Assembly: GCA_016204255.1 (NCBI GenBank) | Contig: JACQLA010000003.1 | Location: 184,088-248,087 of the forward strand | Direction: 5' to 3' | DNA length: 64,000 nt | Source: Candidatus Microgenomates bacterium | GTDB taxonomy: Bacteria > Patescibacteriota > Microgenomatia > JACQLA01 | In this document: positions 1 to 64,000 of the stretch, piece by piece | Numbering within the stretch: position 1 is the first letter of the stretch | Layout of the letters: each line of letters begins with the position of its first letter | Program-made: the position numbers and the translations under genes | Notes under the pieces: generated by a model | What the model was told of the DNA's origin: nothing | Seen by the model: only the letters and a program-made list of their open reading frames with translations | Database searches by the model: none

Positions 1-1707
<1,707 letters not shown>

Positions 1708-1737
1708 AATTCTAAAATTTAAAAGAAGGAGTATTTT

Positions 1738-3786
1738 ATGCCTAGTTTTGTTCCATATATCTTACCTTTTTCTTTAGGAGCTTCTGTTCTTGCGCTTATT
1801 TATGGAAGTTTTTTGATCTGGCGAATTATTGCGCTTCCCAAGGGCGATAAAAAGATGACCGACATCGCCGAAGCGATTGCCGAAGGCGGATCGGCCTACC
1901 TAAAGAGGCAGTATACAATTGTCGCCTGGATCGCTCTTTTAATTTTCGTCATTTTAAGCTGGTTTTTGGGATTTGCCACCGGTGTTGGCTTTCTTTTGGG
2001 CGCCGGATTTTCAGCTTTGGCTGGTTTTGTGGGAATGAATATTTCCGTTCGGGCCAATGTTCGGACAGCGGAAGCAGCCAAAAAGGGGATAAAGGCCGCC
2101 CTAAATGTTGCCTTTCAGGGAGGATCGGTTACCGGTCTTTTCGTGGTCGGGTTAGGACTACTTTTGGTTGCGGGCTATTGGCTATTCCTGACGCAATTTT
2201 TGCAAACAACTATCGAACACGCTTTACGCGCTTTAATTGCTTTAGGTTTTGGGGGATCGCTGATTTCAGTTTTTGCCCGGCTTGGAGGCGGTATCTACAC
2301 TAAAGGTGCTGACGTGGGAACTGATATGGTCGGGAAAATTGAAAAAGGAATTCCCGAGGATGATCCCAGAAATCCGGGAGTCATCGCCGATCAGGTAGGG
2401 GATAATGTTGGTGACTGTGCGGGGATGGCTGCTGATCTTTTTGAAACCTATGTTGTAACGGCCGTAGCCACCATGCTTTTAGGGCATCTTATTTTTGGTG
2501 AAAACTTAGGCGTTATTCTTTACCCTTTAGCCATCGGTGGAGTGGCAATTATTGCTTCTTTACTTGGGACATTCTTTGTTGGGACAAACAAAACATCGGG
2601 TATCATGACGGCGCTTTATAAAGGCTTGGGCGCAGCGGTAGTTTTGGCCGTTATCCTTTTTTATCCCATTACTATCAATTTAATGGGAGGCAATCCTTAT
2701 TTTCCGGTGATGAACCTTTATTATTCATCCCTTCTTGGCCTTTTGACAACAGTAGGAATGGTTGTTATCACCGAATACTATACGGCCAAAAAATTCGGGC
2801 CGGTTTTAGGAATTGCCAAGTCTTCGGAAACCGGACACGGAACCAATATAATTGCCGGTCTTGCAAATTCCATGAAGTCAACTCTTTTACCGGTTCTTTT
2901 AATCGCCGGAGTAACATTGGCCTCATTTTCTTTGGCCGGGCTTTATGGTGTAACGATTGCCGCTATGTCGATGCTTTCACTAACGGGAATAATTATCGCT
3001 ATTGATTCGTTCGGACCGATAACTGACAACGCCGGCGGGATTGCGGAGATGGCCAATTTGGACGAGTCTGTTCGAAAAATAACTGACCCGTTAGATGCGG
3101 TAGGCAATACCACAAAAGCTATTACCAAAGGCTACGCCATTGCCTCAGCAGGACTGGCGGCTTTGGTACTTTTTGCATCTTACACTCAGGAATTAGGGCA
3201 AAAGGGACAGGCCGTTGCTCAAAATTTTGGTCAATTCTCCCTGTCGGATCCTAAAGTCCTGATCGGACTTTTTATTGGAGGAGCTCTACCTTATTTCTTT
3301 GGGGCCTTGGCCATGGAGGCGGTGGGTAAAGCGGGGATGGCCGTGGTTAGCGAGGTTCGAAGACAATTTAAAGAAATTAAAGGCTTGATGGAGGGAAAAG
3401 CCAAGCCCGAGTATGGCAAATGTGTCGATATTGTTACCAAAGCCGCTTTAAGAGAAATGATCGTGCCGGCTTTGATTCCGGTCTTAACCCCCATTTTGGT
3501 GGGTTTCATATTGGGACCTCAGGCACTCGGTGGACTTTTAATCGGAATTATTATCACCGGCCTTTTTGTCGCCATCTCGATGACCACCGGTGGCGCAGCC
3601 TGGGATAATGCCAAAAAATACATTGAAGAGGGGCACCTAGGTGGAAAGGGGTCATTTGCTCACCAAGCCGCGGTTACCGGCGACACCGTTGGCGATCCCT
3701 ATAAAGACACAGCCGGCCCTGCTATCAATCCGATGATTAAAGTGGCCAACATCGTGGCCCTGCTCATCGCCGGATTCTTAGTGTAA
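1738..3786 (+). CDS. hppA: Membrane-bound proton/sodium-translocating pyrophosphatase (H+-PPase)
   Basis: 682-aa polytopic membrane protein with the H+-PPase signatures [20 protein letters not shown] and [17 protein letters not shown]. An RBS (aaggag) lies 8 nt upstream of the ATG. Confidence 0.9.
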
Positions 3787-3894
3787 GGAAATCCTAAACA
3801 AATCCAAATGACTAAAATCCAAAATAGTTTTGAGCATTTGATTCTTGAAATTATTTAGAATTTAGATATTAGAAGTTAGAAATTTATTTTTATT

Positions 3895-6426
3895 ATGAGC
3901 GATATTGGAAAAATACAAGCTGCTGAAATCACACAAGAAATGCAACGGTCCTATTTGGACTATGCAATGTCCGTTATTGTTTCTCGGGCCTTACCGGACG
4001 TTCGTGACGGTTTAAAACCCGTCCATCGCCGCATCCTTTATGCCATGCATCAGATGGGGCTTTCACACGCAGCAAAATACACCAAATCGGCTAAAATTGT
4101 CGGTGAGGTTTTAGGTAAGTATCATCCGCATGGCGATATGCCGGTTTATGATGCTTTAGTCCGGCTGGCTCAGGATTTTTCGATGCGCTACGCCTTAGTC
4201 GATGGACAGGGGAACTATGGATCGGTCGACGGCGATCCGCCGGCCGCCATGCGTTACACGGAAGCCCGCCTGACCGCGATTGCCCAGGAAATGCTTCTGG
4301 ATCTGGAAAAAGAAACCGTCGATTTTGTTCCCAATTTTGATTCAACTCTTAAAGAACCTGTCTTTTTGCCGGCCAAACTTCCGAATTTACTGCTTATGGG
4401 TTCGGAAGGTATCGCGGTTGGTATGGCCACCAAAATCCCTCCGCACAATTTAGGTGAGGTGATTGACGCCATTACCTTTATGATTGGGAAAGCCAACAAA
4501 AAAGCGGAAAACAAAATGGCGGATAAGACAGATCAACAAGCAAAAGAGAACAATGAAATTTCGGCTCAGTCATCCCTTAATTTTGATGTCTCGGTTGAAG
4601 ATCTGATGCAGTTTATAAAAGGCCCCGACTTTCCCACGGGAGCGGCAATTTATGACATCTCGGAAATTACCGCCGCCTACGCGACCGGTAAAGGAAAAAT
4701 TATTATGCGGGCCAAGGCCGAAATCGAGGATATCGGTCAGGGAAAATCAGCTATTATCGTTACGGAGTTACCCTATCAAGTCAATAAGGCTCAGCTTGTC
4801 GCCAAAATTGCAGAACTTGCCAAAGATAAAAAAGTTGAGGGTATTTCGGATTTAAGAGACGAATCAGACCGCCACGGAATCCGGGTGGTGGTTGAGTTAA
4901 AACGCGATACCCGACCGCGCACTGTTTTACAAAATCTTTTTAAACACACCGCAATGCAAACAACCTTTCCTGTCAACCTCGTGGCTTTGGTCGAAGGCAC
5001 GCCTCAAACTTTAACCTTGAAAATGGTTCTGGAAAAATATATCGATCACCGCCGCCAGGTGATTGTCAGGCGATCAGAATTTGAGCTAAAAGAGGCAAAA
5101 GCAAGGCTTCACATTCTTGAGGGATTAAAAATTGCGGTCGATCATATTGATGAGGTTATCGAAACTATTAAAAAATCCAAAGACGCCGATGAGGCCAAGG
5201 GAAAACTTATGGAGCGTTTTGGTTTGAGTGTTATTCAAGCCACGGCCATCCTAGATATGCAGCTTCGCCGCCTTGCGGCACTTGAAAGACAAAAAATTGA
5301 AGACGAGTATGAAATGGTCAAAGAGACCATCGCTTATCTTGAAGATTTATTGGCTCATCCGGAGAAAATTTTAGACTTAATAAAAAGCGAGCTTTTGAAA
5401 GTTAGGGAAAAGTATGTAGACGAGAGGAAAACTCGAGTTTATAAATCCAAACCAGGAGAATTTTCTGAAGAAGATTTAATCCCCAAAGAGAATGTGGTAA
5501 TCACTCTTAGTCAATCGGGATATATTAAGCGACAGTCCTTAAATACGTTTAATATCCAACAGCGGGGTGGCAAGGGGGTTATGGGAATGAAAACTAAAGA
5601 AGGGGATGAGATTGATCATATCCTTTCGGCGTCAACCCATGACAATATTTTGTTCTTTACTAATAAAGGTAAAGTCTATCAAATGCGGGTTTGGGACGTC
5701 CCAGAAGGAACAAGAATCTCTAAAGGACAGGCTATTGTTAATATTATAAACATCGAGCAGGGCGAAATGGTTAGCTCCATCTTAACTTATCCCTCAGACA
5801 CAAAAGGGGAGGGGAAATACATTTTTCTGACTACAGAAAAAGGAACGGTTAAGAAAACTGAACTTTCAGAATATACTAATATTCGTAGAACTGGACTTAT
5901 AACGATTAAGCTCGATAAAGATGATGAGCTTTGCTGGACGAAATTAACCTCCGGTAAAGACGACGTAATTCTGGTCACCCACGACGGTAAATCAATTAGA
6001 TTTAATGAGAACCAGGTACGACCGACTAAAAGAGATACGATGGGGGTACGCGGGATTCTCTGTGGTAAAGACGATTATGTAATCGGGATGGACATTGTTA
6101 AATCTGAAAAAGACGAACTTTTGGTTATTATGGAAAAGGGGTTAGGTAAAAAAACTACCCTTTCCGAATTTCCAAAACAAAGCAGAGGAGGCAAAGGCGT
6201 TAAAGCCTGTGAAACCACCCAAAGAACCGGTAAAGTTATCACCTCCCATATTATTGAACCCAATTGTGACTCCATTATTTTAACATCTGTTAACGGTCAG
6301 GTCGTTAAAATGCCCATAAGTTCTGTTCCCAAACTTTCCCGCGCTACCCAAGGCGTGATCCTGATGCGTTTTTCCGATCCGAAGGATTCATTGGCCGCGG
6401 CGACTTGCCTTACAAAAGAAAAGTAG
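3895..6426 (+). CDS. gyrA: DNA gyrase subunit A
   Basis: N-terminal [29 protein letters not shown] (catalytic Tyr region) and a C-terminal beta-pinwheel with repeated GxGKG motifs. 843 aa, with a short Lys/Asn-rich insertion near residue 200. Confidence 0.92.
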
Positions 6427-6564
6427 ATTGCGTCAACCCCATAGAAATTTGCTTCCCGCACGTTAAAATGAGAAAATAGATTTGTAAATTTAATTTAAAC
6501 AAGTCTGACAAGGACAGACCCTGTACAGGGACGGATCTTGCAGATCTCATAGATACTTACGGTT

Positions 6565-7437
6565 ATGAAATTTGATGGTCGTGCTTTAGCTCAGAGAATT
6601 TTTCACAAATTGAGCGGAAAAATTAAGAATCTTGAAATTAAGCCACACTTGGTAGTAATTTTAGTGGGGGAGAACCCTGTCTGGGAGGCTTATGTCCGGC
6701 AAAAAAAGAAAAGAGGCGAAGAGATTGGAGCCAAAGTAACCATTGATCAGCAGAAAGAATTTATAACAACCCCAGAGTTAATTAAAGTTATCGAAAAACA
6801 CAACAACGATAGGGGAGTCCACGGAATTATTATTCAGCGCCCATTGCCGCCGCAAATTGACGGACAAGCCATTGCTCTGGCTGTTGCGCCCGCAAAAGAT
6901 GTCGATGGGTTTCATCCAGACTCGCCACACCCGATGCCAGTGGCTGATGCAGTCATGAAAATTCTTAAAGAAATCCAAGGTAATAATCAAGAATTTAATA
7001 AGTGGCTAAATTCTAAAAACATTGTCGTTATCGGCAAAGGGGAAACCGCGGGTGGACCGATTATTTCGGCTTTAGAAAAATTAGGAAACACACCAAAAGT
7101 AATAGACAGTCAAACTAAAAATCCCGAACTTTTGACCAAAAATGCCGATATTTTAATCAGCTGTGTGGGTAAAGAATCTGTTGTTACCCAAGAGATGCTT
7201 AAAAAAGGCCTGCCTGCCAATAGGCAGGGAGCTATTCTCATCGGTGTCGGCCTTCACAAAGATAACCAAGGAAAACTTGCCGGCGATTATGATGAAAATG
7301 AGATAAAAGATATCGCTGCCTTTTATACGCCTGTCCCCGGGGGTGTTGGCCCCGTTAATGTGGCCTGCCTTCTTGAAAATCTTGTCGGTGCCTGCCTCGC
7401 CGAGTCAAGGCGGGCCTGCCTCAAACAACAAAAATAA
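6565..7437 (+). CDS. folD: Bifunctional methylene-THF dehydrogenase / methenyl-THF cyclohydrolase
   Basis: FolD N-terminus (KFDGRALAQRI..., VVILVGENPVWEAYVRQKKK) and C-terminal TPVPGGVGPVNVACLLENL motif. 290 aa. Confidence 0.85.
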   Translation: MKFDGRALAQRIFHKLSGKIKNLEIKPHLVVILVGENPVWEAYVRQKKKRGEEIGAKVTIDQQKEFITTPELIKVIEKHNNDRGVHGIIIQRPLPPQIDGQAIALAVAPAKDVDGFHPDSPHPMPVADAVMKILKEIQGNNQEFNKWLNSKNIVVIGKGETAGGPIISALEKLGNTPKVIDSQTKNPELLTKNADILISCVGKESVVTQEMLKKGLPANRQGAILIGVGLHKDNQGKLAGDYDENEIKDIAAFYTPVPGGVGPVNVACLLENLVGACLAESRRACLKQQK

Positions 7438-7454
7438 CCTATATTTCGGGTTTT

Positions 7455-7560
7455 CATTTTGGGGAGCCCGCATAGACCGCGGGCGACTCCAGAATCTGAT
7501 TCTGGACAAGCTCGCCTCGCTAAAGCCTCGACGGAGCGGGCCAGAATGACAAGGGTACGA
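7455..7560 (+). other. GC-rich structured island in the folD to LuxR-like intergenic region. Hairpins gagcccgc..gcgggc and ccagaat-ctg-attctgg, with short direct repeats ccagaat / gacaag.
   Basis: Local GC is far above the flanking sequence. Several perfect short stems are present. Only spurious overlapping ORFs cover it in three frames. Confidence 0.4.
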
Positions 7561-7598
7561 AACTTGCATCTATTCAACATTTCAACCTGCTTATTTTT

Positions 7599-8150
7599 AT
7601 GTCTATTAAACAGGAAAGATTTATTAATGGTTTTGAAAAACCGCGGGAGGAATTACTTTCTCCAGGAGAGTTAGAAATTTTAAAACTCATGGCGCGCGGA
7701 TTAAGTGAAGCGGAAATTCATAAGGAATCAGGGATTCCTATTCAGCTTTTAAGACACCTTCTTTACCGCGATCCCGCCCATTACAAAAGTCCAAATGTAA
7801 AACAAAAGGGAATTCTTCCAAAACTCGGGGCTCAAAGTCGTGAACAAGCTGTCTTGAAAGCGCTTGATTTGGGTTTTTTAGATCTTGGAGAAATAGAACG
7901 AAAGTCTGGCTTTAATCTGGAAAGATACGCAGAGTTAGACGATAAAGAAACACAATTATTGAATGTGCTTGATGATTCCTCTCATTCTGGACGAAATCAG
8001 ATTCTCGCTGAAAGATTAGGCGTGGTAAGAGATACCGTTAAAGATCAATTGAGCAGTATCTACAGAAAATTAGAAGTTTCAAATAAGATGCAAGTCGCCC
8101 TTTTTCATCGAATTGTCAAATCAAAACCACCACTTCAGTTGCCAAATTAA
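7599..8150 (+). CDS. LuxR/GerE-type transcription regulator with two tandem HTH_LuxR domains (paralogue 1 of 3)
   Basis: N-terminal LSPGELEILKLMARGLSEAEI and C-terminal ETQLLNVLDDSSHSGRNQILAERLGVVRDTVKDQLSSIYRKLEV each match the LuxR HTH pattern. No receiver or ligand domain. Confidence 0.6.
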   Translation: MSIKQERFINGFEKPREELLSPGELEILKLMARGLSEAEIHKESGIPIQLLRHLLYRDPAHYKSPNVKQKGILPKLGAQSREQAVLKALDLGFLDLGEIERKSGFNLERYAELDDKETQLLNVLDDSSHSGRNQILAERLGVVRDTVKDQLSSIYRKLEVSNKMQVALFHRIVKSKPPLQLPN

Positions 8151-8222
8151 TCAAAATGGCCTATAATTGAGCATCAATTAGACGAGCCGCGTAAGACGCG
8201 GCGAAGTATAATAGAAAACCTT

Positions 8223-8759
8223 ATGACCATAGAAAGATACATACCGACTACTGCAGTTGAAGGCGAACAAAGCAGCCTTTTAACCTCCCGACAAATCGAG
8301 ATCCTTAAATTAGTAACCTATGGTTTGACTTATAAGGAAATCGCTGCGAGACTATTAATTTCAGATCAGACCGTCAAAAACCATTTAACTCAACGTTCAG
8401 AATTTGGATCGATCCCTAAAGGAATCTTTGATCGACTTAATGTACAAACTAGAGAACAGGCTGTTTTAAAAGGACTCGAATTAGGTTATTTAGATTTAAA
8501 CGATATTGTCGAAAATTCCGGTTTACAACTCAACAAAATTGTGTTACTCACCCCCAGAGAAATTGATGTTATACACAAGCTTTCTGATCCCGAATGTGTA
8601 GGGAATAATAAAGTCACTGCTAAATCGCTAGGAATTTCTCCCGCCACATTGCATTATCATATGGAAAATATCTGCAAAAAATTAGAGGTCAAAAACCGAA
8701 TTCAGGCGATGGTTTTTCACCTGGCAGTTAAAAGAGAATTGGGGGTAGTAAATGAGTAG
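8223..8759 (+). CDS. LuxR/GerE-type double-HTH regulator (paralogue 2 of 3)
   Basis: SRQIEILKLVTYGLTYKEIAARLLISDQTVKNHL plus a second C-terminal HTH. Shares the TREQAVLKGLELGYLDL linker motif with its neighbours. Confidence 0.6.
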   Translation: MTIERYIPTTAVEGEQSSLLTSRQIEILKLVTYGLTYKEIAARLLISDQTVKNHLTQRSEFGSIPKGIFDRLNVQTREQAVLKGLELGYLDLNDIVENSGLQLNKIVLLTPREIDVIHKLSDPECVGNNKVTAKSLGISPATLHYHMENICKKLEVKNRIQAMVFHLAVKRELGVVNE

Positions 8760-9288
8760 AGAAAGAGTTATAGATTATCCCCGCCAGAGCGTGTTAAGCC
8801 CGCAGAAAAGAGAAATTCTTGAGCGTGTAGCCATTGGTCAAACCAATGCTGAAATCGCCAGGGCATTTGGTAATGCGCTCGCAACAGTTGTAAGTCATCT
8901 GCGCGGGGAAAATAACTCAATTCAGCATCGATTAGGAGCACGAAGGCAAGGCCAGGCAATCCTTAAGGCGTTTGAAATGGGGGAGCTGGATTTAATAACA
9001 ATAGTTGAAAAATGTAACTTTGACTTTGACCGCTATAAAAAACTGATGCCAAGAGAAATTCAAGTTTTAGACAAACTTACCAATCCTTCTCGTCGAATGG
9101 GAAACAAAGATATCGCAGATGTAATGCATATCGGCCGCGATGCCGTCCGACTTTCTTTATACAGCATCGGGAAAAAATTAGGAGTCAGTAAGAGGGAAGA
9201 GATGATAGTTTTTCATCTGGCGGCTACAACTTATCCTTTTGAAAAATCGGTAAGATACAATGGGGTAGTTGAAGAATCGGGTTTTTAG
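8752..9288 (+). CDS. LuxR/GerE-type double-HTH regulator (paralogue 3 of 3)
   Basis: Same architecture. Overlaps paralogue 2 by 8 nt (translational coupling). The stop abuts the convergent purD stop. Confidence 0.55.
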   Translation: MSRERVIDYPRQSVLSPQKREILERVAIGQTNAEIARAFGNALATVVSHLRGENNSIQHRLGARRQGQAILKAFEMGELDLITIVEKCNFDFDRYKKLMPREIQVLDKLTNPSRRMGNKDIADVMHIGRDAVRLSLYSIGKKLGVSKREEMIVFHLAATTYPFEKSVRYNGVVEESGF

Positions 9289-10620
9289 TTACCGGGATAC
9301 TCCTCGCTGGCCGATGTCGGTACGATAATGCATGGGGACGAAGAAAATTTTCCCTTCGGGAACCTCTCCCTTCCGCATTTCTACCGTGGTAGCAATAGAC
9401 CGATAAGCTCGATTGGCAGCGATTTTTGGAGTTGAGCCAAGACCGGCAACAAGGGCCACCCGTCCGCCTGAAGTTAGGATTTTTCCATCTTCATTTCTGG
9501 TTCCCGCTTGAAAAACGACAACATCTCTTTTTTTGGCAACTTCTTCAAGCCCAAAAATTTCTTTACCCGTTTCGTACTCTCCCGGATAACCGCTGGATGT
9601 TAAAACCACACCAACACAATACTCATTCGACCATCGTAAAGGAGTCTTATCTAATCTTCCATCAACCAAAGCATCAAAAGCTTGGATAAGGGGAGTTTGG
9701 AGTAGGGGCAAGGCTCCTTGAGTTTCCGGGTCCCCGCCGCGGCAGTTTATTTCCAAAACTTTGGGACCATCTTTTGTCATCATCAAACCGGCATAGATAA
9801 ATCCTTTGTAGGGGCCCGAGTTTGCTCCCGCTTTTTGAACAATTGGTCTTAGAATCTGTTCAGTCAAAGGCCTTAGATCTTCCGGACTAATCACTTCCCA
9901 GAAGGGAGCAACAACACCCATTCCGCCGGTATTTGGACCCCTATCACCATCAGAAACCTGTTTATAATCCTCCATGGGAATTAGCGGCTGGATTGTCTCT
10001 CCGTCGGTTAAAGCAATTAAGGAAACTTCCCTGCCTTCAAGTTTTTCTTCGATTACCACGCGGTCGCCGGCCGAACCAAATTCTCTGTCAACCATCAATC
10101 TTTTCAAGGAATTTTGAGCTTCTTCAAGGGTTTGGCAAACGAAAACACCTTTACCTCCGCATAAACCATCAGCTTTTATCACCACCCCATCCCGCTCCCA
10201 AGCGGCTAAAAAATCTCGAGCATTCTGATAAATACTAAAGGTAGCAAAATCCGGCCCGGGAATACCCCAGCTGGCTAAAGCGTGTCGGGCATCTGCTTTA
10301 CTTGTTTCAAGTCTTGCAGCTGATTGTGTAGGCCCGACAATTCTTTGACCTCTATCGTTAAATTCATTGACGATTCCTTTTGCCAAAGGTTCTTCCGGCC
10401 CGACCACTGTCAGATAAATATTATTTTCCCGTGCATAATCGGCTAACTTTCGCGGATCATCTATTCCAATCCCAGCGTTTGTGCCGCTTTGGGAAAGATC
10501 CGCATTGCCGGGTTCGGTGTAGTGGATTTTCACAGTTGGATCTTTTCCCAAAGACCAAGCATAAGCACTTTCCCGAGCGCCATTCCCAACTATCAAAATT
10601 TTTTTAAGAGTTTCCGGCAT
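9289..10620 (-). CDS. purD: Phosphoribosylamine--glycine ligase (GAR synthetase)
   Basis: 443-aa ATP-grasp protein. N-terminal KILIVGNGARESAYAWSL and the overall PurD layout. Last gene of the minus-strand pur operon. Confidence 0.85.
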   Translation of the reverse strand: MPETLKKILIVGNGARESAYAWSLGKDPTVKIHYTEPGNADLSQSGTNAGIGIDDPRKLADYARENNIYLTVVGPEEPLAKGIVNEFNDRGQRIVGPTQSAARLETSKADARHALASWGIPGPDFATFSIYQNARDFLAAWERDGVVIKADGLCGGKGVFVCQTLEEAQNSLKRLMVDREFGSAGDRVVIEEKLEGREVSLIALTDGETIQPLIPMEDYKQVSDGDRGPNTGGMGVVAPFWEVISPEDLRPLTEQILRPIVQKAGANSGPYKGFIYAGLMMTKDGPKVLEINCRGGDPETQGALPLLQTPLIQAFDALVDGRLDKTPLRWSNEYCVGVVLTSSGYPGEYETGKEIFGLEEVAKKRDVVVFQAGTRNEDGKILTSGGRVALVAGLGSTPKIAANRAYRSIATTVEMRKGEVPEGKIFFVPMHYRTDIGQRGVSR

Positions 10621-10626
10621 AAATTA

Positions 10627-11661
10627 TTATCCCAATTTCGCGGCTTCTTCGCGAACAATCCCACGGACTCGCCTGTGAACTTCGATTATAGGAGAAAGGT
10701 CTTCAACTCCTGCGATTAAATTATAATTCCCTCTATTGGAATCCGGTTCCCACCATGCGCCTCCTTCCTTTTGGGGCCTCATAGTACGATTTTCTTGTGA
10801 TGAGACAAATCTATGTACTTCTGTTAAACCGCCTTCCGAGTGTTTTATGCAAAGGGGTAGTAAATCACGGAAATCAGTGGTTGCCAAAGCCACGTTACCT
10901 TCATTTAAAGCGTATTCGTTGGCGTTAAAAGCAACCGCAGTTCCGCCTTCATTTCTTACCGCCCCCAGCATTACCATATCGGTAATACTGTCTCCAACAA
11001 CTACAATATCTCCCAAACCCACTTTATTTTCTTGGCATATAGCATGCAAAGCTTCCACTTTCCGATTCCCACCATTAACTCTGACTTCATTTAATGGTTC
11101 AAGCCCGCTTTCTGGTAAAATTTCCCAGAAAAATTCATCTAACATCTCCTTGATTTCTTTATCTTTTCCTTCAATCGGGTAAAGTTCCCGAAGCATTCTT
11201 GCCTGTGTTCGCCCAACAAAAGAGAGTAGAGTGGGACTAAATCTTTGACCCAGCTCGTCTAAAGCAAAACGAGTGCAGTGGACATGGCTTTCCTCAACGC
11301 CTACCCGCTGGGCGATATTAAGGGCATGTGGTCTATAACTTGTAGAGTTGATGTAAACCTCCCAATCACTACTTCTCAACCAAGTAATGGCCTCTGGAGC
11401 ACCATTAACTAACATTGCGGTGTCAGAAACGCTTTTTATATCCTTCTCTTTTATTCCGTTATAAATCAGGTAGGGAGCGATTAAGGCTAGAGTGTCGCCT
11501 GGTTCATAATTCTCCCTTCCTTCTAATGTTAAAAGATCGTCATAGCGTGAAATAGCTTCAAAAATTTTGCCCCCATCTGGAATAAGCTTCATGAGTTCAT
11601 AGGCATTATCTTGCGGTGAAAGAGGACCTTCTAAATCGAAAACACCAATCTTTCTTTTCAT
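10627..11661 (-). CDS. HAD-superfamily (phosphoserine-phosphatase-like, C1-capped) hydrolase of unknown role, embedded in the pur operon
   Basis: Motif I VFDLEGPL (DxE variant), a conserved Lys in GGNRKVEAL, and motif IV VVVGDSITDMVML. 344 aa with a roughly 70-aa C-terminal extension. 6-nt and 12-nt gaps to purD and purEC. Confidence 0.5.
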   Translation of the reverse strand: MKRKIGVFDLEGPLSPQDNAYELMKLIPDGGKIFEAISRYDDLLTLEGRENYEPGDTLALIAPYLIYNGIKEKDIKSVSDTAMLVNGAPEAITWLRSSDWEVYINSTSYRPHALNIAQRVGVEESHVHCTRFALDELGQRFSPTLLSFVGRTQARMLRELYPIEGKDKEIKEMLDEFFWEILPESGLEPLNEVRVNGGNRKVEALHAICQENKVGLGDIVVVGDSITDMVMLGAVRNEGGTAVAFNANEYALNEGNVALATTDFRDLLPLCIKHSEGGLTEVHRFVSSQENRTMRPQKEGGAWWEPDSNRGNYNLIAGVEDLSPIIEVHRRVRGIVREEAAKLG

Positions 11662-11673
11662 TTTATTTCCTTT

Positions 11674-13125
11674 CTAAGCAGTTTTATTAAAATAATCTAA
11701 AATTGATTGCTTTATAGCTGCGGGAGAGCTGTCAATTCTTGACAAATCCTGTCCGGTTAATCGCTGGTAGGGTTCGGTGTATAAAGCTGCCAGCTTCCCA
11801 GTGATTTCTTCGGGAACGTGCGGAATGCGGCCCTCGCCGGAAAACCCATGATCCACAAGCCAAAGTCGTAAAAATTCCTTATCCAGACTTTCCGGTTCCT
11901 CTCCGCGTTTTAGTTTTTCTTTATAACTTTCCAATCGCCAAAGTCTTGAAGAATCGGGAGTAAAAATTTCATCAATTAAAACCAGTTTGCCGTTTTTATC
12001 TTTTCCAAATTCAAATTTGGTGTCCACCAAAATCAGCCCGGCTTTTTTATAAATTCTGGCCGCTCTTTCAAATAAGGCTTGAGCAGCTTCTTCCATTTCC
12101 CGGTATGTCTTGCCAAAAAGTTTTGTGGCCTGGCTGGGCGAAATAATTTTGTCATGCTGACCCCCTTCGGCTTTGGTTGTCGGAGTAAAAACAAGTTTTG
12201 GCAGTTTTTGATTTTTTAAAAGTCCTTTGGGTAATTTTAGCCAATCATAAAGACCGGTTTTTTCGCTATAATTTTTCCATAAAGATGTCGAGGTTGAACC
12301 GGTAATATAGGCCCGGACAATCATTTCAATCGGGACCGATTTGCATTCTGTGCAAACTGTAACGTTGGGGTGGGGGATAGCAATCATGTGATTGGGAATA
12401 ATATCTTTAGTTTTTTCAAACCAGAATTTAGACAAAGTGTTTAAAAGGCGGCCTTTGCCGGGAGTTAAGCAAACGATGCGATCAAAAGCCGACTGCCGAT
12501 CGGTAGTAATCATCAATCGTTTGCCATCTTTCAAAACCCAATTATCCCGAACCTTACCCTGAATCTTCGGGCCGAAAGAACGGGGCAAATTAACTGTTTC
12601 CAAAGTTTGAAGAGTAGGGGAGTGATAGGAATTATTTTTTTCACTCAGGACGATATCCGCCTGAACAATTTTTTCGCGAAAACTTTTTTGATAATTTTCA
12701 AATTTTTCCGCAAGTTCCAAATTATCTAAAGCAAAAATTTTAACCGCCGCCAAAGCCGCCGTCTCCGGCTCTAAAACTACCGTAGCTGCAATCCCGGAAG
12801 GCATCCGCAACGAAGAAAAAATATCCGCCCCACCGTATTTTTCGCCATAAGGGGGACAGGAAATCACCGGATTTTTAGTCTGGGCGTCTATAAAACCGCC
12901 CAAAGCATTTGATCGCCCGGCCACAGCAATATAAATAATTTTTTTATTCTGACCATCATAATTTTTGATTAGTTCCAAAAGATGTGCGGGTGTTTTATGC
13001 GCCGAACCGATACGCAAAACAGATTCAACCGAGAATTTATCTAAAACTTGTTTTATTTTTTCAGCCTGCTCCTGATCGGTAGGGGAGCCCATCACAATTA
13101 CTACCAGTTCTTCTCGACTATTCAT
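11674..13125 (-). CDS. Fusion protein: N5-CAIR mutase / AIR carboxylase (PurE) N-terminal domain + SAICAR synthetase (PurC) C-terminal domain
   Basis: Residues 1-~160 match PurE (VVIVMGSPTD..., SAHKTP, GGADIFSSLRMPSGIAATVV). Residues ~190-483 match PurC (KVRDNWVL..ITTDRQSAFDRI, LVDTKFEFG). 4-nt overlap with purB. Confidence 0.8.
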   Translation of the reverse strand: MNSREELVVIVMGSPTDQEQAEKIKQVLDKFSVESVLRIGSAHKTPAHLLELIKNYDGQNKKIIYIAVAGRSNALGGFIDAQTKNPVISCPPYGEKYGGADIFSSLRMPSGIAATVVLEPETAALAAVKIFALDNLELAEKFENYQKSFREKIVQADIVLSEKNNSYHSPTLQTLETVNLPRSFGPKIQGKVRDNWVLKDGKRLMITTDRQSAFDRIVCLTPGKGRLLNTLSKFWFEKTKDIIPNHMIAIPHPNVTVCTECKSVPIEMIVRAYITGSTSTSLWKNYSEKTGLYDWLKLPKGLLKNQKLPKLVFTPTTKAEGGQHDKIISPSQATKLFGKTYREMEEAAQALFERAARIYKKAGLILVDTKFEFGKDKNGKLVLIDEIFTPDSSRLWRLESYKEKLKRGEEPESLDKEFLRLWLVDHGFSGEGRIPHVPEEITGKLAALYTEPYQRLTGQDLSRIDSSPAAIKQSILDYFNKTA

Positions 13126-14543
13126 AATTCCTCCTTTGCAGATTTTATTTCATTAATAGCATTTTCCGTGATTTTAACCGCCAAACCAATATAATTTTGG
13201 GGGGTCAGTTTTTGCAAAACTTTTTTATCGGCAGGGGAGACAGGTAAGCTCTTAATTAATTTCAACCATTCCGTCTTGCCGATATGGCGTCCGCGGGTTT
13301 TAGACAGGATTAAGGAATAGGGATCTTCGACACCTCGCCGACGCATCAAAGTCTGCGCCGCTTCGGAAAGAACTGTCCAGTCTTCATCTAAATCTTTACT
13401 AATCTTTCCGCTATTTGTTTTTAATCTTAAGAGACCATTTAATGTATTTTTGTAAGCTAAAAGAGACCATCCTAAAGGCACACCCATATCCCTCACGATT
13501 GTGCTGTCGGAAAGATCACGCTGAAGCCGTGAGGTCGCCAGCTCCCGGCAAAAATATTCGAGTAATGCGGTCGCTTTACCCAAATTACCCTCGCTATTTT
13601 CAAAACGCCAGGGATTTATTTTTTGCGGCATCGCCGAAGACCCAACCTCTCCTTTTTTATTTTCCTGAACAAACCAGTTGTCGCTCACATAACGCCAGAT
13701 GTCCTGATCAAAATCTATAAGTATCCCGTTAATTCGCTGATAATTTTGAAAAAAGGTAATCATATCCTCATAAGGATTAATTTGAGTTGTGACCAAATTT
13801 GGCTCAAAACCAAAAGAGCGGATAAATTTTTGAGCAAAGTTAATCCAATCGATTTCCGGATAGGTGATTTGCAAAGCATTTAAATTTCCCACCGCCCCGG
13901 TGAGTTTTCCAAAAAGCTGGCGGCCAGCCAAAGTTTTTACTTCCCTGTTTAATCGGCTGGCAAAAACCGCAAATTCCTTTCCCAGAGTTGTCGGCACCGC
14001 CCGCTGGCCGTGAGTCCGGGCCATCATAGGAGTATTTTTATCCCTTTCCGCCCGATTAATTAGTTCTTCGATTAGGCGATCCAAAGCGGGGATTAGAACC
14101 TGATCGGTTGCCCTTTTCAAAGCAAGCCGGTAAGCCAAATTATTAACATCTTCTGAGGTTAAACCGATATGAATTTTTTCAATCAGATCTTTCAGACTTC
14201 CTGTTAGCCGCAGCCGGAAGGATTTTTCCATAGCCTTAACGTCGTGATCGGTTTCAGTCTCGATCTTTTTGACTTTTTCTCCATCCTGAAGTGTCATACT
14301 TTGGCCGAAAGATTCAAGCTTTTGTCTTTCCGCCGCCGTCAACGGCCGAATAATTCCTTCATCTGATAGAGCAATCAAATATTTGGCTTCGACCTCAATT
14401 CTTAAGCGGATGAGATTGTATTCACAGACAAAAGGAGCAAGATCGACAACATCTTTTCGATTGCGGCCATCCAAAATGGAAATAGCAGTTAATTCCTGTA
14501 GAGGTAAAGTTTTTAAGTGAGTACCTTTGGTTTTTCCCGGCAT
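13122..14543 (-). CDS. purB: Adenylosuccinate lyase
   Basis: 473 aa with fumarate-lyase-family layout and the PurB-type N-terminus. First gene of the purB-purEC-HAD-purD operon, all tightly coupled. Confidence 0.8.
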   Translation of the reverse strand: MPGKTKGTHLKTLPLQELTAISILDGRNRKDVVDLAPFVCEYNLIRLRIEVEAKYLIALSDEGIIRPLTAAERQKLESFGQSMTLQDGEKVKKIETETDHDVKAMEKSFRLRLTGSLKDLIEKIHIGLTSEDVNNLAYRLALKRATDQVLIPALDRLIEELINRAERDKNTPMMARTHGQRAVPTTLGKEFAVFASRLNREVKTLAGRQLFGKLTGAVGNLNALQITYPEIDWINFAQKFIRSFGFEPNLVTTQINPYEDMITFFQNYQRINGILIDFDQDIWRYVSDNWFVQENKKGEVGSSAMPQKINPWRFENSEGNLGKATALLEYFCRELATSRLQRDLSDSTIVRDMGVPLGWSLLAYKNTLNGLLRLKTNSGKISKDLDEDWTVLSEAAQTLMRRRGVEDPYSLILSKTRGRHIGKTEWLKLIKSLPVSPADKKVLQKLTPQNYIGLAVKITENAINEIKSAKEEL

Positions 14544-14635
14544 AACTTGTTACGCGGATCTTGAGCTCTAAAATACTTTTTTACTTGGCAAAAGTCAAGT
14601 GAAAATTTACTTTACAATATGCTATAATTGGCTAG

Positions 14636-14902
14636 ATGGAAAAGAATACCTCTCAAACGACTGAAGTGGTTGTAAATGCTGATTTGGTTGTCGGCAGTAC
14701 GTATTCACAGTTCGTTGGCGTTACGGTAACAGACGTTGATATTACATTGGAATTTGTTTTTATAAGCCCACGAGAAAAAACAAAAGGACAAGTTGTTTCT
14801 AGAGTCACGTTACCACGTCCCTCGGGAGAAGATCTTGCTCGTACAATATTAAACACAATTAAATTACACGAAGAGAAGAAGAAAGGAAAAAAACATGAGT
14901 AA
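14636..14902 (+). CDS. Small conserved hypothetical protein (DUF3467-like pattern)
   Basis: 88 aa. The central YSQFVGVTVTDVDITLEFVFISPRE..VVSRVTLP segment resembles the DUF3467 family. It ends in a Lys-rich tail. Confidence 0.3.
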   Translation: MEKNTSQTTEVVVNADLVVGSTYSQFVGVTVTDVDITLEFVFISPREKTKGQVVSRVTLPRPSGEDLARTILNTIKLHEEKKKGKKHE

Positions 14903-15146
14903 TTCTTATACACTTCCAATTCCAAATACAAGTATTATAAGATCGACCTTTACGGAAGTAAATTATATGAAATTAATTAAAAATATTGTTTCAGAATTTA
15001 CAACCTTTGGGGCAGATAGTATTTTCAACGAATTAATTACAAATAAAACCTTTATTGCTGAGGCAAGGGAGGCGAGAAAACAAATTAAAAAACATCCCTC
15101 GAGCTTTACGAACTTTACTGAAAAATTCTCATCTCTAATTGATTAA
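14895..15146 (+). CDS. Small hypothetical protein, possible antitoxin partner of the downstream RelE-like gene
   Basis: 83 aa. Overlaps both neighbours (8 nt upstream, 1 nt downstream). No recognisable fold. Confidence 0.25.
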   Translation: MSNSYTLPIPNTSIIRSTFTEVNYMKLIKNIVSEFTTFGADSIFNELITNKTFIAEAREARKQIKKHPSSFTNFTEKFSSLID

Positions 15147-15451
15147 TGTATGCCATCTTCGCGAAAAATAAAAATATCGAAAGAGACTACGAACAATTAC
15201 TGCTTTCGTTAGATAAAATAGAGCAACGAAAGTTAATGACGACTCTTACTAAATATCCAAAGTCTACACCAAGAAATAAAAGAATTGAAACAATTGGTAG
15301 AGTTGAAAAGAAGGGTAAATTTTGGCAATATTATGCGCCGGATGGAAACAGAGTTATATACGACGTTAGAGACCGACCAAAACAAGTAATAGTTCAGTTT
15401 GCTGGCGACCACGAAGATACCGGAATTTGGCTCAGACGTAATGCCCAATGA
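15146..15451 (+). CDS. RelE/ParE-superfamily toxin-like protein
   Basis: 101 aa. C-terminal GNRVIYDVRDRPKQVIVQFAGDHED matches the RelE/ParE beta-sheet consensus (YRxIYxV..xxVxVLxxGHRxx). The start codon overlaps the stop of the upstream small ORF. Confidence 0.5.
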   Translation: MYAIFAKNKNIERDYEQLLLSLDKIEQRKLMTTLTKYPKSTPRNKRIETIGRVEKKGKFWQYYAPDGNRVIYDVRDRPKQVIVQFAGDHEDTGIWLRRNAQ

Positions 15452-15455
15452 ATTT

Positions 15456-16637
15456 CTAAGTAATAATTTTGGGGAGCTGATTTGTTTTTATTGCCTCTTT
15501 GATTTCCATGGCGACGCGTTCGCCCATACTAACCGGTCTTCCATATAAATAGGAGCTATAGGGAGTGGCCGCGATTCCTGGGGAGCCCGGCATGCGCAGG
15601 GCCACGTCAAAAACCGCGATTTCTTTTTTGGGTGGACCGGGCAAGATAACCGCTTGCAAGCCAAAAGGGCCGATAATTCCCGGCCCAAACATCTCTTTTG
15701 TCGCCTCGACAAACCGTTCTCCCATCTCGTAAGCCATCTCTAAAAATGATTCCAAAACAGTCACAGCAATGTGACCCGCCTCCTCATAGGTCGGGCGGAT
15801 TTTGGCTAAAATTTGCGCCTGTTGTGTCTGAGGTAAACGCAAGAGTCCGTCTAAATTTGTTTGTCTTCTTGTGTCAGTTCCCAAAAGCTCTAAGCGGCCG
15901 AGAGTAGGGGAGTAGAAAAAGTTGAAATTGACCTGGGCACCAAGTAGAAATTCTTCAATAATTACATTTTTTAGCCCGCTTTCGGTAATTTTTCCGATTT
16001 TAATTAATTTTTCTGATTCGGTTAAAAATTCTTTATAGGAATTTGCCAGAAAAAAGGCCCGCTCAAATGATCGTTCTTTTTCATTAACGCTGACTTTAAC
16101 AATTACCATCCGATCAATATCTTTGGGATTTTTGAAAATCTTCGGATACTTAATCCCGCCTTTTTCCAAAAGATCATACTGGTTGGGTTTTACCGATCTT
16201 TCTTCGGCCCGAAACAAAAAGCGGTTGCCAAAGACAGGGATTTTAAATTTTTTTTCAATTCCGTCATAATCCCCGAGATAAACTTCAAAGGAGCGGTGGG
16301 GGATAAAGATGCAGTTTTTGGCCCGCAGTTTTTTTTGAACATCCGCAGTTAATAAATCTTTTATTTTTTCAACATAAAAAATTTCATCCACGCAACCGAC
16401 CGAAGGTCGTCCTGAGCTTGCCTGCGGTGAGGACATTCGGCTGAGCTCAGTCGAAGCCCTTGTCGAATCTGCCGAAGGACCTCTTTTAAAATATTGATCA
16501 TAAACTTTTCCCCGGCCTTTTTCCGCGATCACCAGCGTCTTAAACCCCATTTTTTTGGCGCCAAAACAAACTTCCAAGGCACTGTGCCGGGCAAAAACAG
16601 CAATAATGGGATTTTTATAATCTTTAACTGAGGTCAT
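15456..16637 (-). CDS. Archaeal-type FAICAR synthetase (formate-dependent, ATP-grasp) PurP, paralogue B with a low-complexity insertion
   Basis: PurP N-terminus (IAVFARHSALEVCFGAKKMGF) and conserved blocks (PHRSFEVYLG, NRFLFRAEER, GPFGLQ, MSMGERVAMEIK). A roughly 40-aa Ser/Pro-rich insertion lies near residue 55. Confidence 0.75.
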   Translation of the reverse strand: MTSVKDYKNPIIAVFARHSALEVCFGAKKMGFKTLVIAEKGRGKVYDQYFKRGPSADSTRASTELSRMSSPQASSGRPSVGCVDEIFYVEKIKDLLTADVQKKLRAKNCIFIPHRSFEVYLGDYDGIEKKFKIPVFGNRFLFRAEERSVKPNQYDLLEKGGIKYPKIFKNPKDIDRMVIVKVSVNEKERSFERAFFLANSYKEFLTESEKLIKIGKITESGLKNVIIEEFLLGAQVNFNFFYSPTLGRLELLGTDTRRQTNLDGLLRLPQTQQAQILAKIRPTYEEAGHIAVTVLESFLEMAYEMGERFVEATKEMFGPGIIGPFGLQAVILPGPPKKEIAVFDVALRMPGSPGIAATPYSSYLYGRPVSMGERVAMEIKEAIKTNQLPKIIT

Positions 16638-16810
16638 TTTATCTTAAGTATTTCCTTGTCATTTCGAGCACATTCGTTACACTCAGCGTAAACTCCGCGA
16701 GAAATCTAGCGAACCCCGATTTTATCGGGGGAAGCGTAAAATGCGATACTTCTTGCCTAGATTTCTCACCCCCGATTTAATCGGGGGATTCGAAATGACA
16801 TTCAGCGTTA
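16638..16810. repeat. Nested imperfect palindrome of about 170 nt containing two copies of a 19-nt hairpin (cccccgatt(a/t)aaatcggggg), between the two purP genes
   Basis: Outer arms tgtcatttcga/tcgaaatgaca and inner arms gagaaatctag/ctagatttctc are reverse complements. One arm carries a 31-nt asymmetric insertion. Confidence 0.6.
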
Positions 16811-17815
16811 TTAATCCAAAACCAGATTTAATTTATTTTGGCCAATCGCGTTTTTTATCTCCCGGGCAATTCTTCGGCCGGTTGACATCGGCTCATCATA
16901 TAAAAATTGCGTGTAAGGCGATCCTTCGATAAAAAGATTAGTCCCCGCAACGATCCGACAGGAAATTTCAATTACAAAAAACTTTTGATCGGGAGTGATG
17001 ATCGTTTCCAAACAAAATGGGCCAAAGAGTCCTTTTTTCGGTATAATCTTTTGGGATGTTTTAACAACTTTCTCACCCATGGCAAAAGCTTCCGGTAAAA
17101 GCGATTCGCGCAGGGTCAAGGGACTGTTCCCCACAACAACGTATGATGGTTGAATGCCAAGACCTTCCTGGTTTTGGGAAGGGATACGGCCTAAGGAATC
17201 AACATTGGTTTCATACCGACGGTCAATGCTTAAAATTTCAAGTTTTCCAGTTAAGGGCGAGTAAAAGTAATGAATAAAAAGTGGTACCCCGATAATATAT
17301 TCCTGGATAACATAATCCCGAACGGTGAAATGGATAATTTTTTCGGCAAATTCCTTTTTATTGCGGGCAAAAAAGTAACCCCGGCCGCCGGCTGCGCCAT
17401 TGGATTTGACCATTACCGGTGCGTTAATTTGAGCAGGTAGATCAAATTGTCGCGGGATGTTTATACCCGCCTGCATTAACCAATCTCTTTGCCTTTTTCG
17501 ATCAGCTTCCCAATCTAAAACATCTTTGTTACCAAAATAAGAGGTTTTCATCTTTTTATTTTCATCCAAACCTAAATAAGCCACAAAAGAACCATGAGGA
17601 ATAATAATTACTCTTTTTTCCAGAAGTTTTTTTTCGATTTTGAAAAAATCTACATATTTTTTGATCGTTATCAATTCATCAATAAAGGGAAAGTTTTTAT
17701 AAAAAGATGAAAATTCCGGCGTGGTGATGGCAATTGTCGCAAAGCCCTCATCTTTGGCCCCCTTAAGAATTTGCAGACAGGAATGTGAGGCCAGGGTCGC
17801 AATTGTGTATTTCAT
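16811..17815 (-). CDS. purP: Archaeal-type FAICAR synthetase PurP, paralogue A
   Basis: 334 aa. Collinear with archaeal PurP throughout (TLASHSCLQILKGAKDEGF, IIPHGSFVAYLG, GGRGYF, FIHYFYSPL, GPFCLE, STGRRIAREIK). Confidence 0.8.
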   Translation of the reverse strand: MKYTIATLASHSCLQILKGAKDEGFATIAITTPEFSSFYKNFPFIDELITIKKYVDFFKIEKKLLEKRVIIIPHGSFVAYLGLDENKKMKTSYFGNKDVLDWEADRKRQRDWLMQAGINIPRQFDLPAQINAPVMVKSNGAAGGRGYFFARNKKEFAEKIIHFTVRDYVIQEYIIGVPLFIHYFYSPLTGKLEILSIDRRYETNVDSLGRIPSQNQEGLGIQPSYVVVGNSPLTLRESLLPEAFAMGEKVVKTSQKIIPKKGLFGPFCLETIITPDQKFFVIEISCRIVAGTNLFIEGSPYTQFLYDEPMSTGRRIAREIKNAIGQNKLNLVLD

Positions 17816-17911
17816 TGATGTATTGTATGGCAGAGGCTGAGAAAATGCAATTAGCAGCGCTTATTTTACTTCGAAGCCCTAAAGTATTAAAATATTCAGC
17901 ATTAAATTAAT

Positions 17912-19003
17912 ATGACAACCACCAAAGAAGGTTATAACCCTAATTCAGCAGGAAGTAGTTCTTCCCTGGCAGGCTTGACGCTCCATCCGGAAATTCCTGA
18001 GAAACCCTCAGATGATTTTTTAAATGGATGGCGGCGTTTTAAGACTAAACCGCCGGAAATCGATCTTTCCAAAGGCAATTTTTGGCAAACCGAGCTTGGC
18101 GCAGCAGCTAAAGAATTCGTTTTTGCGCAAACAGATCGTCCCAAAACAACTGTCCAGGTTGCCAAAAAATTACGGTTAAAAGGGGGTAAAGAATCATCTC
18201 ATTTTATAATGAAGCTCGTTCGAAGCGGAATAATTGTAGGCGCGGAAAAAGCCGGAGGCAGAGGATATCGACTCCCTAAACCTCAAATGATTATTTGCGC
18301 CCTTGTTCTCCGTGACTTAGAAGATGGCCTTTCACTTCCCGAAATCGTAAGTCATCTTTCTCAAAAACTGGAGGGGACCGATTTAAAGCAATTTGTGGGC
18401 GAGGCAAAGGAAAATTATGATGATTTAAAACCTGGGGTGGTTTTTTTCACCGAAACTTCTCCCTGGTATCAAAAAACCTTTGAGTGCATGACAGTAACTG
18501 ATTCCCAAGGGACATTAGGCGGTGAGGATAAGTCATTAATCTCCCAAAATGTTCAACCAGACACGGAAGAAATTGATGAGGAAGACTTACCCGAGTTTAA
18601 ACCAAAAAGCCCATTAGATAAGATCATAGAAATTGATGAGGAACAATTGGCAGAGTTGGAAAAAATTGATCCGGAACGACTTAAAAAGATTTACGGTCGC
18701 GCGCCTGACAACTCTCTAGAAACGTTTAACCTTCATCGCCTAAATGCGATTGCGAGCGAAAAACTACCATTCTCTGTGGTGAAAACATTGCTATTCATTC
18801 ATCTTGTTCGAAATAGACATCTCAGGCCTCTAGATGAGAAGTTAGATGATTTAACTTTCGCCGATTTTCGGCGTACGGCCCAAACTTGTCTTAGAATTTT
18901 TGACGACTATCCTCATCTCCAAAATCTTGCTCAGCTTTATAAATATCTCAGGCAAGCGGTTGAAGAAAATCCAACTCGATTTATGGAGCCCTCAAGATAT
19001 TAA
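17912..19003 (+). CDS. Hypothetical protein with a possible winged-helix segment and an acidic repeat region
   Basis: 363 aa. TTVQVAKKLRLKGGKESSHFIMKLVRSGIIVGAEKAGGRGYRL is wHTH-like. An acidic EEIDEEDLPEF / EIDEEQLAELEKID repeat follows. Confidence 0.3.
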   Translation: MTTTKEGYNPNSAGSSSSLAGLTLHPEIPEKPSDDFLNGWRRFKTKPPEIDLSKGNFWQTELGAAAKEFVFAQTDRPKTTVQVAKKLRLKGGKESSHFIMKLVRSGIIVGAEKAGGRGYRLPKPQMIICALVLRDLEDGLSLPEIVSHLSQKLEGTDLKQFVGEAKENYDDLKPGVVFFTETSPWYQKTFECMTVTDSQGTLGGEDKSLISQNVQPDTEEIDEEDLPEFKPKSPLDKIIEIDEEQLAELEKIDPERLKKIYGRAPDNSLETFNLHRLNAIASEKLPFSVVKTLLFIHLVRNRHLRPLDEKLDDLTFADFRRTAQTCLRIFDDYPHLQNLAQLYKYLRQAVEENPTRFMEPSRY

Positions 19004-19009
19004 AAACGT

Positions 19010-19747
19010 ATGCGACAAGAGAGAACAATTGGCAATATTCATGAACACCACCCCAGGAAGAATCCATATGGGGAATATTTAACTGGGGATGAAATCAAAT
19101 TTAGTCTTCAAACCCTACAATCAGATGGCTCTTTAAGGTCTTGTGATCAAAGAATAGTTATTCGAGATGTTCGCGGCGGAGGGTTTTTTGGGCGGGTTAT
19201 AATTCCTGAAGATGGAGGATACGTTATAAAAACTTCCTGCCCGGATTCATGGCATCATTTATGGCGGGAAGTTAACTGGGATTTCAAACCGTTTCCAGCT
19301 CGAGTCTTTGAAATTGACGCCCAACTCGAACATCTTTCCACAAGACTTATTCATCAAGTTTTACCAAGATTATCCGGCGGAAAATTCCGCAGTCCTGATT
19401 CATTTGGCTACACGGACTTGCCCAACGGATTTGCTCAAGTCGTAGAAAAAATGGAGGGAAGAGGGCCACGATTTGATTTGCCTAAAAACGAATTTTTGGA
19501 ATTTCGCCAGGCACAGGAAGAACTCACCGATTTGGCTTTGCGTCTAGGTCTTGAACAAGCAGGTCAGATACACCCGGAAAATCCTTTTGGAATGGCCAAT
19601 CTTTGGAAAGAAAAAGACGGCCATGGTTTTATTTGGCTCGATACCATTCCAGCTATTCCCCACAATGGCTGGATTAAACCTTTTTTCCACTTTAAATTTC
19701 ATAAAAAAAATGCGGCAGTGGTTTGCTCAGAAAAAAACTACTTTTAA
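19010..19747 (+). CDS. ABC1/UbiB-like atypical protein-kinase-fold protein, N-terminal part (probable frameshifted gene)
   Basis: Gly-rich VRGGGFFGRVII..YVIKT, and a catalytic-loop-like QIHPENP...GFIWLDT that matches the ABC1 HxDxHPGN...DFG arrangement. The ORF ends 37 nt after an A8 run. Confidence 0.4.
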   Translation: MRQERTIGNIHEHHPRKNPYGEYLTGDEIKFSLQTLQSDGSLRSCDQRIVIRDVRGGGFFGRVIIPEDGGYVIKTSCPDSWHHLWREVNWDFKPFPARVFEIDAQLEHLSTRLIHQVLPRLSGGKFRSPDSFGYTDLPNGFAQVVEKMEGRGPRFDLPKNEFLEFRQAQEELTDLALRLGLEQAGQIHPENPFGMANLWKEKDGHGFIWLDTIPAIPHNGWIKPFFHFKFHKKNAAVVCSEKNYF

Positions 19748-20627
19748 TCGTATCCATACAGGATACTTCCTGAATGAAATAGTCCAAAATAAACATCTTT
19801 TCCCGCCTGATCTTTACCAAGAATTAAAACAAGAGCTTTCCCTTTATGAAAAACTTTGGGAGAAAAGAGAAGAAATACATAAAAACGACAAACCGGATAT
19901 CGGTCCGGCGGCAAGAGCCCTGGGTGAAACCGCCAAAGATCTGCTTACTGAAAGAGCCATTTTTAAACTAATCGCCGATCCTGAATATAGGGCAAATAAG
20001 TTGGCTGATTTTATCTCTATCCTGACCGATCCTAAATATCGTGCTTTTTTACTCCAGAAAAATATTATTTTAAGAGGAGTAGAAAGAGCCCGGCAAGAAG
20101 GAATAATTGCTGACGATGAATGGAGTGCTGTCTGGGAAGCGATGGAAATTGCTCGGGCCCCTGAGAGAAAAACCCGTTTCGATCCGAAGGCAACTTTAAC
20201 AAGCTTGCAAATTTATTACCTTGTCTCAGGTCAAATCCTAAACATTCTTGAAGGTTCTGCATATATAAAAGCAGTCCTCGACGAAGATAAATTTAAGGCT
20301 GTAGCTTTAGGGATATTTGTTGGTCGAATACTACCATCTATCATAAGGCCGGTCTCAACCTTGATAACCGGAGCCGTTAGTAAAAACGATCTCAGAGTTG
20401 CTACAGTCTTCTCGGCTTTTCCCGGCGGAACCTGGGCCGCTATACCCATTCAATTCGGTGCCATGGCAGCAGGTAGAAATCGGTTAGTTTTACATTATGC
20501 TATTCGAGACATTATTGCTGGATTATCAAAGTTAAGTCCATCAGGCGGTTGGGGAACAGAATTAGAAGCTAAACTTTATGAAAAAGTTGGAGCACGTTTG
20601 GAAAAAATTGCCCAGCCAAAAGATTAA
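19710..20627 (+). CDS. Helical C-terminal part of the same UbiB-like gene, or a separate overlapping gene (ATG at 19710 directly after the A8 run)
   Basis: Frame 0 is open from 19551. The in-frame ATG at 19710 is inside the 3' end of the previous ORF. Combined length of about 540 aa equals a typical UbiB/ABC1 protein. Confidence 0.4.
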   Translation: MRQWFAQKKTTFNRIHTGYFLNEIVQNKHLFPPDLYQELKQELSLYEKLWEKREEIHKNDKPDIGPAARALGETAKDLLTERAIFKLIADPEYRANKLADFISILTDPKYRAFLLQKNIILRGVERARQEGIIADDEWSAVWEAMEIARAPERKTRFDPKATLTSLQIYYLVSGQILNILEGSAYIKAVLDEDKFKAVALGIFVGRILPSIIRPVSTLITGAVSKNDLRVATVFSAFPGGTWAAIPIQFGAMAAGRNRLVLHYAIRDIIAGLSKLSPSGGWGTELEAKLYEKVGARLEKIAQPKD

Positions 20628-20663
20628 CTCATTTATTCCCCGAGTGGAAGGCATCGTGGACTT
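20625..20663. repeat. Direct repeat copy 1 (39-bp perfect core, taactcatttattccccgagtggaaggcatcgtggactt). Orphan copy of the recombinase 3' end.
   Basis: Identical to 21358..21396. Imperfect similarity continues for about 20 more nt (…ttatttgtta…). Confidence 0.9.
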
Positions 20664-20739
20664 TTCGCAGTTATTTGTTAATAATACTAGATCTTCAGAT
20701 AATTTGCCTATACTCTATTTAAAATAGTAAAATACGCCT

Positions 20740-21360
20740 ATGGGTAGCAAGGAAGAAAGACAACAGAATCGAGGAGAAAAAAAGCCAATTGGAAAGTGGA
20801 CAACAGAATGGGAGCCAGGATTGGATGTGGAACTACCCATAAAGGGTGACGATATACAGGGTTTCTCCGGTTGGGCCTCGTGGGTTTGTTTCGGTGAGCA
20901 CCATCTGGGATTTGACTTTGCCGTCTATATTGATGAAAAAGGGAATCAGATTGAAGGTCTTCCAAAAGATACCCCTGTAAGAGCTATTGCGGACGGCACG
21001 GTAGTAATGGTTGATAACTGGGATAATTTCCTTGAGGATCCATATTATAACTTTATTAGTATCAGACACGGCCATAATGAGGCAGGACCATCTTCAGAAT
21101 ATATCCATATCATATCTTTAGTTAAGATGGGCCAACTTGTTAAAAAGGGAGAGGTCATAGGAAAAGTGTGGGAAGCTGAAGATCCGGAAGAAAGAAAAGA
21201 ACATCCGGCCCCACACCTACATCTTTCCTTAGCCAATGGTCGCGTGGAAACAGACGAACCATTAGATTTAGGAGAGGTGGATCCTGTTAAAGTCTTCCCA
21301 GAGTTGGGGAAGATTCCGCAATTTATTGAACCAGACGATGATGAGTTAACTGTAATCTAA
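20740..21360 (+). CDS. M23-family (LytM-type) zinc metallopeptidase, no signal peptide
   Basis: HHLGFDFA (HxxxD), VRAIADGTVV, IRHGHN and PHLHLSL (HxH) motifs. 206 aa. Flanked by the 39-bp direct repeats. Confidence 0.7.
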   Translation: MGSKEERQQNRGEKKPIGKWTTEWEPGLDVELPIKGDDIQGFSGWASWVCFGEHHLGFDFAVYIDEKGNQIEGLPKDTPVRAIADGTVVMVDNWDNFLEDPYYNFISIRHGHNEAGPSSEYIHIISLVKMGQLVKKGEVIGKVWEAEDPEERKEHPAPHLHLSLANGRVETDEPLDLGEVDPVKVFPELGKIPQFIEPDDDELTVI

Positions 21361-21396
21361 CTCATTTATTCCCCGAGTGGAAGGCATCGTGGACTT
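21358..21396. repeat. Direct repeat copy 2. Overlaps the last 11 codons plus stop of the recombinase gene on the minus strand.
   Basis: Reverse complement encodes [11 protein letters not shown], which is the C-terminus of the 21362..22282 ORF. Confidence 0.9.
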
Positions 21397-22282
21397 CTTT
21401 TAATTGTTTATTTGTTACATGGGTATAAATCTGGGTGGTGGAAATATTTTTATGCCCTAGCATCTCCTGAACCGAACGCAAATCAGCCCCTTGAATTAAA
21501 AGATCGGTCGCGAATGAATGGCGCAGGCCATGGGGCGTAATTTTTACCGGTAGGCGACATTTTTTCGCGTACTTTTCCACCATTCTTTCAACTGAACGAG
21601 CAGTCAACCTCATCTGTTCGCCATCTTTTTCCTGTTCAACCTTGCCTGAATAACGGATAAACAACGGCTTGAAATTGTCTTCTCTTTTTCCCAGATATCT
21701 TTTAAGCCAATCAACCGCCGAATGAGACAAGAAAACCACCCGGCTTCGTCCTCCCTTGCCGATCACCCCAAACTCCCGGCGTTCCAAATTAATATGATCG
21801 CGGTTTAGTTTTACAAGTTCGGAGACACGAAGACCGGTGGAAAAAAGTGTTTCCAAAATCGCCTTATCACGTAAACCTTGCGGGGTTGAGATTTCCGGTG
21901 AGTTTAAAAGCCTTCCTACTTGTTCATTATCTAAAAACTTAAGCGAACGACTCTCAGCTTTGGGCAAATCAATTTTTTCGGGTGATAAAACTTTATAATC
22001 TCGCTTTGCTAGATATCTTAAAAAAGCCCGCAGGGCAATGACATAATAATTTTGCGTAATTCGCTTTAAGGGTGCCGGCTCGGCAACGTGAGCTAAATAA
22101 AGCCGGTAACGGCGCACAAGCTCAAGATTTATTTCCTCCGGTTTTTCGATAGGGGAGTTGGCTTTAACCCAAGCAGCAAACCTTTCTAAATAGTGCCGAT
22201 AATCTCGAATCGTTAAAGGAGAGCAATTCTTTTCAATTTCTAAATATTCTAAAAATTCATTAATTAATTTTTCTAAATTCAT
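21362..22282 (-). CDS. Tyrosine site-specific recombinase, XerC/XerD-like
   Basis: N-terminal SAM-like domain ([26 protein letters not shown]). C-terminal catalytic [39 protein letters not shown] with the catalytic Tyr. Confidence 0.85.
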
Positions 22283-22465
22283 AGGGTAGGGTAGTAGAGT
22301 CGTAAAATTTAATCTCTTTTTTCATTTTACGACATCATAAGAAGTTGTCAATCCACAGATTCTTCAGTTTTCTCTAGATTGTGCGACATCAAATCATTTC
22401 TGGAGCCTCCTGTCAACATTTTGCTATTGACAATACCATTTAATTAAGATTTAATAATGTGAAGT

Positions 22466-22780
22466 ATGCCAAGTTTGAAAGAAAGCGTTAGAAATGTCTT
22501 AAACGCCATAAAGAAAAAAGAAGATCCAAAATCTTTACACGCTGACGAATCCGTCATGCCTCGCTATGAGGCCCATCGGGAAAAGATGCGGGAAGCCGCA
22601 AAAAATTTATTTTCGCGGACGGAACCACCACCAACATTAGGAGAGTTAAAAGAATATTTTAATTTGGCTCAGGGTTTACCTACTCCCACTTTTGATAACG
22701 CATACAAAGTTGCAAAAGAACGCAATGTCCCAGAATATCAGGAGGCCGTTGAAGAAACCCGTCGCTTATTAAACCGTTAA
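22466..22780 (+). CDS. Hypothetical protein
   Basis: 104-aa ORF, charged, no recognisable motif. Confidence 0.3.
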   Translation: MPSLKESVRNVLNAIKKKEDPKSLHADESVMPRYEAHREKMREAAKNLFSRTEPPPTLGELKEYFNLAQGLPTPTFDNAYKVAKERNVPEYQEAVEETRRLLNR

Positions 22781-22818
22781 AAATTCCGTTATGGTCGGCG
22801 CGAGATTCGATATAACTT

Positions 22819-23247
22819 ATGTATCCAAAAGAGTGCGCAGGTTGTCTTTTCCTTAGTAAAATTTTCAGATATGATGGCAACCCGCCCGAGGACGTCATCC
22901 TGAGTCTATCCCCAGAGGATCGCCGAGCATTCTTAAAAGATCTACGCGATGAAAACTCTTGGCGAGAGCTTGACTGTTGTGAAGCCATCCCACATCCTTT
23001 ACCACCACCTGAAATTGACCTAGCAGGAAAATCTGGAGAGATATTGTTTCCCCAAGCTTGCCCCAACGAAGGTCCAATTACCATTTTGCCAGTAAATAAT
23101 GCCGAATTGATGGATCTTGTTGATCATTTAAATGCGGCTCCGGCACGACAAAAAGGAAAAATAAGGATTGTGTTTGGAGTGAACGAGAAAACAGACAATG
23201 GCAATAGGCCCAGTGTTGAAGTTAAGGAAACCGTAGAAGTTTCCTAA
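22819..23247 (+). CDS. Hypothetical protein (Cys-containing)
   Basis: 142-aa ORF with no recognisable family. Confidence 0.3.
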   Translation: MYPKECAGCLFLSKIFRYDGNPPEDVILSLSPEDRRAFLKDLRDENSWRELDCCEAIPHPLPPPEIDLAGKSGEILFPQACPNEGPITILPVNNAELMDLVDHLNAAPARQKGKIRIVFGVNEKTDNGNRPSVEVKETVEVS

Positions 23248-23250
23248 TCC

Positions 23251-23718
23251 TTAATCAATCTCTCCTGTGGGAATGTCCATATCGGCTAAATAATATCCGG
23301 CGCCACGGACTGTGATTATAATCTGCGGCTCTTTTGGATCCGGTTCAATTTTTTTCCGGAGATAACTGACATAAGTCTTTGCATGCTTTGTGCTATATTC
23401 CGGACCGAAGACCCGATTTGTTAATGTCCGTGCCGATATAATCATATTGCGAAACTCCCAAAAAAGCAGCAGCATTTTATTTTCATTCGGCGATAGTTTT
23501 TTGTGCTTTCCGCCAACAAAAACTTGGGACTTATCGGCATCATAAGTAAATAGTTCATGTTTAAATGCTCGCGGCTGAGATCCTAACCTTGCTTCGACAT
23601 CATCAGGAAGTTTCTCCGGTAAATCGTGTCGTTGCGGAAGACCTCTTAAATCTTCGGCGGCTGCTTTATATCCTGCCTGATACAATCTTCGTGCTAGCCC
23701 TTCAACATCGTTTACCAT
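23251..23718 (-). CDS. Orphan OmpR/PhoB-type winged-helix DNA-binding protein (trans_reg_C domain only, no receiver domain)
   Basis: The C-terminal 90 aa (LSPNENKMLLLFWEF..RTLTNRVFG..YVSYLRKKIE..ITVRGAGYYL) match the OmpR effector domain. The N-terminal 65 aa are unrelated to REC. Confidence 0.6.
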   Translation of the reverse strand: MVNDVEGLARRLYQAGYKAAAEDLRGLPQRHDLPEKLPDDVEARLGSQPRAFKHELFTYDADKSQVFVGGKHKKLSPNENKMLLLFWEFRNMIISARTLTNRVFGPEYSTKHAKTYVSYLRKKIEPDPKEPQIIITVRGAGYYLADMDIPTGEID

Positions 23719-25179
23719 AAAATCGGCTTATTATACATCGTTAGTTATTAAAATTTTAGTTTTGGGCTTTAGAGCAAGCCGTATATTCTACGAGCTCGCT
23801 AAATGCCCTAGAAGGGCTTTTAAAAGACTGAAAGCACTAAGTAGTCGTCTTCTAGGCCTCTTTAAAGATCAAAAAAATCTTTTTTCGGAAAAATTTTATT
23901 AAAACCTATAGTAGAGAAGGGGAGTCGCAAATATAAACGGTGGCAACAGAAACCATCTCCCCTGGCATAAAAATAAACCGGAGAATCGAGCCTTTCCCCT
24001 ATAAGTTGCATTTATATTGGTTTTAGGCCAATGCAAGGCTCCAAATCTGATAGTTAACCATACGGAAACCATATTTTAAAAAGATTTCCTAAAATTTAGG
24101 CAGGATTGGGTAAAGAAAGGGAATTTAAGGCCTTTATATGGTTGGAATTTAGAAAAAAGCTGTAAACTTTATTAGAAGTTAAAAAATACACCCCTTCCCC
24201 AAGCGATACTGCTTGGCGTCGCAAAAGTATTATTGTGCGACATTATAGGAAACTCGCTCCTCCCGGGAAAGGAGCCCCAAAAACCTCTCTCTATGCGAGC
24301 TATAAAATCCGATCATTATTAAAAGACGTGTCCTGTTGCCTTGAGATTATCCCGGGGAGTATACTCTTCCATTTAGATAGACTAACAATCAAACTGAACC
24401 TACATATCTTAATTCAGAGTGCGTTAAAACCGTTAATGAATTGAGGCCGGCAAGAGCATCACCTGCTTCTGACCCCGTATTAAATAATAAATATCGCATT
24501 ACAACGCTCTAGAAGTCCAATTTCGAGGCCATTTCATCAACCATTTTTGGGTTTTTTATGGTTTATGTTCTACTTAGGTAACAAATTGGGGCATCACATA
24601 ATAGCGGGCCAAACTCTCAATTTAGAGCCTAAGAAATAGTGTGGACTTTATAACAAAAAAGCCCTTCTCCTCAAGGAAAAAGAAGCAAATCCCTTAAAAC
24701 GATGTCGCAATATATCAAACGATTTAAGGCTTTATGACGTTCTAAAGTCTTATTTTTGTGGCTAATTTTTGGAGAATTATCGACCTTGATAGAATTTGGG
24801 GCGTAGTAATGCGCTAAAGTTTTATTTTTGTGCGCAAATAATGTGTTCAATCAAGGGAGGCAGTAGAAGTGAGAAAAGCCATAAAAGCACTCTTCTTCCC
24901 AAGTCGCTAATCTATGGCGTGAAAAGACTTATAGTATTTGTGTGAAAACTTATCCACAGTATTTACTATAGGACTATTATAGGCTTTAGTATCAAACTGT
25001 ATCACCCCCTCCTCCTCCCCTTTTTACTCGTTTTATTTAAAAAAATTGCAGTCGACAATAAAAACATTTTTAAAACAAATCCGCAAATGGTGATTTTAAA
25101 AAGCGGAAGGAAATAAATTGTTAGAGGGAAAAAATGAGATACTCTTCTCTCCCCTGTTTTCCAATAAACGTAAGAAAAA
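23719..25179. other. 1.46-kb ORF-free AT-rich region (no ORF of 70 aa or more on either strand)
   Basis: Stops in all six frames. It contains a 20/22-nt direct repeat (ctaaagt(c/t)ttatttttgtg, 79 nt apart) and several short hairpins. Density elsewhere in the window exceeds 90% coding. Confidence 0.6.
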
Positions 25180-25989
25180 TTATGTTCCCCATTTTGTGCT
25201 AATAAGTAAGATAAGAAAAACAATTACAGGAACCACAAAAAATTCAAGAATTGTTTTTTTAAATAGCCGACCCGTTAGATACTGCTGCCCTACTCCAAGA
25301 AGAGCATAAAACATCCCAATTAAAAATAACGTATAAAGAGAAATATTTAGTGGCCAGAAAGAAAGCATTAGGGCTATTTCTGATAAAATTAGTGCAATCG
25401 AAAAACTATAAATAGCTACCGGCTCTGTAATCCCCTCCTCAAGCTTTACCGCCCATAGGGCCTGAAAAACTAAAGGCAGTGAAATTATAAAAACCCCAAA
25501 AAAAATTCCCCAATAAGCTAAATGAAAGGAAAAAAGAGATTGAAAAAGCAAGAAAGCGGTAACTAGGGTAATCAAAAATCCCACGGCATGAGCCGCCCTT
25601 AAAAGTTGGATTGTACGAATAGCCGCAACATTATAAATATTTTCGGTTAATAAAAGCGCGTACATCCCTATTGCATAAAGAGTGGCCACTGGAAGTCTTG
25701 TAATCCATCTTACGGGCAGTAAAAAATAAAACAGGCCAACCGCCAACGTATACATCGCGGGTAAAACCAGTAAGGTTATCCATTCAATTCCCGAAAGATC
25801 TTCCCGCAGGGCAAAGGCGGTAAGAAAATAAGCGGCAATGGCTAATATTCCAACGACTAAAAATCTTGATTCTGATTCTAAAACTTGCGTAACAATCAAG
25901 CCGGAAGTTAAAAAAGCAGTTACTAATACGAATATCTGCCGCTTGGAGATACTTATCTTTGGAAGTTTCCATTTTTTATTGGTTTTCAT
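25180..25989 (-). CDS. Polytopic integral membrane protein, unknown function
   Basis: 269 aa, about 8 hydrophobic segments. 4-nt overlap with ruvC. Confidence 0.5.
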   Translation of the reverse strand: MKTNKKWKLPKISISKRQIFVLVTAFLTSGLIVTQVLESESRFLVVGILAIAAYFLTAFALREDLSGIEWITLLVLPAMYTLAVGLFYFLLPVRWITRLPVATLYAIGMYALLLTENIYNVAAIRTIQLLRAAHAVGFLITLVTAFLLFQSLFSFHLAYWGIFFGVFIISLPLVFQALWAVKLEEGITEPVAIYSFSIALILSEIALMLSFWPLNISLYTLFLIGMFYALLGVGQQYLTGRLFKKTILEFFVVPVIVFLILLISTKWGT

Positions 25990-26489
25990 AAACTCCGGGC
26001 GTGATAAATGGCCATCGCTAGGGCATCGGCAGCATGTTGCGGTTTTGGAGAGTCTTTTAAATTTAACATTATTTTTACTTTCTCTTGGACAAGATTTTTC
26101 TCGGCTCGGCCATTACCTGTCAACCCAAGCTTAACTTTTAGGCCCTGGTATTCAAAAACAGGCATTTGGGCCTCAGCTATAGTTACAATTAGTACTCCCC
26201 TTGCCTGAGAAACCATCATCGCGGTTTTAGAATTTTGTCCAAAAAAAAGTTGCTCAACGGCTGCTTGATCGGGCTTGTGCTTTTTAATCACATCCCCCAG
26301 TTGTTCTTTTAAGAGCAGTAGTCGTTTGGGAATAGTGTGATCAACTAAAGTTTTGATACAACCGTAACTCACTAAAGTTAATTGATTGCCAAGTTTTTCT
26401 TTTTTACTTTTTGACGGTTTTTCCTCCTCAATACAAATAATTCCCCACCCGGTCTCCGCCATTCCTGGATCAATCCCCAAAATCAGCAT
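25986..26489 (-). CDS. ruvC: Holliday junction resolvase RuvC
   Basis: MLILGIDPGMAETGWGII N-terminus, RNase H-like fold, 167 aa. Confidence 0.85.
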   Translation of the reverse strand: MLILGIDPGMAETGWGIICIEEEKPSKSKKEKLGNQLTLVSYGCIKTLVDHTIPKRLLLLKEQLGDVIKKHKPDQAAVEQLFFGQNSKTAMMVSQARGVLIVTIAEAQMPVFEYQGLKVKLGLTGNGRAEKNLVQEKVKIMLNLKDSPKPQHAADALAMAIYHARSL

Positions 26490-26549
26490 TTTTCTATACT
26501 AACACGCTTTTTGCTTTTCTTCAATTCAGGGAACGATTTAATCTTAAGA

Positions 26550-27293
26550 CTAACTAAGGAGTTCGTCGGGGATGTCGAAGTTTGCAAAAACTCGCTGAAC
26601 ATCATCTAAATTTTCCAGTTTCTCAATAAATGCAAGAATTTTTTGCGCCATTTGAGGATCGGTTACAGCAACCGTTGTCTGCGGTTTCATCTCCAGCTCC
26701 GCTGAAGATACATCCAAACCCTTCTCTTTTACGGCTTCTTTAACCCTATTTAAATCCTCTGGTTTAGTATAAATTTCCACAGTTTCTGTCGTTTCTTCAA
26801 CGTCTTGTGCACCGGAGTCGATGGCCACAAGCATAATATCATCGGCATTCTTTTCTTTTTTGGGAACAGAAATTTGTCCTACTGATTCAAAAAGATAGGA
26901 GACGGAGCCCTTACTCCCCAAAACCCCGCCTTCCCGATCAAAAATATTCCTAATCTCGCCTGCGGTTCTTTGCTTGTTATCAGTGGCCACCTCAACCATC
27001 ACCGCGACTTTTCCCGGCCCGTATCCTTCATAAACTGCCTCCTCTAAGTCTCCTCCTTCTTTTCCCGATGCCCGACGTATCGCCCGCTCGATATTTTCCT
27101 TAGGCATATTTGACTGGCGTGCCTTCTCAATCGCCAGACGCAATCGAAAGTTAGCATCGGGGTCTGCTATTCCCCCGCCCTGACGCACTGCAATGGTAAT
27201 TGCGTTTGCAAGTTTTGTGAAGGCTTGTCCGCGTTTAATATCGGCTGTCCCTTTTTGTCTTTTAATTTGAGCCCACTTTGAATGTCCGGACAT
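26550..27293 (-). CDS. YebC/PmpR-family transcriptional regulator
   Basis: MSGHSKWAQIKRQKGTADIKRGQAFTKL signature. 247 aa. Confidence 0.9.
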   Translation of the reverse strand: MSGHSKWAQIKRQKGTADIKRGQAFTKLANAITIAVRQGGGIADPDANFRLRLAIEKARQSNMPKENIERAIRRASGKEGGDLEEAVYEGYGPGKVAVMVEVATDNKQRTAGEIRNIFDREGGVLGSKGSVSYLFESVGQISVPKKEKNADDIMLVAIDSGAQDVEETTETVEIYTKPEDLNRVKEAVKEKGLDVSSAELEMKPQTTVAVTDPQMAQKILAFIEKLENLDDVQRVFANFDIPDELLS

Positions 27294-27416
27294 AATATAT
27301 TATTTTATCAAAAATTCTCTTACATTTCATCTTCAGATAAATCAGCAGATGGAATTAGTTAATAATTTTTATCGCATTCTATCAATCTAAAACTTCCTAA
27401 AACCATCACCGGGTCT

Positions 27417-27445
27417 TGACAAATTTTGTGAAAGACTTATACTAA
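27417..27445 (+). promoter_or_regulatory. Sigma-70-like promoter (TTGACA-17-ATACTA) for the TPR gene
   Basis: Consensus -35 and a good -10, about 60 nt upstream of the 27504 start. Confidence 0.45.
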
Positions 27446-27503
27446 ATTTCGAGTTTTTGGCAAGAAAAATTTCCATGAGAAAAAGTTCCTTTTCATCAAA
27501 AAT

Positions 27504-28229
27504 ATGCCCAATTTAGCCTCCGAAGCCACGAAAGCTGCTCTAACCGGAGACTGGAAAAAGGCGATTGAAGTAAATACTGAAATCCTTTCTCAAAATCCCG
27601 AAGACATCAATGCTCTTAATCGATTAGCTCATGCCTATTTTTCTTGCGGTAAAAGATCTGAGGCCTGTAAAACTTATCGTAAGGTCTTAAGCATTGATCC
27701 CTATAATTTAATCGCCCAAAAGAATCTGCGCAAAGCAAGTCCTATGGCCGATGAGGAAACTCAAGCTTCTCAGTTATCGTCTACGCTTTGCTTGTTTATT
27801 GAGGAACCCGGAAAAACCAAGATTGCCGATTTAATCAATCCTGCCCCCCAGAAAATTCTTGCCACTCTTTCCCCTGGTCACCCCGTGGAATTGATCATCA
27901 AAAAACATTCCGTGGCAATTTTTCGCAATGGTGACTACTTAGGCGCATTACCGGACGATTTATCTCACCGCTTAATTAATCTCACAAGGGCAGGAAATAA
28001 ATACCAGGCTTTTGTTAAAGCAGTCAAAAAAAACAATCTGCAAGTTTTTTTACAGGAAGTCAGAAGCAGTAAGCGGCTTCGTGGTCAACCATCCTTCCCT
28101 CAAGGTATAAATGATGATTTTTACCCGTTTGTCCAAAGCAAAACGGTTTTAGGATTTAAGCGTGAGTCAACGGAAGATTTGGATCAAGAGGATAGTGAAG
28201 TTACAGACGAGGAAAGTGAAGAAAATTAA
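27504..28229 (+). CDS. TPR-repeat protein with acidic C-terminal tail
   Basis: N-terminal TPR-like helices (WKKAIEVNTEIL..NALNRLAHAYF..). C-terminal EDLDQEDSEVTDEESEEN. Confidence 0.5.
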   Translation: MPNLASEATKAALTGDWKKAIEVNTEILSQNPEDINALNRLAHAYFSCGKRSEACKTYRKVLSIDPYNLIAQKNLRKASPMADEETQASQLSSTLCLFIEEPGKTKIADLINPAPQKILATLSPGHPVELIIKKHSVAIFRNGDYLGALPDDLSHRLINLTRAGNKYQAFVKAVKKNNLQVFLQEVRSSKRLRGQPSFPQGINDDFYPFVQSKTVLGFKRESTEDLDQEDSEVTDEESEEN

Positions 28230-29230
28230 AAGTTTTGATTTAGTTTCTCCCAATAACCTCTACCTATTATAAAAACGATATCCGCACGGCTTTCCTCCAC
28301 CCCCTCGCCCACTTTTTGACAGGAAAAAATTTCTGCAAGTCTTTGAACAGTTGCGCTTCCCAAGTTATTTTTTTTAGATTTTATTTGACACTGACCAATT
28401 TCGTTTTCCGCATTATCAATATTAATTACCTCTCCCCCCAAATTGGTAACTAGTCGTAAGGCATGGTTTCCTAAACCAGTCTCTCCGGTTGAATTAAGAA
28501 TTTCTATTTTCAGATGTTCGTTTTCAATTTTTGAGTCAACAAAAAAACCGGCAGTTTGGACATCAAGTTTTTCTAAATCGGGCACTCTTGCAACCATCCC
28601 TTCCCCCAAAGTTTCATCCACCAAAATACCGGATTGAGAAAGATCTAAAAAGACTATCTTATTAAATCGCAGGTCACGTAAAACCCACCACAGTTTAAGC
28701 CGATCCAAAATGGGTAAGTTAGTTTTCTTTGCCGTCAAGCTTTGAAAAAAATTTGAAACAAGCTCTCGGGAGATCGACCGAATTTCTTTTTTGACTGCGT
28801 CCTTCTCTTCTGAAAAAGAAATTTGCCGATTTCTTTTATCATCAAGTTTTATCCATCCATCAACCGGAGTGGCAAAAAATTCCTGCATCGCTTCAACCAT
28901 CAACTCCGAACCCTCGCCCTCCAAATCTCCCAGTTTATAAATTCCCTCCACGGGATAAGATCCGAAACCACGCGGAACTTCGATATATGTTTTTTCAGGA
29001 ATTGAGATTAGATTAAGATTTTTTTCCTCAGGATCCAAAGACAAAAGAACTGGAGAATCTTGAATTAAAACCAGATTCAGACGACTGTTGCCATCCCACC
29101 CGGAATGACGAATGGCCCCAAAGAATTTCCACCCCAAAAAGATAAAAGACAACAGTCCTATGATTAACAGAATAAGCGGAACTATCTTAAAATTTGCTCT
29201 TTTTTTATGTTTTTTCTTTTTATAAGTCAT
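28226..29230 (-). CDS. LytR-CpsA-Psr (LCP) family protein with N-terminal TM anchor and LytR_C-like C-terminal domain
   Basis: Basic N-terminus plus TM helix. The LNLVLIQDSP..DGWIKLDD LCP core. C-terminal EILNSTGETGLGNHALRL. Confidence 0.6.
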   Translation of the reverse strand: MTYKKKKHKKRANFKIVPLILLIIGLLSFIFLGWKFFGAIRHSGWDGNSRLNLVLIQDSPVLLSLDPEEKNLNLISIPEKTYIEVPRGFGSYPVEGIYKLGDLEGEGSELMVEAMQEFFATPVDGWIKLDDKRNRQISFSEEKDAVKKEIRSISRELVSNFFQSLTAKKTNLPILDRLKLWWVLRDLRFNKIVFLDLSQSGILVDETLGEGMVARVPDLEKLDVQTAGFFVDSKIENEHLKIEILNSTGETGLGNHALRLVTNLGGEVINIDNAENEIGQCQIKSKKNNLGSATVQRLAEIFSCQKVGEGVEESRADIVFIIGRGYWEKLNQNF

Positions 29231-29251
29231 GGACGGCAGGAAAAAATTAAA

Positions 29252-30916
29252 TCAGCTTGAGTGATTTCTTTTTGCGTAAAGATACTCCTCTAAATTAGCG
29301 CTATGTTCAGAAAGCAAATGGGCCACATGTTTCCCTCCTAGCACATGCGGTAAGATAACATAATCGGCACCGGCCTTATAAAGCTCCTCTTCCTCCTCCG
29401 GATAAAGGGCGGTTACCAAAATTATGGCGGGAGAATTTTTTAATTTTGCTTTGGAAATCAGGGCCAAATTATCTTCGACATCCGGAACTGTAGAAATAAT
29501 AATTTGGGCTTTGCCTAAATTGAGATGATTTAGAATTTCTTCATCAGATACGTCCCCAAAAATACAAGGCACCTCCTGCGCCTCAAGCCAACGAATTGTC
29601 TCTGGATTAAAATCTAAAACAACAAAGTTCTGCTCCTTTTTCTTTAAGAACTCCAAAATATCGTTCCCGATACGATTACATCCAATTAAAATAACATGGT
29701 TTTCAAAAGGCTTTTCACTGCTGGGTCTTTTTTCGTGAGGTTTTTCCCGTTCAAAAAAATCAAGATATGGCTCAAATTTTTGGTAAAGTTTTTGACCCGA
29801 AAGAATCATATAGGTCGAAAGAGTTATAGTAACAATTCCCACAAGTGTTACCAGGGAGACCTCTGAAGAACCTACATGTCCGAGTCTTTGCCCCATAGCC
29901 ATCAGAATTAAAGAAAATTCCGATATCTGAGCAATGGTTATGGCAACTAAAAATGACGTTCTTTTACGAAAGCCCAAAAGTCCCATGATTAAAAGCATTA
30001 TCAATGGGTTCCCGATCAGAATGAAAATGGAGAGAATGATTGTGGGAATTAAAAGACTCAAGCTTTGATCAATCACCATCTGCATTCCCAGGCCCACAAA
30101 AAAGAGTGTGATGAAAAGGTCGCGCAGGGGTTTTATCCGACCGCTGATTTGAAAATGATAGGGCAGTCCGGAAAGGCTGATACCGGCTAAAAAGGCGCCG
30201 ATCTCAATTGAAAATCCAATTAAATAAGAAACTGAGGCCAAAAGAAAACACCAGGAAATTGCCGCCATAAATAAAAGCTCCTGGTTACGAGCAACCCCTT
30301 TAAAAAGGAGTGGCAAAATTCTTTTAGATAAAAATGAAAGTATCAGAAAAAAAATAACGACTTTAGCCAGAAGCAAGGGAATTGAAAAAATCGTCAGGCT
30401 TTTTGGATCGGCTAAACCTGCCAAAAATATCAGAATCAAAATTGCCACAAAGTCTTGAACCAATAAAAATCCAACCGTAATTTTTCCATAAAGGGAAGAA
30501 AGGTCGTGCTTCTCAGAAAGAAGTTTGACAATAATAATTGTGCTTGAAAAAGTCAGGGAGATACTGATATATGAACTTGCGGTCACCGAAAAACCTAAAA
30601 TAAAAGTCAAAATAAAACCAGCTATAAAGGTGAAAATAATCTGCCCAAAACCGGTAAAAAGCGCCGCCTTCCCCACTTGTTTTAAATCAGCAATTTTTAA
30701 CTCAAGCCCCACCATAAAAAGAAGGAAAGCAATCCCGAATTGAGAAAAAAGATCAATAGTCTCCTGGCTCAAGGTTTTGGTAAAACCCAAAAAACTTAAA
30801 AGAAGGCCGGCAAAAAGGTACGCCAGAATAAGAGGTTGGCGAAAAAGACGTACGCCGACGCCAAAAATTGTTGATAAAAGAAGAACCGCACCTATTTCAA
30901 GAAATGGGTTGGGCAT
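29252..30916 (-). CDS. Monovalent cation:proton antiporter (CPA2, KefB-like) with C-terminal RCK/TrkA-N domain
   Basis: About 12 TM helices, then VILIGCNRIGNDILEFL (Rossmann GxGxxG) of an RCK domain. Confidence 0.8.
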   Translation of the reverse strand: MPNPFLEIGAVLLLSTIFGVGVRLFRQPLILAYLFAGLLLSFLGFTKTLSQETIDLFSQFGIAFLLFMVGLELKIADLKQVGKAALFTGFGQIIFTFIAGFILTFILGFSVTASSYISISLTFSSTIIIVKLLSEKHDLSSLYGKITVGFLLVQDFVAILILIFLAGLADPKSLTIFSIPLLLAKVVIFFLILSFLSKRILPLLFKGVARNQELLFMAAISWCFLLASVSYLIGFSIEIGAFLAGISLSGLPYHFQISGRIKPLRDLFITLFFVGLGMQMVIDQSLSLLIPTIILSIFILIGNPLIMLLIMGLLGFRKRTSFLVAITIAQISEFSLILMAMGQRLGHVGSSEVSLVTLVGIVTITLSTYMILSGQKLYQKFEPYLDFFEREKPHEKRPSSEKPFENHVILIGCNRIGNDILEFLKKKEQNFVVLDFNPETIRWLEAQEVPCIFGDVSDEEILNHLNLGKAQIIISTVPDVEDNLALISKAKLKNSPAIILVTALYPEEEEELYKAGADYVILPHVLGGKHVAHLLSEHSANLEEYLYAKRNHSS

Positions 30917-31607
30917 GTTTTCTTAAAATTTCTTCAAGATCGTCCGGCAGACGACTTTCAAAGGTTTGTTCCTCACCGGTTTCCGGATGCATAAATTGTA
31001 AAAATGTAGCATGCAAAAACAGCCGCGGACACCATTTGCGATCTTCGCGGACCGTCTTCCGACCAGTGTAGGCTAGATCTCCTACTACCGGATGACCTAG
31101 ATATTTTAAGTGTATCCGAATTTGATGTGTTCGTCCAGTCTCAGGAAAAAGTTCAAGGAGAGTGTATGGTGCAGAATGTATTGTATAAAGCTCTAAAACC
31201 CTGAATCGTGTGGTAGCTTCTCTACCACCTGGTAGTACTCCAAATTTCTCCCGATTCCAAGGTAAACGTCCGACCGGCGCTTTAATTTCTCCTTCTCTCG
31301 CAGATACCCTGCCGTGAGCTAAAGATAAATATTTTTTCTTAACTACCCTCTCTTTGAATTGTTTTTGTAAATTTTCAAAAGCTTCTTGCGTTTTGGCCAC
31401 AAGCAAAATTCCGGAGGTTTCCTTATCTAAGCGGTGGACAATACCCGCCCTGCCCCCTACCCCGCCCTCAGGGGGTAATTTAAACTTCTCTTCCAACCAT
31501 TCCTGCAGAGTTTTTTCTTTTACACTTTCTGCCCGATTAACCACCATTCCGGCCGGCTTTTCAAGCACCAAAATATCATCATCTTCAAAAATAACCTTCG
31601 GCTCCAT
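30897..31607 (-). CDS. RluA-family pseudouridine synthase (no S4 domain)
   Basis: ILVLEKPAGMVV, the HRLDKETSGILLVAKT catalytic Asp motif, 236 aa. Confidence 0.8.
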   Translation of the reverse strand: MEPKVIFEDDDILVLEKPAGMVVNRAESVKEKTLQEWLEEKFKLPPEGGVGGRAGIVHRLDKETSGILLVAKTQEAFENLQKQFKERVVKKKYLSLAHGRVSAREGEIKAPVGRLPWNREKFGVLPGGREATTRFRVLELYTIHSAPYTLLELFPETGRTHQIRIHLKYLGHPVVGDLAYTGRKTVREDRKWCPRLFLHATFLQFMHPETGEEQTFESRLPDDLEEILRKHAQPIS

Positions 31608-31733
31608 ATCTATGTATTATACTCCTACAGTTTAGATTCTCGATTCAATGGAAGAATTAAAGAAACTTCGGCTAACAAAAATGCTTTTGAGACTATCGCT
31701 TGAAGTCACTAAAAACGGGGTTGTTTAACTTTT

Positions 31734-32102
31734 TTATTTATGTGTTTCTTCTTTTCGGGCGCACTCGATACAGAGTTCGGCAGTGGGAAGTGCCGAAAGC
31801 CTCTCCGTATCAATCATTTTTCCGCATTTCTCACAAACGCCGTACTTCCCGACTCCGATCTTTGTTAAAGTTTTTTTAACGCGGATCAAATCACGGTTTA
31901 ATTCATTTTTTACCGCTTCAATCCGAGCATGCCCCATCTGCTCTTTAACTTCGGTGTCTGAAGCCGCATTATCATTGGTTCGATCAGTATCGGAAAACGG
32001 ATCTTCCTTCTCCAGATCGGCCAATTTTTTCTCCGTATCCTTACGTCTTTCCTCAAGATATGTCTTTACAGGACGCAGCACTGCTGCTGGAAATTTAATC
32101 AT
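31734..32102 (-). CDS. DksA/TraR-family C4 zinc-finger protein
   Basis: C-terminal CEKCGKMIDTERLSALPTAELCIECA four-Cys finger with an N-terminal coiled coil. Confidence 0.75.
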   Translation of the reverse strand: MIKFPAAVLRPVKTYLEERRKDTEKKLADLEKEDPFSDTDRTNDNAASDTEVKEQMGHARIEAVKNELNRDLIRVKKTLTKIGVGKYGVCEKCGKMIDTERLSALPTAELCIECARKEETHK

Positions 32103-32106
32103 ATTT

Positions 32107-32934
32107 TTACCTCATAAATTTTTTCTTAAAGTTTAAGTTAGAAACAGCTTTTTGCAGAAAAAGGGTTAAATATGCACTATCCTGTTTTAGATTTCCATAT
32201 CTTAAATAAAGCAGGCTCCCGGAAAAGATGAAGGAAATCAGCGCAATCCACTGATTCAAACTTAGACGGTAAAAGTATACCGCATTTACCCGGAAAAATT
32301 CAAGCAAGAACGAGGAAAATCCTAAAAGCAAAAGAAAGTTTAAAAATACCATTCCTTCTCTTTTGTGTCGGTATCCTAAAGTTTTTTTATAGATAATTTT
32401 GGTAAGCAACAAAAATATTATAATGGCGACTATAAGCCCGTATAAAGATATGGGGTGTCTCTTTTCTAAAAAACCGAGTGGAGTAATCCCAAAAATAAAA
32501 TTTGTGGGTTTTCCCAAGATACAACCGTCTAAAAAACATCCCGCCTGACCCAAAAAAACGCTTAAAGAAGCACCCAAGGCTAAAAAATCTGCGACACGCC
32601 AGAAAGGAGTTTTGGTCAAACGCGTATAAAGAATTACCCCAAGAATTCCCCCGCCTATGGCACCCCAAAAAGAAAATCCGGGATAAAGATAAAAATGAAT
32701 CCAGCGTAAAATATTAAGATTAAAAACTTGAAAATGCCAAAAAATATAAAAAAGGCGGCCGCCCACGACACTGAATACGGTGGCCGCAATGACGGCATCA
32801 AGAATCTTTTCATCATCCAGCTCATCGCGCGCAAAACGCCAGACGCAGAAACTGCCAAAAACAAATGCGAGGGTTAGGAAAAAACCCAATGAGTAAATCG
32901 TAATTGGGCCAAAACTAAAAAGAATGGGATACAT
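32107..32934 (-). CDS. lgt: Prolipoprotein diacylglyceryl transferase
   Basis: The N-terminal FSFGPITIYSLGFFLTLAF matches the Lgt start. GGILGVILY and FLDGCILGKPT blocks. 7 TM segments. 275 aa. Confidence 0.6.
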   Translation of the reverse strand: MYPILFSFGPITIYSLGFFLTLAFVFGSFCVWRFARDELDDEKILDAVIAATVFSVVGGRLFYIFWHFQVFNLNILRWIHFYLYPGFSFWGAIGGGILGVILYTRLTKTPFWRVADFLALGASLSVFLGQAGCFLDGCILGKPTNFIFGITPLGFLEKRHPISLYGLIVAIIIFLLLTKIIYKKTLGYRHKREGMVFLNFLLLLGFSSFLLEFFRVNAVYFYRLSLNQWIALISFIFSGSLLYLRYGNLKQDSAYLTLFLQKAVSNLNFKKKFMR

Positions 32935-33050
32935 TTTTATCCTCTAGTGCAACTTGACAATTTTTGTTATACTGGCAGTATACTATAAATTTTCGGCAGT
33001 ATAATTGATTTATTATACTCGTACTCCCCTTTTAAGAAAAGGGCTTTTTT

Positions 33051-33524
33051 ATGCTAGCGACATTTCATGCTTTAAGCGGTGGAATAATTTTAAAAACAAT
33101 TCCCGATCCAAGAATTGCACTTCCTTTAGCTTTTTTGTCACATTTTATCCTGGATTCTGTTCCCCATTGGGACTTCACCACTAGTCTAAGTAAAGAAGAC
33201 AGTCCGCAAAAACCATTAACATTGGCCGGCAGAAAAGATCGCAAAAAGATATTTGTACTTGCGGCTTTTGATGTCATTTTGGGATTTGGCTTGACTTTTT
33301 GGCTTTTTCAAAACCTTAATCCCTATTGGCTTTTTGGAAGCATGATATTTGCCCAATTACCAGACTGGCTAGAGATTCCTTATTTTTTTGGCGGTTATAA
33401 AATCGCTCCGTCTATTTGGGTAAAAAGATTTCAACATCGGGTTCATTCAAGGCTTTACCTTCCCTGGGGACTCATCACTCAAATCGCAATTTTTGTTCCC
33501 TTACTTTGGTGGATTCTTGCGTGA
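33051..33524 (+). CDS. Small membrane protein, DUF457/YdjM-like (putative membrane-bound metal-dependent hydrolase)
   Basis: AFLSHFILDSVPHWDF His/Asp cluster within 4 TM helices. Confidence 0.35.
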   Translation: MLATFHALSGGIILKTIPDPRIALPLAFLSHFILDSVPHWDFTTSLSKEDSPQKPLTLAGRKDRKKIFVLAAFDVILGFGLTFWLFQNLNPYWLFGSMIFAQLPDWLEIPYFFGGYKIAPSIWVKRFQHRVHSRLYLPWGLITQIAIFVPLLWWILA

Positions 33525-33534
33525 TAATCTGCTG

Positions 33535-34095
33535 TTATTTTGCTCTCTCTACGTAGTCACCGGTTCGCGTATCAATTCGTACTTTTTCCCCTTCTTTAAT
33601 AAAAAGTGGCACCTTAACCTTCAACTCATTTTCCAAAACCGCATCCTTATAGACGTTTGAGACTGAGTCGCCGCGAAATTCCGAACCGGCTTCGGTAACA
33701 GTAAACTCCATTTTAAGGGGCAAATCTAAAGAAAGTGGTTCTTCACCGAAAGTCAGAATTGAAACATCCATTCCTTCTTTTAGAAATCGTGCCTGATCTT
33801 CGATTTTTTCTTTACTCAGACTGAACTGCTCAAAAGTTTGGCTATCCATAAAATAATAATCCGCGCTGTCGCTATAAAGATATTGAGTCTTTTTCCTTTC
33901 TAAAGAAATGTCTTTTACTCTGGCGCCGGAAATAAAAGAGCGTTGAACAGTTGAACCGGTACGCAGGTTTTTAACTTTGACTTTGATATTGGCCGTTCCC
34001 CGGCCCATCTTAATGTGCTCATAGGAAATAACCTGAAAAATTTGGCCTTCATCTTCAAAGGTGGTACCGGCACGAAGCTCTGTTACAGAAATCAT
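33535..34095 (-). CDS. efp: Elongation factor P
   Basis: ISVTELRAGTTFEDEGQIFQVISYEHIKMGRGTANIKVKVKNLRTG, with the conserved KMGRG loop. 186 aa. Confidence 0.9.
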   Translation of the reverse strand: MISVTELRAGTTFEDEGQIFQVISYEHIKMGRGTANIKVKVKNLRTGSTVQRSFISGARVKDISLERKKTQYLYSDSADYYFMDSQTFEQFSLSKEKIEDQARFLKEGMDVSILTFGEEPLSLDLPLKMEFTVTEAGSEFRGDSVSNVYKDAVLENELKVKVPLFIKEGEKVRIDTRTGDYVERAK

Positions 34096-35675
34096 AGTTT
34101 ATTTAAAAATGTTAAAAGGGTTCTGACGCCAAATCCCGAACCGCCCTGCGAAACAAGCGGGGTTTCTTTTTCTGCAAAAGCCGGACCGGCAATATCTAAA
34201 TGAATCCAGGGTGTTTTATCAACAAATTCCTGTAGAAATAAGGCGGCGGTTATGGCGCCACCATATCTTGATTTAGTCACGTTTCTCAAGTCCGCCACCT
34301 CCGATTTTAAAAGTTCTTTATAATCTTTTACCAGCGGCATCGGCCAGACCTGCTCTCCCACTTCTTGGGCTGCGTTCTGAATTTTTTCCGCCATTGGCTC
34401 ATCCGTGCTGAAGAGCCCGGCTAAATCATCGCCCAAGGCAACCATACAGGCTCCGGTCAAGGTGGCCAGATCCAAAAGTAGATTTGGTTTTTCTTCTGAA
34501 CCCAGAGCGAGAGTGTCGGCTAAAATAAGCCGGCCTTCGGCATCGGTATTGGCGACTTCAACAGTTTTACCCTTATAAATTTTCAGAACATCCCCGGGTT
34601 TCAAAGCTTTTCCTGAGGGCATATTTTCAGTTGCAGGAATTAAACCTATTACCCAAACCTTTGGATTAAGTTTGCTCAAAACGGAAAATATTCCCAAAAT
34701 TGCCGCGCCTCCCGCCATATCACACTTCATGGTTTCCATGGCTTCTGCCGACTTTAATGAAAGCCCACCGGTATCAAAAGTGATCGCCTTACCGGCCAAA
34801 ACTATCTTTTTTCGGAAATTTGCCGGTTTATATTCTAGACGAATTAATTTTGGAGCCTCATCTGATCCCTTAGCTACTCCCAATATTCCGCCCATACCCT
34901 TGGCTTCCATTTGCCGCCGATCTAAAACCTGACATTTAATCTTTTCGTTAGCAAGTTTTTTGGCTACCTGAGCTAAAAAAGTAGGTGTGGTTACCGAAGA
35001 TGGTTCATTGACCAAATCTCGAGCAAAAATGGTCCCCTCCGCAAAAATTTCGCCTATTGCAATTCCCTCTTTAATACGTAAAAGGTCCGGGGCATTATTG
35101 ATGGCAATTTGCACTTCTTCAATCTCTTTTTTCTCCGCTTTCTCCTTTTCCCCTTTATATTTCAAAAATTTATAATTTCCCAAGATCAAACCTTCGGCTG
35201 CTCCTTGAGCCAGCTCCTTTAGATCAATCTTTGTTCCCTTTCCGAAGGATAAACCTAAACCAAGCTGCTTAATTTTAAACTCCTTAGCTTTTTTACTTAA
35301 AATCGCGAATATTTTTCGCAATTCAGCCGAACCAAGCTCCTCTTTTTTACCCAAACCAACAATTAATATCCTGGAGGGAATTATTTTTCCATGAGTATGA
35401 AGGGATAATATTTGTCCCTGTTTGGCCTTAAATTCCTCTTCTTCAAGAATATTTTTCAGGAGGCCACCTAAAACTCTATCAAGCCAAAGGGCTTCTTTAG
35501 GCCATTCCCGTTCGTTTTCCCAAAGAAAAACGGCCAACACTTGTGTTTCCAGTTTCTCGATTGGGATGAGTTTAGCGCTTAATTTCATGCTTTTTATTGT
35601 ACCATAGCCTGGAATAACGAACAAGAGGAGGGGTTTAAGCCGAAGGTCGTTTTTAGTAACGGGCTGATCACGCAT
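34092..35675 (-). CDS. pepA: Leucyl aminopeptidase (M17)
   Basis: VANTDAEGRLILADTL and DIAGPA motifs. 527 aa with a longer N-terminal domain. 4-nt overlap with efp. Confidence 0.85.
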   Translation of the reverse strand: MRDQPVTKNDLRLKPLLLFVIPGYGTIKSMKLSAKLIPIEKLETQVLAVFLWENEREWPKEALWLDRVLGGLLKNILEEEEFKAKQGQILSLHTHGKIIPSRILIVGLGKKEELGSAELRKIFAILSKKAKEFKIKQLGLGLSFGKGTKIDLKELAQGAAEGLILGNYKFLKYKGEKEKAEKKEIEEVQIAINNAPDLLRIKEGIAIGEIFAEGTIFARDLVNEPSSVTTPTFLAQVAKKLANEKIKCQVLDRRQMEAKGMGGILGVAKGSDEAPKLIRLEYKPANFRKKIVLAGKAITFDTGGLSLKSAEAMETMKCDMAGGAAILGIFSVLSKLNPKVWVIGLIPATENMPSGKALKPGDVLKIYKGKTVEVANTDAEGRLILADTLALGSEEKPNLLLDLATLTGACMVALGDDLAGLFSTDEPMAEKIQNAAQEVGEQVWPMPLVKDYKELLKSEVADLRNVTKSRYGGAITAALFLQEFVDKTPWIHLDIAGPAFAEKETPLVSQGGSGFGVRTLLTFLNKL

Positions 35676-35704
35676 GGCAACTTTTTAATCGTTATTAGTT
35701 TTAA

Positions 35705-35734
35705 TTGTCAATAAGTGAAAAGTTGTGCTAAAAT
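35705..35734 (+). promoter_or_regulatory. Strong sigma-70-like promoter for tRNA-Leu (TTGTCA-18-tgcTAAAAT)
   Basis: Extended -10 (TGc TAAAAT). Shares the 14-mer tgctaaaatagcct with the promoter at 44492..44519. Confidence 0.5.
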
Positions 35735-35823
35735 AGCCTTACGCCGAAGTGGCGGAATTGACAGACGCGCACGCTCCCTTTTCTAACGAGCAAAGTACAG
35801 AGAAAAAACTAGCGATCTAATTT

Positions 35824-35906
35824 GCCGCGGTGCTGGAATGGTAGACAGGCTGGTCTCAAAAACCAGTGATGGAAACATCGTGAGAGTTCGAGTCTCTCCC
35901 GCGGCA
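35824..35906 (+). tRNA. tRNA-Leu (anticodon CAA), type II with long variable arm, no encoded CCA
   Basis: Acceptor gccgcgg/ccgcggc, anticodon stem ctggt/accag with loop cTCAAaa, variable arm tgatggaaacatcgtga, T arm gagag-ttcgagt-ctctc. Confidence 0.85.
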
Positions 35907-35920
35907 CACTCGGAAAATTT

Positions 35921-36562
35921 ATGATCAAGGCTGTTATTTTTGACATTGACGGCGTTTTGCTCGATTCGTTTGAGGCAAATCTTAAGTTCTATCAAGACTT
36001 AATGATTAAGGCTGGTTACCCTCCTCCTACGCGTGAAGAATACCCCTCGTTTTTCCATTTTTCCATGTTTGACGTCATAAAGACTCTAACCCGTTTAAAA
36101 TCAAAAGAGAAAATTCAAAGAATCTGGGATATGGGAAAGAATCGCGAGGTAAAATATCCCGTTGAGCTCCTTAATACACCGAAAGGCGCGGAAAAGGTAA
36201 TAAAGGAATTAAGTAAAAACTATCGTCTCGGTATTGTTACCAGCCGAATCCGAAACGGTATTTATGAATCTCCGCATCTGCAAAAATTAAAAAAATATTT
36301 TAAAGTATCTGTCTCTTACGAGGATACGGTAAATCATAAACCTCATCCCGAACCTCTTCTTTTGGCCGCTCAAAAATTAGGGGTAAAACCTATGGAGTCT
36401 GTTTATGTTGGCGACACAGAAACTGACATTCGCGCGGCAAAAGCGGCAGGAATGAAAGTCGTTATTTATTCTCAAAATCAACCTCCCGGCGCGGATGCCT
36501 ATATCTTCTCATTTAAAGATTTGCCGCAACAAATAGCTAAATTATTCCCCCTTATAAATTAA
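35921..36562 (+). CDS. HAD-IA family hydrolase (phosphoglycolate-phosphatase-like)
   Basis: Motif I VIFDIDGVL, motif III K, motif IV VGDTETDIRAAKAAG. 213 aa. Confidence 0.75.
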   Translation: MIKAVIFDIDGVLLDSFEANLKFYQDLMIKAGYPPPTREEYPSFFHFSMFDVIKTLTRLKSKEKIQRIWDMGKNREVKYPVELLNTPKGAEKVIKELSKNYRLGIVTSRIRNGIYESPHLQKLKKYFKVSVSYEDTVNHKPHPEPLLLAAQKLGVKPMESVYVGDTETDIRAAKAAGMKVVIYSQNQPPGADAYIFSFKDLPQQIAKLFPLIN

Positions 36563-36584
36563 GCAAAAACATTAAGTCCAAAAA

Positions 36585-36616
36585 GCCAGAAGAAATCGCT
36601 TCTTTCTGGCTTTTAT
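36585..36616. terminator. Bidirectional intrinsic terminator between convergent genes
   Basis: Hairpin gccagaagaa-atcgc-ttctttctggc flanked by A5 upstream and T4 downstream. Confidence 0.5.
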
Positions 36617-36636
36617 CTTCTGTAAAAATTAATTAA

Positions 36637-36909
36637 TTAAATGGCAGGTGGAACACTGGGTCCGCCCATTCCTCCGCCGGCCTGACCCTCATTTGGATCG
36701 GCCGCAGGAGCGGCTGGTTCTGGCGCTGCGGGAGCTTCGGCTCCGGGCATTCCGCCAACTTCGCCACTTGGCGCAGCAGGAGCGGGCGCTTCAGGAGCCG
36801 CAGGTGGCGGTGGTGGTGTCCAGGCTGCTGGTTCCTGATTGGCTGGTTGAGCAGGTGGTATACCACCTCCCATTGGCTGTCCGGGCTGTTGTGTTGGATC
36901 ATCAAACAT
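36637..36909 (-). CDS. Small Pro/Ala/Gly-rich low-complexity protein in a GC-rich island (frame choice uncertain)
   Basis: ATG preceded by ggggtgaaag. 90 aa, PPPPPAAPEAPAPAAP. The same island is open in two other frames, so the true coding frame is uncertain. Confidence 0.3.
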   Translation of the reverse strand: MFDDPTQQPGQPMGGGIPPAQPANQEPAAWTPPPPPAAPEAPAPAAPSGEVGGMPGAEAPAAPEPAAPAADPNEGQAGGGMGGPSVPPAI

Positions 36910-37261
36910 TATCTTTCACCCCCCATCTTTTTCTGGATTATTTTTTTAATTTTAAACTAAAACATAACAATTATACAAGCCCTCAGAATCAAAAGGGAAA
37001 ATAGAAAATAATGCCATTGTCAGTTTGCAAAAAAAGTTAAAACTTTTTTTAGCCTCAAATCTGCAAAATTTGCAAACTCCCGAGGCTAGAAATGTTTACC
37101 ATTTCGTGCAAACTGACAGACCAGATTCTAACCAATCTAGAGTTGACTTCCTCCGACTAATCAGCCTTCTTGCTATTAGGTGGCACTTTATCGTTTCTCG
37201 ACAACATTTTTTAAAAGCAGATTTTAACCGCAAGTCTATTAATATCGATATCACTTGTCAA

Positions 37262-38158
37262 TCAAATTCGATCCATTATCAGTTCATCCCGGTATTTTTT
37301 AACCACCGGCCATTCCGTATAATAAGGATTTTCTAAAAAGAAATGCAATCGGTTACCTGACAAGACCTTCGGATTTACAAGCATCAAGCCGGCCGAAACC
37401 GCCATATCTTCCCAGGGGAAAATATCAGCATCCGCCTCATGAATTAAACTTTCCGGGTCTGTATTCTTCCATCTCTCTTGCGGCTCTTTTTTCCCGATAT
37501 CTTCCACCCAGCCCATTTTGGCAACCCACTCCGAATCAAGTTTATTAAAATATTCAACAAATGTATGGGTCCATTCGTGTACGGTTATCGCTTTTAGATG
37601 ATCTCCTTGAGATTCATACAATTTCCCTAAGTACCCGCCCATCTGCCTCTTTGGAGAAAATCTCTCTGCGGTGTACAAAATCACCCTTCCCTCACCGTTA
37701 AGGCCACCCGCACCTTCAGAGCCGGCTGAACCAGGTGTTCTAGTCAAAATTATTTTCTTTGGGCCTTCGGGGTTAACCAAATAAAAAGGGGGTAGTTGAG
37801 CAATAGTTTCTGTCACAATCAGAATATCTTCTTCCCGCCATGGCAGATTATTTTTATTTTCGCCATTTTCCTCAAAAGAAACCGGTGAGACAATATCAAT
37901 ATTATATTCATCTTTAACCTGTTGAATCGTTTCAGCCGTTTTTCCATAATAAATTATATTTTCAGGGGAAAATTTAAGATTCGGCAGGGGCTTTTCTCCA
38001 CGATGTCTTCCCCCAAAAAAATAACCAATACCTCTAATAAATAATTGGCCTACGGTTTCCGGCCCGACAACAAAACGACCGCCGACCACCAAACCAGCGC
38101 CGGCCCCTCCAAACTTTAAAAAATCTCTTCTTGTTAACCCCTGGCCTTCTTTTCCCAC
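37262..38158 (-). CDS. Tat-signal-bearing putative zinc metallopeptidase (HExxH)
   Basis: Twin-arginine motif RRDFLKFGGAGAGLVVG at the N-terminus. HEWTH (HExxH) at about residue 205. 298 aa. Confidence 0.45.
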   Translation of the reverse strand: MGKEGQGLTRRDFLKFGGAGAGLVVGGRFVVGPETVGQLFIRGIGYFFGGRHRGEKPLPNLKFSPENIIYYGKTAETIQQVKDEYNIDIVSPVSFEENGENKNNLPWREEDILIVTETIAQLPPFYLVNPEGPKKIILTRTPGSAGSEGAGGLNGEGRVILYTAERFSPKRQMGGYLGKLYESQGDHLKAITVHEWTHTFVEYFNKLDSEWVAKMGWVEDIGKKEPQERWKNTDPESLIHEADADIFPWEDMAVSAGLMLVNPKVLSGNRLHFFLENPYYTEWPVVKKYRDELIMDRI

Positions 38159-38204
38159 AAATTCTATACTAATAGATTTTAAAAATTAAAGGGGGTCTGG
38201 GTTT

Positions 38205-38534
38205 TTAATAAATTTTACTTCCAAGAGGGGTTTCTTTACGAGGTTGAATCAGAATACATTTACCGTCTCCATCTGAGGCACCAAGAGTTAAAAATTCCGA
38301 TAAATACGGCCCAATTTGTCGTGGCGGAAAATTGACTACTCCCAAGATCTGCCGTCCTAAAAGCTCCTCTTTTATGTAATGGGTAACGCCGGCGAGCGAT
38401 TTTTTAATCCCGATTTCCGGACCGAAATCAACCGTCAGCTTATAAACCGGCTTGCGGGCTTGGGGACAGTCTTCAACTTCCAGGACTTTCCCCACTCGAA
38501 TGTCTATTTTTTGAAAATCGTCAATTGTTGCCAT
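38205..38534 (-). CDS. tRNA-binding (CsaA/EMAP/MetG C-terminal-like) domain protein
   Basis: ATIDDFQKIDIRVGKVLEVE...KLTVDFG OB-fold tRNA-binding signature. 109 aa. Confidence 0.7.
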   Translation of the reverse strand: MATIDDFQKIDIRVGKVLEVEDCPQARKPVYKLTVDFGPEIGIKKSLAGVTHYIKEELLGRQILGVVNFPPRQIGPYLSEFLTLGASDGDGKCILIQPRKETPLGSKIY

Positions 38535-38536
38535 TT

Positions 38537-39874
38537 TTAAGCCGCCGCACTTTCCCGCTGTCGATCAACACCATAGAATCTAATCCTATCACCGCGAAAA
38601 ATTAAGTCAACTTCGCCGGTAGGCCCGTTGCGGTGCTTAGCGATCAAGAGTTTAACGGGAAATTGATCGATTCGCGCTCCCTCATCTTCCTCCCGATATA
38701 AAAACATTACAACATCCGCATCCTGCTCAATCGCTCCGGATTCGCGCAAGTCCGCAAGTTGCGGCACTTTCGTCCCCCGGCTTTCAACGGCCCGGGAAAG
38801 CTGAGAAATAGCCAAAACCGGCACCCGCAACTCTCTGGCCAGATTTTTCATTGATTGGGAAACCATCGAAACTTCCTGGACCCGACTATCAAAACGCCGG
38901 CCGCAATCAACCAATTGTAAGTAGTCAACGATCAACAGGCGGACTTTGGCCTCAACCTGAAGCTTGCGGGCTTTCGTCCTTATTTCCAAAATACTAATTC
39001 CCGGCGTATCATCAATATAAATTGGTGCATCCGCCAACTCTCCCATTGCCCTTTGCAGCCGGGACCAGTCTTCATCTTTAAGTCGCCCCGTTTTGAGCCT
39101 CCAGGCATCGATTTCGCCTTGAGAAACCAGTAAACGATCCACCAATTCTTCTTTAGACATTTCCAAAGAAAAAACGCCAACGGGAATCTTGCGTTCTACT
39201 GCCACATGTTGAGCGATGTTTATTGCCAAAGATGTTTTTCCCAAACCAGGACGGGCGGCCAAAATTAAAAGGTTTGAATCTTGCAGACCAGCCAGTTTAT
39301 TATCTAGATCTTTAAAACCGGTTGACACTCCACGTATTCCACCAGCCTGTTTATGTAATTCATCCAAGCGATCAAATGACTCAGTTAGAACATCTTTTAT
39401 CGGAATGAAGTTTTGGCGCGAATGGACCGAAGAAATTCCGAAAACTGCCTGCTCGGCCTGATCTAAGAGCTTCTTAGCCTCGACACCTTCATCAAAAGCA
39501 ATTTCGGTCAGCTTGGCCGCGGCAGAGATCAACTCTCGTTTAGTGTAATGATCCTGAATAATCCGGCCATACTGCTCGATATGGGCGGCGGTGGGAACAA
39601 TATTGGCAAGATCCGAAAGATAACCCGCTCCCCCAATTTCTTTATAAAATTTTTTCTTTTTTAATTTCTCCGTCAACGTGACTAAATCAACCGGTTCATG
39701 GGCTTCATAAAGCTCCAAAATCGCATCGAAAATTTGGCCATGTTTCTCGTTATAAAAATGCTCGGGACGCAAAAAATCAACGATTTCAACAATCGCATCT
39801 TTATCGATCAGAAGTGCGCCTAAAACGGATTGCTCAGCCTCTTCATTGTGAGGGGGAACCTTGAGGTTAGACAT
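38537..39874 (-). CDS. dnaB: Replicative DNA helicase DnaB
   Basis: N-terminal PHNEEAEQSVLGALL, Walker A ARPGLGKTS, RecA-like C-terminus. 445 aa. Confidence 0.9.
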   Translation of the reverse strand: MSNLKVPPHNEEAEQSVLGALLIDKDAIVEIVDFLRPEHFYNEKHGQIFDAILELYEAHEPVDLVTLTEKLKKKKFYKEIGGAGYLSDLANIVPTAAHIEQYGRIIQDHYTKRELISAAAKLTEIAFDEGVEAKKLLDQAEQAVFGISSVHSRQNFIPIKDVLTESFDRLDELHKQAGGIRGVSTGFKDLDNKLAGLQDSNLLILAARPGLGKTSLAINIAQHVAVERKIPVGVFSLEMSKEELVDRLLVSQGEIDAWRLKTGRLKDEDWSRLQRAMGELADAPIYIDDTPGISILEIRTKARKLQVEAKVRLLIVDYLQLVDCGRRFDSRVQEVSMVSQSMKNLARELRVPVLAISQLSRAVESRGTKVPQLADLRESGAIEQDADVVMFLYREEDEGARIDQFPVKLLIAKHRNGPTGEVDLIFRGDRIRFYGVDRQRESAAA

Positions 39875-39906
39875 AAATTAAAAAACCGGTCCAGGATTTA
39901 GAATTT

Positions 39907-40572
39907 TTATTCCAGGACAACTACTTCCGGCTCACCAGGCAATTTATCTTTATTAACAACCAGTTTGGGTTGCGGCTTAACATTCTCTTTGCCCATCGCC
40001 TTTAAAAAGTTATTCACTGGTTCAAGAGCAAGCTTCAAATTATCCACTTTGTAATGCATGGGAATAATAATTTTTGGTTCAAGCTGCGCCGCAACTTCGG
40101 CAGCCTCACTTGAGCTAATTGTAAAAAGACCTCCGGTTGGCACCATTAAAATATCAATGTCATTAAGTTCCTCTACCTGATCGCTTGTGAGTTTTGTTCC
40201 CAAATCTCCAAGATGAACCAAAGATAAACCATCCATTTTAATTTGAAAGCAGGTAACTTTTCCCCGCTCCGATCCTTTTGAGGCGTCATGAAAAGCGGAA
40301 ACACCCAAAATTTGAGCGCCCCCCACTTCATACTCACCGGGTTTTTCGATTACCACCCGATAGCCCTCGACTCGCGAAAGGTCGTGATGATCTGGATGGG
40401 CATGAGTACAAAGAACCGCATCTGCCGTAACTTTGGGCATCTTTAACCCGATACTATCGTCAAACGGATCAATCAATAAAGTTATATTTTTACCGCGAAG
40501 TTTAAAACAAGCATGTCCGAGGTGGGAAATTTCCATAGCATAGTTTATATCACAACTCACCTTTTTTGACAA
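39907..40572 (-). CDS. MBL-fold metallo-hydrolase
   Basis: HAHPDHH motif and the overall beta-lactamase-fold pattern. 221 aa. Confidence 0.7.
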   Translation of the reverse strand: MSKKVSCDINYAMEISHLGHACFKLRGKNITLLIDPFDDSIGLKMPKVTADAVLCTHAHPDHHDLSRVEGYRVVIEKPGEYEVGGAQILGVSAFHDASKGSERGKVTCFQIKMDGLSLVHLGDLGTKLTSDQVEELNDIDILMVPTGGLFTISSSEAAEVAAQLEPKIIIPMHYKVDNLKLALEPVNNFLKAMGKENVKPQPKLVVNKDKLPGEPEVVVLE

Positions 40573-40636
40573 TCATAATGGTAATTAGTTAGTCCCGACT
40601 TGACAATTTTTAAAAAATCTTTATGATAAGGAAACG

Positions 40637-41059
40637 ATGAAGAAAGAGTCGATTATTGTCGGCATTTTTGGCTTATCCCTTGGCCTTTTAGTTGCCTGGG
40701 GAATTTGGAATTTTAAAAGCGGGCCGACCGAGACCGAAGAAATTCCTACTCCTGAAGTCGCTACCGATATCTCTCCTACTCTGACCCCTCCCACCTCACT
40801 TTTGACGCTTGACTTACCAATTGATGGACAACTTGCCACTTCAAGTTCAATGCTGGTTTCGGGAAAAACAAAAGCGGGCGCAACTGTAGTTATCTCCAGC
40901 CCCGCAGAAGATAAGGCTTTAGTAGTTCCGACCAACGGCGTCTTTTCGCAAGATTTAAAACTTGAAGAAGGAGAAAACACAGTTACAGTAACCGTTTATC
41001 CTCAGGAAGGCCAAAAAGAAGAAACGATTGAAAGAACAGTTATTTACAGCACCGATTAA
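40637..41059 (+). CDS. Secreted/anchored hypothetical protein with Thr/Pro linker and Ig-like beta domain
   Basis: N-terminal TM/signal anchor, a PTPEVATDISPTLTPPT linker and a beta-rich C-terminal domain. Confidence 0.4.
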   Translation: MKKESIIVGIFGLSLGLLVAWGIWNFKSGPTETEEIPTPEVATDISPTLTPPTSLLTLDLPIDGQLATSSSMLVSGKTKAGATVVISSPAEDKALVVPTNGVFSQDLKLEEGENTVTVTVYPQEGQKEETIERTVIYSTD

Positions 41060-41061
41060 AT

Positions 41062-41787
41062 ATGATTTATTTTAATTTATTACTATTTTCTTTTCTTTTA
41101 ATATTCTCCCCACTGGCCGTCAACGCGCAGGAAAACCAAACTACCGCAACACCCACGCCCACCCCGCAGGCGGCTGTGAAATCAAGCCAAGATCTTATAC
41201 AGGAAAAGGTTCAAGATCTTAAAGAAAGAGTGGCAACTAAAGTCGCCCAAATCAGACAACTCCAATCTCCTAAAGCCATCGTTGGAGAAATCCGGTCAAA
41301 CAAAAGTGGCAATCTAACTCTTGCGACAAAAGCCGGCGACCGAACAGTTTTTGTTTTTGATGAAACAAAAATTTATCAAATTGAAGCCGGCCGAAAAAAA
41401 ACACTGTCCGTTTCTAACTTAAAAGAGGGTCAGCGGGCTTCTATTGTGGGTATTGGAGATGCTCAAGGTGAATTCCTTGCCAAAACTGTTTTTGTAAAAA
41501 CCCCGCCACCAAATATCGTCGGCACAGTGGAAAAGAAAGATGAGCAAAAAAACACTCTAACCGTTAAAAACGGTAAAGAAACCGTAACATATCTTATTGA
41601 GATTGAAAACAAAACGAAAACTGCTAGATGGGCCCAAGGCACGGGGGCGGTAAAATCCGGCTTTTCTGATATAAAAGTCGGTGATATCGTTCATGTCAAT
41701 GGCCCGCTTCTGGATGATGCGGCAAATCATGTTAGTGCCAATCGCATTTTTATTCTTGCCCTAAAGACACCCCAGCCGACTCAATGA
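41062..41787 (+). CDS. Secreted hypothetical protein with signal peptide and two tandem beta-domain repeats
   Basis: Signal peptide ...SPLAVNA/QEN, a TPTPTPQ linker, and an internal duplication (TVFVFDE..IVGIG and TVTYLIE..IVHVNG). Confidence 0.4.
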   Translation: MIYFNLLLFSFLLIFSPLAVNAQENQTTATPTPTPQAAVKSSQDLIQEKVQDLKERVATKVAQIRQLQSPKAIVGEIRSNKSGNLTLATKAGDRTVFVFDETKIYQIEAGRKKTLSVSNLKEGQRASIVGIGDAQGEFLAKTVFVKTPPPNIVGTVEKKDEQKNTLTVKNGKETVTYLIEIENKTKTARWAQGTGAVKSGFSDIKVGDIVHVNGPLLDDAANHVSANRIFILALKTPQPTQ

Positions 41788-42902
41788 CCCGTTTGAAAAA
41801 AATTCAACAAACACTCGGCGCTAAGAAAATCGGCGCCCTTTTAGTTAGCGATTTTTATAATCTTGCCTATCTTTCTCAATTTTTTCCTCTTTCTCCCCAG
41901 GAAAGAGAAGCCTTCCTGCTCATCACTCCTCATCGGGGTTTTTTACTAACTGACGGCCGCTACATTGAACAAGCCCGAATTTTAAAAAATGATTTTAATT
42001 GTCTGGAAATAACCCCCCGACAAAATCTTGTCCAGATTATAGCCAATCTTGTTCGGGAAGAAAAAGTTAAATGCCTGGGTTTTGAGAAAACAAATCTGAC
42101 TTTCGGAGAATATGAAAAACTAAAAGCCGAAGTGGGGATAAAACTTATTCCAACATATAATATTGTCGAGGAATCCCGGGCGATAAAGGATCCCAAGGAA
42201 ATTACTTCAATAAAACGCGCGTGCCAGATTGCCGATTTGGCTTTTGCCCATCTTTTGAAATTTTTAAAACCAGGTCTGACCGAAAAAGAGATAGCAGATG
42301 AAATCGAATGGTTTATCAGAAAGAAAGGTGTGGTGGATTTATCTTTTGACCCGATCGTTGCCTCCGGCCCTAATTCGGCTTATCCTCATCACCGCTCCGG
42401 CGACAGAAAAATTAAAAAACAGGATATCGTTTTACTGGATTTTGGAGCGAAGGCGGAAAATTATTGCTCAGATATGACGCGGGTGGTTTTTTTGGGAAAA
42501 GCAACCGAAGAGCAAAAGAAGGTTTATAACGTTGTTTTAGAAGCACAGAAAAAAGCGATTGAATTTCTTAAGCATTATTGTCATTCTAAACGAAGCGAAG
42601 AATCTGGAAACTATGGAATAAAGCCTTCGGAAGTTGATAAAGCTTCTCGAGACTATATCACCTCCCAAGGTTATCCCGCCATCCCCCATGGACTAGGTCA
42701 CGGGGTGGGACTTTGCGAACATGAATCCCCTCGCCTTTCTTTTAAAAGCAAGGATACATTAAAACCGGGGATGGTTTTTTCTATTGAACCGGGAATTTAT
42801 TTGCAAAACCAATTTGGGGTGCGAATCGAAGATTTAGTGGTTCTGACCGAAACCGGCCCTCAGGTTTCAACCAAATCTTCTAAAGAAATTATTGAGTTGT
42901 AA
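41784..42902 (+). CDS. M24-family Xaa-Pro aminopeptidase
   Basis: The HGLGHGVGLCEHESP metal-binding block with an N-terminal creatinase-like domain. ATGA overlap with the upstream gene. Confidence 0.8.
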   Translation: MTRLKKIQQTLGAKKIGALLVSDFYNLAYLSQFFPLSPQEREAFLLITPHRGFLLTDGRYIEQARILKNDFNCLEITPRQNLVQIIANLVREEKVKCLGFEKTNLTFGEYEKLKAEVGIKLIPTYNIVEESRAIKDPKEITSIKRACQIADLAFAHLLKFLKPGLTEKEIADEIEWFIRKKGVVDLSFDPIVASGPNSAYPHHRSGDRKIKKQDIVLLDFGAKAENYCSDMTRVVFLGKATEEQKKVYNVVLEAQKKAIEFLKHYCHSKRSEESGNYGIKPSEVDKASRDYITSQGYPAIPHGLGHGVGLCEHESPRLSFKSKDTLKPGMVFSIEPGIYLQNQFGVRIEDLVVLTETGPQVSTKSSKEIIEL

Positions 42903-42912
42903 AAATTTTGAT

Positions 42913-43782
42913 TTAGCTATTATTCGAGCTAAAAAATAATTTCAGTAGCTCTTGGTCATTCCTTAAGGCCGCGAGCGCTCGATGTTGCAATGCTTTAATC
43001 GCACCTTCACTCTTGCCTAATATCCTACCTATTTCTCCATTTGATAACTCTTCAACAAATCTAAAATAAATAACTTGCGCTTGAGTTGGTAATAATCTCG
43101 ATACTGCTTTTCTCACCATCACTACTCTTTCATCTAATTCTACTTCAGACTCAGGATTACCGAAATGACTTGCAAAATCCATTAAAACTTCGTCTTTAGG
43201 TTTATCTCCCCCATATTGATGATTTCTATGCCTGCTGCTATCTCGATGAAAATTAGCCATTAAATTGTGAGCAATTCTAAAAAGCCAGCTCGAAACGAGC
43301 CCCTCGCCTTTTGGCACAAAATTTCCACAATTCACAAAGGCATTTAAAAATACAGTCTGTGTTAATTCCTCGGTATCTGGGTGGCTTCCGGTACGATAAT
43401 AAAGGTAGCTATAAATTCTATTCACATGTCGTTCATAAATAGTGCCGAATGCTTCATTTTTGCCCTTTTTGGCTCTCTCGATCAACTCTAAATCTGATAT
43501 TTCCGATTCCCGGTTAGGCGTAGGTGGGAGAAATTTGTATATAACTATTCCATTTGATCGTTCGCCTTTATCGGATCGTTTTAACGACGTCTTCCCCACC
43601 CATGGAATGGTGGGATCGGCACTTTCTGATAAAGGGTAAACGCCCTTATCGCCATTATCTAAAGATGTATCCGGAGCTACTGATTCATCATCTTCCGAGA
43701 TGGGGTCGTCCGGCGGCGGGGATAGTGATTTTTCATGGATTATCCAGTGTCCATTTTCTCGGGTTTCTTTTATCGTTCTCAT
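42913..43782 (-). CDS. ECF-type sigma-70 factor with about 95-aa N-terminal extension
   Basis: Region 2 (LIERAKKGKNEAFGTIYERHVNRIYSYLYYRTG, WLFRIAHNLMANF). Region 4 (LPTQAQVIYFRFVEELSNGEIGRILGKSEGAIKALQHRA). Confidence 0.75.
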   Translation of the reverse strand: MRTIKETRENGHWIIHEKSLSPPPDDPISEDDESVAPDTSLDNGDKGVYPLSESADPTIPWVGKTSLKRSDKGERSNGIVIYKFLPPTPNRESEISDLELIERAKKGKNEAFGTIYERHVNRIYSYLYYRTGSHPDTEELTQTVFLNAFVNCGNFVPKGEGLVSSWLFRIAHNLMANFHRDSSRHRNHQYGGDKPKDEVLMDFASHFGNPESEVELDERVVMVRKAVSRLLPTQAQVIYFRFVEELSNGEIGRILGKSEGAIKALQHRALAALRNDQELLKLFFSSNNS

Positions 43783-43801
43783 TTTTCGAGGTTTAAATTA
43801 G

Positions 43802-44413
43802 TTGCTGTATCTTATCACATGTCGCCAAAAATTGACAAAAAAACAAGAGATTGATATCGTTTGCTTTAAAGTGTCTTTACAAGAACGCGGTCTCCCTATT
43901 GAGTCTTCAGTAGAAGAAAAAAGAAATATTTCCGGGTATATTAATTTTGTTCGGACACTTTGTTCCTTACATTCGGATGAGGAAATAGTAAGACGATCCT
44001 TATTTAGAAAGCATCTAACCTACAGCCAGCGAAAACGCCACTTACCCAATTTACCTCTTCTACCCGACCCAACTTCTGAGGAAATTCTTACTCAATTTTA
44101 CCGTAAACATCCGCATCATGCTGAAAGAAGAAATCGCCTAGATGAAATTGCTAATGACCCATTTTTAATGGTATCCCTGATGAATACGGTTGATCAGATA
44201 CTCGAAACATTAACTCCTCGACAATGTCTAACTCTTCAACAAATATTTGGTTTAGGTCCTGTGAGCCAAGGTCATACTTTAAAAGAAGTTGGTAATCTAT
44301 TGGGGAAAAGCGTTAATCGTATATGGCAGCTTGGAAATAAGGGAGTGTTGAGATTGCACTCCCATAAGCGCCACCAGCCCGTCATTGAACTTTTGGATGG
44401 CAAAAAAAGTTGA
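43802..44413 (+). CDS. Protein with a C-terminal sigma-70 region-4-type HTH only (no region 2)
   Basis: LTPRQCLTLQQIFGLGPVSQGHTLKEVGNLLGKSVNRIWQLGNKGVLRL resembles RpoD region 4.2. The start is uncertain, with an internal Met at about residue 133. Confidence 0.4.
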   Translation: MLYLITCRQKLTKKQEIDIVCFKVSLQERGLPIESSVEEKRNISGYINFVRTLCSLHSDEEIVRRSLFRKHLTYSQRKRHLPNLPLLPDPTSEEILTQFYRKHPHHAERRNRLDEIANDPFLMVSLMNTVDQILETLTPRQCLTLQQIFGLGPVSQGHTLKEVGNLLGKSVNRIWQLGNKGVLRLHSHKRHQPVIELLDGKKS

Positions 44414-44491
44414 CTACTTCCTGATGATCTTTAGCAAGATTTACCAGAAATAAGGCGCGCAGGCTCCAGATTTTAAGAGTCCGGGTTAAAA

Positions 44492-44519
44492 TTTGACAAA
44501 CAGCAATATTTTGCTAAAA
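44492..44519 (+). promoter_or_regulatory. Strong sigma-70-like promoter (TTGACA-16-tgcTAAAAT), near-identical -10 region to the tRNA-Leu promoter
   Basis: The 14-mer tgctaaaatagcct is shared with 35726..35739. Confidence 0.5.
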
Positions 44520-44525
44520 TAGCCT

Positions 44526-44666
44526 GTATGACAAACTTATCCTTTTCAGTTTGGCATCATCAACCGCAGTAGCTGTTGGTTGGTTTTTGTTGCCTAAAAG
44601 GATAACTCAGATTTAAAACTTTAAAATATTTGTACAACTTAACCAGCCAGCAGGGGCTGGTTTTTT
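44526..44666 (+). ncRNA. Candidate small RNA, leader or attenuator transcript of about 140 nt, ending in an intrinsic terminator just before the hisC-like start
   Basis: Bounded by the promoter at 44492..44519 and the terminator hairpin ccagcc-agcagg-ggctgg+T6 (44643..44666). It contains a 9-bp internal hairpin and a 14-codon mini-ORF, MTNLSFSVWHHQPQ*. Confidence 0.35.
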
Positions 44667-44679
44667 CGTGGGAAAAAAT

Positions 44680-45771
44680 ATGAAATTACCAAAATTATAT
44701 GCACTGGGAAAAAAATTACCGATTGACCTAAGTTTAAGTGAAAATCCACTGGGATGTTCGCCTCGGATTTTTGCGGCTTTAAAAAGTGATTTAAAACTTA
44801 TCACTAATTACCCCGATCCACGTTCTCAAAAACTAAAAACCGCCTTGGCTCAAAACTTTGCCCTTTCCAAAGAAAATATAACTTTTGGCAATGGTTCGGA
44901 AACTCTCATTGATCTGGTTTGTAGAGTTCTTCTCAAACCCGGTGATAATGTTCTCATTCCGGAAGTAACTTTCCCCCTTTTTGAAACAGCAACCATTTTG
45001 GCAGGCGCACAACCAAGTTTCACCAAAATGAATAGAAATCTTGATATCGACTTAAAAATGATGATCGCAAATATCAATAAAAAAACAAAATTAATTTTTC
45101 TTTGTAACCCCAATAATCCTACGGGAAAGATTTTAAAAGATAAGGAAATCATTAACTTTGTCAAAAAAGTTTCGCCTTTATCTATGATAGTTGATGAGGC
45201 CAATATTGAATTTGGCGGGAAATCTGTAGTACCTGCCCTGAATCAATTAAATAACTTAATAGTTTTGCGCACTTTCTCCAAAGCCTTTGGGCTTGCCGGC
45301 CTACGAATCGGTGTTTTAATCGCCAGGGAAAAATTAATAAAGGCGGTTGATCAGATCAGACAGCCATTTCCTCTTAATGCCTTTGCCGAAAACGCAGCGA
45401 TTATAGCCTTAAATGACCAGAAATTTATTAAAAAAAGCCGGCGACTTATGATTCAGGAAAAAGAATTCTTAACTCGGGAATTAAAAAAGCGCGGATTTAC
45501 AGTTTATGATTCACAGGCAAATAATATTTTAGTTAAGGTTAATCGCGTTTCCCCTGTTTCAAAATTATTTATTCAGGCATTGAGTAAAAATGGCGTATCT
45601 GTAGTTAATGGTAGCTTATTCCGTGGCCTAGATGATCGATTCTTTCGTCTCTCCCCCCGCCTACCAAAAACTAACAGAAGATTCTTAAAAATCACCGATA
45701 AAATTTTAGAAGGAGGTGAATTTGTGTGTGTGAAAAGAAGCTCTCATGGCAAGAAATTGCTAATAAAATAA
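44680..45771 (+). CDS. Class-II PLP-dependent aminotransferase, histidinol-phosphate aminotransferase (HisC) family
   Basis: LSENPLGCSP, NYPDP, the FSKAFGLAGLRIG pyridoxal-Lys block. Immediately upstream of hisS. The ORF track begins at the GTG at 44668, but the ATG at 44680 is the likelier start. Confidence 0.7.
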   Translation: MKLPKLYALGKKLPIDLSLSENPLGCSPRIFAALKSDLKLITNYPDPRSQKLKTALAQNFALSKENITFGNGSETLIDLVCRVLLKPGDNVLIPEVTFPLFETATILAGAQPSFTKMNRNLDIDLKMMIANINKKTKLIFLCNPNNPTGKILKDKEIINFVKKVSPLSMIVDEANIEFGGKSVVPALNQLNNLIVLRTFSKAFGLAGLRIGVLIAREKLIKAVDQIRQPFPLNAFAENAAIIALNDQKFIKKSRRLMIQEKEFLTRELKKRGFTVYDSQANNILVKVNRVSPVSKLFIQALSKNGVSVVNGSLFRGLDDRFFRLSPRLPKTNRRFLKITDKILEGGEFVCVKRSSHGKKLLIK

Positions 45772-46004
45772 AATGTCCATTTAGTGCTGAAGAATGCAAG
45801 AGGAATGAAGGTATTAATCAAAAAGAGAAAAGGATCGAAAACGATACCGTATTATACGTGGCAGAATGTAAATACTGTGGCCGAAAAGCCGTCGAATGGG
45901 GTTATGACCAGTTTGCAAGTAGTAATGGCTGGACACCACGTTAAAATTTTGCATTTACCTTGTATTTTGATACTAAAATCTTTATGATTAGAGGAGTAAA
46001 AAAT

Positions 46005-47240
46005 ATGATTGAGCCACGAACACTGAAGGGCTTCCGGGATTTTTTACCTAAGGAAGCCAAAAAAAGGCAGTATGTAATAAACATCTTGAGAAAGGTGTTT
46101 GAATCCTATGGCTTTGAGCCGCTTGAGACGCCGGCGCTTGAATATGAGGATATTCTGCTGGGAAAATATGGCGAAGAAGGCGATAAACTGATGTACCGTT
46201 TCACCGACCGCGGTGGCCGAAAAGTAGCTTTGCGCTACGATCAAACCGTACCCTTGGCACGCGTGGTGGCGCAATATGGCAACCAGTTACCCACTCCATT
46301 TAAGCGCTATCAAATCCAACCGGTTTGGCGGGCCGAAAACCCTCAAAAAGGAAGATTCAGAGAATTTTTGCAGTGTGATATTGACATAGTGGACACCAAC
46401 TCCCCTCTTGCCGATGCCGAAGTCATTGCCTGTGTAGCCAAAGGGTTGGAAAGTTTAGGCTTTAAAAATTTTAAGATTCTAATCAATGATAGATTTATAT
46501 TTAACAGCGGAGAATTCCTCACTCTTGGAGAAAGTGAATTAGGTCCTTTCATGAGGTCATTAGATAAAATAAAAAAAATAGGCGCTGACCAAGCCTTAGA
46601 GGAAATGGTTAGTTTTAATATTCCTAGAGAACAAGCAGAAAAAATTATTAATTCTGTGGAAAATCAAAAAATAACCCCAAATCTTCAAAAAATAATGGAC
46701 TTATTAAATAAGTACAACATAACAAATATCGAATTCGACCCCATGCTTGTAAGAGGACTCGATTATTACACAGGTCTGATCTTTGAGGTGGTAATTCCCG
46801 AGTATGGAGAAGATAAATCTATTGGTGGTGGTGGTAGATATGACAGTCTAATTGGTATGTTTGCCGGAAAACAGATCTCGGCCGTTGGATTTGCCTTTGG
46901 CTTTGACAGGATCATTGAGTCCATGGACCAGCTGAACTTATTTCCCAAAGATCTAATTACTACCAAAGTTTTGGTAACGATATTCTCCCAAGATTTGGCA
47001 GAAAAATCTCTGGCTATAACCGAAAAGCTGCGTTCCCAAGGTATAAACACCGACCTTTGGCCAGATCCTGAAAGTAAACTCGAAAAACAGTTAAAATATG
47101 CTGATCAAAAAGGAATCCCTTTTGTGGTTATCGCCGGTCCGGATGAAATTAGCCAGAATAAAATAACAATCAAAGATATGTCACAGAAGACCCAAAAAAC
47201 GGTTTCTGTCGACGACCTGCCCGATGCCTTCAAATTCTAA
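46005..47240 (+). CDS. hisS: Histidyl-tRNA synthetase
   Basis: MIEPRTLKGFRDFLP start with GGAGG RBS. Class II motifs and a C-terminal anticodon-binding domain. The ORF track's earlier ATG at 45960 is probably not used. Confidence 0.9.
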   Translation: MIEPRTLKGFRDFLPKEAKKRQYVINILRKVFESYGFEPLETPALEYEDILLGKYGEEGDKLMYRFTDRGGRKVALRYDQTVPLARVVAQYGNQLPTPFKRYQIQPVWRAENPQKGRFREFLQCDIDIVDTNSPLADAEVIACVAKGLESLGFKNFKILINDRFIFNSGEFLTLGESELGPFMRSLDKIKKIGADQALEEMVSFNIPREQAEKIINSVENQKITPNLQKIMDLLNKYNITNIEFDPMLVRGLDYYTGLIFEVVIPEYGEDKSIGGGGRYDSLIGMFAGKQISAVGFAFGFDRIIESMDQLNLFPKDLITTKVLVTIFSQDLAEKSLAITEKLRSQGINTDLWPDPESKLEKQLKYADQKGIPFVVIAGPDEISQNKITIKDMSQKTQKTVSVDDLPDAFKF

Positions 47241-48135
47241 AAAAAGAGCAATTATTGCCTTAGTGATTGCTGCCCTGATCTGGGGCGCGGCTGTTCCAAT
47301 TTTTAAATGGTCGCTTGGCAATATTCCCCCATTTTCTTTAGCTTTTTTGCGATTTTTTCTGGCTGCCTTTTTAATTTTTCCCCTGGCCAAAAACCATCTT
47401 AAAATCTCTAGTAAAGATATCGATCGTATTGTGCTGATAAGTCTTTTAGGAATCACCTTAAATATTTCTTTTTTCTTCCAGGCACTAAGATATACCACCG
47501 CTTTAAACGCCGCCGTTCTTTTAACCACCGCCCCCATCCTTACCCTTTTTACCGCTCATATTTTTTTGAAAGAGAGGTTGAGACCAATTTTAATCCTGAG
47601 CTTATCTCTGGCAGTTTTAGGAATGATTGTTTTAATTATCAATCCCATTCGCGAAAACGGCATTGACTCCCATCTTCTGGGTAACTTCTTAATGCTTTTA
47701 GCAGTTTTATCCTGGGTGGGCTACGAAATTACCGCTAAAAAACTTTTCGTCTCGTATCCGGCCATTACCATCGTTTTTTATTCATTCTTAATTGGCGCTT
47801 TTTCTTTTTTCCCCGGATTTTACGCGGAGTACATCATGTCTCCCGAGTGGGTTTTAGATTTAGATATTAAGGGTATCGTCGGTATTGCCTATGGCGCATT
47901 TTTTTCCTCAACCATAGCTTATCTTGCCTGGGATTTCGGCCTTTCCAAACTGCCGGCATCAGAAGTTAGCCTCTTCAGCTCGTTACAACCCCTAGCTGCG
48001 GCAGTTATCGCCTTGCCCCTTCTTGGTGAGAAAATCACCTTTCCCTTTCTGATCGGTGCCTTTCTTATCCTGACCGGAGTCTTTTTGTTGGAGAAAAAAC
48101 GCCTCTTGACCCATTCTCGCCTTCAAAACAGTTGA
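47224..48135 (+). CDS. EamA/DMT-superfamily transporter
   Basis: Ten TM helices in two EamA repeats. 303 aa. Confidence 0.75.
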   Translation: MPSNSKKRAIIALVIAALIWGAAVPIFKWSLGNIPPFSLAFLRFFLAAFLIFPLAKNHLKISSKDIDRIVLISLLGITLNISFFFQALRYTTALNAAVLLTTAPILTLFTAHIFLKERLRPILILSLSLAVLGMIVLIINPIRENGIDSHLLGNFLMLLAVLSWVGYEITAKKLFVSYPAITIVFYSFLIGAFSFFPGFYAEYIMSPEWVLDLDIKGIVGIAYGAFFSSTIAYLAWDFGLSKLPASEVSLFSSLQPLAAAVIALPLLGEKITFPFLIGAFLILTGVFLLEKKRLLTHSRLQNS

Positions 48136-49349
48136 CTTCAGCAAGTCAGAAAAGTAAAATATCCTATAAAAATTGTGCGATGAGAAAAGAACAAGTTCTA
48201 GCATACAAACCAAATAAACGATTTAATCCTGTATTTCAGTCCGCAGAAGACCCAAGAGTTGCCTTTGTCGACAAAAATACGGGAGCATCATACAGAAGCG
48301 TACGAAAGGAATTGCTTACTAGAGAGCAGGAAATAGAAATTGCGCAAAATATTGAACGCGGTATTGTTGCCTACCACCTCCTAAGAAAACACGACCCGAT
48401 AAATATTAATCAATCAATAGAAGGAGTGATTCTGGATCGTGTAGCCGCAGAAAGTGAGGATACAAAAACTCCCGAATTTAGAAATAAAGTTGATGGGAAT
48501 CTTTCAGATCTGCGGAAAAATTTAGTCATCGAAGACCTTTTCCCAGAGATCAATGAGAATGAGCTTTCTGAAAAGGATTTAGAAGAATTAAAAAAAATGG
48601 TCGCTAGAGCTAAAGAATCCCGCGATCAGGCAGTCGAACATAATCATGGACTGGTTGTGGAAACCGCTAAATTTTATTATAGAAAAAAAGGTTCTTTAAC
48701 AATGGATGACCTCATCCAGATAGGTAAACTTGGATTTTTAAAAGGTCTGGCAAGATTTGATTGGCGCTCAGGCAATAAATTTTCAACCTACATTCCTCAC
48801 TGGGTAAAACATATGATTACTGAAGCAATAGGTAAAGATGGCTCAATAATTGCTCTGCCGAGTCATCGCATAGACTGGGAAAGGGTATATGAAAAGGCCT
48901 ACGATTTCCTTCTCGACAAAATGGGACAACCTCCTACTGATAGCGAAACTGCTCAATTTCTAGAGTGGCCACTCTCAAGAATCGAGTTAATAAAAAGCGC
49001 GCCAAAAGCGAATATTTCATTGGAGGCACCCAAATACGTAAAGGGCAAAGAACCGGTTGCAATTGGAAGCATGATCGAAGACCCAAACGACAACGATAAT
49101 CCTATATTATATGCGAATCATGCAGGTTTAGTTAGAGATTTAGAAATAGCTTTAAAATCTTTAAACCCAAGATGGAGAAAGATTTTAATGATGCGCAGTG
49201 GCATCGGCTACGATCACGAATATACTCTTGAAGAGGTTGGTAAAGAATTCGGTGTTACTCGCGAACGTATTCGTCAAATTGAAGCCCAAGCTCAGGAAAA
49301 AATATCCAAGAAATTTTCCCATTTACAGAATCATCTCTGGAACGATTAA
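48132..49349 (+). CDS. RpoD-like sigma-70 factor, paralogue 1 (alternative start ATG 48180)
   Basis: Region 2 (HNHGLVVETAKFYY..DLIQIGKLGFLKGLARFDWRSGNKFSTYIPHWVKHMI). Region 4 (YTLEEVGKEFGVTRERIRQIEAQA). Confidence 0.75.
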   Translation: MTSASQKSKISYKNCAMRKEQVLAYKPNKRFNPVFQSAEDPRVAFVDKNTGASYRSVRKELLTREQEIEIAQNIERGIVAYHLLRKHDPININQSIEGVILDRVAAESEDTKTPEFRNKVDGNLSDLRKNLVIEDLFPEINENELSEKDLEELKKMVARAKESRDQAVEHNHGLVVETAKFYYRKKGSLTMDDLIQIGKLGFLKGLARFDWRSGNKFSTYIPHWVKHMITEAIGKDGSIIALPSHRIDWERVYEKAYDFLLDKMGQPPTDSETAQFLEWPLSRIELIKSAPKANISLEAPKYVKGKEPVAIGSMIEDPNDNDNPILYANHAGLVRDLEIALKSLNPRWRKILMMRSGIGYDHEYTLEEVGKEFGVTRERIRQIEAQAQEKISKKFSHLQNHLWND

Positions 49350-49393
49350 AGTCTTGACATTGGTCACCTGAAGTATTAAAATAACCTATAATT

Positions 49394-49417
49394 CTCCAGT
49401 TCCGACTGGAGTTTTTT
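49394..49417 (+). terminator. Intrinsic terminator between the two sigma-factor genes
   Basis: ctccagt-tccg-actggag followed by T6. Preceded by a promoter-like TTGACA-17-TAAAAT at 49354..49382. Confidence 0.5.
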
Positions 49418-49434
49418 GTTTTTAATTTATACTT

Positions 49435-50601
49435 ATGGCCGTACAACACGAACAATTTAATAGAAGCAAAACGATAATTCATCCGGATTCTTCCGAGGTT
49501 CTTCCGTATAGTTCTTTGGTCAACCCGGATGAGCGGGAATCTAATAATGGAGATCTTCTTAGTTTTGAAGAAGAACAGACCACCTTTAGTGAAATTGAAA
49601 AGGGATTAGTCAGCTGCGATGATCTTCGCAAAAAGGGATTTAAAATTGAAGCTAACATGCTTGATTATATCCTTCACTTTAAAGCTGGCGGCGATGGGGC
49701 TAAAAAAAGAAATCCTGAAGAAGTAGTCGCGGAGATTAAAAATCAAATAATGGACGAGGAAGCTCCTTTTATCTCTATTATGGAATTATTTTCCGATGGT
49801 CAAGTAATTAAAGCAAAAACTGAGCAGATTAAAAAAGCGACTGCGGCTGTTAATAGACTTATTGAAGCCAATATAGGGCTGGTTAAAAAGATTGCTGGGC
49901 AAGAATATGAAAAAAACGAGGGCTCAAATAGAGGAATTGATTTTAGGGATGTAGTCCAGGCTGGACTATTTAAAGGCATCCCTCAGGCTATTGGTGTTTT
50001 TAGATGGCGTGACGGATTAAAATTTTCTACTTGCGCGACATGGTGGATCCGATCAGCAGCTCAGAGGGAAATGGCTGGATCCCGAACAATCCATATCCCT
50101 TTTGGCGTTCAAGAGAAAGTTACTGGAGTTGACCACGCTAAATCAGATTTCCAAATGACTCATGGTCGGGAACCTTCAACTGAAGAACTCCAGACATACG
50201 GGTTCTCTAAAGAAGAAGTTGAGCGAGTTGATAGAGCTCGCAGAATGGATCCGGGTTCTTTTGATCAACCGATAAATTCTCCCGAGGCAGATAAGGAATT
50301 AAGTCGCGCCTATTTCATCGCCGATGATGATCCAGAAACACAACCAGAAACTGCAGTCGAGCAAACCGTTGGCGAAGAAAAAGTGGAAGAACTATTGAGC
50401 CTTCTTACTAACCGGGAAAGAATGGTTGTGGAATTCCATCTAGGATTAAATAATCAAAAAAAACATACACTGGAGGAAATCGGAATTATACTCGGAATTA
50501 CTAGAGAACGCGCCCGACAAATAGAAGCAAAGGCTTTTAAAAAGATGGTCACCTCTGAAAAGGCTGCGGAGCTTAGAGATCTAGTAGATTTTCAAGACTA
50601 A
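49435..50601 (+). CDS. RpoD-like sigma-70 factor, paralogue 2
   Basis: Region 2 (NIGLVKKIAGQEY..DVVQAGLFKGIPQAIGVFRWRDGLKFSTCATWWIRSAA). Region 4 (HTLEEIGIILGITRERARQIEAKA). Confidence 0.75.
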   Translation: MAVQHEQFNRSKTIIHPDSSEVLPYSSLVNPDERESNNGDLLSFEEEQTTFSEIEKGLVSCDDLRKKGFKIEANMLDYILHFKAGGDGAKKRNPEEVVAEIKNQIMDEEAPFISIMELFSDGQVIKAKTEQIKKATAAVNRLIEANIGLVKKIAGQEYEKNEGSNRGIDFRDVVQAGLFKGIPQAIGVFRWRDGLKFSTCATWWIRSAAQREMAGSRTIHIPFGVQEKVTGVDHAKSDFQMTHGREPSTEELQTYGFSKEEVERVDRARRMDPGSFDQPINSPEADKELSRAYFIADDDPETQPETAVEQTVGEEKVEELLSLLTNRERMVVEFHLGLNNQKKHTLEEIGIILGITRERARQIEAKAFKKMVTSEKAAELRDLVDFQD

Positions 50602-50605
50602 TCTC

Positions 50606-50634
50606 TTGCAATTCAAACCTATTATAAGTATAAT
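50606..50634 (+). promoter_or_regulatory. Sigma-70 promoter (TTGCAA-17-TATAAT) for rpmE-prfA
   Basis: Near-consensus hexamers, 40 nt upstream of the rpmE start. Confidence 0.5.
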
Positions 50635-50675
50635 AATCTGGCGAATCCTTTTGAGTTTCGCGATTTTTTAAGATC

Positions 50676-50996
50676 ATGAAAAAGAATATTCATCCACAAT
50701 GGTATCCAAATGCACAAGTAATTTGTGCGTGCGGTAATGTTTTTACAATCGGTTCAACCACGCCGGAAATTCATACCGAGGTGTGTTCCCGTTGCCACCC
50801 CTTTTATACGGGCCAGCAAAGATTTATCGACACTTTGGGTCGCGTTGAAAAATTCCAGCAGAAGGTAAAGTTTGCTCAAGAACACGCTCCTGAGATTTCG
50901 GCCAAAAAAGCCAAGAAAGAACGACTGAAAAAAGAAGAAGCCCCTAAATCCTTCAGAGATTTCAAAGCAATGCTCTCGCAACAAAAACAAGGATAA
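50676..50996 (+). CDS. rpmE: Ribosomal protein L31 with Lys-rich C-terminal extension
   Basis: [10 protein letters not shown].., the CxCG....C..CHPFYTG zinc-ribbon pattern, and an extra roughly 40-aa basic tail. Confidence 0.85.
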
Positions 50997-51004
50997 AACT
51001 TTTT

Positions 51005-51709
51005 ATGGCTTCCAATATTTCTGCGATTATTTTGGAAATCAGGCCGGCTGCCGGAGGTTCGGAGGCCAAAATTTGGGCCCAAGACCTTTTACGCATGTAT
51101 CTTCGTTTTGCTCAAAACCAGGGATACAAAACCCAGCTTTTAGATGAAGGGGTTTTAAAAATTGCAGGATCGGATGCTTTTGAAAAACTGAAATTTGAGT
51201 CCGGCGTGCATCGCGTCCAAAGAATTCCGGAGACGGAAAAAAGGGGCCGGATTCATACTTCAACGGCTACCGTGGCCGTTTTGCCGGAAATCCCGGAAAC
51301 CGAAATTCATGTCCGTCCAGAAGATTGTGAATGGGAGTTTTACCGTGCTTCTTCTCAAGGCGGACAAAATGTCCAAAAGGTTTCCTCGGCTGTCAGACTT
51401 CATCATAAACCGACAGGGGTTGTTGTAACTTGTCAAACTGAACGCGATCAATGGCAAAACAGACAAAGCGCTCTTTCACTTTTAAGATCTAAGCTTTGGG
51501 AAAAACAGGAAGAGGAAAAAGAAAAAACTGTCGCTGGCTATCGATCATTAATCGGGCGGGGTATGAGAGCGGAAAAAATCCGGACATTCAATTTTCCTCA
51601 AAACCGCGTTACAGATCACCGTATTAACAAGTCATGGCACAATCTTGAGCAGATTGTAGACGGACGTTTGGAACCGGTGGTTAGTACCGTCACCGCCACT
51701 CTTTCTTAA
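51005..51709 (+). CDS. Class-I peptide chain release factor, RF1-like, lacking N-terminal domain 1
   Basis: Begins at the RF domain-2 block (AIILEIRPAAGGSEAKIWAQDLLRMY). P-x-T-type tripeptide region HRVQRIPETEKRGRIHTSTATVAV, GGQ motif SSQGGQNVQK, 234 aa. RF1 homologues are about 360 aa. Confidence 0.75.
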   Translation: MASNISAIILEIRPAAGGSEAKIWAQDLLRMYLRFAQNQGYKTQLLDEGVLKIAGSDAFEKLKFESGVHRVQRIPETEKRGRIHTSTATVAVLPEIPETEIHVRPEDCEWEFYRASSQGGQNVQKVSSAVRLHHKPTGVVVTCQTERDQWQNRQSALSLLRSKLWEKQEEEKEKTVAGYRSLIGRGMRAEKIRTFNFPQNRVTDHRINKSWHNLEQIVDGRLEPVVSTVTATLS

Positions 51710-52872
51710 GGCGCCTCCCCTAAAGTAACTGACAATTTTGATTCTACGCCATTTCGCCAACTGGTTAATTCAACCCGATCCCCCACCTTTTTTTTGGAAA
51801 TAATTTGGGCTAAATCCCCCTCATTTTCTCGAATGTTTTTACCATCAATTTTGGTAATAATATCTTTCTCTTTAATTCCCGATTTATCTGCCGGCGAATC
51901 TTGCGTAACTTCTACTACATATGCTCCTTCAGGCACGTCGTTTAAAAGAGCGGTATTCCGACTAATCATTTTGTAACTTACTCCCAAATAGGCGCGGGAG
52001 AACTTACCGGTTTGTTCAAAATTTACCAATGAGTCTTTAATTAAATTTATGGGCAAAGCAAAACCGATATTTTGTCCTTCGGCAGCCACTGCGACGTTAA
52101 TGCCTACCACCTGTCCGGCGGAGTTTAAAAGTGGACCGCCGGAATTTCCGGGATTTATGGCGGCATCTGTTTGAATTACATCATCCAGTCTTTCTGCCGC
52201 CCCTTCAAAAGGTGAGCCGGCCGTAATCCCCCGCCCAAGTCCTGAAACAACTCCTGTTGTTACGGTATTGCGAAATTCGCCTAAAGCAGTTCCAATAGCA
52301 ATCACGAATTGACCAACCTCAAGTTTGGAAGAATCACCCAATTCAACCGGCTTAAGATTCGAGGCATCGATTTTTAAAATTGCCAAATCATTGGCTGTAT
52401 CCCGATAAATTTTCTGAACCTGATAAACCTTTTCGTCGGAAGTAACAACCTTATACTTACCAGTGGTGTCGGAAACTACATGCTTATTAGTAACAATCAT
52501 TCCGTCAGAAGAAATAATAAAACCCGAGCCGATGTCCTGTTCAATTTTCTTTTCCTGAAGTTGTGGCTGCTGTGGCCGAAGAATACCAAATGGGTCAAAC
52601 GGGTTAATTTCAAAAGGTTGGCTCACCTGTTGTTTTTCCATTCCAATTGTTACCACCGATGGCCCCACCTTTTTCACAACATCTATTACTACCGATTCCT
52701 CAGTTACAATCTTCACCTTTTCCTGGCCAGGGAGAAACTGATTTTCTGTTTTTGGAATTTCAAGTCGAGGAAGACGCTGGCTCAAAGTGTCCCAACCACC
52801 AAAAAGTCCGGAAGAAATACCAATAGCCACAAGTACAACAAGTATTGAAACGAGAATAAAATTTTTTTTCAT
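51706..52872 (-). CDS. HtrA/DegP-family serine endoprotease with PDZ domain
   Basis: Catalytic GNSGGPLLN, trypsin-like His/Asp blocks and a C-terminal PDZ. N-terminal TM anchor. Confidence 0.85.
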   Translation of the reverse strand: MKKNFILVSILVVLVAIGISSGLFGGWDTLSQRLPRLEIPKTENQFLPGQEKVKIVTEESVVIDVVKKVGPSVVTIGMEKQQVSQPFEINPFDPFGILRPQQPQLQEKKIEQDIGSGFIISSDGMIVTNKHVVSDTTGKYKVVTSDEKVYQVQKIYRDTANDLAILKIDASNLKPVELGDSSKLEVGQFVIAIGTALGEFRNTVTTGVVSGLGRGITAGSPFEGAAERLDDVIQTDAAINPGNSGGPLLNSAGQVVGINVAVAAEGQNIGFALPINLIKDSLVNFEQTGKFSRAYLGVSYKMISRNTALLNDVPEGAYVVEVTQDSPADKSGIKEKDIITKIDGKNIRENEGDLAQIISKKKVGDRVELTSWRNGVESKLSVTLGEAP

Positions 52873-54119
52873 CTCACCAACGTTTCAATCGCCTTTTGAA
52901 GCTGAGGGTCTTTCGTGGGATCATCCGAGGCAGTTATTTCAATATCTGGGACTAGGCCACTTTCAACGCCCTTACCCGAGGGTAATAACCATTTAGCGGT
53001 GGTGATGTGCAAACCCGCACCCTGACCGACATCTTCTGCCTCCTGGATACTGCCCTTACCAAAAGACTTCTCGCCTAAAAGCTCGGCGCGATTATTTTCT
53101 TTCAAGGCTCCGGCAACAATTTCTGAAGCCGAGGCCGAACCCTTGTTAATTATAACAATCATCGGAATTGTCGTCAATTTCCCGGGTTTTTCAACAACAT
53201 AGGGCCGCTTTTGTCCTCCGGCATTTTCCTGTTGGACAACCGTTCCTTCTTTCAAAAATTCTGAAGCCACCAAAACGGCACCGGATAAATATCCGCCGGG
53301 ATTATTTCTTAGATCAAAAACCAACCCCTTAATTGAACTTCCCGCCGAACCTGAAAGCTGAGTTCTAATTTCGTCTATAGCTCTATTCCACTCACCCACT
53401 TCATCCCCGAATCTTGATAGCTTTAGATAGACAACTTTGCAATTCTTCTCTCCTCCTTTACAATCCTCGCTTTCTTTTATGCTCCATTCCACACTTTTAA
53501 CAATAATCGTATCCCGAATAATTTCTATATCTTTCGGTTTTGTTTCATTTTCGCGCAAAATTGTTAAAACAATTTTTGTTCCTTTGGGTCCTCGAATTTT
53601 AGCAACTACCTCAGGAACGGTCCAGCCGATTGTTTCTTCTGAACCAACTTTTAAAATGACATCGCCAGCTTTAATGCCCGCACTTTCAGCCGGAGAACCC
53701 TTTAAGGGAGCAACGATTAGAATGGAGCTGTCTTTTGCCCCAAGCTGAGCCCCGATTCCTTCGAATTTTGTATCACCCAAATCCGCCTTGAAGGCTTTAT
53801 TCTCTTCCGGAGGCAAAAATACGGTATAGGGATCGCCAACTGCCTTGGTCATTCCGGTGATTGCACCGTAAACCATTTGTTGTGGGTCAAGTTTACTTTT
53901 ATCAATATAATTTTTGGAAAGACTATCCCAAACATCCCAAAAGAGTTCAAAGTCGACGTCGCGCTGGGACGGGGGTTGGCGATTGATAACAGAGTATTGC
54001 GGACGCCAGTTTTGCCAAGCCAGTTTTACTTCATATTTACCCAAATTGTATCCGATCTCACCAGAGAGAATGATGAGCGCTAATATTAAAATATATTTTC
54101 TTGCGTTTGTGATTTTCAT
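52869..54119 (-). CDS. C-terminal processing peptidase (S41, CtpA-like) with PDZ domain
   Basis: GLVFDLRNNPGGYL and the S41 Ser/Lys dyad region. N-terminal anchor. 4-nt overlap with htrA. Confidence 0.85.
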   Translation of the reverse strand: MKITNARKYILILALIILSGEIGYNLGKYEVKLAWQNWRPQYSVINRQPPSQRDVDFELFWDVWDSLSKNYIDKSKLDPQQMVYGAITGMTKAVGDPYTVFLPPEENKAFKADLGDTKFEGIGAQLGAKDSSILIVAPLKGSPAESAGIKAGDVILKVGSEETIGWTVPEVVAKIRGPKGTKIVLTILRENETKPKDIEIIRDTIIVKSVEWSIKESEDCKGGEKNCKVVYLKLSRFGDEVGEWNRAIDEIRTQLSGSAGSSIKGLVFDLRNNPGGYLSGAVLVASEFLKEGTVVQQENAGGQKRPYVVEKPGKLTTIPMIVIINKGSASASEIVAGALKENNRAELLGEKSFGKGSIQEAEDVGQGAGLHITTAKWLLPSGKGVESGLVPDIEITASDDPTKDPQLQKAIETLVR

Positions 54120-54850
54120 GACTTGCTAATAACGACTAAATTTTTTTCCTCACCAAAAACAATCACCTGGTGATCAACATATTTTAACACTTTTTTAAAA
54201 TTATCGGGAGTCAAAGCAAGAAAAGTCAGGGGGCAAACATCCATTTCGCCTCTAAAATCTGTACCTAAAATGGCCTTGATTTGCAAACTTTTTGCTTTAA
54301 TTAACGCCTCTTTTGTCCAAATTTCCGCCGCAACAATCTTTTCTTCCAATTCGGATGTTAAATCATAAAGACCGACTGTTGGATTTTTTAAGCTGACTAA
54401 TTCTCCCGTAACTTCGATTCCTCCGCCTTTTTCGGCCGGTATTACGGTCCCGGCACAATCAATAACTATCTCATCATTTTTAATTTCGACTATCTTCCCC
54501 GCAGCCGGAGCTTTTAAAATTGTTTTTTCGCCTTTTATGCCAACTGTTAAAACTCCAGTATCTTCCTCAAGTTTTTCCAGCGTTCCGGAAATAGGACTTT
54601 TGATTTTTTTCTCTCCCAAAAGGCCTTTTTTCCGGGCGATTATTTCACCCTCTATAACTTCGTCGCCAATTTTTTTAACCAATACGGTTATGACTTTGTT
54701 GGGTCTAAGACCGGAGGCTTTTGCCAGATTGAGATAAACTTCGTCTAATTTATTTTCTATTTCGGCCAGAGAATCACCACGGGAAACTTTTTGTCCCTCT
54801 GAAACTAAAATTTTTCCTTTTTGGGGAAGGCGGACAGTTAAATGACTCAT
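54116..54850 (-). CDS. Hypothetical protein with N-terminal biotin/lipoyl-like (barrel-sandwich hybrid) segment
   Basis: VSEGQKVSRGDSLAEIE motif. 244 aa. 4-nt overlap with ctpA. Confidence 0.3.
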   Translation of the reverse strand: MSHLTVRLPQKGKILVSEGQKVSRGDSLAEIENKLDEVYLNLAKASGLRPNKVITVLVKKIGDEVIEGEIIARKKGLLGEKKIKSPISGTLEKLEEDTGVLTVGIKGEKTILKAPAAGKIVEIKNDEIVIDCAGTVIPAEKGGGIEVTGELVSLKNPTVGLYDLTSELEEKIVAAEIWTKEALIKAKSLQIKAILGTDFRGEMDVCPLTFLALTPDNFKKVLKYVDHQVIVFGEEKNLVVISKS

Positions 54851-54857
54851 GAAGATG

Positions 54858-55091
54858 TTAAATTCTTGCGACGAAAGGCAAGAGGCTCAAATGGCGAGCA
54901 CGCTTCACCGCGATCGTTAGTCTTCGCTGATGTTTTGCGCAAGTTCCGGTTTTTGAGCGATCTAAAATCTTGCCTCGTTCTGAAATAAAACGGCGTAAAA
55001 CCTCGTCGGCCTTAAAATCCGGCAACGTTTTATTTTCACAAAAATAACAAACTTGGCGTATGGGACGCTTTTTAAAAACTTTTTTATACAT
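54858..55091 (-). CDS. rpsR: Ribosomal protein S18
   Basis: [28 protein letters not shown] signature. 77 aa. Confidence 0.9.
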
Positions 55092-55097
55092 TGGTTA

Positions 55098-55643
55098 TTA
55101 AAATGGGATATCGTCAGGATCGATTTTTTCTTCGCCGCCTTCTTCTTTCTCTGCTTCTTCAGCATTCTTTTTACCTTTGCTCCCTTTTCCCTGGGACTTA
55201 CTTGAACCTAAATTTGAAGGCGTGTTACTTGCTAAAGAATCAGTTTCCCCGACTTCTTCGCCTACGCTCGCTGTCTCAACTTGAGGCGCTGCTTCCTCAA
55301 CCGGACGGCGGGAATCCAAAAGAATCATGTCGTCAATTACGACTTCTGTAGTTGTTCGCTGACCGCCATCTTGCCCCGTCCAGGAACGGGTGGAAAGTCG
55401 GCCTTCAACATAAATTTTTCTTCCTTTAGTCAAAAGTTGGGAACAAAGTTCGGCTAATTTGTTCCAGGCTACAATGCGGTGAAACTCGGTTTCTTCCTTT
55501 TTCTCTCCGCCATCAGTTGTCCAAGAACGGTTTGTTGCCAAACCAAAAGTACAAACAGCCGTTCCCTGAGGAGTATAACGCAATTCAGGATCCCTTGTTA
55601 AATTACCAATCAATTGAACTCTATTTAACGAACGTGAAGCCAT
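55098..55643 (-). CDS. ssb: Single-stranded DNA-binding protein
   Basis: NRVQLIGNLTRDPELRYTPQGTAVCTF OB fold, an acidic C-terminal tail ending DDIPF. Confidence 0.9.
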   Translation of the reverse strand: MASRSLNRVQLIGNLTRDPELRYTPQGTAVCTFGLATNRSWTTDGGEKKEETEFHRIVAWNKLAELCSQLLTKGRKIYVEGRLSTRSWTGQDGGQRTTTEVVIDDMILLDSRRPVEEAAPQVETASVGEEVGETDSLASNTPSNLGSSKSQGKGSKGKKNAEEAEKEEGGEEKIDPDDIPF

Positions 55644-55673
55644 TTTTACCTCCTTGCAAAGTTACAAGTCTAA

Positions 55674-55958
55674 TTACTCTTTCCTCACAAGTAAATGCCT
55701 TAAAACTTCTCCTTTCATTTTTATCTTCTTCTCAAGTGAGGCAGTTTTTCCTTGCGGAAGATCTAAAGCATAATAAACATAAAACCCTTCTTTTTCTCTC
55801 TTAAGGGGATAGACCAAATTTTTCTTTCCCCAAAGATTTTCGGTTTCAACCTTACCTTTTGCTTCTTCAACCAGCTTCTTAATTTCCGCCAAAAAATCCG
55901 CGCGAACCTTTTCGCTCAAATCAGATTTCAAAACTAAAACCAGTTCATAATTACGCAT
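55674..55958 (-). CDS. rpsF: Ribosomal protein S6
   Basis: MRNYELVLVLKSDLSE.. N-terminus. The ORF track's earlier start at 56009 is probably unused. Confidence 0.85.
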   Translation of the reverse strand: MRNYELVLVLKSDLSEKVRADFLAEIKKLVEEAKGKVETENLWGKKNLVYPLKREKEGFYVYYALDLPQGKTASLEKKIKMKGEVLRHLLVRKE

Positions 55959-55971
55959 GGGGAAAAGTATA

Positions 55972-56919
55972 TCAAACTGGATTTCCTTTGGCAAGAGGTA
56001 CGTTCCCAACCGGAGAGCTGGCGTGATTTTCGTTTTGAAATGAGACTATATCTCCATCCTGGATTAGATAATCATCTTCAACCTTTTGTACCTTCCCTAC
56101 CTCTTTTGCTTTCTGCCAGTTTCCTAAGCTTAAAATTTCTGCGGTTCCAATTACCTCGACTTGGGGAAAATTTTGATTTGAATCAGCTTGTGTTTCCTTG
56201 ATCGCTTCTAAAATGGTCTTTCCCTCTTTAATTGACCACGCATGAAGCACTCCCCGATTAAGAGTGTAAAAAATGATAAGGTTTAGAAGTTTAAAACAGT
56301 GATCAATAATCGTATTTATATTGCCATCTTCATTTTCTCCATTTTTTACACAGGAAAAAATTACCTTATCTATCTTCATTTCAAACTGAAGTTTTTGCCG
56401 TAATTTCTCAATTGTAACTTTGTCATTTGCAACTGTTTTATCGATATTTATCAAATACAGAGTCGGTTTTTTAATGCCCGCCAGCCGTAACTCTTCTTTG
56501 ACAACTTCAATATCTCTAGTTGGGTTTATAGACCCCATAACATGAGGAACGCTTTTAGTGGCATATTCGGAGGTCATGTGAAGCCTGACATGATCAAAAA
56601 ACCGCACAACATGCAAAATAGCATCGGCTTCTCGAATATGGGCCAAAAAATCATTACCCAACCCTTGTCCATGATGAGAGCCTTTAACTAAACCGGCGAT
56701 GTCAAGAAATTGTATTGTCGCGGGGAAGATCTTTTCGGCTCCGAGCATCGAGGCCAGATTTTTAACCCGCTCATCCGGAACCTCAATCACCCCGGTATGG
56801 GAATCGGTAGTGGTGAATGGATAATCAGCGACTTTGGAGAATTGACGTTTAAGAAGCAGGTTAAATAATGTTGATCTTCCCGTATTTGGCAAACCCACAA
56901 TTCCGATTTTTAAAGACAT
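55972..56919 (-). CDS. Divergent YchF/Obg-family GTPase paralogue with Walker-A Lys to Arg (GLPNTGRST)
   Basis: Collinear with YchF ([11 protein letters not shown], a TGS-like C-terminus) but with GxxxxGRS in place of GKS. Shortened central region. 315 aa. Confidence 0.65.
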   Translation of the reverse strand: MSLKIGIVGLPNTGRSTLFNLLLKRQFSKVADYPFTTTDSHTGVIEVPDERVKNLASMLGAEKIFPATIQFLDIAGLVKGSHHGQGLGNDFLAHIREADAILHVVRFFDHVRLHMTSEYATKSVPHVMGSINPTRDIEVVKEELRLAGIKKPTLYLINIDKTVANDKVTIEKLRQKLQFEMKIDKVIFSCVKNGENEDGNINTIIDHCFKLLNLIIFYTLNRGVLHAWSIKEGKTILEAIKETQADSNQNFPQVEVIGTAEILSLGNWQKAKEVGKVQKVEDDYLIQDGDIVSFQNENHASSPVGNVPLAKGNPV

Positions 56920-57000
56920 TATAAGTTATTATTCAAGATAAACAATTCCTAAAGACTACCCTATTAACAGATAAACATATTGTAATAATTTGTGTCAACT

Positions 57001-58359
57001 TTACAAATTCCGCCGAAGGAAATCCTTGAGTGCTAACTCATCGGGTATTGGAAGATCGGGATTATTGTAAAGAATCACCCGATGATCAGTGAGTTGCCCA
57101 AGTAGCTCCAAAACCCTTGCTGATGCAAGCATCATCAAGCTCTCCCGAATCGCCGTAAGCGGGGATTTACCGGTTAACTCTGCCACTTCGCGGGCATTAG
57201 CAATTATTTTTTCAAGCTGAGGATCTCTAATATTCTGTCTCCACCAAACTAAGAAACTTTCTAGGGTGTTTAGGCGGCTTGAAGCTGCGTATACAAGTTT
57301 AATTGAGGTCGGAAGACGTAAAAAATCATAAGTTAAATTACGAAAATCTTCCATCTGCCCAACAATATCTATTGGCCCAGATTTTGCCCTTTCAACTTGT
57401 GCAACACTTCCTCCCACAGGAAACTTCCAGAGATCCTCCCAGGAAGAAAACCTATCTAGGCCAAAAAGATAGGTTATCCTGTTAGCCGCAGTAAGAGCTT
57501 CTTGTTTGTTTTTTTTAAGTCTGGCTTCTTGGATTAAGTGTCGGGCAATAACTAAAAGATCAATCATCGGACCCGGCACAACACTAACATGACCCATTCG
57601 TAATCTCTTTCCTTTTATTCCTTTGAAAAAATCTTCCCCTAAATATAAATCCCAAAAAAATCCGGCCCCGTAGTCTCTTGCTGATGCAGGATCCTGATGA
57701 CCACTGGCGGGTAAGTATGTTCCACCTGGCTTATCAACGATAATTAAATGTCGCGGTCCAGATTTTTTGATCAAATCTGCCATTCGCATTCTCATTAAAA
57801 CATTGGTGGAAAAAAGAAATTCCTGGGAATAAGGTTCTCCGTGTATTATTCTTAATGAAAGTAAATTTACGGCCTCCTGTTCAAAATTTTCTTTAAAACT
57901 TTTATGGCCTGGGGTCAGTTCGGGATGTCGAGCCTTGACCATACCAGCAACTAAGCGCTTAAATCCCCAGGAATAAGGCTTACCCTCTTGCATGGCAACA
58001 TGTGTTTTTTCAAGCATTGCTACGAGATTTTTTTCTTGAGTGTCCCAGTGAAGAATGGATATTTTATCAACCGCATCTTCCAATTTTTCAGTAAGGTAAG
58101 GGCGGATTATGCTGTTCGCAAGATAGCTCTTCCCCGATCCCGGGATTCCTTCAACCATGATTATCTGGGGAGAGAAAACTCCGGCGGTCTCCCGAAAATC
58201 TTTGGCGAATTCATCTAAAAAAACCCTTAAATTAGGACTTCCTATATTTCGATAATCTTGATCATGATAATCTTGATAATAATAAACTTGCTTGATGGCT
58301 TCGGCTTTTTGTCCCAACGACTCATGATTACGAGGAATAGGTTTTTCTTTAAATGTCAT
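57001..58359 (-). CDS. P-loop NTPase domain protein of unknown function
   Basis: Walker A VEGIPGSGKSYL at about residue 70. 452 aa. 4-nt overlap with the upstream histidine kinase gene. Confidence 0.4.
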   Translation of the reverse strand: MTFKEKPIPRNHESLGQKAEAIKQVYYYQDYHDQDYRNIGSPNLRVFLDEFAKDFRETAGVFSPQIIMVEGIPGSGKSYLANSIIRPYLTEKLEDAVDKISILHWDTQEKNLVAMLEKTHVAMQEGKPYSWGFKRLVAGMVKARHPELTPGHKSFKENFEQEAVNLLSLRIIHGEPYSQEFLFSTNVLMRMRMADLIKKSGPRHLIIVDKPGGTYLPASGHQDPASARDYGAGFFWDLYLGEDFFKGIKGKRLRMGHVSVVPGPMIDLLVIARHLIQEARLKKNKQEALTAANRITYLFGLDRFSSWEDLWKFPVGGSVAQVERAKSGPIDIVGQMEDFRNLTYDFLRLPTSIKLVYAASSRLNTLESFLVWWRQNIRDPQLEKIIANAREVAELTGKSPLTAIRESLMMLASARVLELLGQLTDHRVILYNNPDLPIPDELALKDFLRRNL

Positions 58360-59552
58360 CGCTGGGATTTTTTCAAGGATCTATGCAATCCGTACTGAGG
58401 TAATTTAATCGTTGCGGTTGTACCTTTTCCGAATTCAGATTGGATCTCAATTTTCCCTTTATGCTCATGAATAATATATTTTGATAAATACAGCCCCAGG
58501 CCCATTCCGGTTTTTTGTCTTCCATGAGCTCCCTGATAAAATTTATCGAAAATATTCGGCAGGTCCTCGCTGGGGATGCCCTGCCCCTGATCTTTGACCG
58601 AAAAAATAAAATAGCCATCGTGGAACTTTAAGGTAGAAATAATTTTTGTTCCATGCGGGGAAAATTTGACGCTATTATTTATTAAGTTAACAATTACCTG
58701 TGTTAACTTATCAGAATCACCTAAAACCCATGCGTTTTTTTTGTCGAGCCGGTCATAAAATTTTACAACATGATTAGTGAATGTCTTCTGATTGCTTACC
58801 AAGGAAGATTTTATAACCTCTTTTAAATCACACTTGGAAAAATCGAATCGCAGTTTTCCGGTACGGATTTGGTGCACCTGTAAAAGCTCGCCGATTAATT
58901 TAGTAAGTCTTTTCTCTTCCCCCAATAAAGTTTTAATATACTCAAGTTTTGGTAATTTTCCTTTCAGAGTTGAGTCTTCTATCAACTGTGAATAAAGGAT
59001 AATTGACGTTAAAGGAGTTTTTAATTCGTGCGCGGCGAGGGAAATAAAAAAGTCCTGATTCTCAATTGATTTTTTCAATTCTTCCGTCAAAATAGCCTTG
59101 TGGATAGCCAATGTGGCTAACGGTTGAAATAGCTTAATAAGTTCAAGCTCTTCTTTGCCAAAGATTTTATCTTTAAAAGACATCAAGGACAAAACGCCGA
59201 TTTTCAACTCATTATAAACAAGGGCAATACTCAAATCGTTTCCAACCCCCAAAGCTCTTAATTGAGGATGGAATTGTTCTAAACTCCTGAGATTTATAAT
59301 GGAAAAATTCCCACCTCGAAAAACTTTAGCGGTGCTTCCATTTTTGCGTGGGATTATTTTGTAAAGAATCGGCGAGGATGTATAAATCCTTTTAAATCCA
59401 TCCCCCTCGGGAATAAAAATGGAGCCATATTTGGCCCCGGAAATCTTCATCGCCTGATGAATAACCTCTTTATATGTTTCCTTAAGACTTAATGGATATA
59501 AAAAGCTTAAAGTAGCTGAATAAATCTTTTCAAACCCGGTTTGAAGCATCAA
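58356..59552 (-). CDS. Cytoplasmic sensor histidine kinase (GAF-like N-terminal domain, HisKA, HATPase_c)
   Basis: H-box LAAHELKTPLTSI. N, G1 and G2 boxes (NLINNSVKFSP, DQGQGIP, GMGLGLYLSK). No TM segments. Confidence 0.8.
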   Translation of the reverse strand: MMLQTGFEKIYSATLSFLYPLSLKETYKEVIHQAMKISGAKYGSIFIPEGDGFKRIYTSSPILYKIIPRKNGSTAKVFRGGNFSIINLRSLEQFHPQLRALGVGNDLSIALVYNELKIGVLSLMSFKDKIFGKEELELIKLFQPLATLAIHKAILTEELKKSIENQDFFISLAAHELKTPLTSIILYSQLIEDSTLKGKLPKLEYIKTLLGEEKRLTKLIGELLQVHQIRTGKLRFDFSKCDLKEVIKSSLVSNQKTFTNHVVKFYDRLDKKNAWVLGDSDKLTQVIVNLINNSVKFSPHGTKIISTLKFHDGYFIFSVKDQGQGIPSEDLPNIFDKFYQGAHGRQKTGMGLGLYLSKYIIHEHKGKIEIQSEFGKGTTATIKLPQYGLHRSLKKSQR

Positions 59553-59659
59553 TATAAAAATTAAACACGAAACTAAGGTGTTTCACCTAAAAATTTTGCT
59601 TTATAAATTGTAACATAGATTGGCGCTTATTTAAACTCATAAAAACTAATAAAAAACGC

Positions 59660-59688
59660 TTGAAAAATTAGCACTCCTGATGTATAAT
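59660..59688 (+). promoter_or_regulatory. Consensus sigma-70 promoter (TTGAAA-17-TATAAT) heading a roughly 270-nt structured leader before hsp20
   Basis: Perfect -10, good -35. The downstream leader contains a long-range helix ggaattaccggccac / gtggccggtaacc. Confidence 0.5.
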
Positions 59689-59962
59689 TGCTAGCGTAGT
59701 CAGGGAATTACCGGCCACGCCTTGCCTTCGATAGCAGCTTTGCTACTAAAGTAGGAAAGGAGAGGTCCAACTTTTCGCCTTAGGAAATGGTTTTTCCTGA
59801 ACCTGAGGATTGTTTTCTTCTTCTTTGTGTGGCCGGTAACCTGGCTACAGTAAATCTTCACTAAATTAAACCACCTCCTTTTTTTGTAACATGGGTTACT
59901 GCTTTTCCGATTATTAACTTCTATATTTAAAGAAAATACTTATTTTAAAAGGAGGTGAAAAA

Positions 59963-60373
59963 ATGGCTTTTGAACTTACTCCCTGGAGATTTCCGGCGAT
60001 TTCTTTTCCTTCCATTTGGGAAGATTTTGAAGAATGGCTCACGCCTCAGGCCGCAAGCGGTCTTTCGGTTTCGGAGGATGAAAAAAATATTTATGTCGAG
60101 GCAGCACTTCCTGGTATTGATCCCAAAGATATTGATATTACCTTTGATAAAGGGGTACTTACCATTAAAGGCGAAGCCAAAGAGGAGGAAAAAAAGAAAA
60201 AATACTATCGCAAAGCCGCACGTTCTTTTTATTACCGGGTTCCGATTCCAAAAGAAATCGATCCCAACGCCGAACCTGAGGCAAATTATAAAAATGGGGT
60301 GATGATGGTAACATTCGCTAAATCAATGTCTCAACCCAAAAAGATTACAGTCAAAACGGAAGGTGGTAAATAA
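59963..60373 (+). CDS. Hsp20/alpha-crystallin small heat-shock protein
   Basis: Alpha-crystallin domain (EDEKNIYVEAALPGIDPKDIDITFDKGVLTIKGE). Strong RBS aaggaggtg. Confidence 0.85.
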   Translation: MAFELTPWRFPAISFPSIWEDFEEWLTPQAASGLSVSEDEKNIYVEAALPGIDPKDIDITFDKGVLTIKGEAKEEEKKKKYYRKAARSFYYRVPIPKEIDPNAEPEANYKNGVMMVTFAKSMSQPKKITVKTEGGK

Positions 60374-60438
60374 ATACGTCTAAAAAACTGATTATCAAGA
60401 CCGGTAAAGCAAGAGAGATTATCGATATCACGGATAAA

Positions 60439-60783
60439 GTGAATGCTTTACTTAAAACACATCCTACAAAAAATGGTTTGTGCCATTTGTTTTTAACTCA
60501 TACCACCGCTGGACTTACAACCGCCTATCTAAATCCCGAATCTGAACTAGATCTGATTGGTGCTTTTGATGTGCCGGTACCAAGATTTAATGAGGTTCAA
60601 TCAAAACACGAGCATACCCATTTTATAAGCCACCTTCCCGACCATATTATTGCCTCTTTCCTTGGAGCATCTTTGGCGATACCGATTAAGCGAGGGAAAC
60701 TTTTACTTGGGGATTTACAAAGAGTTGTTTTGGTGGAGTTAAACGGACCTAAGGAACGCGAAATTATCATGCATTGCTCTTAG
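60439..60783 (+). CDS. YjbQ/UPF0047-family protein (secondary thiamine-phosphate synthase-like). True start probably upstream, near 60376.
   Basis: GLCHLFLTHTTAGLT core. The in-frame upstream sequence SKKLIIKTGKAREIIDITDKVNALL also matches the family N-terminus but has no ATG/GTG/TTG. Confidence 0.65.
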   Translation: MNALLKTHPTKNGLCHLFLTHTTAGLTTAYLNPESELDLIGAFDVPVPRFNEVQSKHEHTHFISHLPDHIIASFLGASLAIPIKRGKLLLGDLQRVVLVELNGPKEREIIMHCS

Positions 60784-60827
60784 ACTAAGAGAATCTTTGA
60801 GGCTTTCCAGCAATTTTTTTAAAAAAA

Positions 60828-61973
60828 TCATGTTCCAATCAAGAATTCAACCACATCCCCGTCTTTCATTTCATAATCCCGGCCTTCGGAGCGCAACCAA
60901 CCTTTTTGCTTAGCCAAAGCAAAAGACCCTGTCTCGATTATTTTTCCATATTCAATCACCTGTGCCCGGATGAACTTTTTCTCAAAATCGGTGTGAATCA
61001 CTCCGGCCGCTTGCGGCGCCAAAGTTCCCTTTTTGATTGTCCAAGCCCGCACCTCTTTTTTACCCGCCGTAAGATAGGAAATCAGACCCAATAAATTGTA
61101 GGCTTTAACGATTAACCGTTCCAAACCGGTTTTCTCTCCGCCAGCTGGCGGACCTAATGATTTTAGATACTCCGATCTTTCCTCATCCGAATAATCCGCC
61201 AGCTCCTCTTCCAACTTCGCGCAAATGGCAACAACGTTGTCATCCTGAGCGAGCGAAGCGAGTCGAAGGATCTCCTCAGCATATTCCTTTTCACCAACAT
61301 TAAAAACATAAAGAATAGGCTTGATACTCAATAGCGGTAAATGTTCAAACCAGTCTTTTAATCGTTCGTCTCGAAGACTCTGAGTAGAATCGAAGGGCTC
61401 GACTTTAAATTTTCCCAAACTTCCGCCGCTATCCAAAGTTTTTTTCAACTCATTTAAAACATCTACTTTTTTAAATTCCAGCGGATCTTTACTGGTTTTG
61501 GCATTTTTTTTCTGACCCGCAATCATTTTTTCCAGAGTCTGCAAATCCGCCAAACCCAATTCTGTTTCAATTGTTTCCCTATCGGCTTTTGGATTCTCAC
61601 TGCCCTCGCGGATCACATTCGGGTCTTCAAAATCGCGCAAAACATGGACAATTGCGTCAACCTCACGGATGTGAGACAAAAACTGATTACCTAAACCCGC
61701 TCCTTTATGTGCCCCTTTAACCAAACCGGCAATATCGACAAACTCAACAACCGCCGGCACAAGCGGCGGTAAACTCTCCATCTTTTCTTCATTTTTAACC
61801 AAACCGGCTAGTTTGTTTAGCCGCTCATCCGGCACGGCGACCACGCCAACATTTGGCTCAACGGTCGCAAAAGGATAATTGGCCGAAAGAGCCACACGCT
61901 TTTTCAAAAGCGCATTAAACAGGGTCGATTTCCCCACATTGGGAAGACCGATAATTCCAACTGATAAACTCAT
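60828..61973 (-). CDS. ychF: Ribosome-binding ATPase YchF (canonical)
   Basis: [38 protein letters not shown], and the TGS domain ..GDVVEFL. 381 aa. Confidence 0.9.
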
Positions 61974-62016
61974 ATTTCACTATATATTATCGCAAATAGG
62001 GTCAGGCAAAGTAAAT

Positions 62017-62050
62017 TAAAAACCTCACCGGGCTTGCGCACTAGGTGAGG
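62017..62050 (-). terminator. Putative intrinsic terminator downstream of the 62112..62702 gene
   Basis: On the minus strand: cctcacc-(14 nt)-ggtgagg followed by TTTTTA. Confidence 0.35.
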
Positions 62051-62111
62051 CGTTTATATTATTATAGACTAACAAATTTCTAAAATCAAATTAGCGTTAC
62101 GTAAGAAAAGC

Positions 62112-62702
62112 CTAGAGAAGCATTAAGAAACCCCCGAATTTCCCTATAAGTAAAAGTATAAAGCTATAATCAAAAAAAGATAGTATTATCAACACCAATG
62201 ATATTCCGAGTAGAGTTCTCAATCTATCCAAACTTTTATCCGGCTTCTCCTCCGCCTTTATAGTATCTAGCTTATTTTTCACCTGTTCCTCGTCTACCTC
62301 TAATAAATGATTTATATTCCCATCTTCAAACGTTTTATTAATCCTGCTAATATTTTCTATCACAATCTCAGAATATACCTTCAACTGTTGATCGAGAGAA
62401 TTTACCTCTTTAGGAATAATCTCTGACAAATGATAAACAGCGTATAATATTGTCAAAAATAGAAAAAATAGGGCTGTATAAGCGAGTGGTTTTGTTTGAA
62501 TAAGGCTGGTATTTAATGTTGGTATTGTAAACGAAGCAATCGCTCCAGCAATTATTGTTATATCTCTTGTCAAACCTCTTATCTGTTTTATTCCCTCTGC
62601 AAGCAAAGGAACAATATCAGAATAAATTTGCCTGTGCAATCCCCAAGTCTCATCCTTATATTCTTTTAGCGTTCTAAATTGTTTATCTGATAAATTAAGC
62701 AT
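62112..62702 (-). CDS. Hypothetical membrane protein (3 TM segments)
   Basis: 196-aa ORF with no recognisable motif. Confidence 0.35.
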   Translation of the reverse strand: MLNLSDKQFRTLKEYKDETWGLHRQIYSDIVPLLAEGIKQIRGLTRDITIIAGAIASFTIPTLNTSLIQTKPLAYTALFFLFLTILYAVYHLSEIIPKEVNSLDQQLKVYSEIVIENISRINKTFEDGNINHLLEVDEEQVKNKLDTIKAEEKPDKSLDRLRTLLGISLVLIILSFFDYSFILLLIGKFGGFLMLL

Positions 62703-62726
62703 AGTCAGACTATTTTCAAGCTAATT

Positions 62727-63233
62727 TTAGGACTTTTGGGAATCATAGTTCTCAAAGATCTCCTTTATGATTTCTTCTATATCTCTGTGTGCCTTATTCA
62801 CCTCATCAAATGTGTTTATGTTGAAGGGTTTAAAAATACCCTTAATATTATGATTGTTGATCCTTTCAATCTGTTTATCAAAAAGTTCGTCAGGAATTCG
62901 GGCTGTTCTATTTCTCCATGCTTCTTTAGCTAAATTTCGATCTCCATCTAGCCAAAACATTTTTGCGCCAAGATGCTGTAATCTTAATAAAAGAAAATCG
63001 TGTGCGATAGGATAAAATCCCCACGTTATTACCGCATCTTTTCCATGGATGTTAATTTCTTGCATTAACTGATCTGGATTAAGACTGGTTTGATGAAACT
63101 GAATAAACTCAGGAGAAGAATTTATTCCTGGATCCTCAAGGTCTATGTGGTAAAAATCATGGGTATCTTTTAGGTGGTTGCCAATTCTTGTTTTACCAGT
63201 TCCTGGAACTCCCGTCAGAAGAATAATTTTCAT
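62727..63233 (-). CDS. Small P-loop NTPase (nucleotide-kinase-like)
   Basis: Walker A LLTGVPGTGKTRIGN at the N-terminus. 168 aa. Confidence 0.5.
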   Translation of the reverse strand: MKIILLTGVPGTGKTRIGNHLKDTHDFYHIDLEDPGINSSPEFIQFHQTSLNPDQLMQEINIHGKDAVITWGFYPIAHDFLLLRLQHLGAKMFWLDGDRNLAKEAWRNRTARIPDELFDKQIERINNHNIKGIFKPFNINTFDEVNKAHRDIEEIIKEIFENYDSQKS

Positions 63234-63316
63234 AGTGCAAATTTTACACTTCAGTTACACTGAATGCAATTACTACAATGGGGGATCAGTAAAGACACAG
63301 CTTTGGGAAATTTCGG

Positions 63317-64000
63317 CTAGTTTTCGAGGAAATTTTTGATAACTTTTACCATGTTTTCAAATTGAATAAAGGGCGTGAGATGGCCTGTTTCATGGAAAAT
63401 ATAAACTTTGGCTTGAGGGTATAATTTTTTAAGCATCCCTTCATCCTTTGCTAGCGGATCATTGTCGGTTTTAAGAATTAATATTTTCCCTCGCCAATTT
63501 TTAAAATCATCCGCGGAAAAGTTTTTTTCTGCTTCCCTCAGGTCCATCCCAATTTTGTAGAAGGATTCCAAGAACTCCCTATTCCAGAAACTGTAGGAAA
63601 GCTCTTTTAAATATTCCCGGCGTCTTTCTAAATTTTCCGGCGTGGAATATTTTTGGTATAGAGATAAAATATTTGCTTTACCTACTTGGAATCGACCTAC
63701 AAATTTCACGGAGAGATACTGTAGTAAATTAAGCGGTAAGATAGGAAGAAAAAAATGTAAAATCTTACCTGGGATGATTACCTTTTTAATAATAGTTGGA
63801 GATTTTGTGCTACCAGAATGAGAAATAATTACCCGGGAAATTAAATCACGATGACGTCTAAGGTAATGCTGGGTCAAAAGGCCACCTAAAGACAAACCAT
63901 AGATAATGATGTTTTTAACTTTTTCTTTTTTAAGAATTTGATCTACATACTCAAAAAATTCTTCTAAACCAGCTAAACCAGAAATATTAATAGCAACTAC
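63317..64000 (-). CDS. Alpha/beta-hydrolase fold protein, 5'-partial (continues beyond window end)
   Basis: The reading frame stays open upstream of the listed TTG start and reads ..KNIIIYGLSLGGLLTQHY (GxSxG nucleophile elbow). The catalytic His region HETGHL lies near the C-terminus. Confidence 0.6.
   Translation of the reverse strand, partial: VVAINISGLAGLEEFFEYVDQILKKEKVKNIIIYGLSLGGLLTQHYLRRHRDLISRVIISHSGSTKSPTIIKKVIIPGKILHFFLPILPLNLLQYLSVKFVGRFQVGKANILSLYQKYSTPENLERRREYLKELSYSFWNREFLESFYKIGMDLREAEKNFSADDFKNWRGKILILKTDNDPLAKDEGMLKKLYPQAKVYIFHETGHLTPFIQFENMVKVIKNFLEN

Follow-up and report, generated by a model that had tools for sequence, protein, structure and literature searches.

A pair of PurP genes was shown to be lineage-wide in Microgenomates, where it lies within otherwise bacterial-type purine operons. 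In the genome studied here, we found the pair in a 64,000-nucleotide stretch of DNA (the window) together with purB, a purE-purC fusion, a hydrolase gene, and purD. On balance, this is fairly probably a partial Microgenomates de novo purine locus that carries an archaeal-derived PurP II/III pair with a putative formate route, and the pair may add to the bacterial route. The finding alone does not establish a new pathway, and NCBI and JGI annotation already has names for the PurP pair in Microgenomates. We found no published account of it in this group; a 2019 survey of 1,403 complete genomes gives PurP in archaea only, with PurP II and PurP III together in 61 OTUs and, in 10 archaeal OTUs, alongside a complete PurH (PMC6486802).

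All of the purine genes and both PurP paralogues were confirmed to lie on the minus strand, as the original prediction had proposed. The gene purB, encoding an adenylosuccinate lyase of the ASL_C/PRK09285 type (13122-14543; NF006764, 530 bits, cutoff 446), is the first of a unit that continues with a 483-aa purE-purC fusion (11674-13125; Pfam AIRC, 7.6e-38, and SAICAR_synt, 9e-64), a gene for an EhaR-like/AF1437-like HAD-IB hydrolase (10627-11661; weak Pfam HAD matches), and purD, encoding phosphoribosylamine-glycine ligase (9289-10620; TIGR00877, 430.5 bits, cutoff 288; GARS_N/A/C domains). These genes would form one transcription unit, and a promoter-like site precedes purB at 14598-14570 on the minus strand. 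The operon had been described as tightly overlapping, which is true of the purB/purEC junction (4 nt), whereas at the remaining two junctions the genes are separated by 12 and 6 nt. The fusion comprises an AIR carboxylase/mutase domain (aa 8-157) and a SAICAR synthetase domain (aa 189-462) and was called identically in a second assembly, whereas purE and purC are separate genes in the operons of relatives.

The PurP genes, PurP-1 (16811-17815, minus strand; 334 aa) and PurP-2 (15456-16637, minus strand; 393 aa), are spaced by 173 bp and lie outside the purB operon. The intervening 912 bp contain three small opposite-strand ORFs of low GC content (14636-15451, from the ORF list; 88 aa with a DUF3467 match at E = 2.3e-6, 83 aa, and 101 aa). 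This block has its own promoter-like site at 14599-14628 and a GC content of 0.29-0.38 versus 0.40-0.47 in the neighboring genes. It was found in none of the 8 related operons, in which PurP-2 is followed by purB either directly or past one hydrolase gene or purH. A low-GC insertion of the three opposite-strand genes would appear to separate the PurP pair from the downstream purB unit at present.

Both proteins matched the Pfam domains DUF1246 and DUF1297 far above the cutoffs of 25 and 23.8 bits (140.6 and 229.2 bits for PurP-1; 124.7 and 207.8 bits for PurP-2), and both aligned over their full length with the solved PurPs 2R84, 2R7K, and 2PBZ. PurP-1 matched PF1517 (PDB 2R84) end to end (E = 1.5e-101, 50% identity) and was 44% identical to MJ0136, to which PurP-2 was 36% identical (E = 8e-65). 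They share 32% identity with each other, which bears out the claim of two paralogous PurP genes and marks them as ancient paralogues. An alignment placing them in PurK or PurT had been named beforehand as evidence against the PurP assignment; the PurK model TIGR01161 gave PurP-1 19.3 bits versus a cutoff of 318.4, and no PurT model matched the PurPs. The NCBIfam PurP equivalog cutoffs were missed by both (398.6 versus 580 for PurP-1; 259 versus 556 for PurP-2), and NCBI labels PurP-1 as a ligase and PurP-2 merely as a "DUF1297 domain-containing protein."

The subtypes were assigned by the signature residues, loops, and clusters of Brown et al. (2011), in MJ0136 numbering. PurP-1 keeps H27, S94, N258, S266, and R314, and agrees with 41/41 of the positions that are at least 90% conserved in the Asn258 clade. 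Of the cluster Ia/Ib features, Asn258 and a (K/R)GG(K/R)G P-loop, it has the former and the loop GAAGGRG, in which A-G-G-R-G carries Ala for the first basic residue, as in all CPR copies; it is of the cluster Ib/PurP II type. PurP-2, with His at Mj258 and no Gly-rich loop, falls outside cluster Ia/Ib. Cluster II (PurP III) is defined by His for Asn258, a basic loop that is longer and poor in glycine, and a single copy alongside a cluster Ib gene (Brown et al. 2011), and PurP-2 has H289 at Mj258 and the glycine-free loop EKERSFERAFF and adjoins the cluster Ib gene. It also has R93, Q230, and D310, retains H27, S94, S266, and R314, and was placed in the His258 clade of our tree, where the cluster II split had 98.5% bootstrap support. 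PurP-1 being of the PurP II type and PurP-2 of the PurP III type, the archaeal paralogue pair is reproduced here, as anticipated from the sequence. The formyl contacts His27/Arg314 and the AICAR-phosphate contacts Ser94/Ser266 are present in both PurPs and intact in all eight related pairs, with the single exception of S266A. Every residue that, in the MJ0136 structure, touches the formyl group or the carboxamide or phosphate of AICAR is retained in PurP-1.

A Ser/Pro-rich insertion in one copy had been read as part of the likeness to archaea. The insertion is indeed present in PurP-2 (aa 50-82; 16392-16490, minus strand), where alignment to the solved PurPs, which do not have it, delimits the Ser/Pro/Thr/Arg-rich stretch RGPSADSTRASTELSRMSSPQASSGRPSVGC. 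However, it is not an archaeal-like feature but a hypervariable loop, predicted to be disordered: the 120 nearest (CPR) homologues have between 0 and 36 additional residues there, and the structure model has a pLDDT below 50 at residues 54-77, with a mean of 89.

Homology searches with PurP-1 and PurP-2 returned 7596 and 5664 homologues, respectively, and the named entries in the best 120 of each were all Microgenomates, Daviesbacteria, Curtissbacteria, or other "Candidatus" taxa. Both PurP types occur in all 8 of the related loci, always amid pur genes. In a neighbor-joining tree with few named tips, the CPR copies formed monophyletic clades (94% bootstrap for type 1 and 96.5% for type 2) that sit among representatives with archaeal names only (Nitrosocosmicus, Diapherotrites, Heimdallarchaeota, and Asgard); the deeper nodes have 19-38% support, at which the donor lineage is not separable. 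An ancestor of this lineage may accordingly be pictured as having acquired the pair from archaea.

The HAD-like gene product in the purB unit is a member of the EhaR/AF1437-type HAD-IB family. It keeps all the invariant family motifs in the alignment (FDLEGP, STSY, GGxRK, GDSITD, and the C-terminal EAAKLG), and its model (pLDDT 89.6) matched PDB 1Y8A (AF1437) best in Foldseek (E = 4e-18, TM 0.83/0.91), followed by phosphoserine phosphatases. Its best non-self homologues are just ~50% identical, and those with names belong to Chloroflexota/Dehalococcoidia, Altiarchaeota, and Thermoplasmata; in JGI the family goes by "energy-converting hydrogenase A subunit R." The EhaR gene belongs to a triad with a PurN-like formyltransferase and a PfkB kinase in the four non-CPR genomes examined, whereas here it is a lone gene flanked by purEC and purD.

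That the window has no purH, as originally predicted, was borne out by tblastn, in which CPR queries for PurH, PurN, PurA, PurF, PurL, PurM, PurQ, and GuaA gave no match at E <= 1e-3 across the 64 kb. Neither a PurO-type nor a PurH2-type IMP cyclohydrolase was found in the 64-kb window, and the ~8-9 kb past each end (~17 kb of flanks) held no further pur genes. A formate source (fhs or pfl), which the original prediction had proposed looking for, was not seen in the window or the ~17-kb flanks. Archaeal-type late steps with PurP standing in for PurH are nevertheless only a possible reading. In five related species (loci L011 and L013-L016), a canonical bifunctional purH directly adjoins the PurP genes in one operon (NF002049 scores of 515-561 versus a cutoff of 402 in L011, L015, and L016), so that the pair cannot be regarded simply as a stand-in for purH, and a separate AICAR formyltransferase is not obviously needed there. 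The operons of the other related loci (L001, L003, and L012; 3/8) are without purH. One of them, L001, encodes purF, purN, purD, purL, purQ, purM, purE, purC, purB, and guaA, and another, L012, is from the nearest of the relatives for which the gene context was available (80% identity in PurP-1). The PurP signature residues are intact with or without purH in the operon. No gene was shared as a cyclohydrolase candidate, the unknown genes of L001, L003, and the window being non-homologous.

A folD gene for methylene-THF dehydrogenase/methenyl-THF cyclohydrolase (6565-7437, plus strand; Pfam THF_DHG_CYH and THF_DHG_CYH_C) lies 1.9 kb from purD and is a sign of folate one-carbon carrier use, although the NCBIfam FolD models reach 208 bits, under their cutoffs. 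The PurP operons of relatives include a homologue of PurN, the folate-dependent type of GAR formyltransferase. Because of this homologue and of FolD near purD, the lack-of-folate rationale for PurP is inapplicable here; judged by gene content, the two suggest that 10-formyl-THF is available.

Only PurP I (MJ0136) has been proven to be a formate- and ATP-dependent FAICAR synthetase. The PurP II (50% identical to PurP-1) and PurP III of P. furiosus had no FAICAR synthetase activity in vitro; PF1517 binds ATP and AICAR, and extracts of S. solfataricus, which has PurP II/III only, incorporate formate in ZMP-to-IMP conversion. Since activity is demonstrated for PurP I alone, the original designation of two FAICAR synthetases holds for family membership, and as a statement of activity it is putative for both genes. 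In the explanation we favor, PurP-1 would convert formate and AICAR to FAICAR at the cost of ATP, offering a folate-independent route to purine C2 that would parallel the role of PurT alongside PurN in GAR formylation. PurP-2, whose nucleotide loop is remodeled and which carries His instead of Asn258, is the probable partner of PurP-1 and would act together with it, either as a subunit partner or in a second step.

The description of the PurP family as an archaeal signature would favor an artifact, i.e., archaeal PurP DNA that entered a bacterial contig by mis-binning or mis-assembly, or a misidentified PurK or PurT, but our results refute this explanation and leave it virtually no probability. 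The PurP genes lie mid-window among bacterial genes (GyrA/B, DnaB, sigma-70 factors, EF-P, Lgt, RF, RuvC, and SSB), on 209-kb and 310-kb contigs of two assemblies. PurP-1 is 100% identical to the NCBI protein [quoted passage not shown] which together with these housekeeping genes upholds the claim of a bacterial genome. The identical locus is present in the second NCBI assembly, and Logan contigs of independent runs carry it too, which excludes an assembly chimera. The GC content of the PurP genes resembles that of the housekeeping genes and of their neighbors, PurP recurs among bacterial-type pur genes in eight other loci, and the PurK model score is negligible beside its cutoff.

Two alternatives deserve more weight. 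The bacterium may have no purH, with the PurP pair performing the last two purine steps in archaeal style, either by itself or aided by an unknown cyclohydrolase, which we regard as a distinct possibility though not the leading one. It would fit the finding of no purH, purO, or PurN homologue in the window and the ~17-kb flanks, the related operons that are likewise without purH (that of L012 included), and the L001 operon in particular, which supplies all the other steps, purF through purB, and leaves the PurP pair at the position of purH. However, the ground covered is ~81 kb of the genome, and the window has no purF, purL, purM, purA, or guaA either; with pur genes scattered in this way, the absence of purH from it says little. 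The purH genes adjoining the PurP pair in five relatives, and the want of a common IMP cyclohydrolase candidate among the purH-less operons, also speak against it. Were the genome without purH, an enzyme for the FAICAR-to-IMP cyclohydrolase step would still have to be assigned, as in Crenarchaeota. A bolder version, that in purH-less Microgenomates, possibly this one, PurP II formylates AICAR while PurP III is the "crenarchaeal" IMP cyclohydrolase or an obligatory activator, seems improbable to us; if PurP II needs such an activator, the negative P. furiosus assays would be accounted for.

Unlikely, in our view, is that the PurP II/III pair has no part in AICAR formylation and instead catalyzes a different ATP-grasp ligation within or close to purine metabolism, with a purH elsewhere in each genome carrying out the canonical steps. 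The inactivity of the P. furiosus proteins is consistent with this, as is the co-occurrence of the pair with a complete PurH, both in one operon in the five CPR species and in the 10 archaeal OTUs. The signature residues are kept even beside purH, and the pair is therefore not decaying as a redundant copy. At a further locus, L020, a tandem pair of PurP-like genes whose formyl-binding residues are altered lies amid glycosyltransferases, which shows that the fold can be recruited elsewhere. Against it stand the fully kept formyl and AICAR contact residues of PurP-1, the ATP and AICAR binding of PF1517, and the formate incorporation by S. solfataricus extracts. PurN/PurT is also a precedent for redundant formyl donors.

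PurP counts as a signature enzyme of archaea, and Microgenomates carry both paralogues in bacterial-type operons, one further case of archaeal-type metabolic genes in CPR bacteria. This bears on two archaeal problems, the role of PurP II/III and the FAICAR-cyclizing enzyme of Crenarchaeota, Thaumarchaeota, and Pyrococcus, for which the Microgenomates operons with and without purH are a comparative data set. The Microgenomates PurPs may be mesophilic proteins and easier to assay, by complementation of an E. coli purH mutant; if the pair completes ring closure, the natural purH-plus and purH-minus mesophilic variants would make this directly testable in E. coli.

Among known systems, PF1517 (PurP II; PDB 2R84-2R87) is like PurP-1 in its 334 aa, P-loop type, and residues H27, S94, N258, S266, and R314, and, as here, a cluster II paralogue is encoded along with it in the vicinity of pur genes. 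The two differ in the P-loop (GAAGGRG with Ala for the first basic residue in PurP-1 versus GAKGGKG in PF1517) and in their hosts, a mesophile-like CPR bacterium versus a hyperthermophilic archaeon, and the operons of this bacterium's relatives have purH and a PurN homologue, whereas Pyrococcus has neither. MJ0136 (PurP I; PDB 2R7K) has the fold and the substrate-contact residues in common, but it is single-copy and works with PurO in a folate-free organism, whereas the present locus has two paralogues of other groups, no PurO seen, and folate enzymes. PurP-2 resembles archaeal cluster II/PurP III proteins, e.g., PF0421, in having His for Asn258, a longer glycine-free loop, and a cluster Ib partner gene, and differs from them in a 29-33-residue Ser/Pro-rich insertion that is predicted to be disordered; relative to the cluster I loop, its loop is 4 residues longer, whereas those of the other CPR copies and of archaeal cluster II (Brown et al. 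2011) are 2 residues longer. The operons with both PurH and the PurP pair would, by analogy, follow the logic of PurN and PurT at the AICAR step, although the enzymes and the step differ. In E. coli, the folate-dependent PurN and the ATP-grasp, formate-dependent PurT coexist at the GAR step.

The two genes at 16811-17815 (-) and 15456-16637 (-), PurP-1 (334 aa) and PurP-2 (393 aa), each encode a DUF1246+DUF1297 protein of the PurP ATP-grasp family. Over its full length, PurP-1 aligned with P. furiosus PF1517 (PDB 2R84; E = 1.5e-101, 50% identity) and with M. jannaschii MJ0136 (E = 1e-87, 44% identity), PurP-2 matched MJ0136 with E = 8e-65 and 36% identity, and the two proteins were 32% identical to each other. 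Identity with PurK or PurT was ruled out, the PurK match being negligible (19 bits). According to Brown et al. 2011 (PMC3261824), His27 and Arg314 (MJ0136 numbering) are conserved across all PurPs, clusters Ia/Ib are marked by Asn258 and a (K/R)GG(K/R)G loop, and cluster II is marked by His258 and a longer glycine-poor loop. Aligned with representatives of the family's 50%-identity clusters, PurP-1 had H, S, N, S, and R at positions 27, 94, 258, 266, and 314 and the loop GAAGGRG, and PurP-2 had H, S, H, S, and R and the loop EKERSFERAFF. PurP-1 agreed at 41 of the 41 positions conserved at ≥90% in the Asn258 clade, and PurP-2 followed the His258-clade consensus where the clades differ (G93R, E230Q, N258H, E310D, and G318S). 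In a neighbour-joining tree, the His258 clade was split off with 98.5% bootstrap support, and the candidate phyla radiation (CPR) type-1 and type-2 clades had 94% and 96.5%, respectively, deeper placement being without resolution; the few representatives with names were all archaeal (Nitrosocosmicus, Diapherotrites, Heimdallarchaeota, and Asgard), and most carried no name. The signature residues, loops, and clade split therefore identify the pair as PurP II (cluster Ib) and PurP III (cluster II), confirming the archaeal-like paralogue pair of the original prediction. In the survey of Cruz et al. 2019 (PMC6486802), PurP II and PurP III co-occurred in 61 archaeal OTUs.

The Ser/Pro-rich insertion of PurP-2 (residues 50-82, RGPSADSTRASTELSRMSSPQASSGRPSVGC) does not mirror archaea. 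It has no counterpart in solved PurP structures, the 120 closest (CPR) homologues have anywhere from 0 to 36 additional residues in this loop, with a comparable low-complexity make-up, and residues 54-77 have a pLDDT below 50 in a model with a mean of 89. The insertion is a hypervariable loop and, judging from the model, probably disordered. At another locus (L020), a tandem PurP-like pair (3846-5944) has glycosyltransferases as neighbours instead of pur genes; in one copy, P0362, Asn stands in place of His27 and Ser in place of Arg314. This copy clusters with the CPR type-1 clade (84% bootstrap) and probably represents an offshoot that has neofunctionalised.

The locus belongs to a bacterium. 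Elsewhere in the window are genes for GyrB, GyrA, DnaB, SSB, RuvC, EF-P, Lgt, YebC, a release factor, a protein of the LytR type, and four members of the sigma-70 family. NCBI "Candidatus Microgenomates bacterium" proteins from a 310-kb contig match PurP-1, PurP-2, and the HAD-like protein at 100% identity, and the identical locus is present in GCA_964420235.1 (209-kb contig) and in Logan contigs from other sequencing runs, which rules out a chimeric assembly. The genes of the sigma-70 family, along with two paralogous YchF-type GTPase genes, lie at 42913-44413, 48132-50601, 55972-56919, and 60828-61973, and gyrB and gyrA (22-6426 (+)) are split by an inserted gene (1738-3786) for a membrane H+-translocating pyrophosphatase.

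The ORF map and the Pfam and NCBIfam scans agreed with the predicted genes and their coordinates: purB (13122-14543 (-); NF006764, 530 bits versus a cutoff of 446), a single-ORF purE-purC fusion of 483 aa (11674-13125 (-)), a HAD-like gene of 344 aa (10627-11661 (-)), and purD (9289-10620 (-); TIGR00877, 430 bits versus a cutoff of 288). Of the "tightly overlapping" arrangement, only the 4-nt overlap of purB and purEC was found; at the remaining junctions, 12 and 6 nt separate the genes. This unit does not include the PurP genes: the 912 bp between PurP-2 and purB contain three short, oppositely oriented ORFs (14636-15451 (+)), the first for a DUF3467 protein and the other two for orphans (83 and 101 aa). 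This cassette has a GC content of 0.29-0.38 versus 0.40-0.47 in the adjoining genes, its small ORFs had no Pfam match at relaxed thresholds, and promoter-like sites were seen, one for the cassette and one for purB. It is missing from all related operons, and because in eight related loci purB comes right after PurP-2 or one gene later, it looks like a small later insertion. Divergent from PurP-1, three genes (17912-20627 (+); 363, 245, and 358/305 aa) are conserved with it on independent Logan contigs and gave no Pfam match at E ≤ 1. No ZTP, purine, or THF riboswitch was detected near the folD, pur, or PurP genes, even at E ≤ 5.

The PurP pair is a lineage-wide trait within bacterial-type purine operons. 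Homologues of either protein number in the thousands; with 100% self-hits left out, the best 120 were 65-83% identical to PurP-1 and 58-77% identical to PurP-2, and the named entries in both sets were Microgenomates, Daviesbacteria, Curtissbacteria, or other "Candidatus" taxa. The eight related loci showed the orders purF-purN-purD-x-HAD-purL-purQ-guaA-PurPII-PurPIII-purB-purE-purC-purM (L001), PurPII-purA-PurPIII-purB-purE-purC-guaA-Ham1 (L003), PurPII-purA-PurPIII-NUDIX-purB-purE-purC-purF (L012), PurPII-PurH-purA-PurPIII-HAD-purB-purE-purC-purF(-purN/purD) (L011, L013, and L014), purL-purQ-PurPII-PurH-PurPIII-purB...purM (L015), and purN-purD-purL-HAD-purQ-guaA ... PurPII-PurPIII-PurH-purB (L016). 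The record titles of L013 (CAZWMJ010000002.1) and L015 (CAZSWA010000004.1) read "uncultured Gammaproteobacteria"; their operons carry Microgenomates-type PurP, with PurP-1 orthologues 73% and 67% identical to that of the window, respectively, and the labels are probably wrong.

Other genes of these operons vary. In the window fusion, PurE is the N-terminal domain, and all eight relatives have separate purE and purC genes; animal PAICS has the opposite domain order. The PurE domain reads GSAHKTP, which we take to be class II-like (direct AIR carboxylase), and no purK was seen in the window or in any of the relatives' loci. The window purB is of the ASL_C/PRK09285 type, 60% identical to the purB of L003 and 25-29% identical to the ADSL_C-type purB of most related operons (L001 and L011-L016 compared), a pattern suggesting that purB has been displaced within the lineage. 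Phosphatases or nucleotide hydrolases that are not orthologous to one another (HAD_2, Cof-type HAD-IIB, NUDIX, Ham1 ITPase, and the EhaR-like protein of the window) recur at comparable positions in CPR purine operons, including those of L001 (4074-4709), L016 (5031-5663), L011 (14863-15609), L013, L014, L012 (13395-13916), and L003 (17816-18367), which gives the impression of a single functional slot taken by various enzymes.

The HAD-like gene of the window is not typical of CPR; its best non-self homologues are only ~50% identical, and those with names belong to Chloroflexota/Dehalococcoidia, Altiarchaeota, and Thermoplasmata. It is a member of the "EhaR"/AF1437 HAD-IB family, labeled "energy-converting hydrogenase A subunit R" by JGI. 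The protein keeps all family-invariant residues (FDLEGP, STSY, GGxRK, GDSITD, and the C-terminal EAAKLG), and its model (pLDDT 89.6) best matched the uncharacterised AF1437 (PDB 1Y8A; TM 0.83/0.91), followed by phosphoserine phosphatases. In four of the four non-CPR genomes examined (Dehalococcoidia-like and Thermoplasmata), the EhaR gene is flanked by a PurN-like formyltransferase (272-291 aa) on one side and a PfkB ribokinase-like kinase on the other (L005, 7186-9965; L006, 7093-9901; L007, 6876-10686; L019, 1953-4773). This triad is reminiscent of the EhaR-S-T end of the eha operon in Methanothermobacter, where the final two genes formerly carried the annotations formyltransferase and ribokinase (PMC3087415). 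Unlike the triad, the window gene stands alone in the purine operon beside purD; its arrival together with formyltransferase and kinase partners was rejected, as neither has a homologue in the window.

The archaeal-type late purine steps were predicted from the presence of PurP and the lack of purH in the window. purH is indeed absent from the window, and it is also absent from ~17 kb of flanks added to the contig by exact-protein look-ups, in which no pur genes were found. This absence carries little weight because the pur genes of this genome are scattered, purF, purL, purM, purA, and guaA likewise not being in the window. purH directly adjoins the PurP genes in five related species, encoding in L011, L015, and L016 a bifunctional protein of ~500 aa (NF002049 scores of 515-561 versus an equivalog cutoff of 402), and the signature residues of both PurP types are kept with or without purH in the operon. 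Therefore, the pair is not simply a PurH substitute in this lineage. A genome-collection scan with a chimeric PurP-1 and PurH query (six exact peptide patterns) returned four relatives and not this genome, and its locus sample favours purH, PurH having been part of the query; at the loci reached without this bias (window, L001, L003, L011, and L012), purH was in the operon at one of five. The usual rationale for PurP is an organism without folate. This argument does not apply here, since folD lies 1.9 kb from purD and pur operons of relatives include a homologue of PurN, the folate-dependent type of GAR formyltransferase. After folD, three tandem small GerE/LuxR-type HTH genes (7599-8150, 8223-8759, and 8752-9288 (+), within 6565-9288) are convergent to purD and abut its end.

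The family, subtype, conservation, operon context, and distribution of the pair are established. Among PurPs, activity has been demonstrated for PurP I only; in vitro, neither PurP II nor PurP III of P. furiosus was active, although PurP II binds ATP and AICAR, and S. solfataricus has PurP II/III only, yet its extracts incorporate formate into IMP. PurP-1 is probably a formate- and ATP-dependent AICAR formyltransferase, and PurP-2, which has an altered nucleotide loop and an altered carboxamide-contact residue and is always co-encoded with PurP-1, would be its partner subunit or serve a second step alongside it. PurP heterohexamers and a cyclohydrolase role have been speculated upon by Cruz et al. 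(PMC6486802) and Brown et al. (PMC3261824), respectively. If the genome is without purH, its IMP cyclohydrolase would be unassigned, in parallel to Crenarchaeota, for which a 2019 paper (PMC6797443) still called the enzyme unidentified. No gene common to the purH-less operons emerged as a candidate; the 383-aa genes of L001 and L003, the 363-aa gene beside PurP-1 in the window, and the HAD-like gene were rejected, having no mutual similarity.

A 2019 survey found PurP only in archaea (PMC6486802), and our literature search found no published report of PurP in CPR/Patescibacteria or other bacteria. In NCBI and JGI annotation, these CPR proteins already appear as FAICAR synthetase or DUF1297 proteins. 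What is new is that a known PurP family pair has bacterial members; the kind of system is not new. Natural operon variants with and without purH, together with the bacterial proteins, offer a way to test the roles of PurP II and PurP III. The closest precedent for folate-dependent and formate/ATP-dependent enzymes coexisting at one formylation step is the PurN/PurT pair of E. coli.

What the first reader, a model, noticed from the sequence alone, without database searches (positions are those of the whole stretch)
10627..11661. HAD-superfamily hydrolase of unknown role translationally coupled inside the purB-purEC-purD operon
The 344-aa protein carries HAD motifs I (VFDLEGPL, an unusual D-x-E variant) and IV (GDSITD) plus a C1 cap and a 70-aa C-terminal extension. 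It is separated from its pur neighbours by only 6 and 12 nt. No HAD enzyme belongs to the canonical purine pathway, so this position suggests an undescribed pathway-associated activity. It could be a phosphatase acting on a pathway intermediate, or a replacement for a missing step such as IMP cyclohydrolase, given that PurP is used without obvious PurO. This is speculation.
Basis: inference. Interest (0 to 1): 0.65.

Follow-up and report, generated by a model that had tools for sequence, protein, structure and literature searches.

The report
Uncharacterised HAD enzyme tied to purine synthesis
This gene encodes a phosphate-transfer enzyme of a widespread family with no known function (mislabelled a hydrogenase subunit) that repeatedly sits beside the enzymes that make and formylate the purine intermediate GAR, which points to an undescribed helper step in a textbook pathway.

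Summary
A 344-aa HAD-fold protein lies at 10627-11661 (-), 12 nt after purE-purC and 6 nt before purD, with all four HAD motifs and Glu at D+2.

It belongs to the EhaR/AF1437 family. This is a HAD-IB offshoot that databases label "energy-converting hydrogenase A subunit R". I found no described function for it.

The D-x-E motif is a family hallmark (118 of 127 diverse members). It is shared with ThrH, a phosphoserine:homoserine phosphotransferase.

The pur linkage is not unique to this genome. Distant relatives (35-50% identity) sit in pur operons on at least five separate branches. They recur next to PurD and next to, or fused with, four kinds of GAR formyltransferase: a PurN-like protein, a PurN-PurD fusion, PurT, and PurT-like proteins. 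A ribokinase-like PfkB or a P-loop kinase usually accompanies them.

The IMP-cyclohydrolase idea is not supported. The phosphoryl-transfer residues are intact, and relatives share operons with full-length PurH.

Best reading: a phosphatase or phosphotransferase acting on a phosphoribosyl compound at the GAR stage. The substrate is unknown. The gene-context pattern seems undescribed.

The parts
10627..11661 (-). EhaR/AF1437-family HAD-IB gene (344 aa). It is 100% identical to MBI4100353.1, a hypothetical protein of a Candidatus Microgenomates bacterium.
11623..11640 (-). HAD motif I, F8-D9-L10-E11-G12-P13. D9 is the predicted nucleophile. E11 sits at D+2, where most HADs have Asp.
   Evidence: D in 115/127 and E in 118/127 diverse family members; the same DLEG motif occurs in ThrH
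11365..11622 (-). C1-type helical cap (residues 14-99). It carries the family-invariant polar residues D18, S38, Y40, D41, Y52, G55 and T57.
   Evidence: hhalign to the ThrH cap
11335..11349 (-). HAD motif II region, N105-S-T-S-Y109
11074..11268 (-). Second helical insertion (residues about 132-196), between strand 3 and motif III
   Evidence: secondary structure of the model
11059..11073 (-). HAD motif III region, G197-G-N-R-K201
10978..10995 (-). HAD motif IV, G223-D-S-I-T-D228
   Evidence: reverse complement reads GGAGACAGTATTACCGAT
10630..10851 (-). C-terminal extension (residues 271-344). It has two helices, a variable low-confidence loop (294-306), a strand and a long terminal helix with invariant R333 and R337, and it ends in KLG.
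11662..11673 (-). 12-nt spacer between purE-purC and the HAD gene, with an AGGA ribosome-binding core (11668-11671)
   Evidence: read directly
11674..13125 (-). purE-purC fusion gene (AIRC + SAICAR_synt), immediately upstream
13122..14543 (-). purB, first gene of the apparent operon
9289..10620 (-). purD (GAR synthetase), 6 nt downstream of the HAD gene
15456..16637 (-). PurP paralog a. Its loop lacks the GG motif, so it looks like the cluster-II type (by eye).
   Evidence: PMC3261824
16811..17815 (-). PurP paralog b. It has an AGGRG loop, so it looks like the cluster-I type (by eye).

Best explanation
The gene encodes a Mg2+-dependent phosphoryl-transfer enzyme (phosphatase or phosphotransferase) of the EhaR/AF1437 branch of the HAD-IB subfamily. 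It is co-transcribed with purB, purE-purC and purD.

It is an accessory enzyme of the early, GAR-level part of de novo purine synthesis (steps 2-3: PurD and GAR formyltransferase). The predicted mechanism is the usual HAD one. Asp9 takes the phosphate of a phosphomonoester as an aspartyl-phosphate. Glu11 acts as the acid/base, as in ThrH. The phosphate then passes to water or to an acceptor hydroxyl.

The most likely substrate class is a 5-phosphoribosyl compound, such as GAR/FGAR or a closely related ribose phosphate. In most relatives the enzyme works as a pair with a riboside/ribose kinase (PfkB type, or a P-loop AAA_28 type). The pair forms a dephosphorylate/rephosphorylate couple around GAR formylation.

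Shown here: the fold, the conserved catalytic residues, family membership, the operon position and the recurrent gene partners. Inferred: catalysis itself, the substrate, and the purpose of the kinase/phosphatase couple.
For: Enzyme class:
- All four HAD motifs are conserved in 127 diverse family members.
- The AF2 model (pLDDT 89.9) matches AF1437 (PDB 1Y8A) with TM 0.82/0.90. The next matches are SerB and ThrH.
- Motif I, 'DLEG', is identical to that of ThrH, which I recall as a phosphoserine:homoserine phosphotransferase (PDB labels 1RKU 'homoserine kinase'). hhalign gives probability 92.5% and E 4.7e-7.

Purine linkage on separate branches of the family tree:
- Window: purB, purEC, X, purD.
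- L062 (Parcubacteria): purB..X-purC.
- Syntrophonatronum-type clusters: PfkB, formyltransferase, X, LysE, guaA, purE, purB, purS/Q/L, purF, purM, purH, purD.
- L097: purN, purF, purD, X (4-nt overlap with purD), formyltransferase, P-loop kinase, purL, purQ, guaA, PurP, PurP, purE, purC.
- L102: purL, purQ, formyltransferase, X, kinase, purM.
- L105: a PurN-PurD fusion, then X, PfkB, purL, purQ, purM.

Link to GAR formylation through four different enzyme types:
- A PurN-like 'c1' protein lies within three genes (directly adjacent in most) in 109 of 117 loci of the main, largely Dehalococcoidia, cluster, and also in Thermoplasmata and Firmicutes-type loci.
- A canonical PurN fused to PurD.
- A PurT-like gene directly after X-PfkB in L099, with PDB PurT E 1.9e-18.
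- Natural fusions of a PurT-like ATP-grasp domain to an AF1437-like HAD (P0417 and P0422).
- In L089 and L092 there is no purN between purM and purH, so c1 is the only GAR formyltransferase candidate in the operon.

Kinase partner: the PfkB scores best against ribokinase and ribose-1-phosphate kinases. In the L097 and L100-L102 lineages it is replaced by an unrelated P-loop kinase.

Overall, 9 of 30 sequence clusters (60% identity) have pur genes in the locus.
Against: - No activity was measured and no substrate can be named.
- In the window itself no formyltransferase or PfkB partner lies within 64 kb.
- In one CPR lineage the gene follows pyrF-pyrE, not pur genes. In one Thermoplasmata locus the pair is followed by rpiA. 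Both fit a general ribose-phosphate/PRPP role at least as well as a GAR-specific one.
- Two invariant arginines (R333, R337) would suit a second anionic group, which GAR and FGAR lack.
- Hydrolysing a pathway intermediate only to rephosphorylate it looks wasteful.
- The largest group (Dehalococcoidia, 117 loci) shows no core pur genes other than the formyltransferase nearby.
- Some neighbour labels rest on my own BLAST against a home-made reference set.
- Gene clusters may have moved between lineages as units, which would inflate the count of independent associations.
Confidence: 0.45

Rival explanations
1. Ribose-phosphate supply or salvage enzyme. With the PfkB kinase it would process ribose phosphates to feed ribose 5-phosphate/PRPP into nucleotide synthesis. 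Candidate substrates are ribose 1-phosphate, ribose 1,5-bisphosphate and PRPP breakdown products. It would act either as a ribose-bisphosphate phosphatase or as a HAD-type pentose phosphomutase whose bisphosphate cofactor the kinase makes.
For: - The PfkB partner scores best against ribokinase (118 bits) and against ATP- and ADP-dependent ribose-1-phosphate kinases (about 109 bits).
- rpiA is translationally coupled after X-PfkB in L023.
- X directly follows pyrF-pyrE in L081-L083, and PRPP is common to both nucleotide pathways.
- A PHP phosphoesterase precedes the cluster in Dehalococcoidia.
- The invariant R333 and R337 could bind a second phosphate.
- The HldE/GmhB kinase-HAD pair in heptose synthesis is a precedent (from my own knowledge).
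Against: - It does not explain the specific, repeated pairing and fusion with four kinds of GAR formyltransferase and with PurD, rather than with Prs, PurF or nucleoside phosphorylases.
- The replacement kinase in the L097/L100-L102 lineages is of the AAA_28 (NadR-like) type. From my own knowledge its relatives phosphorylate ribosides, not free sugar phosphates.
- The cap is rich in invariant acidic residues.
Confidence: 0.25
2. Phosphoserine phosphatase or ThrH-like enzyme. It would supply serine, and hence the glycine used by PurD and the one-carbon units used by the formyltransferase.
For: - The nearest characterised relatives in fold and sequence are SerB and ThrH.
- Invariant D18 lies 9 residues after the nucleophile, as does E20 of M. 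jannaschii phosphoserine phosphatase, which binds the substrate amino group (spacing read from the sequences; the role of E20 is from my own knowledge).
- FolD lies 3 kb away in the window.
- Steps 2 and 3 are exactly the steps that consume serine-derived glycine and C1 units.
Against: - SerB scores 38 bits against a cut-off of 144, and ThrH 26 bits against 133.
- The cap is much larger, with a 14-residue conserved insertion and a second cap module.
- No serA, serC or glyA gene was seen in any annotated neighbourhood.
- It does not explain the conserved ribokinase-like partner or the fusion to PurT-like domains.
- If methanogen EhaR belongs to this family (not tested here), methanogens would carry it alongside a bona fide SerB (my own knowledge).
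Confidence: 0.1
3. Purine 5'-nucleotidase (for example for IMP or GMP). Together with a nucleoside kinase it would buffer nucleotide pools or enable export or cross-feeding of nucleosides.
For: - HAD enzymes are the commonest nucleotidases (my own knowledge).
- The partner kinases belong to families that include nucleoside/riboside kinases.
- A LysE-type exporter follows the gene in Firmicutes-type clusters, and guaA is next to that.
- The cap is rich in acidic and aromatic residues, which would suit a neutral nucleoside leaving group.
Against: - The association is with early-pathway enzymes (PurD, GAR formyltransferases), not with end-product enzymes.
- The fusion to PurT-like domains is unexplained.
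- The invariant arginines are unexplained.
Confidence: 0.1
4. Replacement for the missing IMP cyclohydrolase.
For: The window has two PurP paralogs, and no PurO or PurH was seen among the window ORFs scanned with Pfam. IMP cyclohydrolase is truly unidentified in some PurP-using archaea (PMC3261824).
Against: - The intact phosphoryl-transfer motifs are conserved family-wide. There is no reason to keep them for a cyclohydrolase.
- Relatives share an operon with full-length PurH.
- Archaeoglobus, which has the AF1437 paralog, has PurJ (PMC6486802).
- The partners are step 2-3 enzymes.
- The published suspect for this step is the cluster-II PurP paralog.
Confidence: 0.02
5. Subunit of an energy-converting hydrogenase, as the database label says.
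For: JGI labels many homologs 'energy-converting hydrogenase A subunit R'. In Methanothermobacter, ehaR-T are cotranscribed with the eha hydrogenase genes (PMC3087415).
Against: - None of the window ORFs scanned with Pfam is a hydrogenase gene, and none of the roughly 15 non-methanogen neighbourhoods that carried Pfam annotations shows hydrogenase genes.
- The protein is a soluble HAD enzyme.
- The family is common in Dehalococcoidia, CPR and Firmicutes-type loci, where it sits in pur or formyltransferase/kinase clusters.
Confidence: 0.01

Closest known systems
AF1437 of Archaeoglobus fulgidus (PDB 1Y8A; structural-genomics 'hypothetical protein')
   Same: It has the same overall architecture: HAD core, large cap and C-terminal extension. 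Foldseek gives TM 0.82/0.90 and phmmer E 2.8e-26. Its motif I is D-W-E-G-P.
   Different: Identity is only about 26-32%. AF1437 belongs to a small subfamily (184 hits) in which every named member is from the Archaeoglobi. It has uninformative neighbours and no known function.
EhaR, 'energy-converting hydrogenase A subunit R' (KEGG/JGI label), of Methanothermobacter and other methanogens
   Same: Automated annotation gives this label to many full-length homologs of the window protein at 42-51% identity. In Methanothermobacter, EhaR is followed by EhaS and EhaT, which were once annotated as formyltransferase and ribokinase (PMC3087415). That is the same trio of activities found around the bacterial homologs.
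   Different: Here there is no hydrogenase context at all. I could not fetch a methanogen locus, so I did not test whether EhaS is the PurN-like 'c1' type.
ThrH of Pseudomonas aeruginosa (PDB 1RKU), a HAD-IB phosphoserine phosphatase / phosphoserine:homoserine phosphotransferase
   Same: It has an identical D-L-E-G motif I, a similar 'xYDxL' cap motif, similar motif II and a similar 'GDSxxDxxML' motif IV. hhalign gives probability 92.5%.
   Different: ThrH is 205 aa long. It lacks the 14-residue cap insertion, the second cap module and the C-terminal extension. The NCBIfam ThrH score is 26 bits against a cut-off of 133. Its gene context is different.
Phosphoserine phosphatase SerB (for example M. 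jannaschii MJ1594, PDB 1F5S)
   Same: It is the next-best structural neighbour after AF1437 (Foldseek E about 1e-6 to 1e-7). It shares the core fold and motifs II-IV.
   Different: SerB has D-x-D in motif I. Its cap cannot be aligned by sequence. The TIGR00338 score is 38 bits against 144.
HldE/HldA kinase plus GmhB HAD phosphatase of heptose biosynthesis (from my own knowledge, as an analogy only)
   Same: A PfkB-family sugar kinase and a HAD phosphatase are encoded together and act in sequence on one sugar phosphate.
   Different: There is no sequence relationship beyond superfamily level. The pathway differs, and no formyltransferase is involved.

Membership tests
HAD superfamily (phosphoryl-transfer type) | Motif I with a nucleophilic Asp at the end of strand 1 | tested here: met
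   D9 in 'VFDLEGP'; Asp in 115/127 diverse family members
HAD superfamily (phosphoryl-transfer type) | Asp at D+2 as the general acid/base (canonical DxD) | tested here: not met
   Glu11 is present instead, and Glu occurs in 118/127 members. The same substitution occurs in the active enzyme ThrH, so this is a variant and not a loss of function.
HAD superfamily (phosphoryl-transfer type) | Motif II Ser/Thr, motif III Lys and motif IV acidic pair | tested here: met
   S106/T107, K201 and D224/D228, at 84-99% conservation
HAD superfamily (phosphoryl-transfer type) | Rossmann-like core fold with an inserted cap | tested here: met
   AF2 model with pLDDT 89.9. Foldseek top hits are all HAD enzymes.
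EhaR/AF1437 family | Full-length homology, including the C-terminal extension and the family-invariant residues (DxEGP, D18, Y40-D41, Y52..G55-x-T57, FNxN, R333, R337, C-terminal LG) | tested here: met
   2567 homologs, the best at 98-100% coverage. 296 clusters at 50% identity reach E<=1e-30. Invariants are listed.
EhaR/AF1437 family | Encoded in an eha hydrogenase operon (the origin of the name) | tested here: not met
   The neighbours are purB, purE-purC and purD. No hydrogenase gene was seen among the window ORFs scanned.
Phosphoserine phosphatase SerB | Score above the curated equivalog cut-off (TIGR00338, 144 bits) | tested here: not met
   38.1 bits
Phosphoserine phosphatase SerB | Hydrolysis of O-phospho-L-serine | not testable with these tools
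   Needs an enzyme assay or serB complementation.
ThrH (phosphoserine phosphatase/homoserine phosphotransferase) | Score above the curated cut-off (NF010109, 133 bits) | tested here: not met
   25.7 bits. Only motif I, part of the cap and motif II align.
IMP cyclohydrolase (PurO or the PurH2/PurJ domain) | Sequence or fold similarity to PurO or to the MGS-like PurH2 domain | tested here: not met
   No such Pfam or NCBIfam hit at E<=1. The structural neighbours are all HADs.
IMP cyclohydrolase (PurO or the PurH2/PurJ domain) | Presence only where known cyclohydrolases are absent (functional replacement) | tested here: not met
   Homologs share operons with full-length PurH in L089 and L092.
Proposed formyltransferase + HAD + kinase module | A GAR-formyltransferase-type gene and a riboside/ribose kinase gene adjacent to the HAD gene | tested here: not met
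   In the window there is no c1 or PfkB homolog at blastp E<=1e-3 within 64 kb. The rest of the genome could not be examined. purD adjacency, which is seen in L097 and L105, is met.

The most novel reading that the evidence does not exclude
EhaR-family HAD enzymes, a riboside kinase and a GAR formyltransferase form a previously unrecognised three-enzyme module at step 3 of purine biosynthesis. The module would be widespread in anaerobic archaea and bacteria. The kinase is PfkB or, by non-orthologous displacement, a P-loop kinase. The formyltransferase is PurN-like or PurT-like.

The HAD and the kinase could make formylation effectively irreversible through an ATP-paid dephosphorylation/rephosphorylation of FGAR. 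Alternatively they could route the step through riboside-level intermediates.

On this reading the methanogen 'hydrogenase subunits' EhaR/S/T are really purine enzymes. The module would also account for the GAR formyltransferase that Brown et al. (2011) could not find in Methanobacteriales and Methanopyrus, and a divergent PurT-like protein working with an AF1437-type HAD (as in the P0417/P0422 fusions) might account for it in the Archaeoglobi.
Probability: 0.25. Interest if true: 0.85.

Novelty: new variant of a known kind. Interest (0 to 1): 0.6.

Why it matters
De novo purine synthesis is one of the best-studied pathways, yet two steps still lack identified enzymes in many archaea: GAR formylation and IMP cyclisation (PMC3261824).

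This gene belongs to a compact, well-conserved family of about 300 clusters at 50% identity. The family has no known function, and its database name sends annotators to hydrogenases.

In several phyla of bacteria and archaea the family travels with PurD, with four different kinds of GAR formyltransferase and with a riboside-type kinase. That turns an anonymous 'HAD hydrolase' into a concrete, testable candidate for an accessory reaction at steps 2-3.

It also suggests what the unexplained EhaR/S/T genes of methanogens do. It corrects a systematic misannotation in Dehalococcoidia, CPR and other metagenome-derived genomes. If the function turns out to be ordinary, for example pentose-phosphate salvage or a nucleotidase, the annotation gain remains but the biochemical interest falls.

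Tried and rejected
- Literature searches for AF1437, EhaR, EhaS/EhaT, 'eha operon' plus formyltransferase, K14109, glycinamide riboside and GAR formyltransferase in Methanothermobacter found no functional description of the family. Only PMC3087415 mentions the old EhaS/EhaT annotations.
- The neighbourhood of AF1437 itself in A. fulgidus is uninformative. So are the neighbourhoods of the PurT-like-HAD fusion proteins.
- A metagenome scan with the single protein P0440 found nothing. The repeat with an alignment worked.
- Cluster look-ups returned no organism names.
- The hydrogenase-subunit reading is rejected on context. The IMP-cyclohydrolase reading is rejected on conserved chemistry and co-occurrence with PurH.
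- The promoter and terminator scan of 9000-15000 gave nothing above chance.
- No homolog closer than 51% (52% in my own alignment) exists among 5.8 billion proteins. Conservation of the exact purEC-X-purD order in close relatives therefore could not be tested.
- Model coordinates are not returned by the tools. I could not check whether R333 and R337 face the active site.
Full report
**Observation.** The ORF at 10627-11661 (minus strand, ATG start, 344 aa) is real.
- It lies 12 nt after the stop of a purE-purC fusion gene. The spacer reads AAAGGAAATAAA and has an AGGA core 6 nt before the ATG.
- It ends 6 nt before the ATG of purD. purB overlaps purE-purC by 4 nt.
- Pfam confirms all neighbours. 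It also finds two PurP paralogs (15456-16637 and 16811-17815) and FolD (6565-7437).
- A promoter and terminator scan gives nothing above chance, and the gaps are too short to hold signals. The four genes therefore look like one transcription unit. This is an inference.

**What the protein is.**
- Pfam gives only borderline HAD hits (Hydrolase 29.3 bits, HAD 28.2 bits).
- NCBIfam places it nearest the HAD-IB group but far below every curated cut-off: SerB 38 against 144, HAD-SF-IB 38 against 45, ThrH 26 against 133.
- The only solved relative by sequence is AF1437 of Archaeoglobus fulgidus (PDB 1Y8A, E 2.8e-26).
- An AlphaFold2 model built on 25 homologs is confident (pLDDT 89.9). It matches 1Y8A with TM 0.82/0.90. 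The next matches are phosphoserine phosphatases and ThrH, at TM about 0.5.
- The model shows a HAD core, a helical C1 cap (residues 14-99), a second helical insertion (about 132-196) and a C-terminal extension of about 75 residues.

**The family.**
- The window protein is identical to a hypothetical protein of a Candidatus Microgenomates bacterium. Its next-closest relative among 5.8 billion proteins is only 51% identical.
- There are 2567 homologs. Many carry the JGI label 'energy-converting hydrogenase A subunit R'.
- A profile search of 1.84 billion representatives finds 296 clusters at E<=1e-30 and 918 at E<=1e-3.
- Across 127 diverse members the following are at least 90% conserved: D9, E11, G12, D18, A20, S38, Y40, D41, Y52, G55, T57, L58, P63, Y109, T130, G197, G198, K201, G223, D224, S225, I226, D228, G240, N246, N248, R333, R337 and L343.
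- So the 'unusual' D-x-E is the family rule.
- It is also the motif of ThrH (PDB 1RKU, 'CLDLEGVLVPE'), which I recall as a HAD-IB phosphoserine phosphatase and phosphoserine:homoserine phosphotransferase. The family profile aligns to ThrH through motif I, part of the cap and motif II with 92.5% probability.
- The chemistry is therefore almost certainly aspartyl-phosphate phosphoryl transfer, possibly biased towards transfer rather than hydrolysis. This is an inference.

**Gene neighbourhoods: main, largely Dehalococcoidia cluster and archaea.**
- I collected 174 loci carrying a family member.
- I annotated neighbours with Pfam or NCBIfam where possible. Otherwise I used BLAST against a reference set built from those annotations.
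- In 117 loci of the main cluster the order is a PHP phosphoesterase, a PurN-like formyltransferase ('c1'), the HAD, and a PfkB kinase. Named members of this cluster are mostly Dehalococcoidia.
- c1 is about 275 aa. It scores 52 bits against Formyl_trans_N and 61 bits against the PurN model, and it has the N-x-H-P and LD.GP catalytic signatures.
- The PfkB kinase scores best against ribokinase and ribose-1-phosphate kinases.
- The same HAD-PfkB pair occurs in Thermoplasmata, with c1 divergent and once followed by rpiA, and in Altiarchaeia.

**Gene neighbourhoods: pur operons.** The HAD gene is written X below.
- L062 (Parcubacteria): purB, two small ORFs, X, purC.
- Candidatus Syntrophonatronum and related contigs: 2-oxoacid:ferredoxin oxidoreductase genes, PfkB, c1, X, LysE, guaA, purE, purB, purS, purQ, purL, purF, purM, purH, purD. 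No purN lies between purM and purH.
- L097: purN, purF, purD, X (4-nt overlap with purD), c1-type formyltransferase, AAA_28 P-loop kinase, purL, purQ, guaA, PurP, PurP, purE, purC.
- L100-L102: purL, purQ, c1, X, P-loop kinase, purM.
- L105: a PurN-PurD fusion, X, PfkB, purL, purQ, purM, and then PurP, purA, PurP.
- L099: X, PfkB, and a PurT-like ATP-grasp protein (PDB PurT E 1.9e-18).
- L098: a bona fide PurT lies two genes from X-PfkB.
- Two natural fusion proteins (961 and 899 aa) join a divergent PurT-like ATP-grasp domain to an AF1437-like HAD domain.
- One CPR lineage instead has pyrF, pyrE, X.
- On a neighbour-joining tree the pur-linked members fall on at least five separate branches.
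- Of 30 sequence clusters at 60% identity, 9 have pur genes in the locus. About 14 have a GAR-formyltransferase-type gene within three genes, and about 17 have a kinase within three genes.

**Interpretation.**
- The association is with a reaction, not with a protein family. Four different GAR-formyltransferase forms, plus PurD, recur beside the HAD or fused to it. The kinase can be swapped between two unrelated folds.
- This ties the HAD and the kinase to the GAR/FGAR stage of the pathway.
- The most economical reading is a phosphatase or phosphotransferase acting on a phosphoribosyl compound, coupled to a riboside/ribose kinase.
- What the couple achieves is not established. It could be a thermodynamic pull on formylation, a riboside-level bypass, salvage or overflow of early intermediates, or pentose-phosphate supply.
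- The pyrF-pyrE and rpiA contexts and the two invariant arginines keep a ribose-phosphate/PRPP role alive as the main rival.
- A phosphoserine-phosphatase-like role, supplying serine-derived glycine and C1 units, and a purine nucleotidase role are weaker rivals.

The general claim of an undescribed, pathway-associated HAD activity is supported. The IMP-cyclohydrolase substitution is not, for these reasons:
- The phosphoryl-transfer residues are conserved.
- Homologs share operons with full-length PurH.
- Archaeoglobus has PurJ (PMC6486802).
- The literature already points to the second PurP paralog for that gap (PMC3261824).

**Relation to what is known.**
- In Methanothermobacter, EhaR, EhaS and EhaT are cotranscribed with the Eha hydrogenase. 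EhaS and EhaT were once annotated as a formyltransferase and a ribokinase (PMC3087415). This is the same trio of activities.
- Brown et al. could not find a GAR formyltransferase in Methanobacteriales, Archaeoglobi or Methanopyrus (PMC3261824).
- The module described here could fill that gap, but I could not fetch a methanogen locus to test whether EhaS is the c1 type.
- I found no paper describing a function for this family or this gene-context pattern.

**Verdict.** The protein is a member of a known but functionally uncharacterised family. Its recurrent linkage to steps 2-3 of purine synthesis appears undescribed and can be tested directly. Confidence in the general role is moderate (about 0.45). 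Confidence in any specific substrate is low.

Noticed in passing
window 15456-16637 (-) and 16811-17815 (-); also L097 16618-18765 and L105 17757-20872: A Candidatus Microgenomates (CPR) bacterium carries two PurP (formate-dependent AICAR formyltransferase) paralogs. One has an AGGRG loop (cluster-I-like) and one lacks it (cluster-II-like). PMC6486802 states that PurP occurs only in archaeal genomes. The same two-PurP arrangement appears on two unclassified metagenome contigs that also carry the HAD gene. Paralog a has an insertion of about 35 residues of low complexity in its DUF1246 domain.
   Followed up: partly
window 11674-13125 (-): PurE and PurC are fused in the order PurE (N-terminal) then PurC (C-terminal). 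No PurK was seen among the window ORFs scanned with Pfam.
   Followed up: no
L105 8116-10029 (+): A 637-aa fusion of a canonical PurN (GKGSNL, INLHPG, FDFGPV) to PurD, directly followed by the HAD gene and a PfkB kinase.
   Followed up: partly
P0417 (961 aa) and P0422 (899 aa); L095 1200-4085: Natural fusion proteins join a very divergent PurT-like ATP-grasp domain (about 590 aa; PurT model 35 bits) to an AF1437-like HAD domain (motif DWEGPW). Their neighbours are restriction-modification and OLD-family genes, which are uninformative.
   Followed up: partly
L084, L085, L086, L114 (genes upstream of PfkB): In the Syntrophonatronum-type clusters a four-subunit 2-oxoacid:ferredoxin oxidoreductase lies 12 nt upstream of PfkB-formyltransferase-HAD, in the same orientation. 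In methanogens the corresponding genes follow a ferredoxin-reducing hydrogenase. This recurring ferredoxin link is unexplained.
   Followed up: no
L097 5374-5988 (+): The 204-aa 'PurN' at the head of this pur operon appears to lack the N-terminal GAR phosphate-binding loop as called. The same operon also carries a c1-type formyltransferase. This may be a mis-called start or a truncated protein.
   Followed up: no
window 7599-9288 (+): Three tandem small proteins (183, 178 and 178 aa) lie between folD and purD. In the second and third, Pfam finds two LuxR/GerE-type helix-turn-helix stretches; the first has one significant GerE stretch plus a weak N-terminal HTH hit. The last one abuts the purD stop codon, and the two genes converge.
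   Followed up: partly
window 48132-49349 (+) and 49435-50601 (+); 55972-56919 (-) and 60828-61973 (-): Two tandem sigma-70-family genes and two YchF-type GTPase paralogs occur within 15 kb.
   Followed up: no
L081 6124-9041 (+): In a relative of the Parcubacteria homolog (70% identity) the HAD gene directly follows pyrF and a divergent pyrE. Pfam finds nothing in that pyrE, but it matches PDB orotate phosphoribosyltransferase at E 1e-13. So the family is not exclusively purine-linked.
   Followed up: yes

Follow-up and report, generated by a model that had tools for sequence, protein, structure and literature searches.

REPs of E. coli stabilise the mRNA upstream of them, and where a stop codon is no more than about 15 nt away they can reduce how well the gene before them is translated. 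Di Nocera, De Gregorio & Rocco (2013, BMC Genomics 14:522, PMC3733652) sorted REPs into a GTAG-tagged and a CGTC-tagged superfamily. In their account of the CGTC superfamily, the tag is often TGTC, with CCTC as a further variant, and the stem of 8-9 bp starts with A-T and then T-A, is continuous with at most one mismatch, carries a loop of 4-5 nt and leaves a short unpaired tail of 3 nt, which is mostly CCA. The dimers described there are mainly HH, with spacers of 20-100 bp, some of which contain small stem-loops. The hosts that the survey names for CGTC REPs are Proteobacteria, Chlorobi, Bacteroidetes, Spirochaetes and Thermotogae, and Neisseria dRS3 as well as Rickettsia RPE-4 and RPE-6 are counted as members of the superfamily. 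According to the same account, in-frame intragenic copies exist and a dedicated transposase is not known.

Here we describe a structured element in the spacer between two purP genes in a 64-kb stretch of DNA from a Microgenomates bacterium, which we call the window. We conclude that this element is very probably an HH composite built from a dispersed palindromic repeat of REP type, and not a leader that senses purines. Its structure is real and significant and of an essentially known kind, and the residual interest lies in the hairpin family to which it belongs, not in a purP-specific role.

Structure of the intergenic element

The first-pass annotation of the window had described a palindromic element of 170 nt, with nested arms, two GC-clamped hairpins and an insertion of 31 nt in one arm. 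The arms, both hairpins and the insertion (16668-16698) are all present where it had placed them, and the palindromic character stands. Its extent had been overestimated, as positions 16638-16810 are the entire purP1-purP2 spacer and the palindrome proper covers only 144 nt. The features are:

16657-16800, no strand: palindrome proper (144 nt), an HH dimer (tags outside) of two TGTC-tagged hairpin units with a spacer
16657-16667 and 16790-16800: outer arms TGTCATTTCGA and TCGAAATGACA, 11 nt, 100% complementary
16699-16709 and 16757-16767: inner arms GAGAAATCTAG and CTAGATTTCTC, 11 nt, 100% complementary
16657-16708, plus strand: unit 1, following the definition of the unit by regular expression (regex) and covariance model
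Parts of unit 1: tag TGTC (16657-60), ATTTC (16661-65) pairing with GAAAT (16701-05), tail CTA (16706-08)
Interior of unit 1: GA (16666-67) opposite GA (16699-700), and a 31-nt 'loop' (16668-98), GCACATTCGTTACACTCAGCGTAAACTCCGC
16758-16800, minus strand: unit 2, matched by covariance model R1 at 16758-16796 on the minus strand
Parts of unit 2: tag TGTC (16800-16797), ATTTC (16796-92) pairing with GAAAT (16765-61), tail CTA (16760-58)
Interior of unit 2: GA (16791-90) opposite GA (16767-66), and an upper stem-loop (16789-16768) that includes hairpin A
16769-16787: hairpin A, CCCCCGATTTAATCGGGGG, the extended upper stem of unit 2
16714-16730: hairpin B, CCCCGATTTTATCGGGG, within the dimer spacer
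16733-16768, plus strand: conserved spacer segment, AGCGTAAAATGCGATACTTCTTGCCTAGATTTCTCA, also present in dimers of other environmental genomes

The two units are inverted relative to each other, with the TGTC tags outside and a 55-nt gap between them. Each unit is itself an imperfect palindrome, and the dimer therefore necessarily holds four mutually complementary segments (ATTTCGA, GAGAAAT, ATTTCTC and TCGAAAT), which are the source of the 'outer' and 'inner' arms. Both units have atypically long 'loops', 31 and 22 nt compared with the usual 7-8. The 31-nt segment runs from the left outer to the left inner arm; its right-hand counterpart (16768-16789, 22 nt) is itself hairpin A. A second copy of the full 144-nt composite was not found within the window.

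The twin hairpins share the form CCCCGAT-loop-ATCGGGG, a pattern that occurs twice in the 64-kb window compared with 0.00 expected in shuffles. Hairpin B and its 3' flank match hairpin A and its flank with 85% identity over 26 nt at an offset of 56 nt, and hairpin B is missing from the same spacer in the related dimers L137 and L157; it is thus probably a local partial duplicate of hairpin A.

The element folds at -61.7 kcal/mol on the minus strand (z -4.2) and at -62.4 kcal/mol on the plus strand (z -5.8), and for neither strand did any of 200 shuffles fold as well. With RNA energies, the whole element reaches -60.0/-60.7 kcal/mol compared with -38.1/-40.4 for its parts folded separately, which makes nesting about 20 kcal/mol more favourable than separate folding of the units.

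Hammerhead and other small ribozymes, integron attC sites, bridge and omega RNAs and retron ncRNA were rejected as identities of the element on its anatomy, as their core motifs or partner genes are absent.

Flanking genes and orthologous loci

The element had been placed between two purP genes, and this is confirmed for both flanking ORFs by matches to DUF1246 and DUF1297 with E-values of 1e-36 to 1e-68. The PurP family is named FAICAR synthetase in the sources.

16811-17815, minus strand: purP1, the upstream gene, 334 aa, Pfam DUF1246 and DUF1297
15456-16637, minus strand: purP2, the downstream gene, 393 aa, Pfam DUF1246 and DUF1297 and homologues

The element starts 10 nt past the purP1 stop codon (16811-16813). 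The purP2 ATG (16637) lies 19 nt downstream of the element, outside the structure, and the start codon is not sequestered. In four relatives (L127-L130), whose PurP2 proteins are 65-73% identical, the gene order is purP1-(purH)-purA-purP2, and the start of purP2 overlaps purA or directly follows it, with neither spacer nor leader. Covariation among the purP leaders of relatives had been proposed as a check on a leader function, and these four orthologous loci have no leader. In the window purA is not found between the purP genes, nor anywhere else in the 64 kb and the fetched flank of about 10 kb, and the repeat dimer occupies the junction where the relatives have purA. No empty-site allele was seen for the purP1-purP2 locus; the sequences of L002 and L003 match that of the window exactly.

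An Rfam scan, which had likewise been proposed, gave no match at the element, either at the gathering threshold on the window or at E<=10 on positions 16350-16850. Weak Rfam matches to snoRNA, U5 and fstAT are chance matches. Among 18 repeat loci scanned at the gathering threshold there was no Rfam match to the hairpin family. The promoter and terminator scan found no terminator-like site near the element and no promoter on the gene strand (minus); the sole promoter-like match lies on the other strand (plus).

A leader that responds to purines, a riboswitch or an attenuator of purP2, would let the four segments switch between nested and side-by-side pairing and so control read-through or translation. 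The position directly upstream of purP2 on its coding strand would suit such a leader, as would the highly significant structure and the order a/a'/a/a', which permits alternative folds (-60 kcal/mol nested, about -40 side by side). Alternative pairings of this kind are, however, automatic in any HH dimer of the repeat, and neither a U-tract terminator nor a sequestered start region is present.

Distribution of the hairpin family

The pattern TGTCATTTCGA-N(5-35)-GAGAAATCT, scanned over one genome per species, matched at least 120 loci, and taken together the unit is present in more than 120 genomes from 15 or more phyla. The host lineages include Clostridia, Bacteroidota (among them cultured Mucilaginibacter, Flavobacterium and Chryseobacterium), Chloroflexota, Planctomycetota, Nitrospirota, Acidobacteriota, Verrucomicrobia, Omnitrophica, Spirochaetes, Proteobacteria, Myxococcota, Actinomycetota and one Uhrbacteria genome of the CPR. 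A spacing of 7-8 nt is the commonest, with 77 of the 180 matches listed (52 with 7 nt and 25 with 8 nt), so the basic unit is a hairpin of 27-28 nt. Its consensus is TGTC-A(T/Y)YYY-GA-NN-NNN-NN-GA-RRR(A)T-CTN, and the canonical unit consists of 5 bp, tandem G·A/A·G, 2 bp and a 3-nt loop. By both sequence and structure the two units of the purP spacer belong to this family.

The lower stem occurs in the variants TTTC, TTCC, TCTC, TCCT, TTCT and others, each opposite a 3' half that pairs with it, and 29 of the 38 matches without TTTC are complementary, compared with a chance rate of 1 in 256. For the upper pair the searches set no condition; it is GC in 31, AU in 21 and CG in 14 of 71 distinct units and unpaired in the remaining five. 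Judged from these comparisons the hairpin structure is under selection, because the stem pairs covary, including the upper pair. All 71 units of alignment A3 have AU at pair 5-25, and 70 of them have UA at pair 6-24. The opposed GA dinucleotides (tandem G·A/A·G) are invariant in A3 by construction, as GA was demanded by the regular expression.

GTCA is preceded by T in 235 of the strict-regex units of the fetched loci, by C in 14, by G in three and by A in two. The tail CTN in the fetched loci is CTT in 89, CTC in 76, CTA in 38 and CTG in 30 cases; the window has CTA. No conservation was found in the DNA that flanks the units. Neighbouring units in the fetched loci are arranged as HH in 59 cases, TT in 13 and HT in 13, and the HH gaps have a median of 30 nt and a range of 5-141 nt.

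The unusual parts of the window element recur as well. The CCCGAT..ATCGGG hairpin is absent from the first 130 loci except for copies of the window locus, and it was found in metagenomes. In metagenomes, the pattern TCGA..CCCCGAT-NNN-ATCGGGG..GAGA by itself matched 46 times, and 26 of these matches (19 of 35 distinct ones) have GTCATT/AATC flanks, for which the pattern did not ask. An inverted partner lies at most 160 nt away from 15 of these 19 distinct flanked units. On this sequence evidence the CCCCGAT..ATCGGGG upper stem is a recurrent subtype of the unit. Dimers in the metagenome contigs L137, L144, L164 and L166 share the spacer segment 16733-16768, with 92% identity over 36 nt. The metagenome contig L171 pairs both subtypes of the window, the long loop (CACATTCG..TCAGYGTAAACTCCG) and the CCCCGAT hairpin, in a dimer that stands on a compensated lower stem (ATTGC/GCAAT) between HIT and NUDIX genes. 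Thus both unusual loops and the spacer of the window element recur in metagenome dimers beside unrelated genes. A PurP-encoding locus is found in none of the 168 repeat-bearing loci (1.12 Mb). Dispersed identical copies had been named as evidence against a purP regulator; many dispersed copies do exist, and they are related to one another without being identical.

The family was also found on viral contigs. A scan of viral contigs that demanded the outer arms alone gave copies on three contigs, which carry the undemanded inner arm GAGAAATCT and an unrelated interior. One of these copies, in L006, is a minimal perfect hairpin. The CCCCGAT hairpin together with an outer arm had no match in the viral scan.

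Further units in the same genome

The analysis covered the 64-kb window and about 10 kb of flank, and the window was scanned with covariance model R1 and the strict regular expression. The strict expression has six matches in the window compared with 0.27 expected, and we count about 5-7 units in the 64 kb, one of which is an in-frame insert. Besides the purP spacer, the units and the insert in purP2 are:

42579-42606, plus strand: canonical 28-nt unit, TGTCATTCTAAACGAAGCGAAGAATCTG, R1 score 27.6 bits, inside the gene of an M24 Xaa-Pro peptidase
61238-61274, plus strand: unit in ychF, TGTCATCCTGAGCGAGCGAAGCGAGTCGAAGGATCTC, antisense within the gene, R1 score 31.6 bits
16400-16490, minus strand: GC-rich insert in purP2, in frame, about 25-30 aa, including GPSADSTRASTELSRMSSPQASSG
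16406-16437, plus strand: degenerate unit in the purP2 insert, GTCGTCCTGA..GAGGAC
22893-22923 and 7499-7550: weaker unit candidates from R1 or the regular expression

The unit in the M24 peptidase gene is translated in frame and accounts for a 13-aa insert (HYCHSKRSEESGN) compared with the solved homologues 3q6d and 2zsg of the PDB. For the ychF unit there is no clear net insertion compared with solved YchF structures. The purP2 insert also holds the palindrome TTCGGCTGAGCTCAGTCGAA. It is missing in 7 of 13 aligned homologues, and the other six have different inserts at that site. Some of the alternative PurP inserts bear peptide signatures that are typical of such repeats (PELAEG and SEERSDVESL).

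Two independent assemblies of the organism end inside the purP2 insert, at its palindrome. Both k-mer assemblies cross the intergenic element unbroken, which means that the organism does not carry the composite as identical copies in high number.

Search for a mobilising protein

We clustered 1929 ORFs from the 168 loci all-against-all. The largest clusters across loci cover at most seven loci and consist of housekeeping proteins (ABC-F, sigma-54 regulators, TrxB), and neither a candidate mobilising protein nor a recurrent transposase was found near the copies in the 168 loci. A tblastn search with a single IS200 TnpA query, validated as Pfam Y1_Tnp and of limited sensitivity, found no Y1 transposase in the window with its flank (L001) or in the 168 loci (1.12 Mb). 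No insertion sequence (IS) related to the element was found, and no target-site duplication is visible at its flanks (TCCT and TTCA). A literature search with GTCATTTCGA and related strings gave only primers.

Origin and possible roles

The reading that we prefer treats the element as non-autonomous repeat DNA. By analogy with REPs and REPINs and their HUH transposases, and with the chemistry of IS200/IS605, such a repeat would spread in trans in the form of a hairpin whose conserved tag stays unpaired. It would be tolerated between genes and, in frame, within genes, and the dimer would fill the junction left where purA is missing. Mobility is suggested by the dispersal of the units and by the comparison of sequences with and without inserts. 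We regard the unit family as a probable variant of the CGTC/TGTC-tagged REP kind, and not as a proven member of CGTC-1 to CGTC-4.

A repeat origin would not prevent the element from acting in the mRNA. Both purP genes are on the same strand with no terminator-like site or gene-strand promoter between them, so co-transcription is plausible, indeed probable, and would place a very stable stem-loop between the two cistrons. This stem-loop could protect the 3' end of purP1, serve as a processing site, or lower or uncouple the translation of purP2 and so set the ratio of the two paralogues. The relatives couple purP2 to the preceding gene by overlap and this coupling is broken here, so the stem-loop might also stand in for it. 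The effects of E. coli REPs on the stability of upstream mRNA and on upstream translation near a stop codon point in the same direction. The 2013 survey (PMC3733652) describes REPs as favouring sites less than 20 bp downstream of an ORF and proposes that they act as RNA. On the other hand, the repeat occurs in all kinds of contexts, even inside genes, which argues for tolerance and not for a selected function, and the element is not conserved in the relatives. We consider co-option as an intercistronic RNA element rather unlikely; it would supplement the repeat explanation and not replace it. As a side effect the element may still influence the regulation of purP2, and whatever it does to the mRNA would be of this kind and not purine-specific control.

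A miniature inverted-repeat element had been suggested by the first-pass annotation as a second possibility. The dispersed palindromic repeat that this implies is borne out, and the classical MITE is not. As an internally deleted DNA transposon, the element would have its 11-nt outer arms as terminal inverted repeats (TIRs) for a DDE transposase encoded elsewhere. The arms are indeed perfect inverted repeats at the ends of a 144-nt sequence, and other copies with the same termini have variable interiors. The supposed TIRs are, however, halves of units that are also found singly as 27-28-nt hairpins, unlike what TIR transposons leave behind, and the covariation of the stems points to selection on a hairpin and not on a duplex protein-binding site. 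Given arms that are unit halves, and the lack of a visible target-site duplication and of a related IS, a dimer of REP-type units fits better; a recurrent transposase near the 168 copies is lacking too. A classical MITE is improbable.

Least credible is the attenuator or riboswitch-like purP leader of the first-pass annotation, which is already largely refuted by the lack of an Rfam match even at E<=10, of a terminator and of a gene-strand promoter, by relatives that have purA immediately before purP2 and no leader, by the recurrence of identical modules (both unusual loops and the spacer) beside unrelated genes and by the absence of PurP from all 168 repeat loci.

Beyond the locus, the REP-type repeat may be part of a larger system, which we put forward only tentatively. 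One hairpin family (TGTC-AT..GA/GA..AT-CT) would exist bacteria-wide, in at least 15 phyla including the CPR, and would possibly be phage-borne. It would be kept near-identical by a widely distributed putative trans-acting enzyme that recognises the tag and the G·A-interrupted stem and that is neither IS200-like nor encoded next to the copies. In this Microgenomates lineage the family would still be active and insert in frame in surface loops, such as the PurP hotspot and the M24 peptidase, and the dimer would mark the purA deletion. We rate this extended proposal as doubtful.

If the element is the repeat that we take it to be, the spacer between the purP genes consists of repeat DNA at an operon junction that has been rearranged, and there is one candidate riboswitch or attenuator fewer. 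A REP-like hairpin family reaches CPR genomes and many other phyla with its sequence almost unchanged, and it appears to be tolerated in frame inside housekeeping enzymes. For annotation this means that such repeats yield spurious small ORFs and apparent protein inserts, and for assembly that contigs break at such palindromes. The family also bears on the question of what propagates REPs of the CGTC type.

Comparison with known repeat systems

The window element resembles the REPIN-RAYT system in that two inverted REP hairpins and a spacer form one larger hairpin, which is non-coding and dispersed, and in the unpaired tag by the foot of the hairpin, which suggests recognition as single-stranded DNA. 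REPINs have the tag GTAG and a single-copy Y1/HUH transposase, whose RAYT gene is typically flanked by REPs, whereas the window tag is TGTC and the single-query tblastn search, with its limited sensitivity, found no Y1 transposase in the window, the flank or the 168 loci. Moreover, REPIN families are lineage-specific and vertically inherited, whereas the window unit is near-identical across phyla.

Like the Rickettsia palindromic elements, the family has units within the reading frames of conserved genes, in this genome the M24 peptidase gene and purP2. The window dimer itself is intergenic, unlike the Rickettsia elements, and elements of the RPE-1 type, which are confined to Rickettsia, have a greater length of 100-150 nt.

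The position of the dimer is comparable to that of the E. coli BIMEs or intercistronic REPs, for example at malE-malF, where a cluster of inverted REPs lies between co-directional genes of an operon, just past the upstream stop codon. The window repeat comes from a different family, and the effects on mRNA are known for E. coli.

The closest match is with the CGTC REPs, as the survey of Di Nocera et al. describes them. In place of the continuous 8-9-bp stem given there, the stem of the window family is broken by tandem G·A/A·G; the loop usually has 3 nt and not 4-5 nt and is often replaced by long extensions, which in the window are the 31-nt segment and a 9-bp GC hairpin; and the tail is CTN and not CCA. 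The host range extends over 15 or more phyla, including Microgenomates and Uhrbacteria of the CPR, compared with the five phyla that the survey names. Shared with the CGTC REPs of that description are the unpaired TGTC tag, the A-T/T-A start of the stem and the short tail after it, as well as the mostly HH arrangement with a fitting spacer length, an in-frame copy and the lack of an adjacent transposase in the loci searched.

Repeat units within coding sequences

Repeat units were also found within three protein-coding genes of the window:

16400-16490, minus strand (purP2): GC-rich in-frame insert of ~25-30 aa, made up of degenerate units of the same kind of repeat
Equivalent of ~16438-16455, inside the purP2 insert: palindrome TTCGGCTGAGCTCAGTCGAA, at the ends of L002 and L003
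42579-42606: canonical 28-nt unit within the M24 Xaa-Pro peptidase gene (41784-42902)
61238-61274: unit TGTCATCCTGAGCGAGCGAAGCGAGTCGAAGGATCTC, antisense within ychF, encoding a 13-residue stretch

Because other Microgenomates homologues of purP2 either have no insert or carry different ones at exactly the same site, this position, within an N-terminal-domain loop, is an insertion hotspot. L002 and L003, which are Logan assemblies of this organism made independently of each other, both stop at the palindrome within the insert. Both cross the 144-nt intergenic element between the two purP genes, which points to a sequence in the insert that, at k-mer scale, is repeated or palindromic.

The unit in the peptidase gene is translated into a 13-aa insert, HYCHSKRSEESGN, which is missing from the PDB homologues 3q6d and 2zsg. 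For the ychF unit, alignment to solved YchF structures showed no clear net insertion, and it may have arisen either by replacement or in situ. Another example of translated repeat DNA within a housekeeping enzyme is a thioredoxin-reductase-like ORF on a metagenome contig (L133, ~5400-6480), which has an in-frame insert (..GEKSLPRRQAGQRDPSSVSQRTRDDKQRG..) where a repeat dimer sits.

Purine operon in relatives

In the purine loci of four relatives (L127-L130), purA, sometimes together with purH, sits between the two purP genes and either overlaps or directly precedes purP2, whereas purA is missing between the purP genes of the window (15456-17815). With tblastn, no purA match was found anywhere in the window or in its flanking DNA (L001). 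The purine operon of the closest relative, L127, contains a canonical unit at 4501-4532, inside a purE/purC fusion gene (32.5 bits with R1, our covariance model of the repeat unit).

Further palindromes in the window

The FolD gene (6565-7437) has a GC-rich extension at its end (..GACLAESRRACLKQQK). Two further palindromes are intergenic:

7370-7560, end of the FolD gene and the spacer after it: palindromic element in the spacer, ending ..CCAGAATGACA
37018-37118: separate palindrome with outer arms TGTCAGTTTGCA / TGCAAACTGACA around three small hairpins

Read on the minus strand, the post-FolD element gives TGTCATTCTGG...CCAGAATC; this hairpin has the tag but lacks the GA pair. The palindrome at 37018-37118 folds with -38 kcal/mol on the plus strand and -48 kcal/mol on the minus strand; it has the TGTCA...TGACA termini in common with the repeat, but its interior is different.

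Repeat in other genomes and on viral contigs

At 4026-4168, the IMG/VR contig L006 carries a minimal perfect 31-bp hairpin form of the element, followed by repeated copies of GGTCGAAATGACAGAGAAGAAACT, a unit of roughly 24 nt, and L004, likewise classed as viral, has two dimers of the repeat 6 kb apart. Phages or phage-like DNA may thus carry the repeat.

In Flavobacterium hydrocarbonoxydans (L064), a tags-outside (HH) dimer of the repeat (2009-2108) lies immediately upstream of an RNA listed in Rfam:

L064, 2142-2219: Flavo-1 RNA (RF01705), 80 bits

Follow-up and report, generated by a model that had tools for sequence, protein, structure and literature searches.

The xer locus and its direct repeat

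The stretch of DNA analyzed here (64 kb, hereafter the window) comes from a Candidatus Microgenomates metagenome-assembled genome (MAG) and encodes a 306-aa tyrosine recombinase, referred to below as xer (Table 1). Its product matched the Pfam Phage_integrase domain (8e-44) and a SAM-like N domain, passed the XerA model NF040815 (234.8 bits, cutoff 220), narrowly missed the XerC and XerD models, and failed the integron-integrase model TIGR02249 (114.9 bits, cutoff 265). The LGHK...TTQIYTHV stretch is conserved, and the protein is predicted to be a full-length recombinase of the XerA/XerCD type with an R-H-R-Y catalytic region. Across Microgenomates, Xer proteins are 61–87% identical, the nearest relatives reaching only 87%. 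YebC-RuvC-DUF5656 synteny is found on the 5' side of the gene, and a candidate for a conserved motif, GTCGYAHAAT, was noted upstream of xer.

Table 1. Coordinates of the features at the xer locus, numbered from the first letter of the window.
Feature	Position	Strand	Remark
Three ORFs (363, 245, and 305 aa)	17912..20627	+	Lineage-restricted; convergent on xer; between orphan tail and purine genes
Copy 1 of the 39-mer	20625..20663	-	Orphan xer tail; 39/39 identical to copy 2
In-frame extension of orphan tail	20664..20679	-	Diverged; contains stop; weak by DNA alignment alone
Promoter-like site of M23, TTGCCT-18-TAAAAT	20704..20733	+	Consensus match only
M23 peptidase gene (putative cargo)	20740..21360	+	206 aa; Peptidase_M23
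Perfect 8-bp inverted repeat, ATGAGTTA-N9-TAACTCAT	21341..21365	.	Spans M23-end/copy-2 junction
Copy 2 of the 39-mer	21358..21396	-	Resident translated xer tail plus 4 nt past the stop
xer, tyrosine recombinase gene	21362..22282	-	306 aa; Phage_integrase plus SAM-like N domain
Strong promoter-like site of xer, TTGACA-16-TAAAAT	22324..22351	-	Overlaps one copy of the GTCGYAHAAT motif

A perfect 39-mer, TAACTCATTTATTCCCCGAGTGGAAGGCATCGTGGACTT, occurs exactly twice in the window, and no third copy was found there with up to three mismatches allowed. It forms the longest direct repeat of the window, and 100 shuffled sequences gave no match (chance expectation, none). Copy 2 covers the xer stop codon TGA (complement of 21362-21364), 10 full codons, and two nucleotides of the eleventh; the "last 11 codons plus stop" of an earlier, sequence-only reading was therefore right about the stop and slightly generous about the codons. 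That reading had placed both copies exactly, and its description of copy 1 as an orphan duplicate of the xer tail, 733 bp away, also stands, the same 39 nt lying there outside the xer ORF. As it had stated, both copies open at the TAA of the preceding plus-strand gene, their first three plus-strand nucleotides being the stop of the 305-aa ORF (20625-20627) and of the M23 peptidase gene (21358-21360), respectively. The ~20 nt of further imperfect similarity that it had reported did not hold up as a gapped DNA alignment, which yielded a 10-mer match of the kind reached by ~4–10% of random comparisons, but was recovered without gaps in the xer frame. Read together with 20662-20663, the extension of the orphan encodes N-K-stop-L-R-K where the resident gene encodes N-K-Q-L-K-E (10/18 nt), and the orphan "L-R" agrees with the consensus of the other xer alleles and not with the resident "L-K." This six-codon ungapped continuation argues that copy 1 is, judged by its sequence, part of an orphan of ~55 nt of xer tail (20625-20679).

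The M23 gene is the sole gene between the two copies, and no integrase gene is found there. Its translation passed the Pfam model PF01551 (49.8 bits against a gathering score of 28.7, E = 4e-13), retains both zinc-ligand motifs, HxxxD (HLGFD) and HxH (HLH), and has no hydrophobic N-terminus or signal peptide, in agreement with the lone leaderless M23 peptidase described earlier. The promoter-like site ends 6 nt ahead of the ATG, suggesting that the M23 mRNA may be leaderless as well. The closest homologs are at most 46% identical. Two of them could be placed (L169 and L170); neither lies near xer or has repeats alongside, which rules out M23 as an intrinsic cassette and argues that the gene is cargo. 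The GC content of the M23 segment is host-like (0.43 vs 0.41), and compositional foreignness was discarded, as there is no mark of recent foreign origin.

The right arm of the 8-bp inverted repeat (Table 1) is the start of the 39-mer, xer stop included, and copy 1 has no such inverted repeat. It could be a terminator hairpin common to M23 and xer. No significant RNA structure was obtained for the 39-mer in either copy or strand (z = +1.8 to -0.9), and neither a terminator scan nor Rfam gave a signal for a terminator or structured RNA at the repeat.

The three ORFs beyond the orphan tail showed no similarity by tblastn to anything in the other ~165 xer loci considered below, and a database search with the 305-aa ORF alone as query returned one homolog (40% identity). 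This block probably entered the same place as accessory DNA in an earlier insertion. A third, older orphan tail was sought at its far end (17816-17911) with nhmmer and by eye, but nothing convincing emerged.

Orphan xer tails in related genomes

The comparison set consisted of ~165 xer-ortholog loci of Microgenomates. Orphan xer tails of 21–150 nt were present in 10 of them (~6%), namely, the window, L006, L009 (with four orphans), L025, L053, L088, L111, L114, L115, and L149. On the xer strand downstream of the gene, exact tail peptides, FH(SGNK/GKGK/...)-stop, were found 12 times; elsewhere, a six-frame search gave none, and the additional nhmmer matches at E < 1 were likewise all downstream of xer and on the same strand (8/8). 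Of the 162 xer genes, 6 had their tail duplicated downstream in direct orientation; among other ORFs, this was so for 3 of 1756 (Fisher p = 2e-5, odds ratio 22).

Cargo, made up of unrelated accessory genes, lies between tails in six loci: Fic (twice), GNAT, a PaaX_M-like ORF, a 1202-aa unknown, and M23. In the relatives, too, the cargo is free of integrases, and its orientation is mixed. The L009 locus is a five-tail array bounding four short units, with Fic and DUF5678 ORFs among them. Several of the relatives' orphans follow a REP-like hairpin without cargo, and repeats composed of a tail plus a REP hairpin occur in L009, L111, and L114.

Codon differences between orphan and resident tails were 34 synonymous to 5 non-synonymous in L009 (c2, c3, and c4) and L025, and ~50:6 when L149 and L115, aligned by hand, were added, with AGT-TCG and TCT-AGT serine switches. 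That these differences are mostly synonymous argues that the orphans were once working xer tails; those of the relatives appear to have evolved as the coding ends of diverged xer alleles, once translated. Five orphans from four genomes start at a shared Val codon, and the other starts lie at -21, -24, -27, -85, -90, and -150. The block of identity also shifts along the tail: in the window it comprises the last 39 nt, L009 has it in the first 41 nt, and L149 shows a mosaic.

The four cargo ORFs of the window (M23 and the 363-, 245-, and 305-aa ORFs) had no counterpart in any other xer locus. The syntenic comparison that the sequence-only reading had proposed thus showed the M23 gene of the 733-bp segment to be missing from all related loci. 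In L003 (87% Xer identity), xer is followed immediately by pur genes, and the four extra ORFs of the window are missing at that position. Within one clade, xer directly adjoins a conserved neighbor, gene X, in L058 and L048, and cargo and an orphan tail lie between xer and X in L149 and L115. The "empty" synteny seen in L003 and in L058/L048 is at the genus level only. No second copy of xer, full or half-length, was present within 8–10 kb downstream in the ~165 loci, and IMG/VR contained no carrier of a close xer homolog (best match, 30% identity). A coarse ORF-sharing count gave no support for greater variability downstream of xer than upstream of it.

Origin of the repeat

We regard it as slightly more probable than even that the bracket is a Campbell-type insertion scar in the xer coding tail, the xer end being a landing pad for integrase-less accessory genes. 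The same outcome in ~6% of the Microgenomates xer loci argues that the landing pad would be lineage-wide. It looks previously undescribed, and a literature search for insertion at the 3' end of xerC or xerD returned nothing relevant. The incoming unit would have been a DNA circle in which a copy of the xer tail accompanied M23 and its promoter. One reciprocal crossover between the tail of the circle and the resident tail, inside the 39 nt now identical, would produce the order xer body, tail, M23 (antisense), tail, and old downstream gene. The xer gene would be left intact, and the distal tail would become an untranslated orphan beside the former neighbor, the 305-aa ORF. Because the cargo encodes no recombinase, the exchange would act in trans. 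The perfect repeat would also permit the host to delete M23 cleanly, restoring the junction between the 305-aa ORF and xer. The earlier proposal of an att-like duplication by recombination at the 3' end of the recombinase gene is thereby kept as a scar but not as current mobility of the 733-bp unit, since no same-species empty-site allele, excised circle, or second cassette location was found in JGI metagenomes, in IMG/VR, or by the database search with the 305-aa ORF, which retrieved its single distant homolog. The search for extra copies of the 39-mer, also proposed earlier, came up empty in the window, and the 24-nt core had no match in JGI metagenomes or IMG/VR.

Regarding the route, we favor a homology-guided (RecA-type) exchange on the shared tail, although we hold it to be a little less than an even chance. 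Site-specific exchange, by Xer itself or by another tyrosine recombinase, appears rather unlikely, and decay of a larger element still more so. The best 11-N(6-8)-11 dyad in the 39-mer, with centers of only 6–8 bp scanned, scored 7/11, the modal value of random 76-mers. Third-codon positions of the xer tail are unconserved and near maximal entropy in 84 orthologs, which argues that no conserved 28-nt site is embedded, and the tail DNA varies at these positions even though the Xer proteins of the hosts are nearly identical there. On the lack of a dyad and of third-codon conservation, a dif-like site in the 39-mer was ruled out. The free third positions, the missing dyad, the repeat length of 21–150 nt, and the shifting block of identity all favor homology-guided over fixed-core exchange. 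Some observations speak against the scar. An identity of 39/39 beside 10/18 is not predicted by a simple crossover of two diverged tails; either the incoming tail was already identical to that of the host or gene conversion followed. Homologous recombination alone leaves the recombinase gene as hot spot unexplained, and the cargo-less orphans behind REP-like hairpins require cargo-less units or deletions to be assumed. The failure to find a circle or empty-site allele, the host-like GC content, and a downstream side that is not more variable (by the coarse test) also count against it.

In an alternative, Xer itself would catalyze the capture, with the end of its own gene as attachment site and integrase-less cassettes bearing replacement tails stacked in an integron-like manner. 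We consider this unlikely, at somewhat over one chance in five. It would account for the specificity for the recombinase gene, the five tails and four short units of L009, the same Val-codon start of the five orphans, and the cargo without integrase, and divergence that is synonymous only would suit tails translated while first in an array. However, no dyad-symmetric core was found, third positions of the tail vary despite near-identical Xer proteins in that region, the remaining orphans begin at six other positions, the recombinase scores 115 bits against the integron-integrase cutoff of 265, and no attC-like structure was detected. An integron as such was rejected on the failed IntI model and the absence of an attC-like hairpin in either copy or strand. 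The earlier suggestion of a cassette captured by the adjacent recombinase fared poorly on the same grounds, the tail being conserved only as coding sequence. In its broadest form, to which we give about one chance in five, this alternative would describe a Microgenomates integron-like capture platform, where a XerA-type enzyme uses the last ~35 coding nt of its own gene as attachment site and cassettes are inserted, stacked, and swapped between lineages. The replacement tail may then be the C-terminus of the enzyme while its cassette is first, the M23 unit one cassette, and L009 an array of five tails.

Equally improbable in our estimate is a remnant of a larger element. That element would have had its own xer-like gene and undergone recombination with the xer of the host, either through homology or at an att site within the end of the gene; deletions would then have stripped away the bulk of the element together with the 5' portion of the second xer, sparing some cargo and a 3' stub. 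This would explain the specificity for xer, the constant right boundary at the stop with left boundaries varying over 21–150 nt, the coding-type divergence of the orphans, and the missing integrase, and the units of tail plus REP hairpin in L009, L111, and L114 could be gene ends with their terminators. But no second xer of the same type, full or half, lies within reach downstream in the ~165 loci, the best IMG/VR homolog is at 30% identity, and a very tidy deletion would be needed, as the orphan of the window borders directly on the M23 promoter region and has kept 39 perfect nucleotides.

A local event without mobile DNA is more doubtful again. In this reading, slippage, repair, or gene conversion would have duplicated the tail in situ on either side of a resident M23 gene, and conversion, or a role such as termination, would have maintained the identity of the repeat. 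The host-like GC content, the hairpin across the M23/copy-2 junction, and the TAA inside the repeat at which both convergent genes stop are compatible with this. Against it, M23 and the three ORFs beyond are missing from all related xer loci, the relatives' orphans derive from deeply diverged alleles and not from the resident gene, RNA structure in the 39-mer is not significant, and the terminator scan called no site at the repeat.

The last possibilities are very improbable. Small Xer-site-flanked modules occur in Acinetobacter plasmids and the neighbor here is an Xer-type recombinase, but a dif-like site, with the M23 segment as an IMEX or dif module between two such sites, is contradicted by the 7/11 dyad (the commonest value in random 76-mers), by near-maximal third-codon entropy in the 84 orthologs, and by repeat lengths and positions that differ among genomes. 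An assembly artefact, in which strain variants had been fused into a chimera at a common 39-mer, is conceivable for a MAG but highly unlikely because metagenome assemblers in common use finish with a k-mer longer than the 39-nt repeat; moreover, the same M23-xer adjacency is found on two contig records of 208,915 and 309,928 nt (MBI4100364/65, consecutive GenBank protein accessions, possibly from the same read set), every ORF is intact, and similar structures occur at nine other loci from unrelated samples. A transposon or IS target-site duplication was rejected, the repeat being 39 bp (against 2–15 bp), with no transposase and no terminal inverted repeats, as the insert ends, TTCGCAG... and ...CTGTAATC, show no inverted-repeat relationship.

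CPR/Patescibacteria have tiny genomes, few recognizable mobile elements, and no genetic tools, and how they gain accessory genes is largely mysterious. If the insertion scar is correctly read, a universal gene whose end acts as a defined and recurrent landing pad would offer a concrete route for gaining cell-wall hydrolases, Fic toxins, and acetyltransferases, all of plausible use in an episymbiotic lifestyle. Orphan xer tails would then be a searchable mark of recently acquired genes in thousands of MAGs, and, for engineering, the xer end would point to a neutral integration site that occurs naturally. If Xer itself performs the exchange, Xer-exploiting elements would extend from dif sites to coding sequence, and cassette capture would have been invented a second time, independently, by an enzyme of the Xer family.

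Comparison with known systems

Like integrons, the locus places a tyrosine recombinase gene beside single-gene units, promoter-poor or promoter-bearing, that have no recombinase and are split by a repeated site. Unlike in integrons, the enzyme fails the IntI model, no attC-like folded palindrome is present, the orientation of the cargo is mixed, and the repeated site corresponds to the 3' coding tail of the gene, whereas attI lies upstream of the integrase gene. The IMEX and the pdif modules of Acinetobacter are also small, integrase-less, and thought to be moved by host Xer; their 28-bp dif-like sites have an 11-6-11 arrangement, however, and the xer tail has neither such symmetry nor conservation at the DNA level. 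SSV-type archaeal integrases share a recombination site within the coding sequence of the recombinase (attP inside int), but the viral gene is split on integration and the chromosomal housekeeping xer stays whole.

Islands at tRNA and tmRNA 3' ends offer another likeness, being polar hot spots at a gene end whose repeats equal that end and whose tandem remnants come from successive events. The xer target differs in being protein-coding, so that remnants keep the peptide frame, and in having no island integrase by the att site.

By analogy, the xer-tail pattern matches 3'-end-replacing integration of the e14/icd type. In E. coli, e14 lies between icd and the 3' fragment icdC (PMC13626634), and conservative or synonymous changes make up most of the difference between its two ends (PMC13626634, citing Hill et al. 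1989); orphan and resident xer tails in the relatives likewise differ mostly at synonymous sites. Differences from e14 are clear: it measures ~15 kb and carries its own integrase and excisionase, whereas the 694-bp insert in the window contains a single gene, M23, and neither a recombinase nor an integrase stands between the repeats; the target here is the recombinase gene itself; xer orphan ends can be stacked (L009); and the two ends in the window are identical over 39 nt. What e14 and phage 21 in icd have in common with the window is the arrangement itself: the insert lies within the coding sequence at the 3' end of a housekeeping gene, for which it provides an alternative 3' end that leaves the gene intact, the displaced 3' fragment being kept on the far side as a direct-repeat pseudogene, and at xer the repeats are likewise the 3' end of an intact host gene, the 39-mer being the xer tail and the xer ORF complete.

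The duplicated end of the recombinase gene

An exact search of the window confirmed the sequence-only reading that a 39-mer occurs there twice; these are its only two copies, and it is the longest direct repeat of the window. Degenerate copies were not found in the window, nor is any expected by chance. Each copy does open with the TAA that ends a plus-strand gene, as had been stated. Copy 2 had been said to hold the last 11 codons and stop of the tyrosine recombinase gene xer; it holds the TGA stop and ten full codons, but just 2 nt of the eleventh. The imperfect similarity reported for some 20 nt further is non-significant as a gapped DNA alignment, yet read ungapped in the xer frame the orphan tail (copy 1) continues for six codons as N-K-stop-L-R-K against N-K-Q-L-K-E in the resident tail, N-K-Q-L-R-E being typical of other xer alleles. 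This in-frame continuation brings the duplicated tail to ~55 nt, of which 39 are perfect and 16 decayed.

The recombinase, a conserved chromosomal Xer, scores above the XerA-type NCBIfam cutoff. It has thousands of homologues, of which the 120 best listed share 67-87% identity with it, and in relatives its 5' side shows YebC-RuvC-DUF5656 synteny. Among the matches listed, the closest relatives reach at most 87% identity in protein and ~75% in DNA. The zinc-ligand motifs of the M23 protein are intact, and its family, one of ~200-aa M23 peptidases, is small and evolves fast (nearest member 46% identical); a promoter-like site ends 6 nt ahead of the M23 ATG, and the GC content of the insert is host-like. 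Neither of the two placed M23 homologues lies near xer or has flanking repeats. The M23 and xer proteins, encoded here on contig CAYQSR010000002.1 of a Candidatus Microgenomates MAG (GCA_964420235.1), recur under consecutive accessions on another contig record, of 310 kb, and an assembly artefact is unlikely.

Several identities were rejected. For a dif-like site, the dyad symmetry of the 39-mer is no better than chance and, across 84 orthologues, the tail varies at third-codon positions as freely as the gene does elsewhere. A structured RNA or terminator in the 39-mer was discarded, as were an integron, xer failing the integron-integrase model, and a transposon target-site duplication, since the repeat measures 39 bp and neither terminal inverted repeats nor a transposase accompany it.

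Features of the window and of related xer loci (L numbers)
Locus	Position	Strand	Feature
window	20625-20663		39-mer, copy 1 (orphan)
window	21358-21396	-	39-mer, copy 2 (resident), with 4 nt past the xer stop
window	ends 20627	+	305-aa ORF, function unknown; TAA opens copy 1
window	20740-21360	+	Peptidase_M23 ORF, 206 aa; TAA opens copy 2
window	21362-22282	-	xer, tyrosine recombinase, 306 aa
window	22299-22308	+	GTCG[CT]A[ACT]AAT
window	22324-22333	-	GTCG[CT]A[ACT]AAT
window	22378-22387	-	GTCG[CT]A[ACT]AAT
window	24232-24241	-	GTCG[CT]A[ACT]AAT
window	23719-25179		1.46-kb gap, Trans_reg_C gene to DUF5656 gene
window	24722-24760 / 24794-24832		imperfect 39-nt direct repeat in the gap
window	18568-18597 / 18628-18657		imperfect 30-nt direct repeat, 60 nt apart, in a 363-aa ORF
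window	15456-17815		two tandem DUF1246/DUF1297 genes
window	16638-16810		REP-like hairpins
L009	2963-3100		REP-like hairpins
L111	3224-3272		REP-like hairpins
L114	8889-8941		REP-like hairpins
L006	6172-6195		REP-like hairpins
L009	4254-4580		DUF5678 ORF with 90-nt orphan tail
L093	322-1227		second Xer paralogue
L022	1954-2859		second Xer paralogue

Orphan tails in related loci

Orphan tails are recurrent, of one polarity and specific to xer, and they carry a coding history. The ~165 loci with xer orthologues came from species-representative genomes and from JGI metagenomes, and were searched by BLAST, with a profile of the tail DNA and with tail-peptide patterns. Orphans of 21-150 nt were present in ten loci, the window included; where there is cargo, direct tail repeats flank it and xer is intact. 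The convincing ones all lie downstream of xer on its strand, as do 8/8 extra nhmmer matches with E<1; exact tail peptides, sought in six frames, number 12 downstream and 0 elsewhere. As a control, all ORFs of 150 aa or more in these loci had their terminal 100 nt tested for direct downstream duplication; it was seen for xer in 6/162 cases and for the remaining ORFs in 3/1756, an odds ratio of 22 (p = 2e-5).

The cargo genes that stand between resident and orphan tail are accessory and unrelated: the M23 peptidase in the window, a 739-aa Fic protein in L053, a 328-aa Fic protein and a DUF5678 ORF in L009, a 1202-aa unknown protein in L149, and two small ORFs, one PaaX_M-like, in L025. In L115 a short orphan stands 67 nt past the xer stop, followed by a GNAT acetyltransferase gene. 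Within a Levybacteria-like clade, xer directly adjoins a conserved convergent gene in L058 and L048, and cargo and orphan separate the two in L149 and L115. Among relatives with enough flank the closest is L003, where xer is directly followed by purine genes; in the window, the M23 gene and three orphan ORFs intervene. The DUF5678 ORF of L009 runs in frame into its orphan tail and, if expressed, would yield a chimera with an Xer C-terminal peptide at its end.

Most codon differences between orphan and resident tails of relatives are synonymous: the aligned comparisons give 34 such differences against 5 non-synonymous ones, or roughly 50 to 6 once hand-aligned L149 and L115 are added, serine codon-family switches among them; third positions approach saturation in some orphans. 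These orphans have therefore been shaped, in other lineages, by selection on the Xer C-terminus, and became orphans too recently to have decayed. Unlike its relatives, the window has two tails that match at all 39 nt, which implies either that the event was recent and took place inside one population or that conversion followed it.

Other features around xer

Three of the four GTCG[CT]A[ACT]AAT copies of the window, where 0.6 are expected, lie just upstream of xer, and two are arranged as an inverted repeat of 10 bp around a 14-nt spacer. The motif is ~20-fold enriched within 260 nt upstream of xer across 149 orthologue loci (L003-L168 upstream regions), often fused to a -35 or -10 box. It resembles the E. 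coli dif arm GCGCATAAT, and could be an operator or Xer-binding site. The gene-poor gap of the window has no ORF of at least 100 aa, no Rfam match and one GTCGCACAAT copy; L003, L006 and L007 have a gap at the same position.

REP-like hairpins (GTTTACCCTGAG...GTCGAAGGG, or CCCCGAT-AAA-ATCGGGG) are scattered between genes of these genomes. L111 and L114 have both flanks in common and different hairpin sequences. Those of the window lie between its two PurP-type genes (archaeal-style FAICAR synthetase), which adjoin purB and purE-purC; no PurP was seen in L003 (87% identical). The repeat-bearing 363-aa ORF repeats an acidic EIDEE...L.E motif. GC skew flips from positive to negative at ~8000-10000, and genes converge, plus to minus, at 9288/9289 with zero intergenic space; this region may be a replication terminus, ~12 kb from xer. 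The window has a single xer, and L093 and L022 a second paralogue, 34% identical, just upstream of the main one, so that some Microgenomates may have a two-recombinase system.

Origin of the orphan tails

The tails could arise when a circle of DNA that itself bears an xer tail recombines with the resident one through a single reciprocal crossover. We favor homology-guided exchange on the tail because repeat lengths vary, identity blocks fall in differing tail parts and no core is conserved. Cassette capture catalyzed by Xer is still a live alternative, to which point the hot spot specific to a recombinase gene, the Val-codon boundary at which five orphans begin and the L009 array of five tails within 2.6 kb. 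The orphans might, thirdly, be stubs of an xer-like gene from larger, mostly deleted elements, which accounts for the variable left boundaries, but no intermediate within 8-10 kb and no viral carrier was found. No model cleanly fits four relatives in which the space from the resident tail to the first orphan is taken exactly by a REP-like hairpin instead of cargo.

The sequence-only interpretation is thus partly supported: the duplication is best read as an integration scar at the recombinase 3' end, and capture by the recombinase and current mobility stay hypothetical. Neither an empty site nor an excised circle turned up at strain level. A coarse count did not support greater variability downstream of xer than upstream. 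Our literature search found no description of a housekeeping xer gene end as an insertion hot spot. The orphan pattern is of the kind left by integration inside the 3' end of a coding sequence, a known case being e14 between icd and icdC (PMC13626634); there the incoming DNA provides a substitute 3' coding end, as we read the xer tails.
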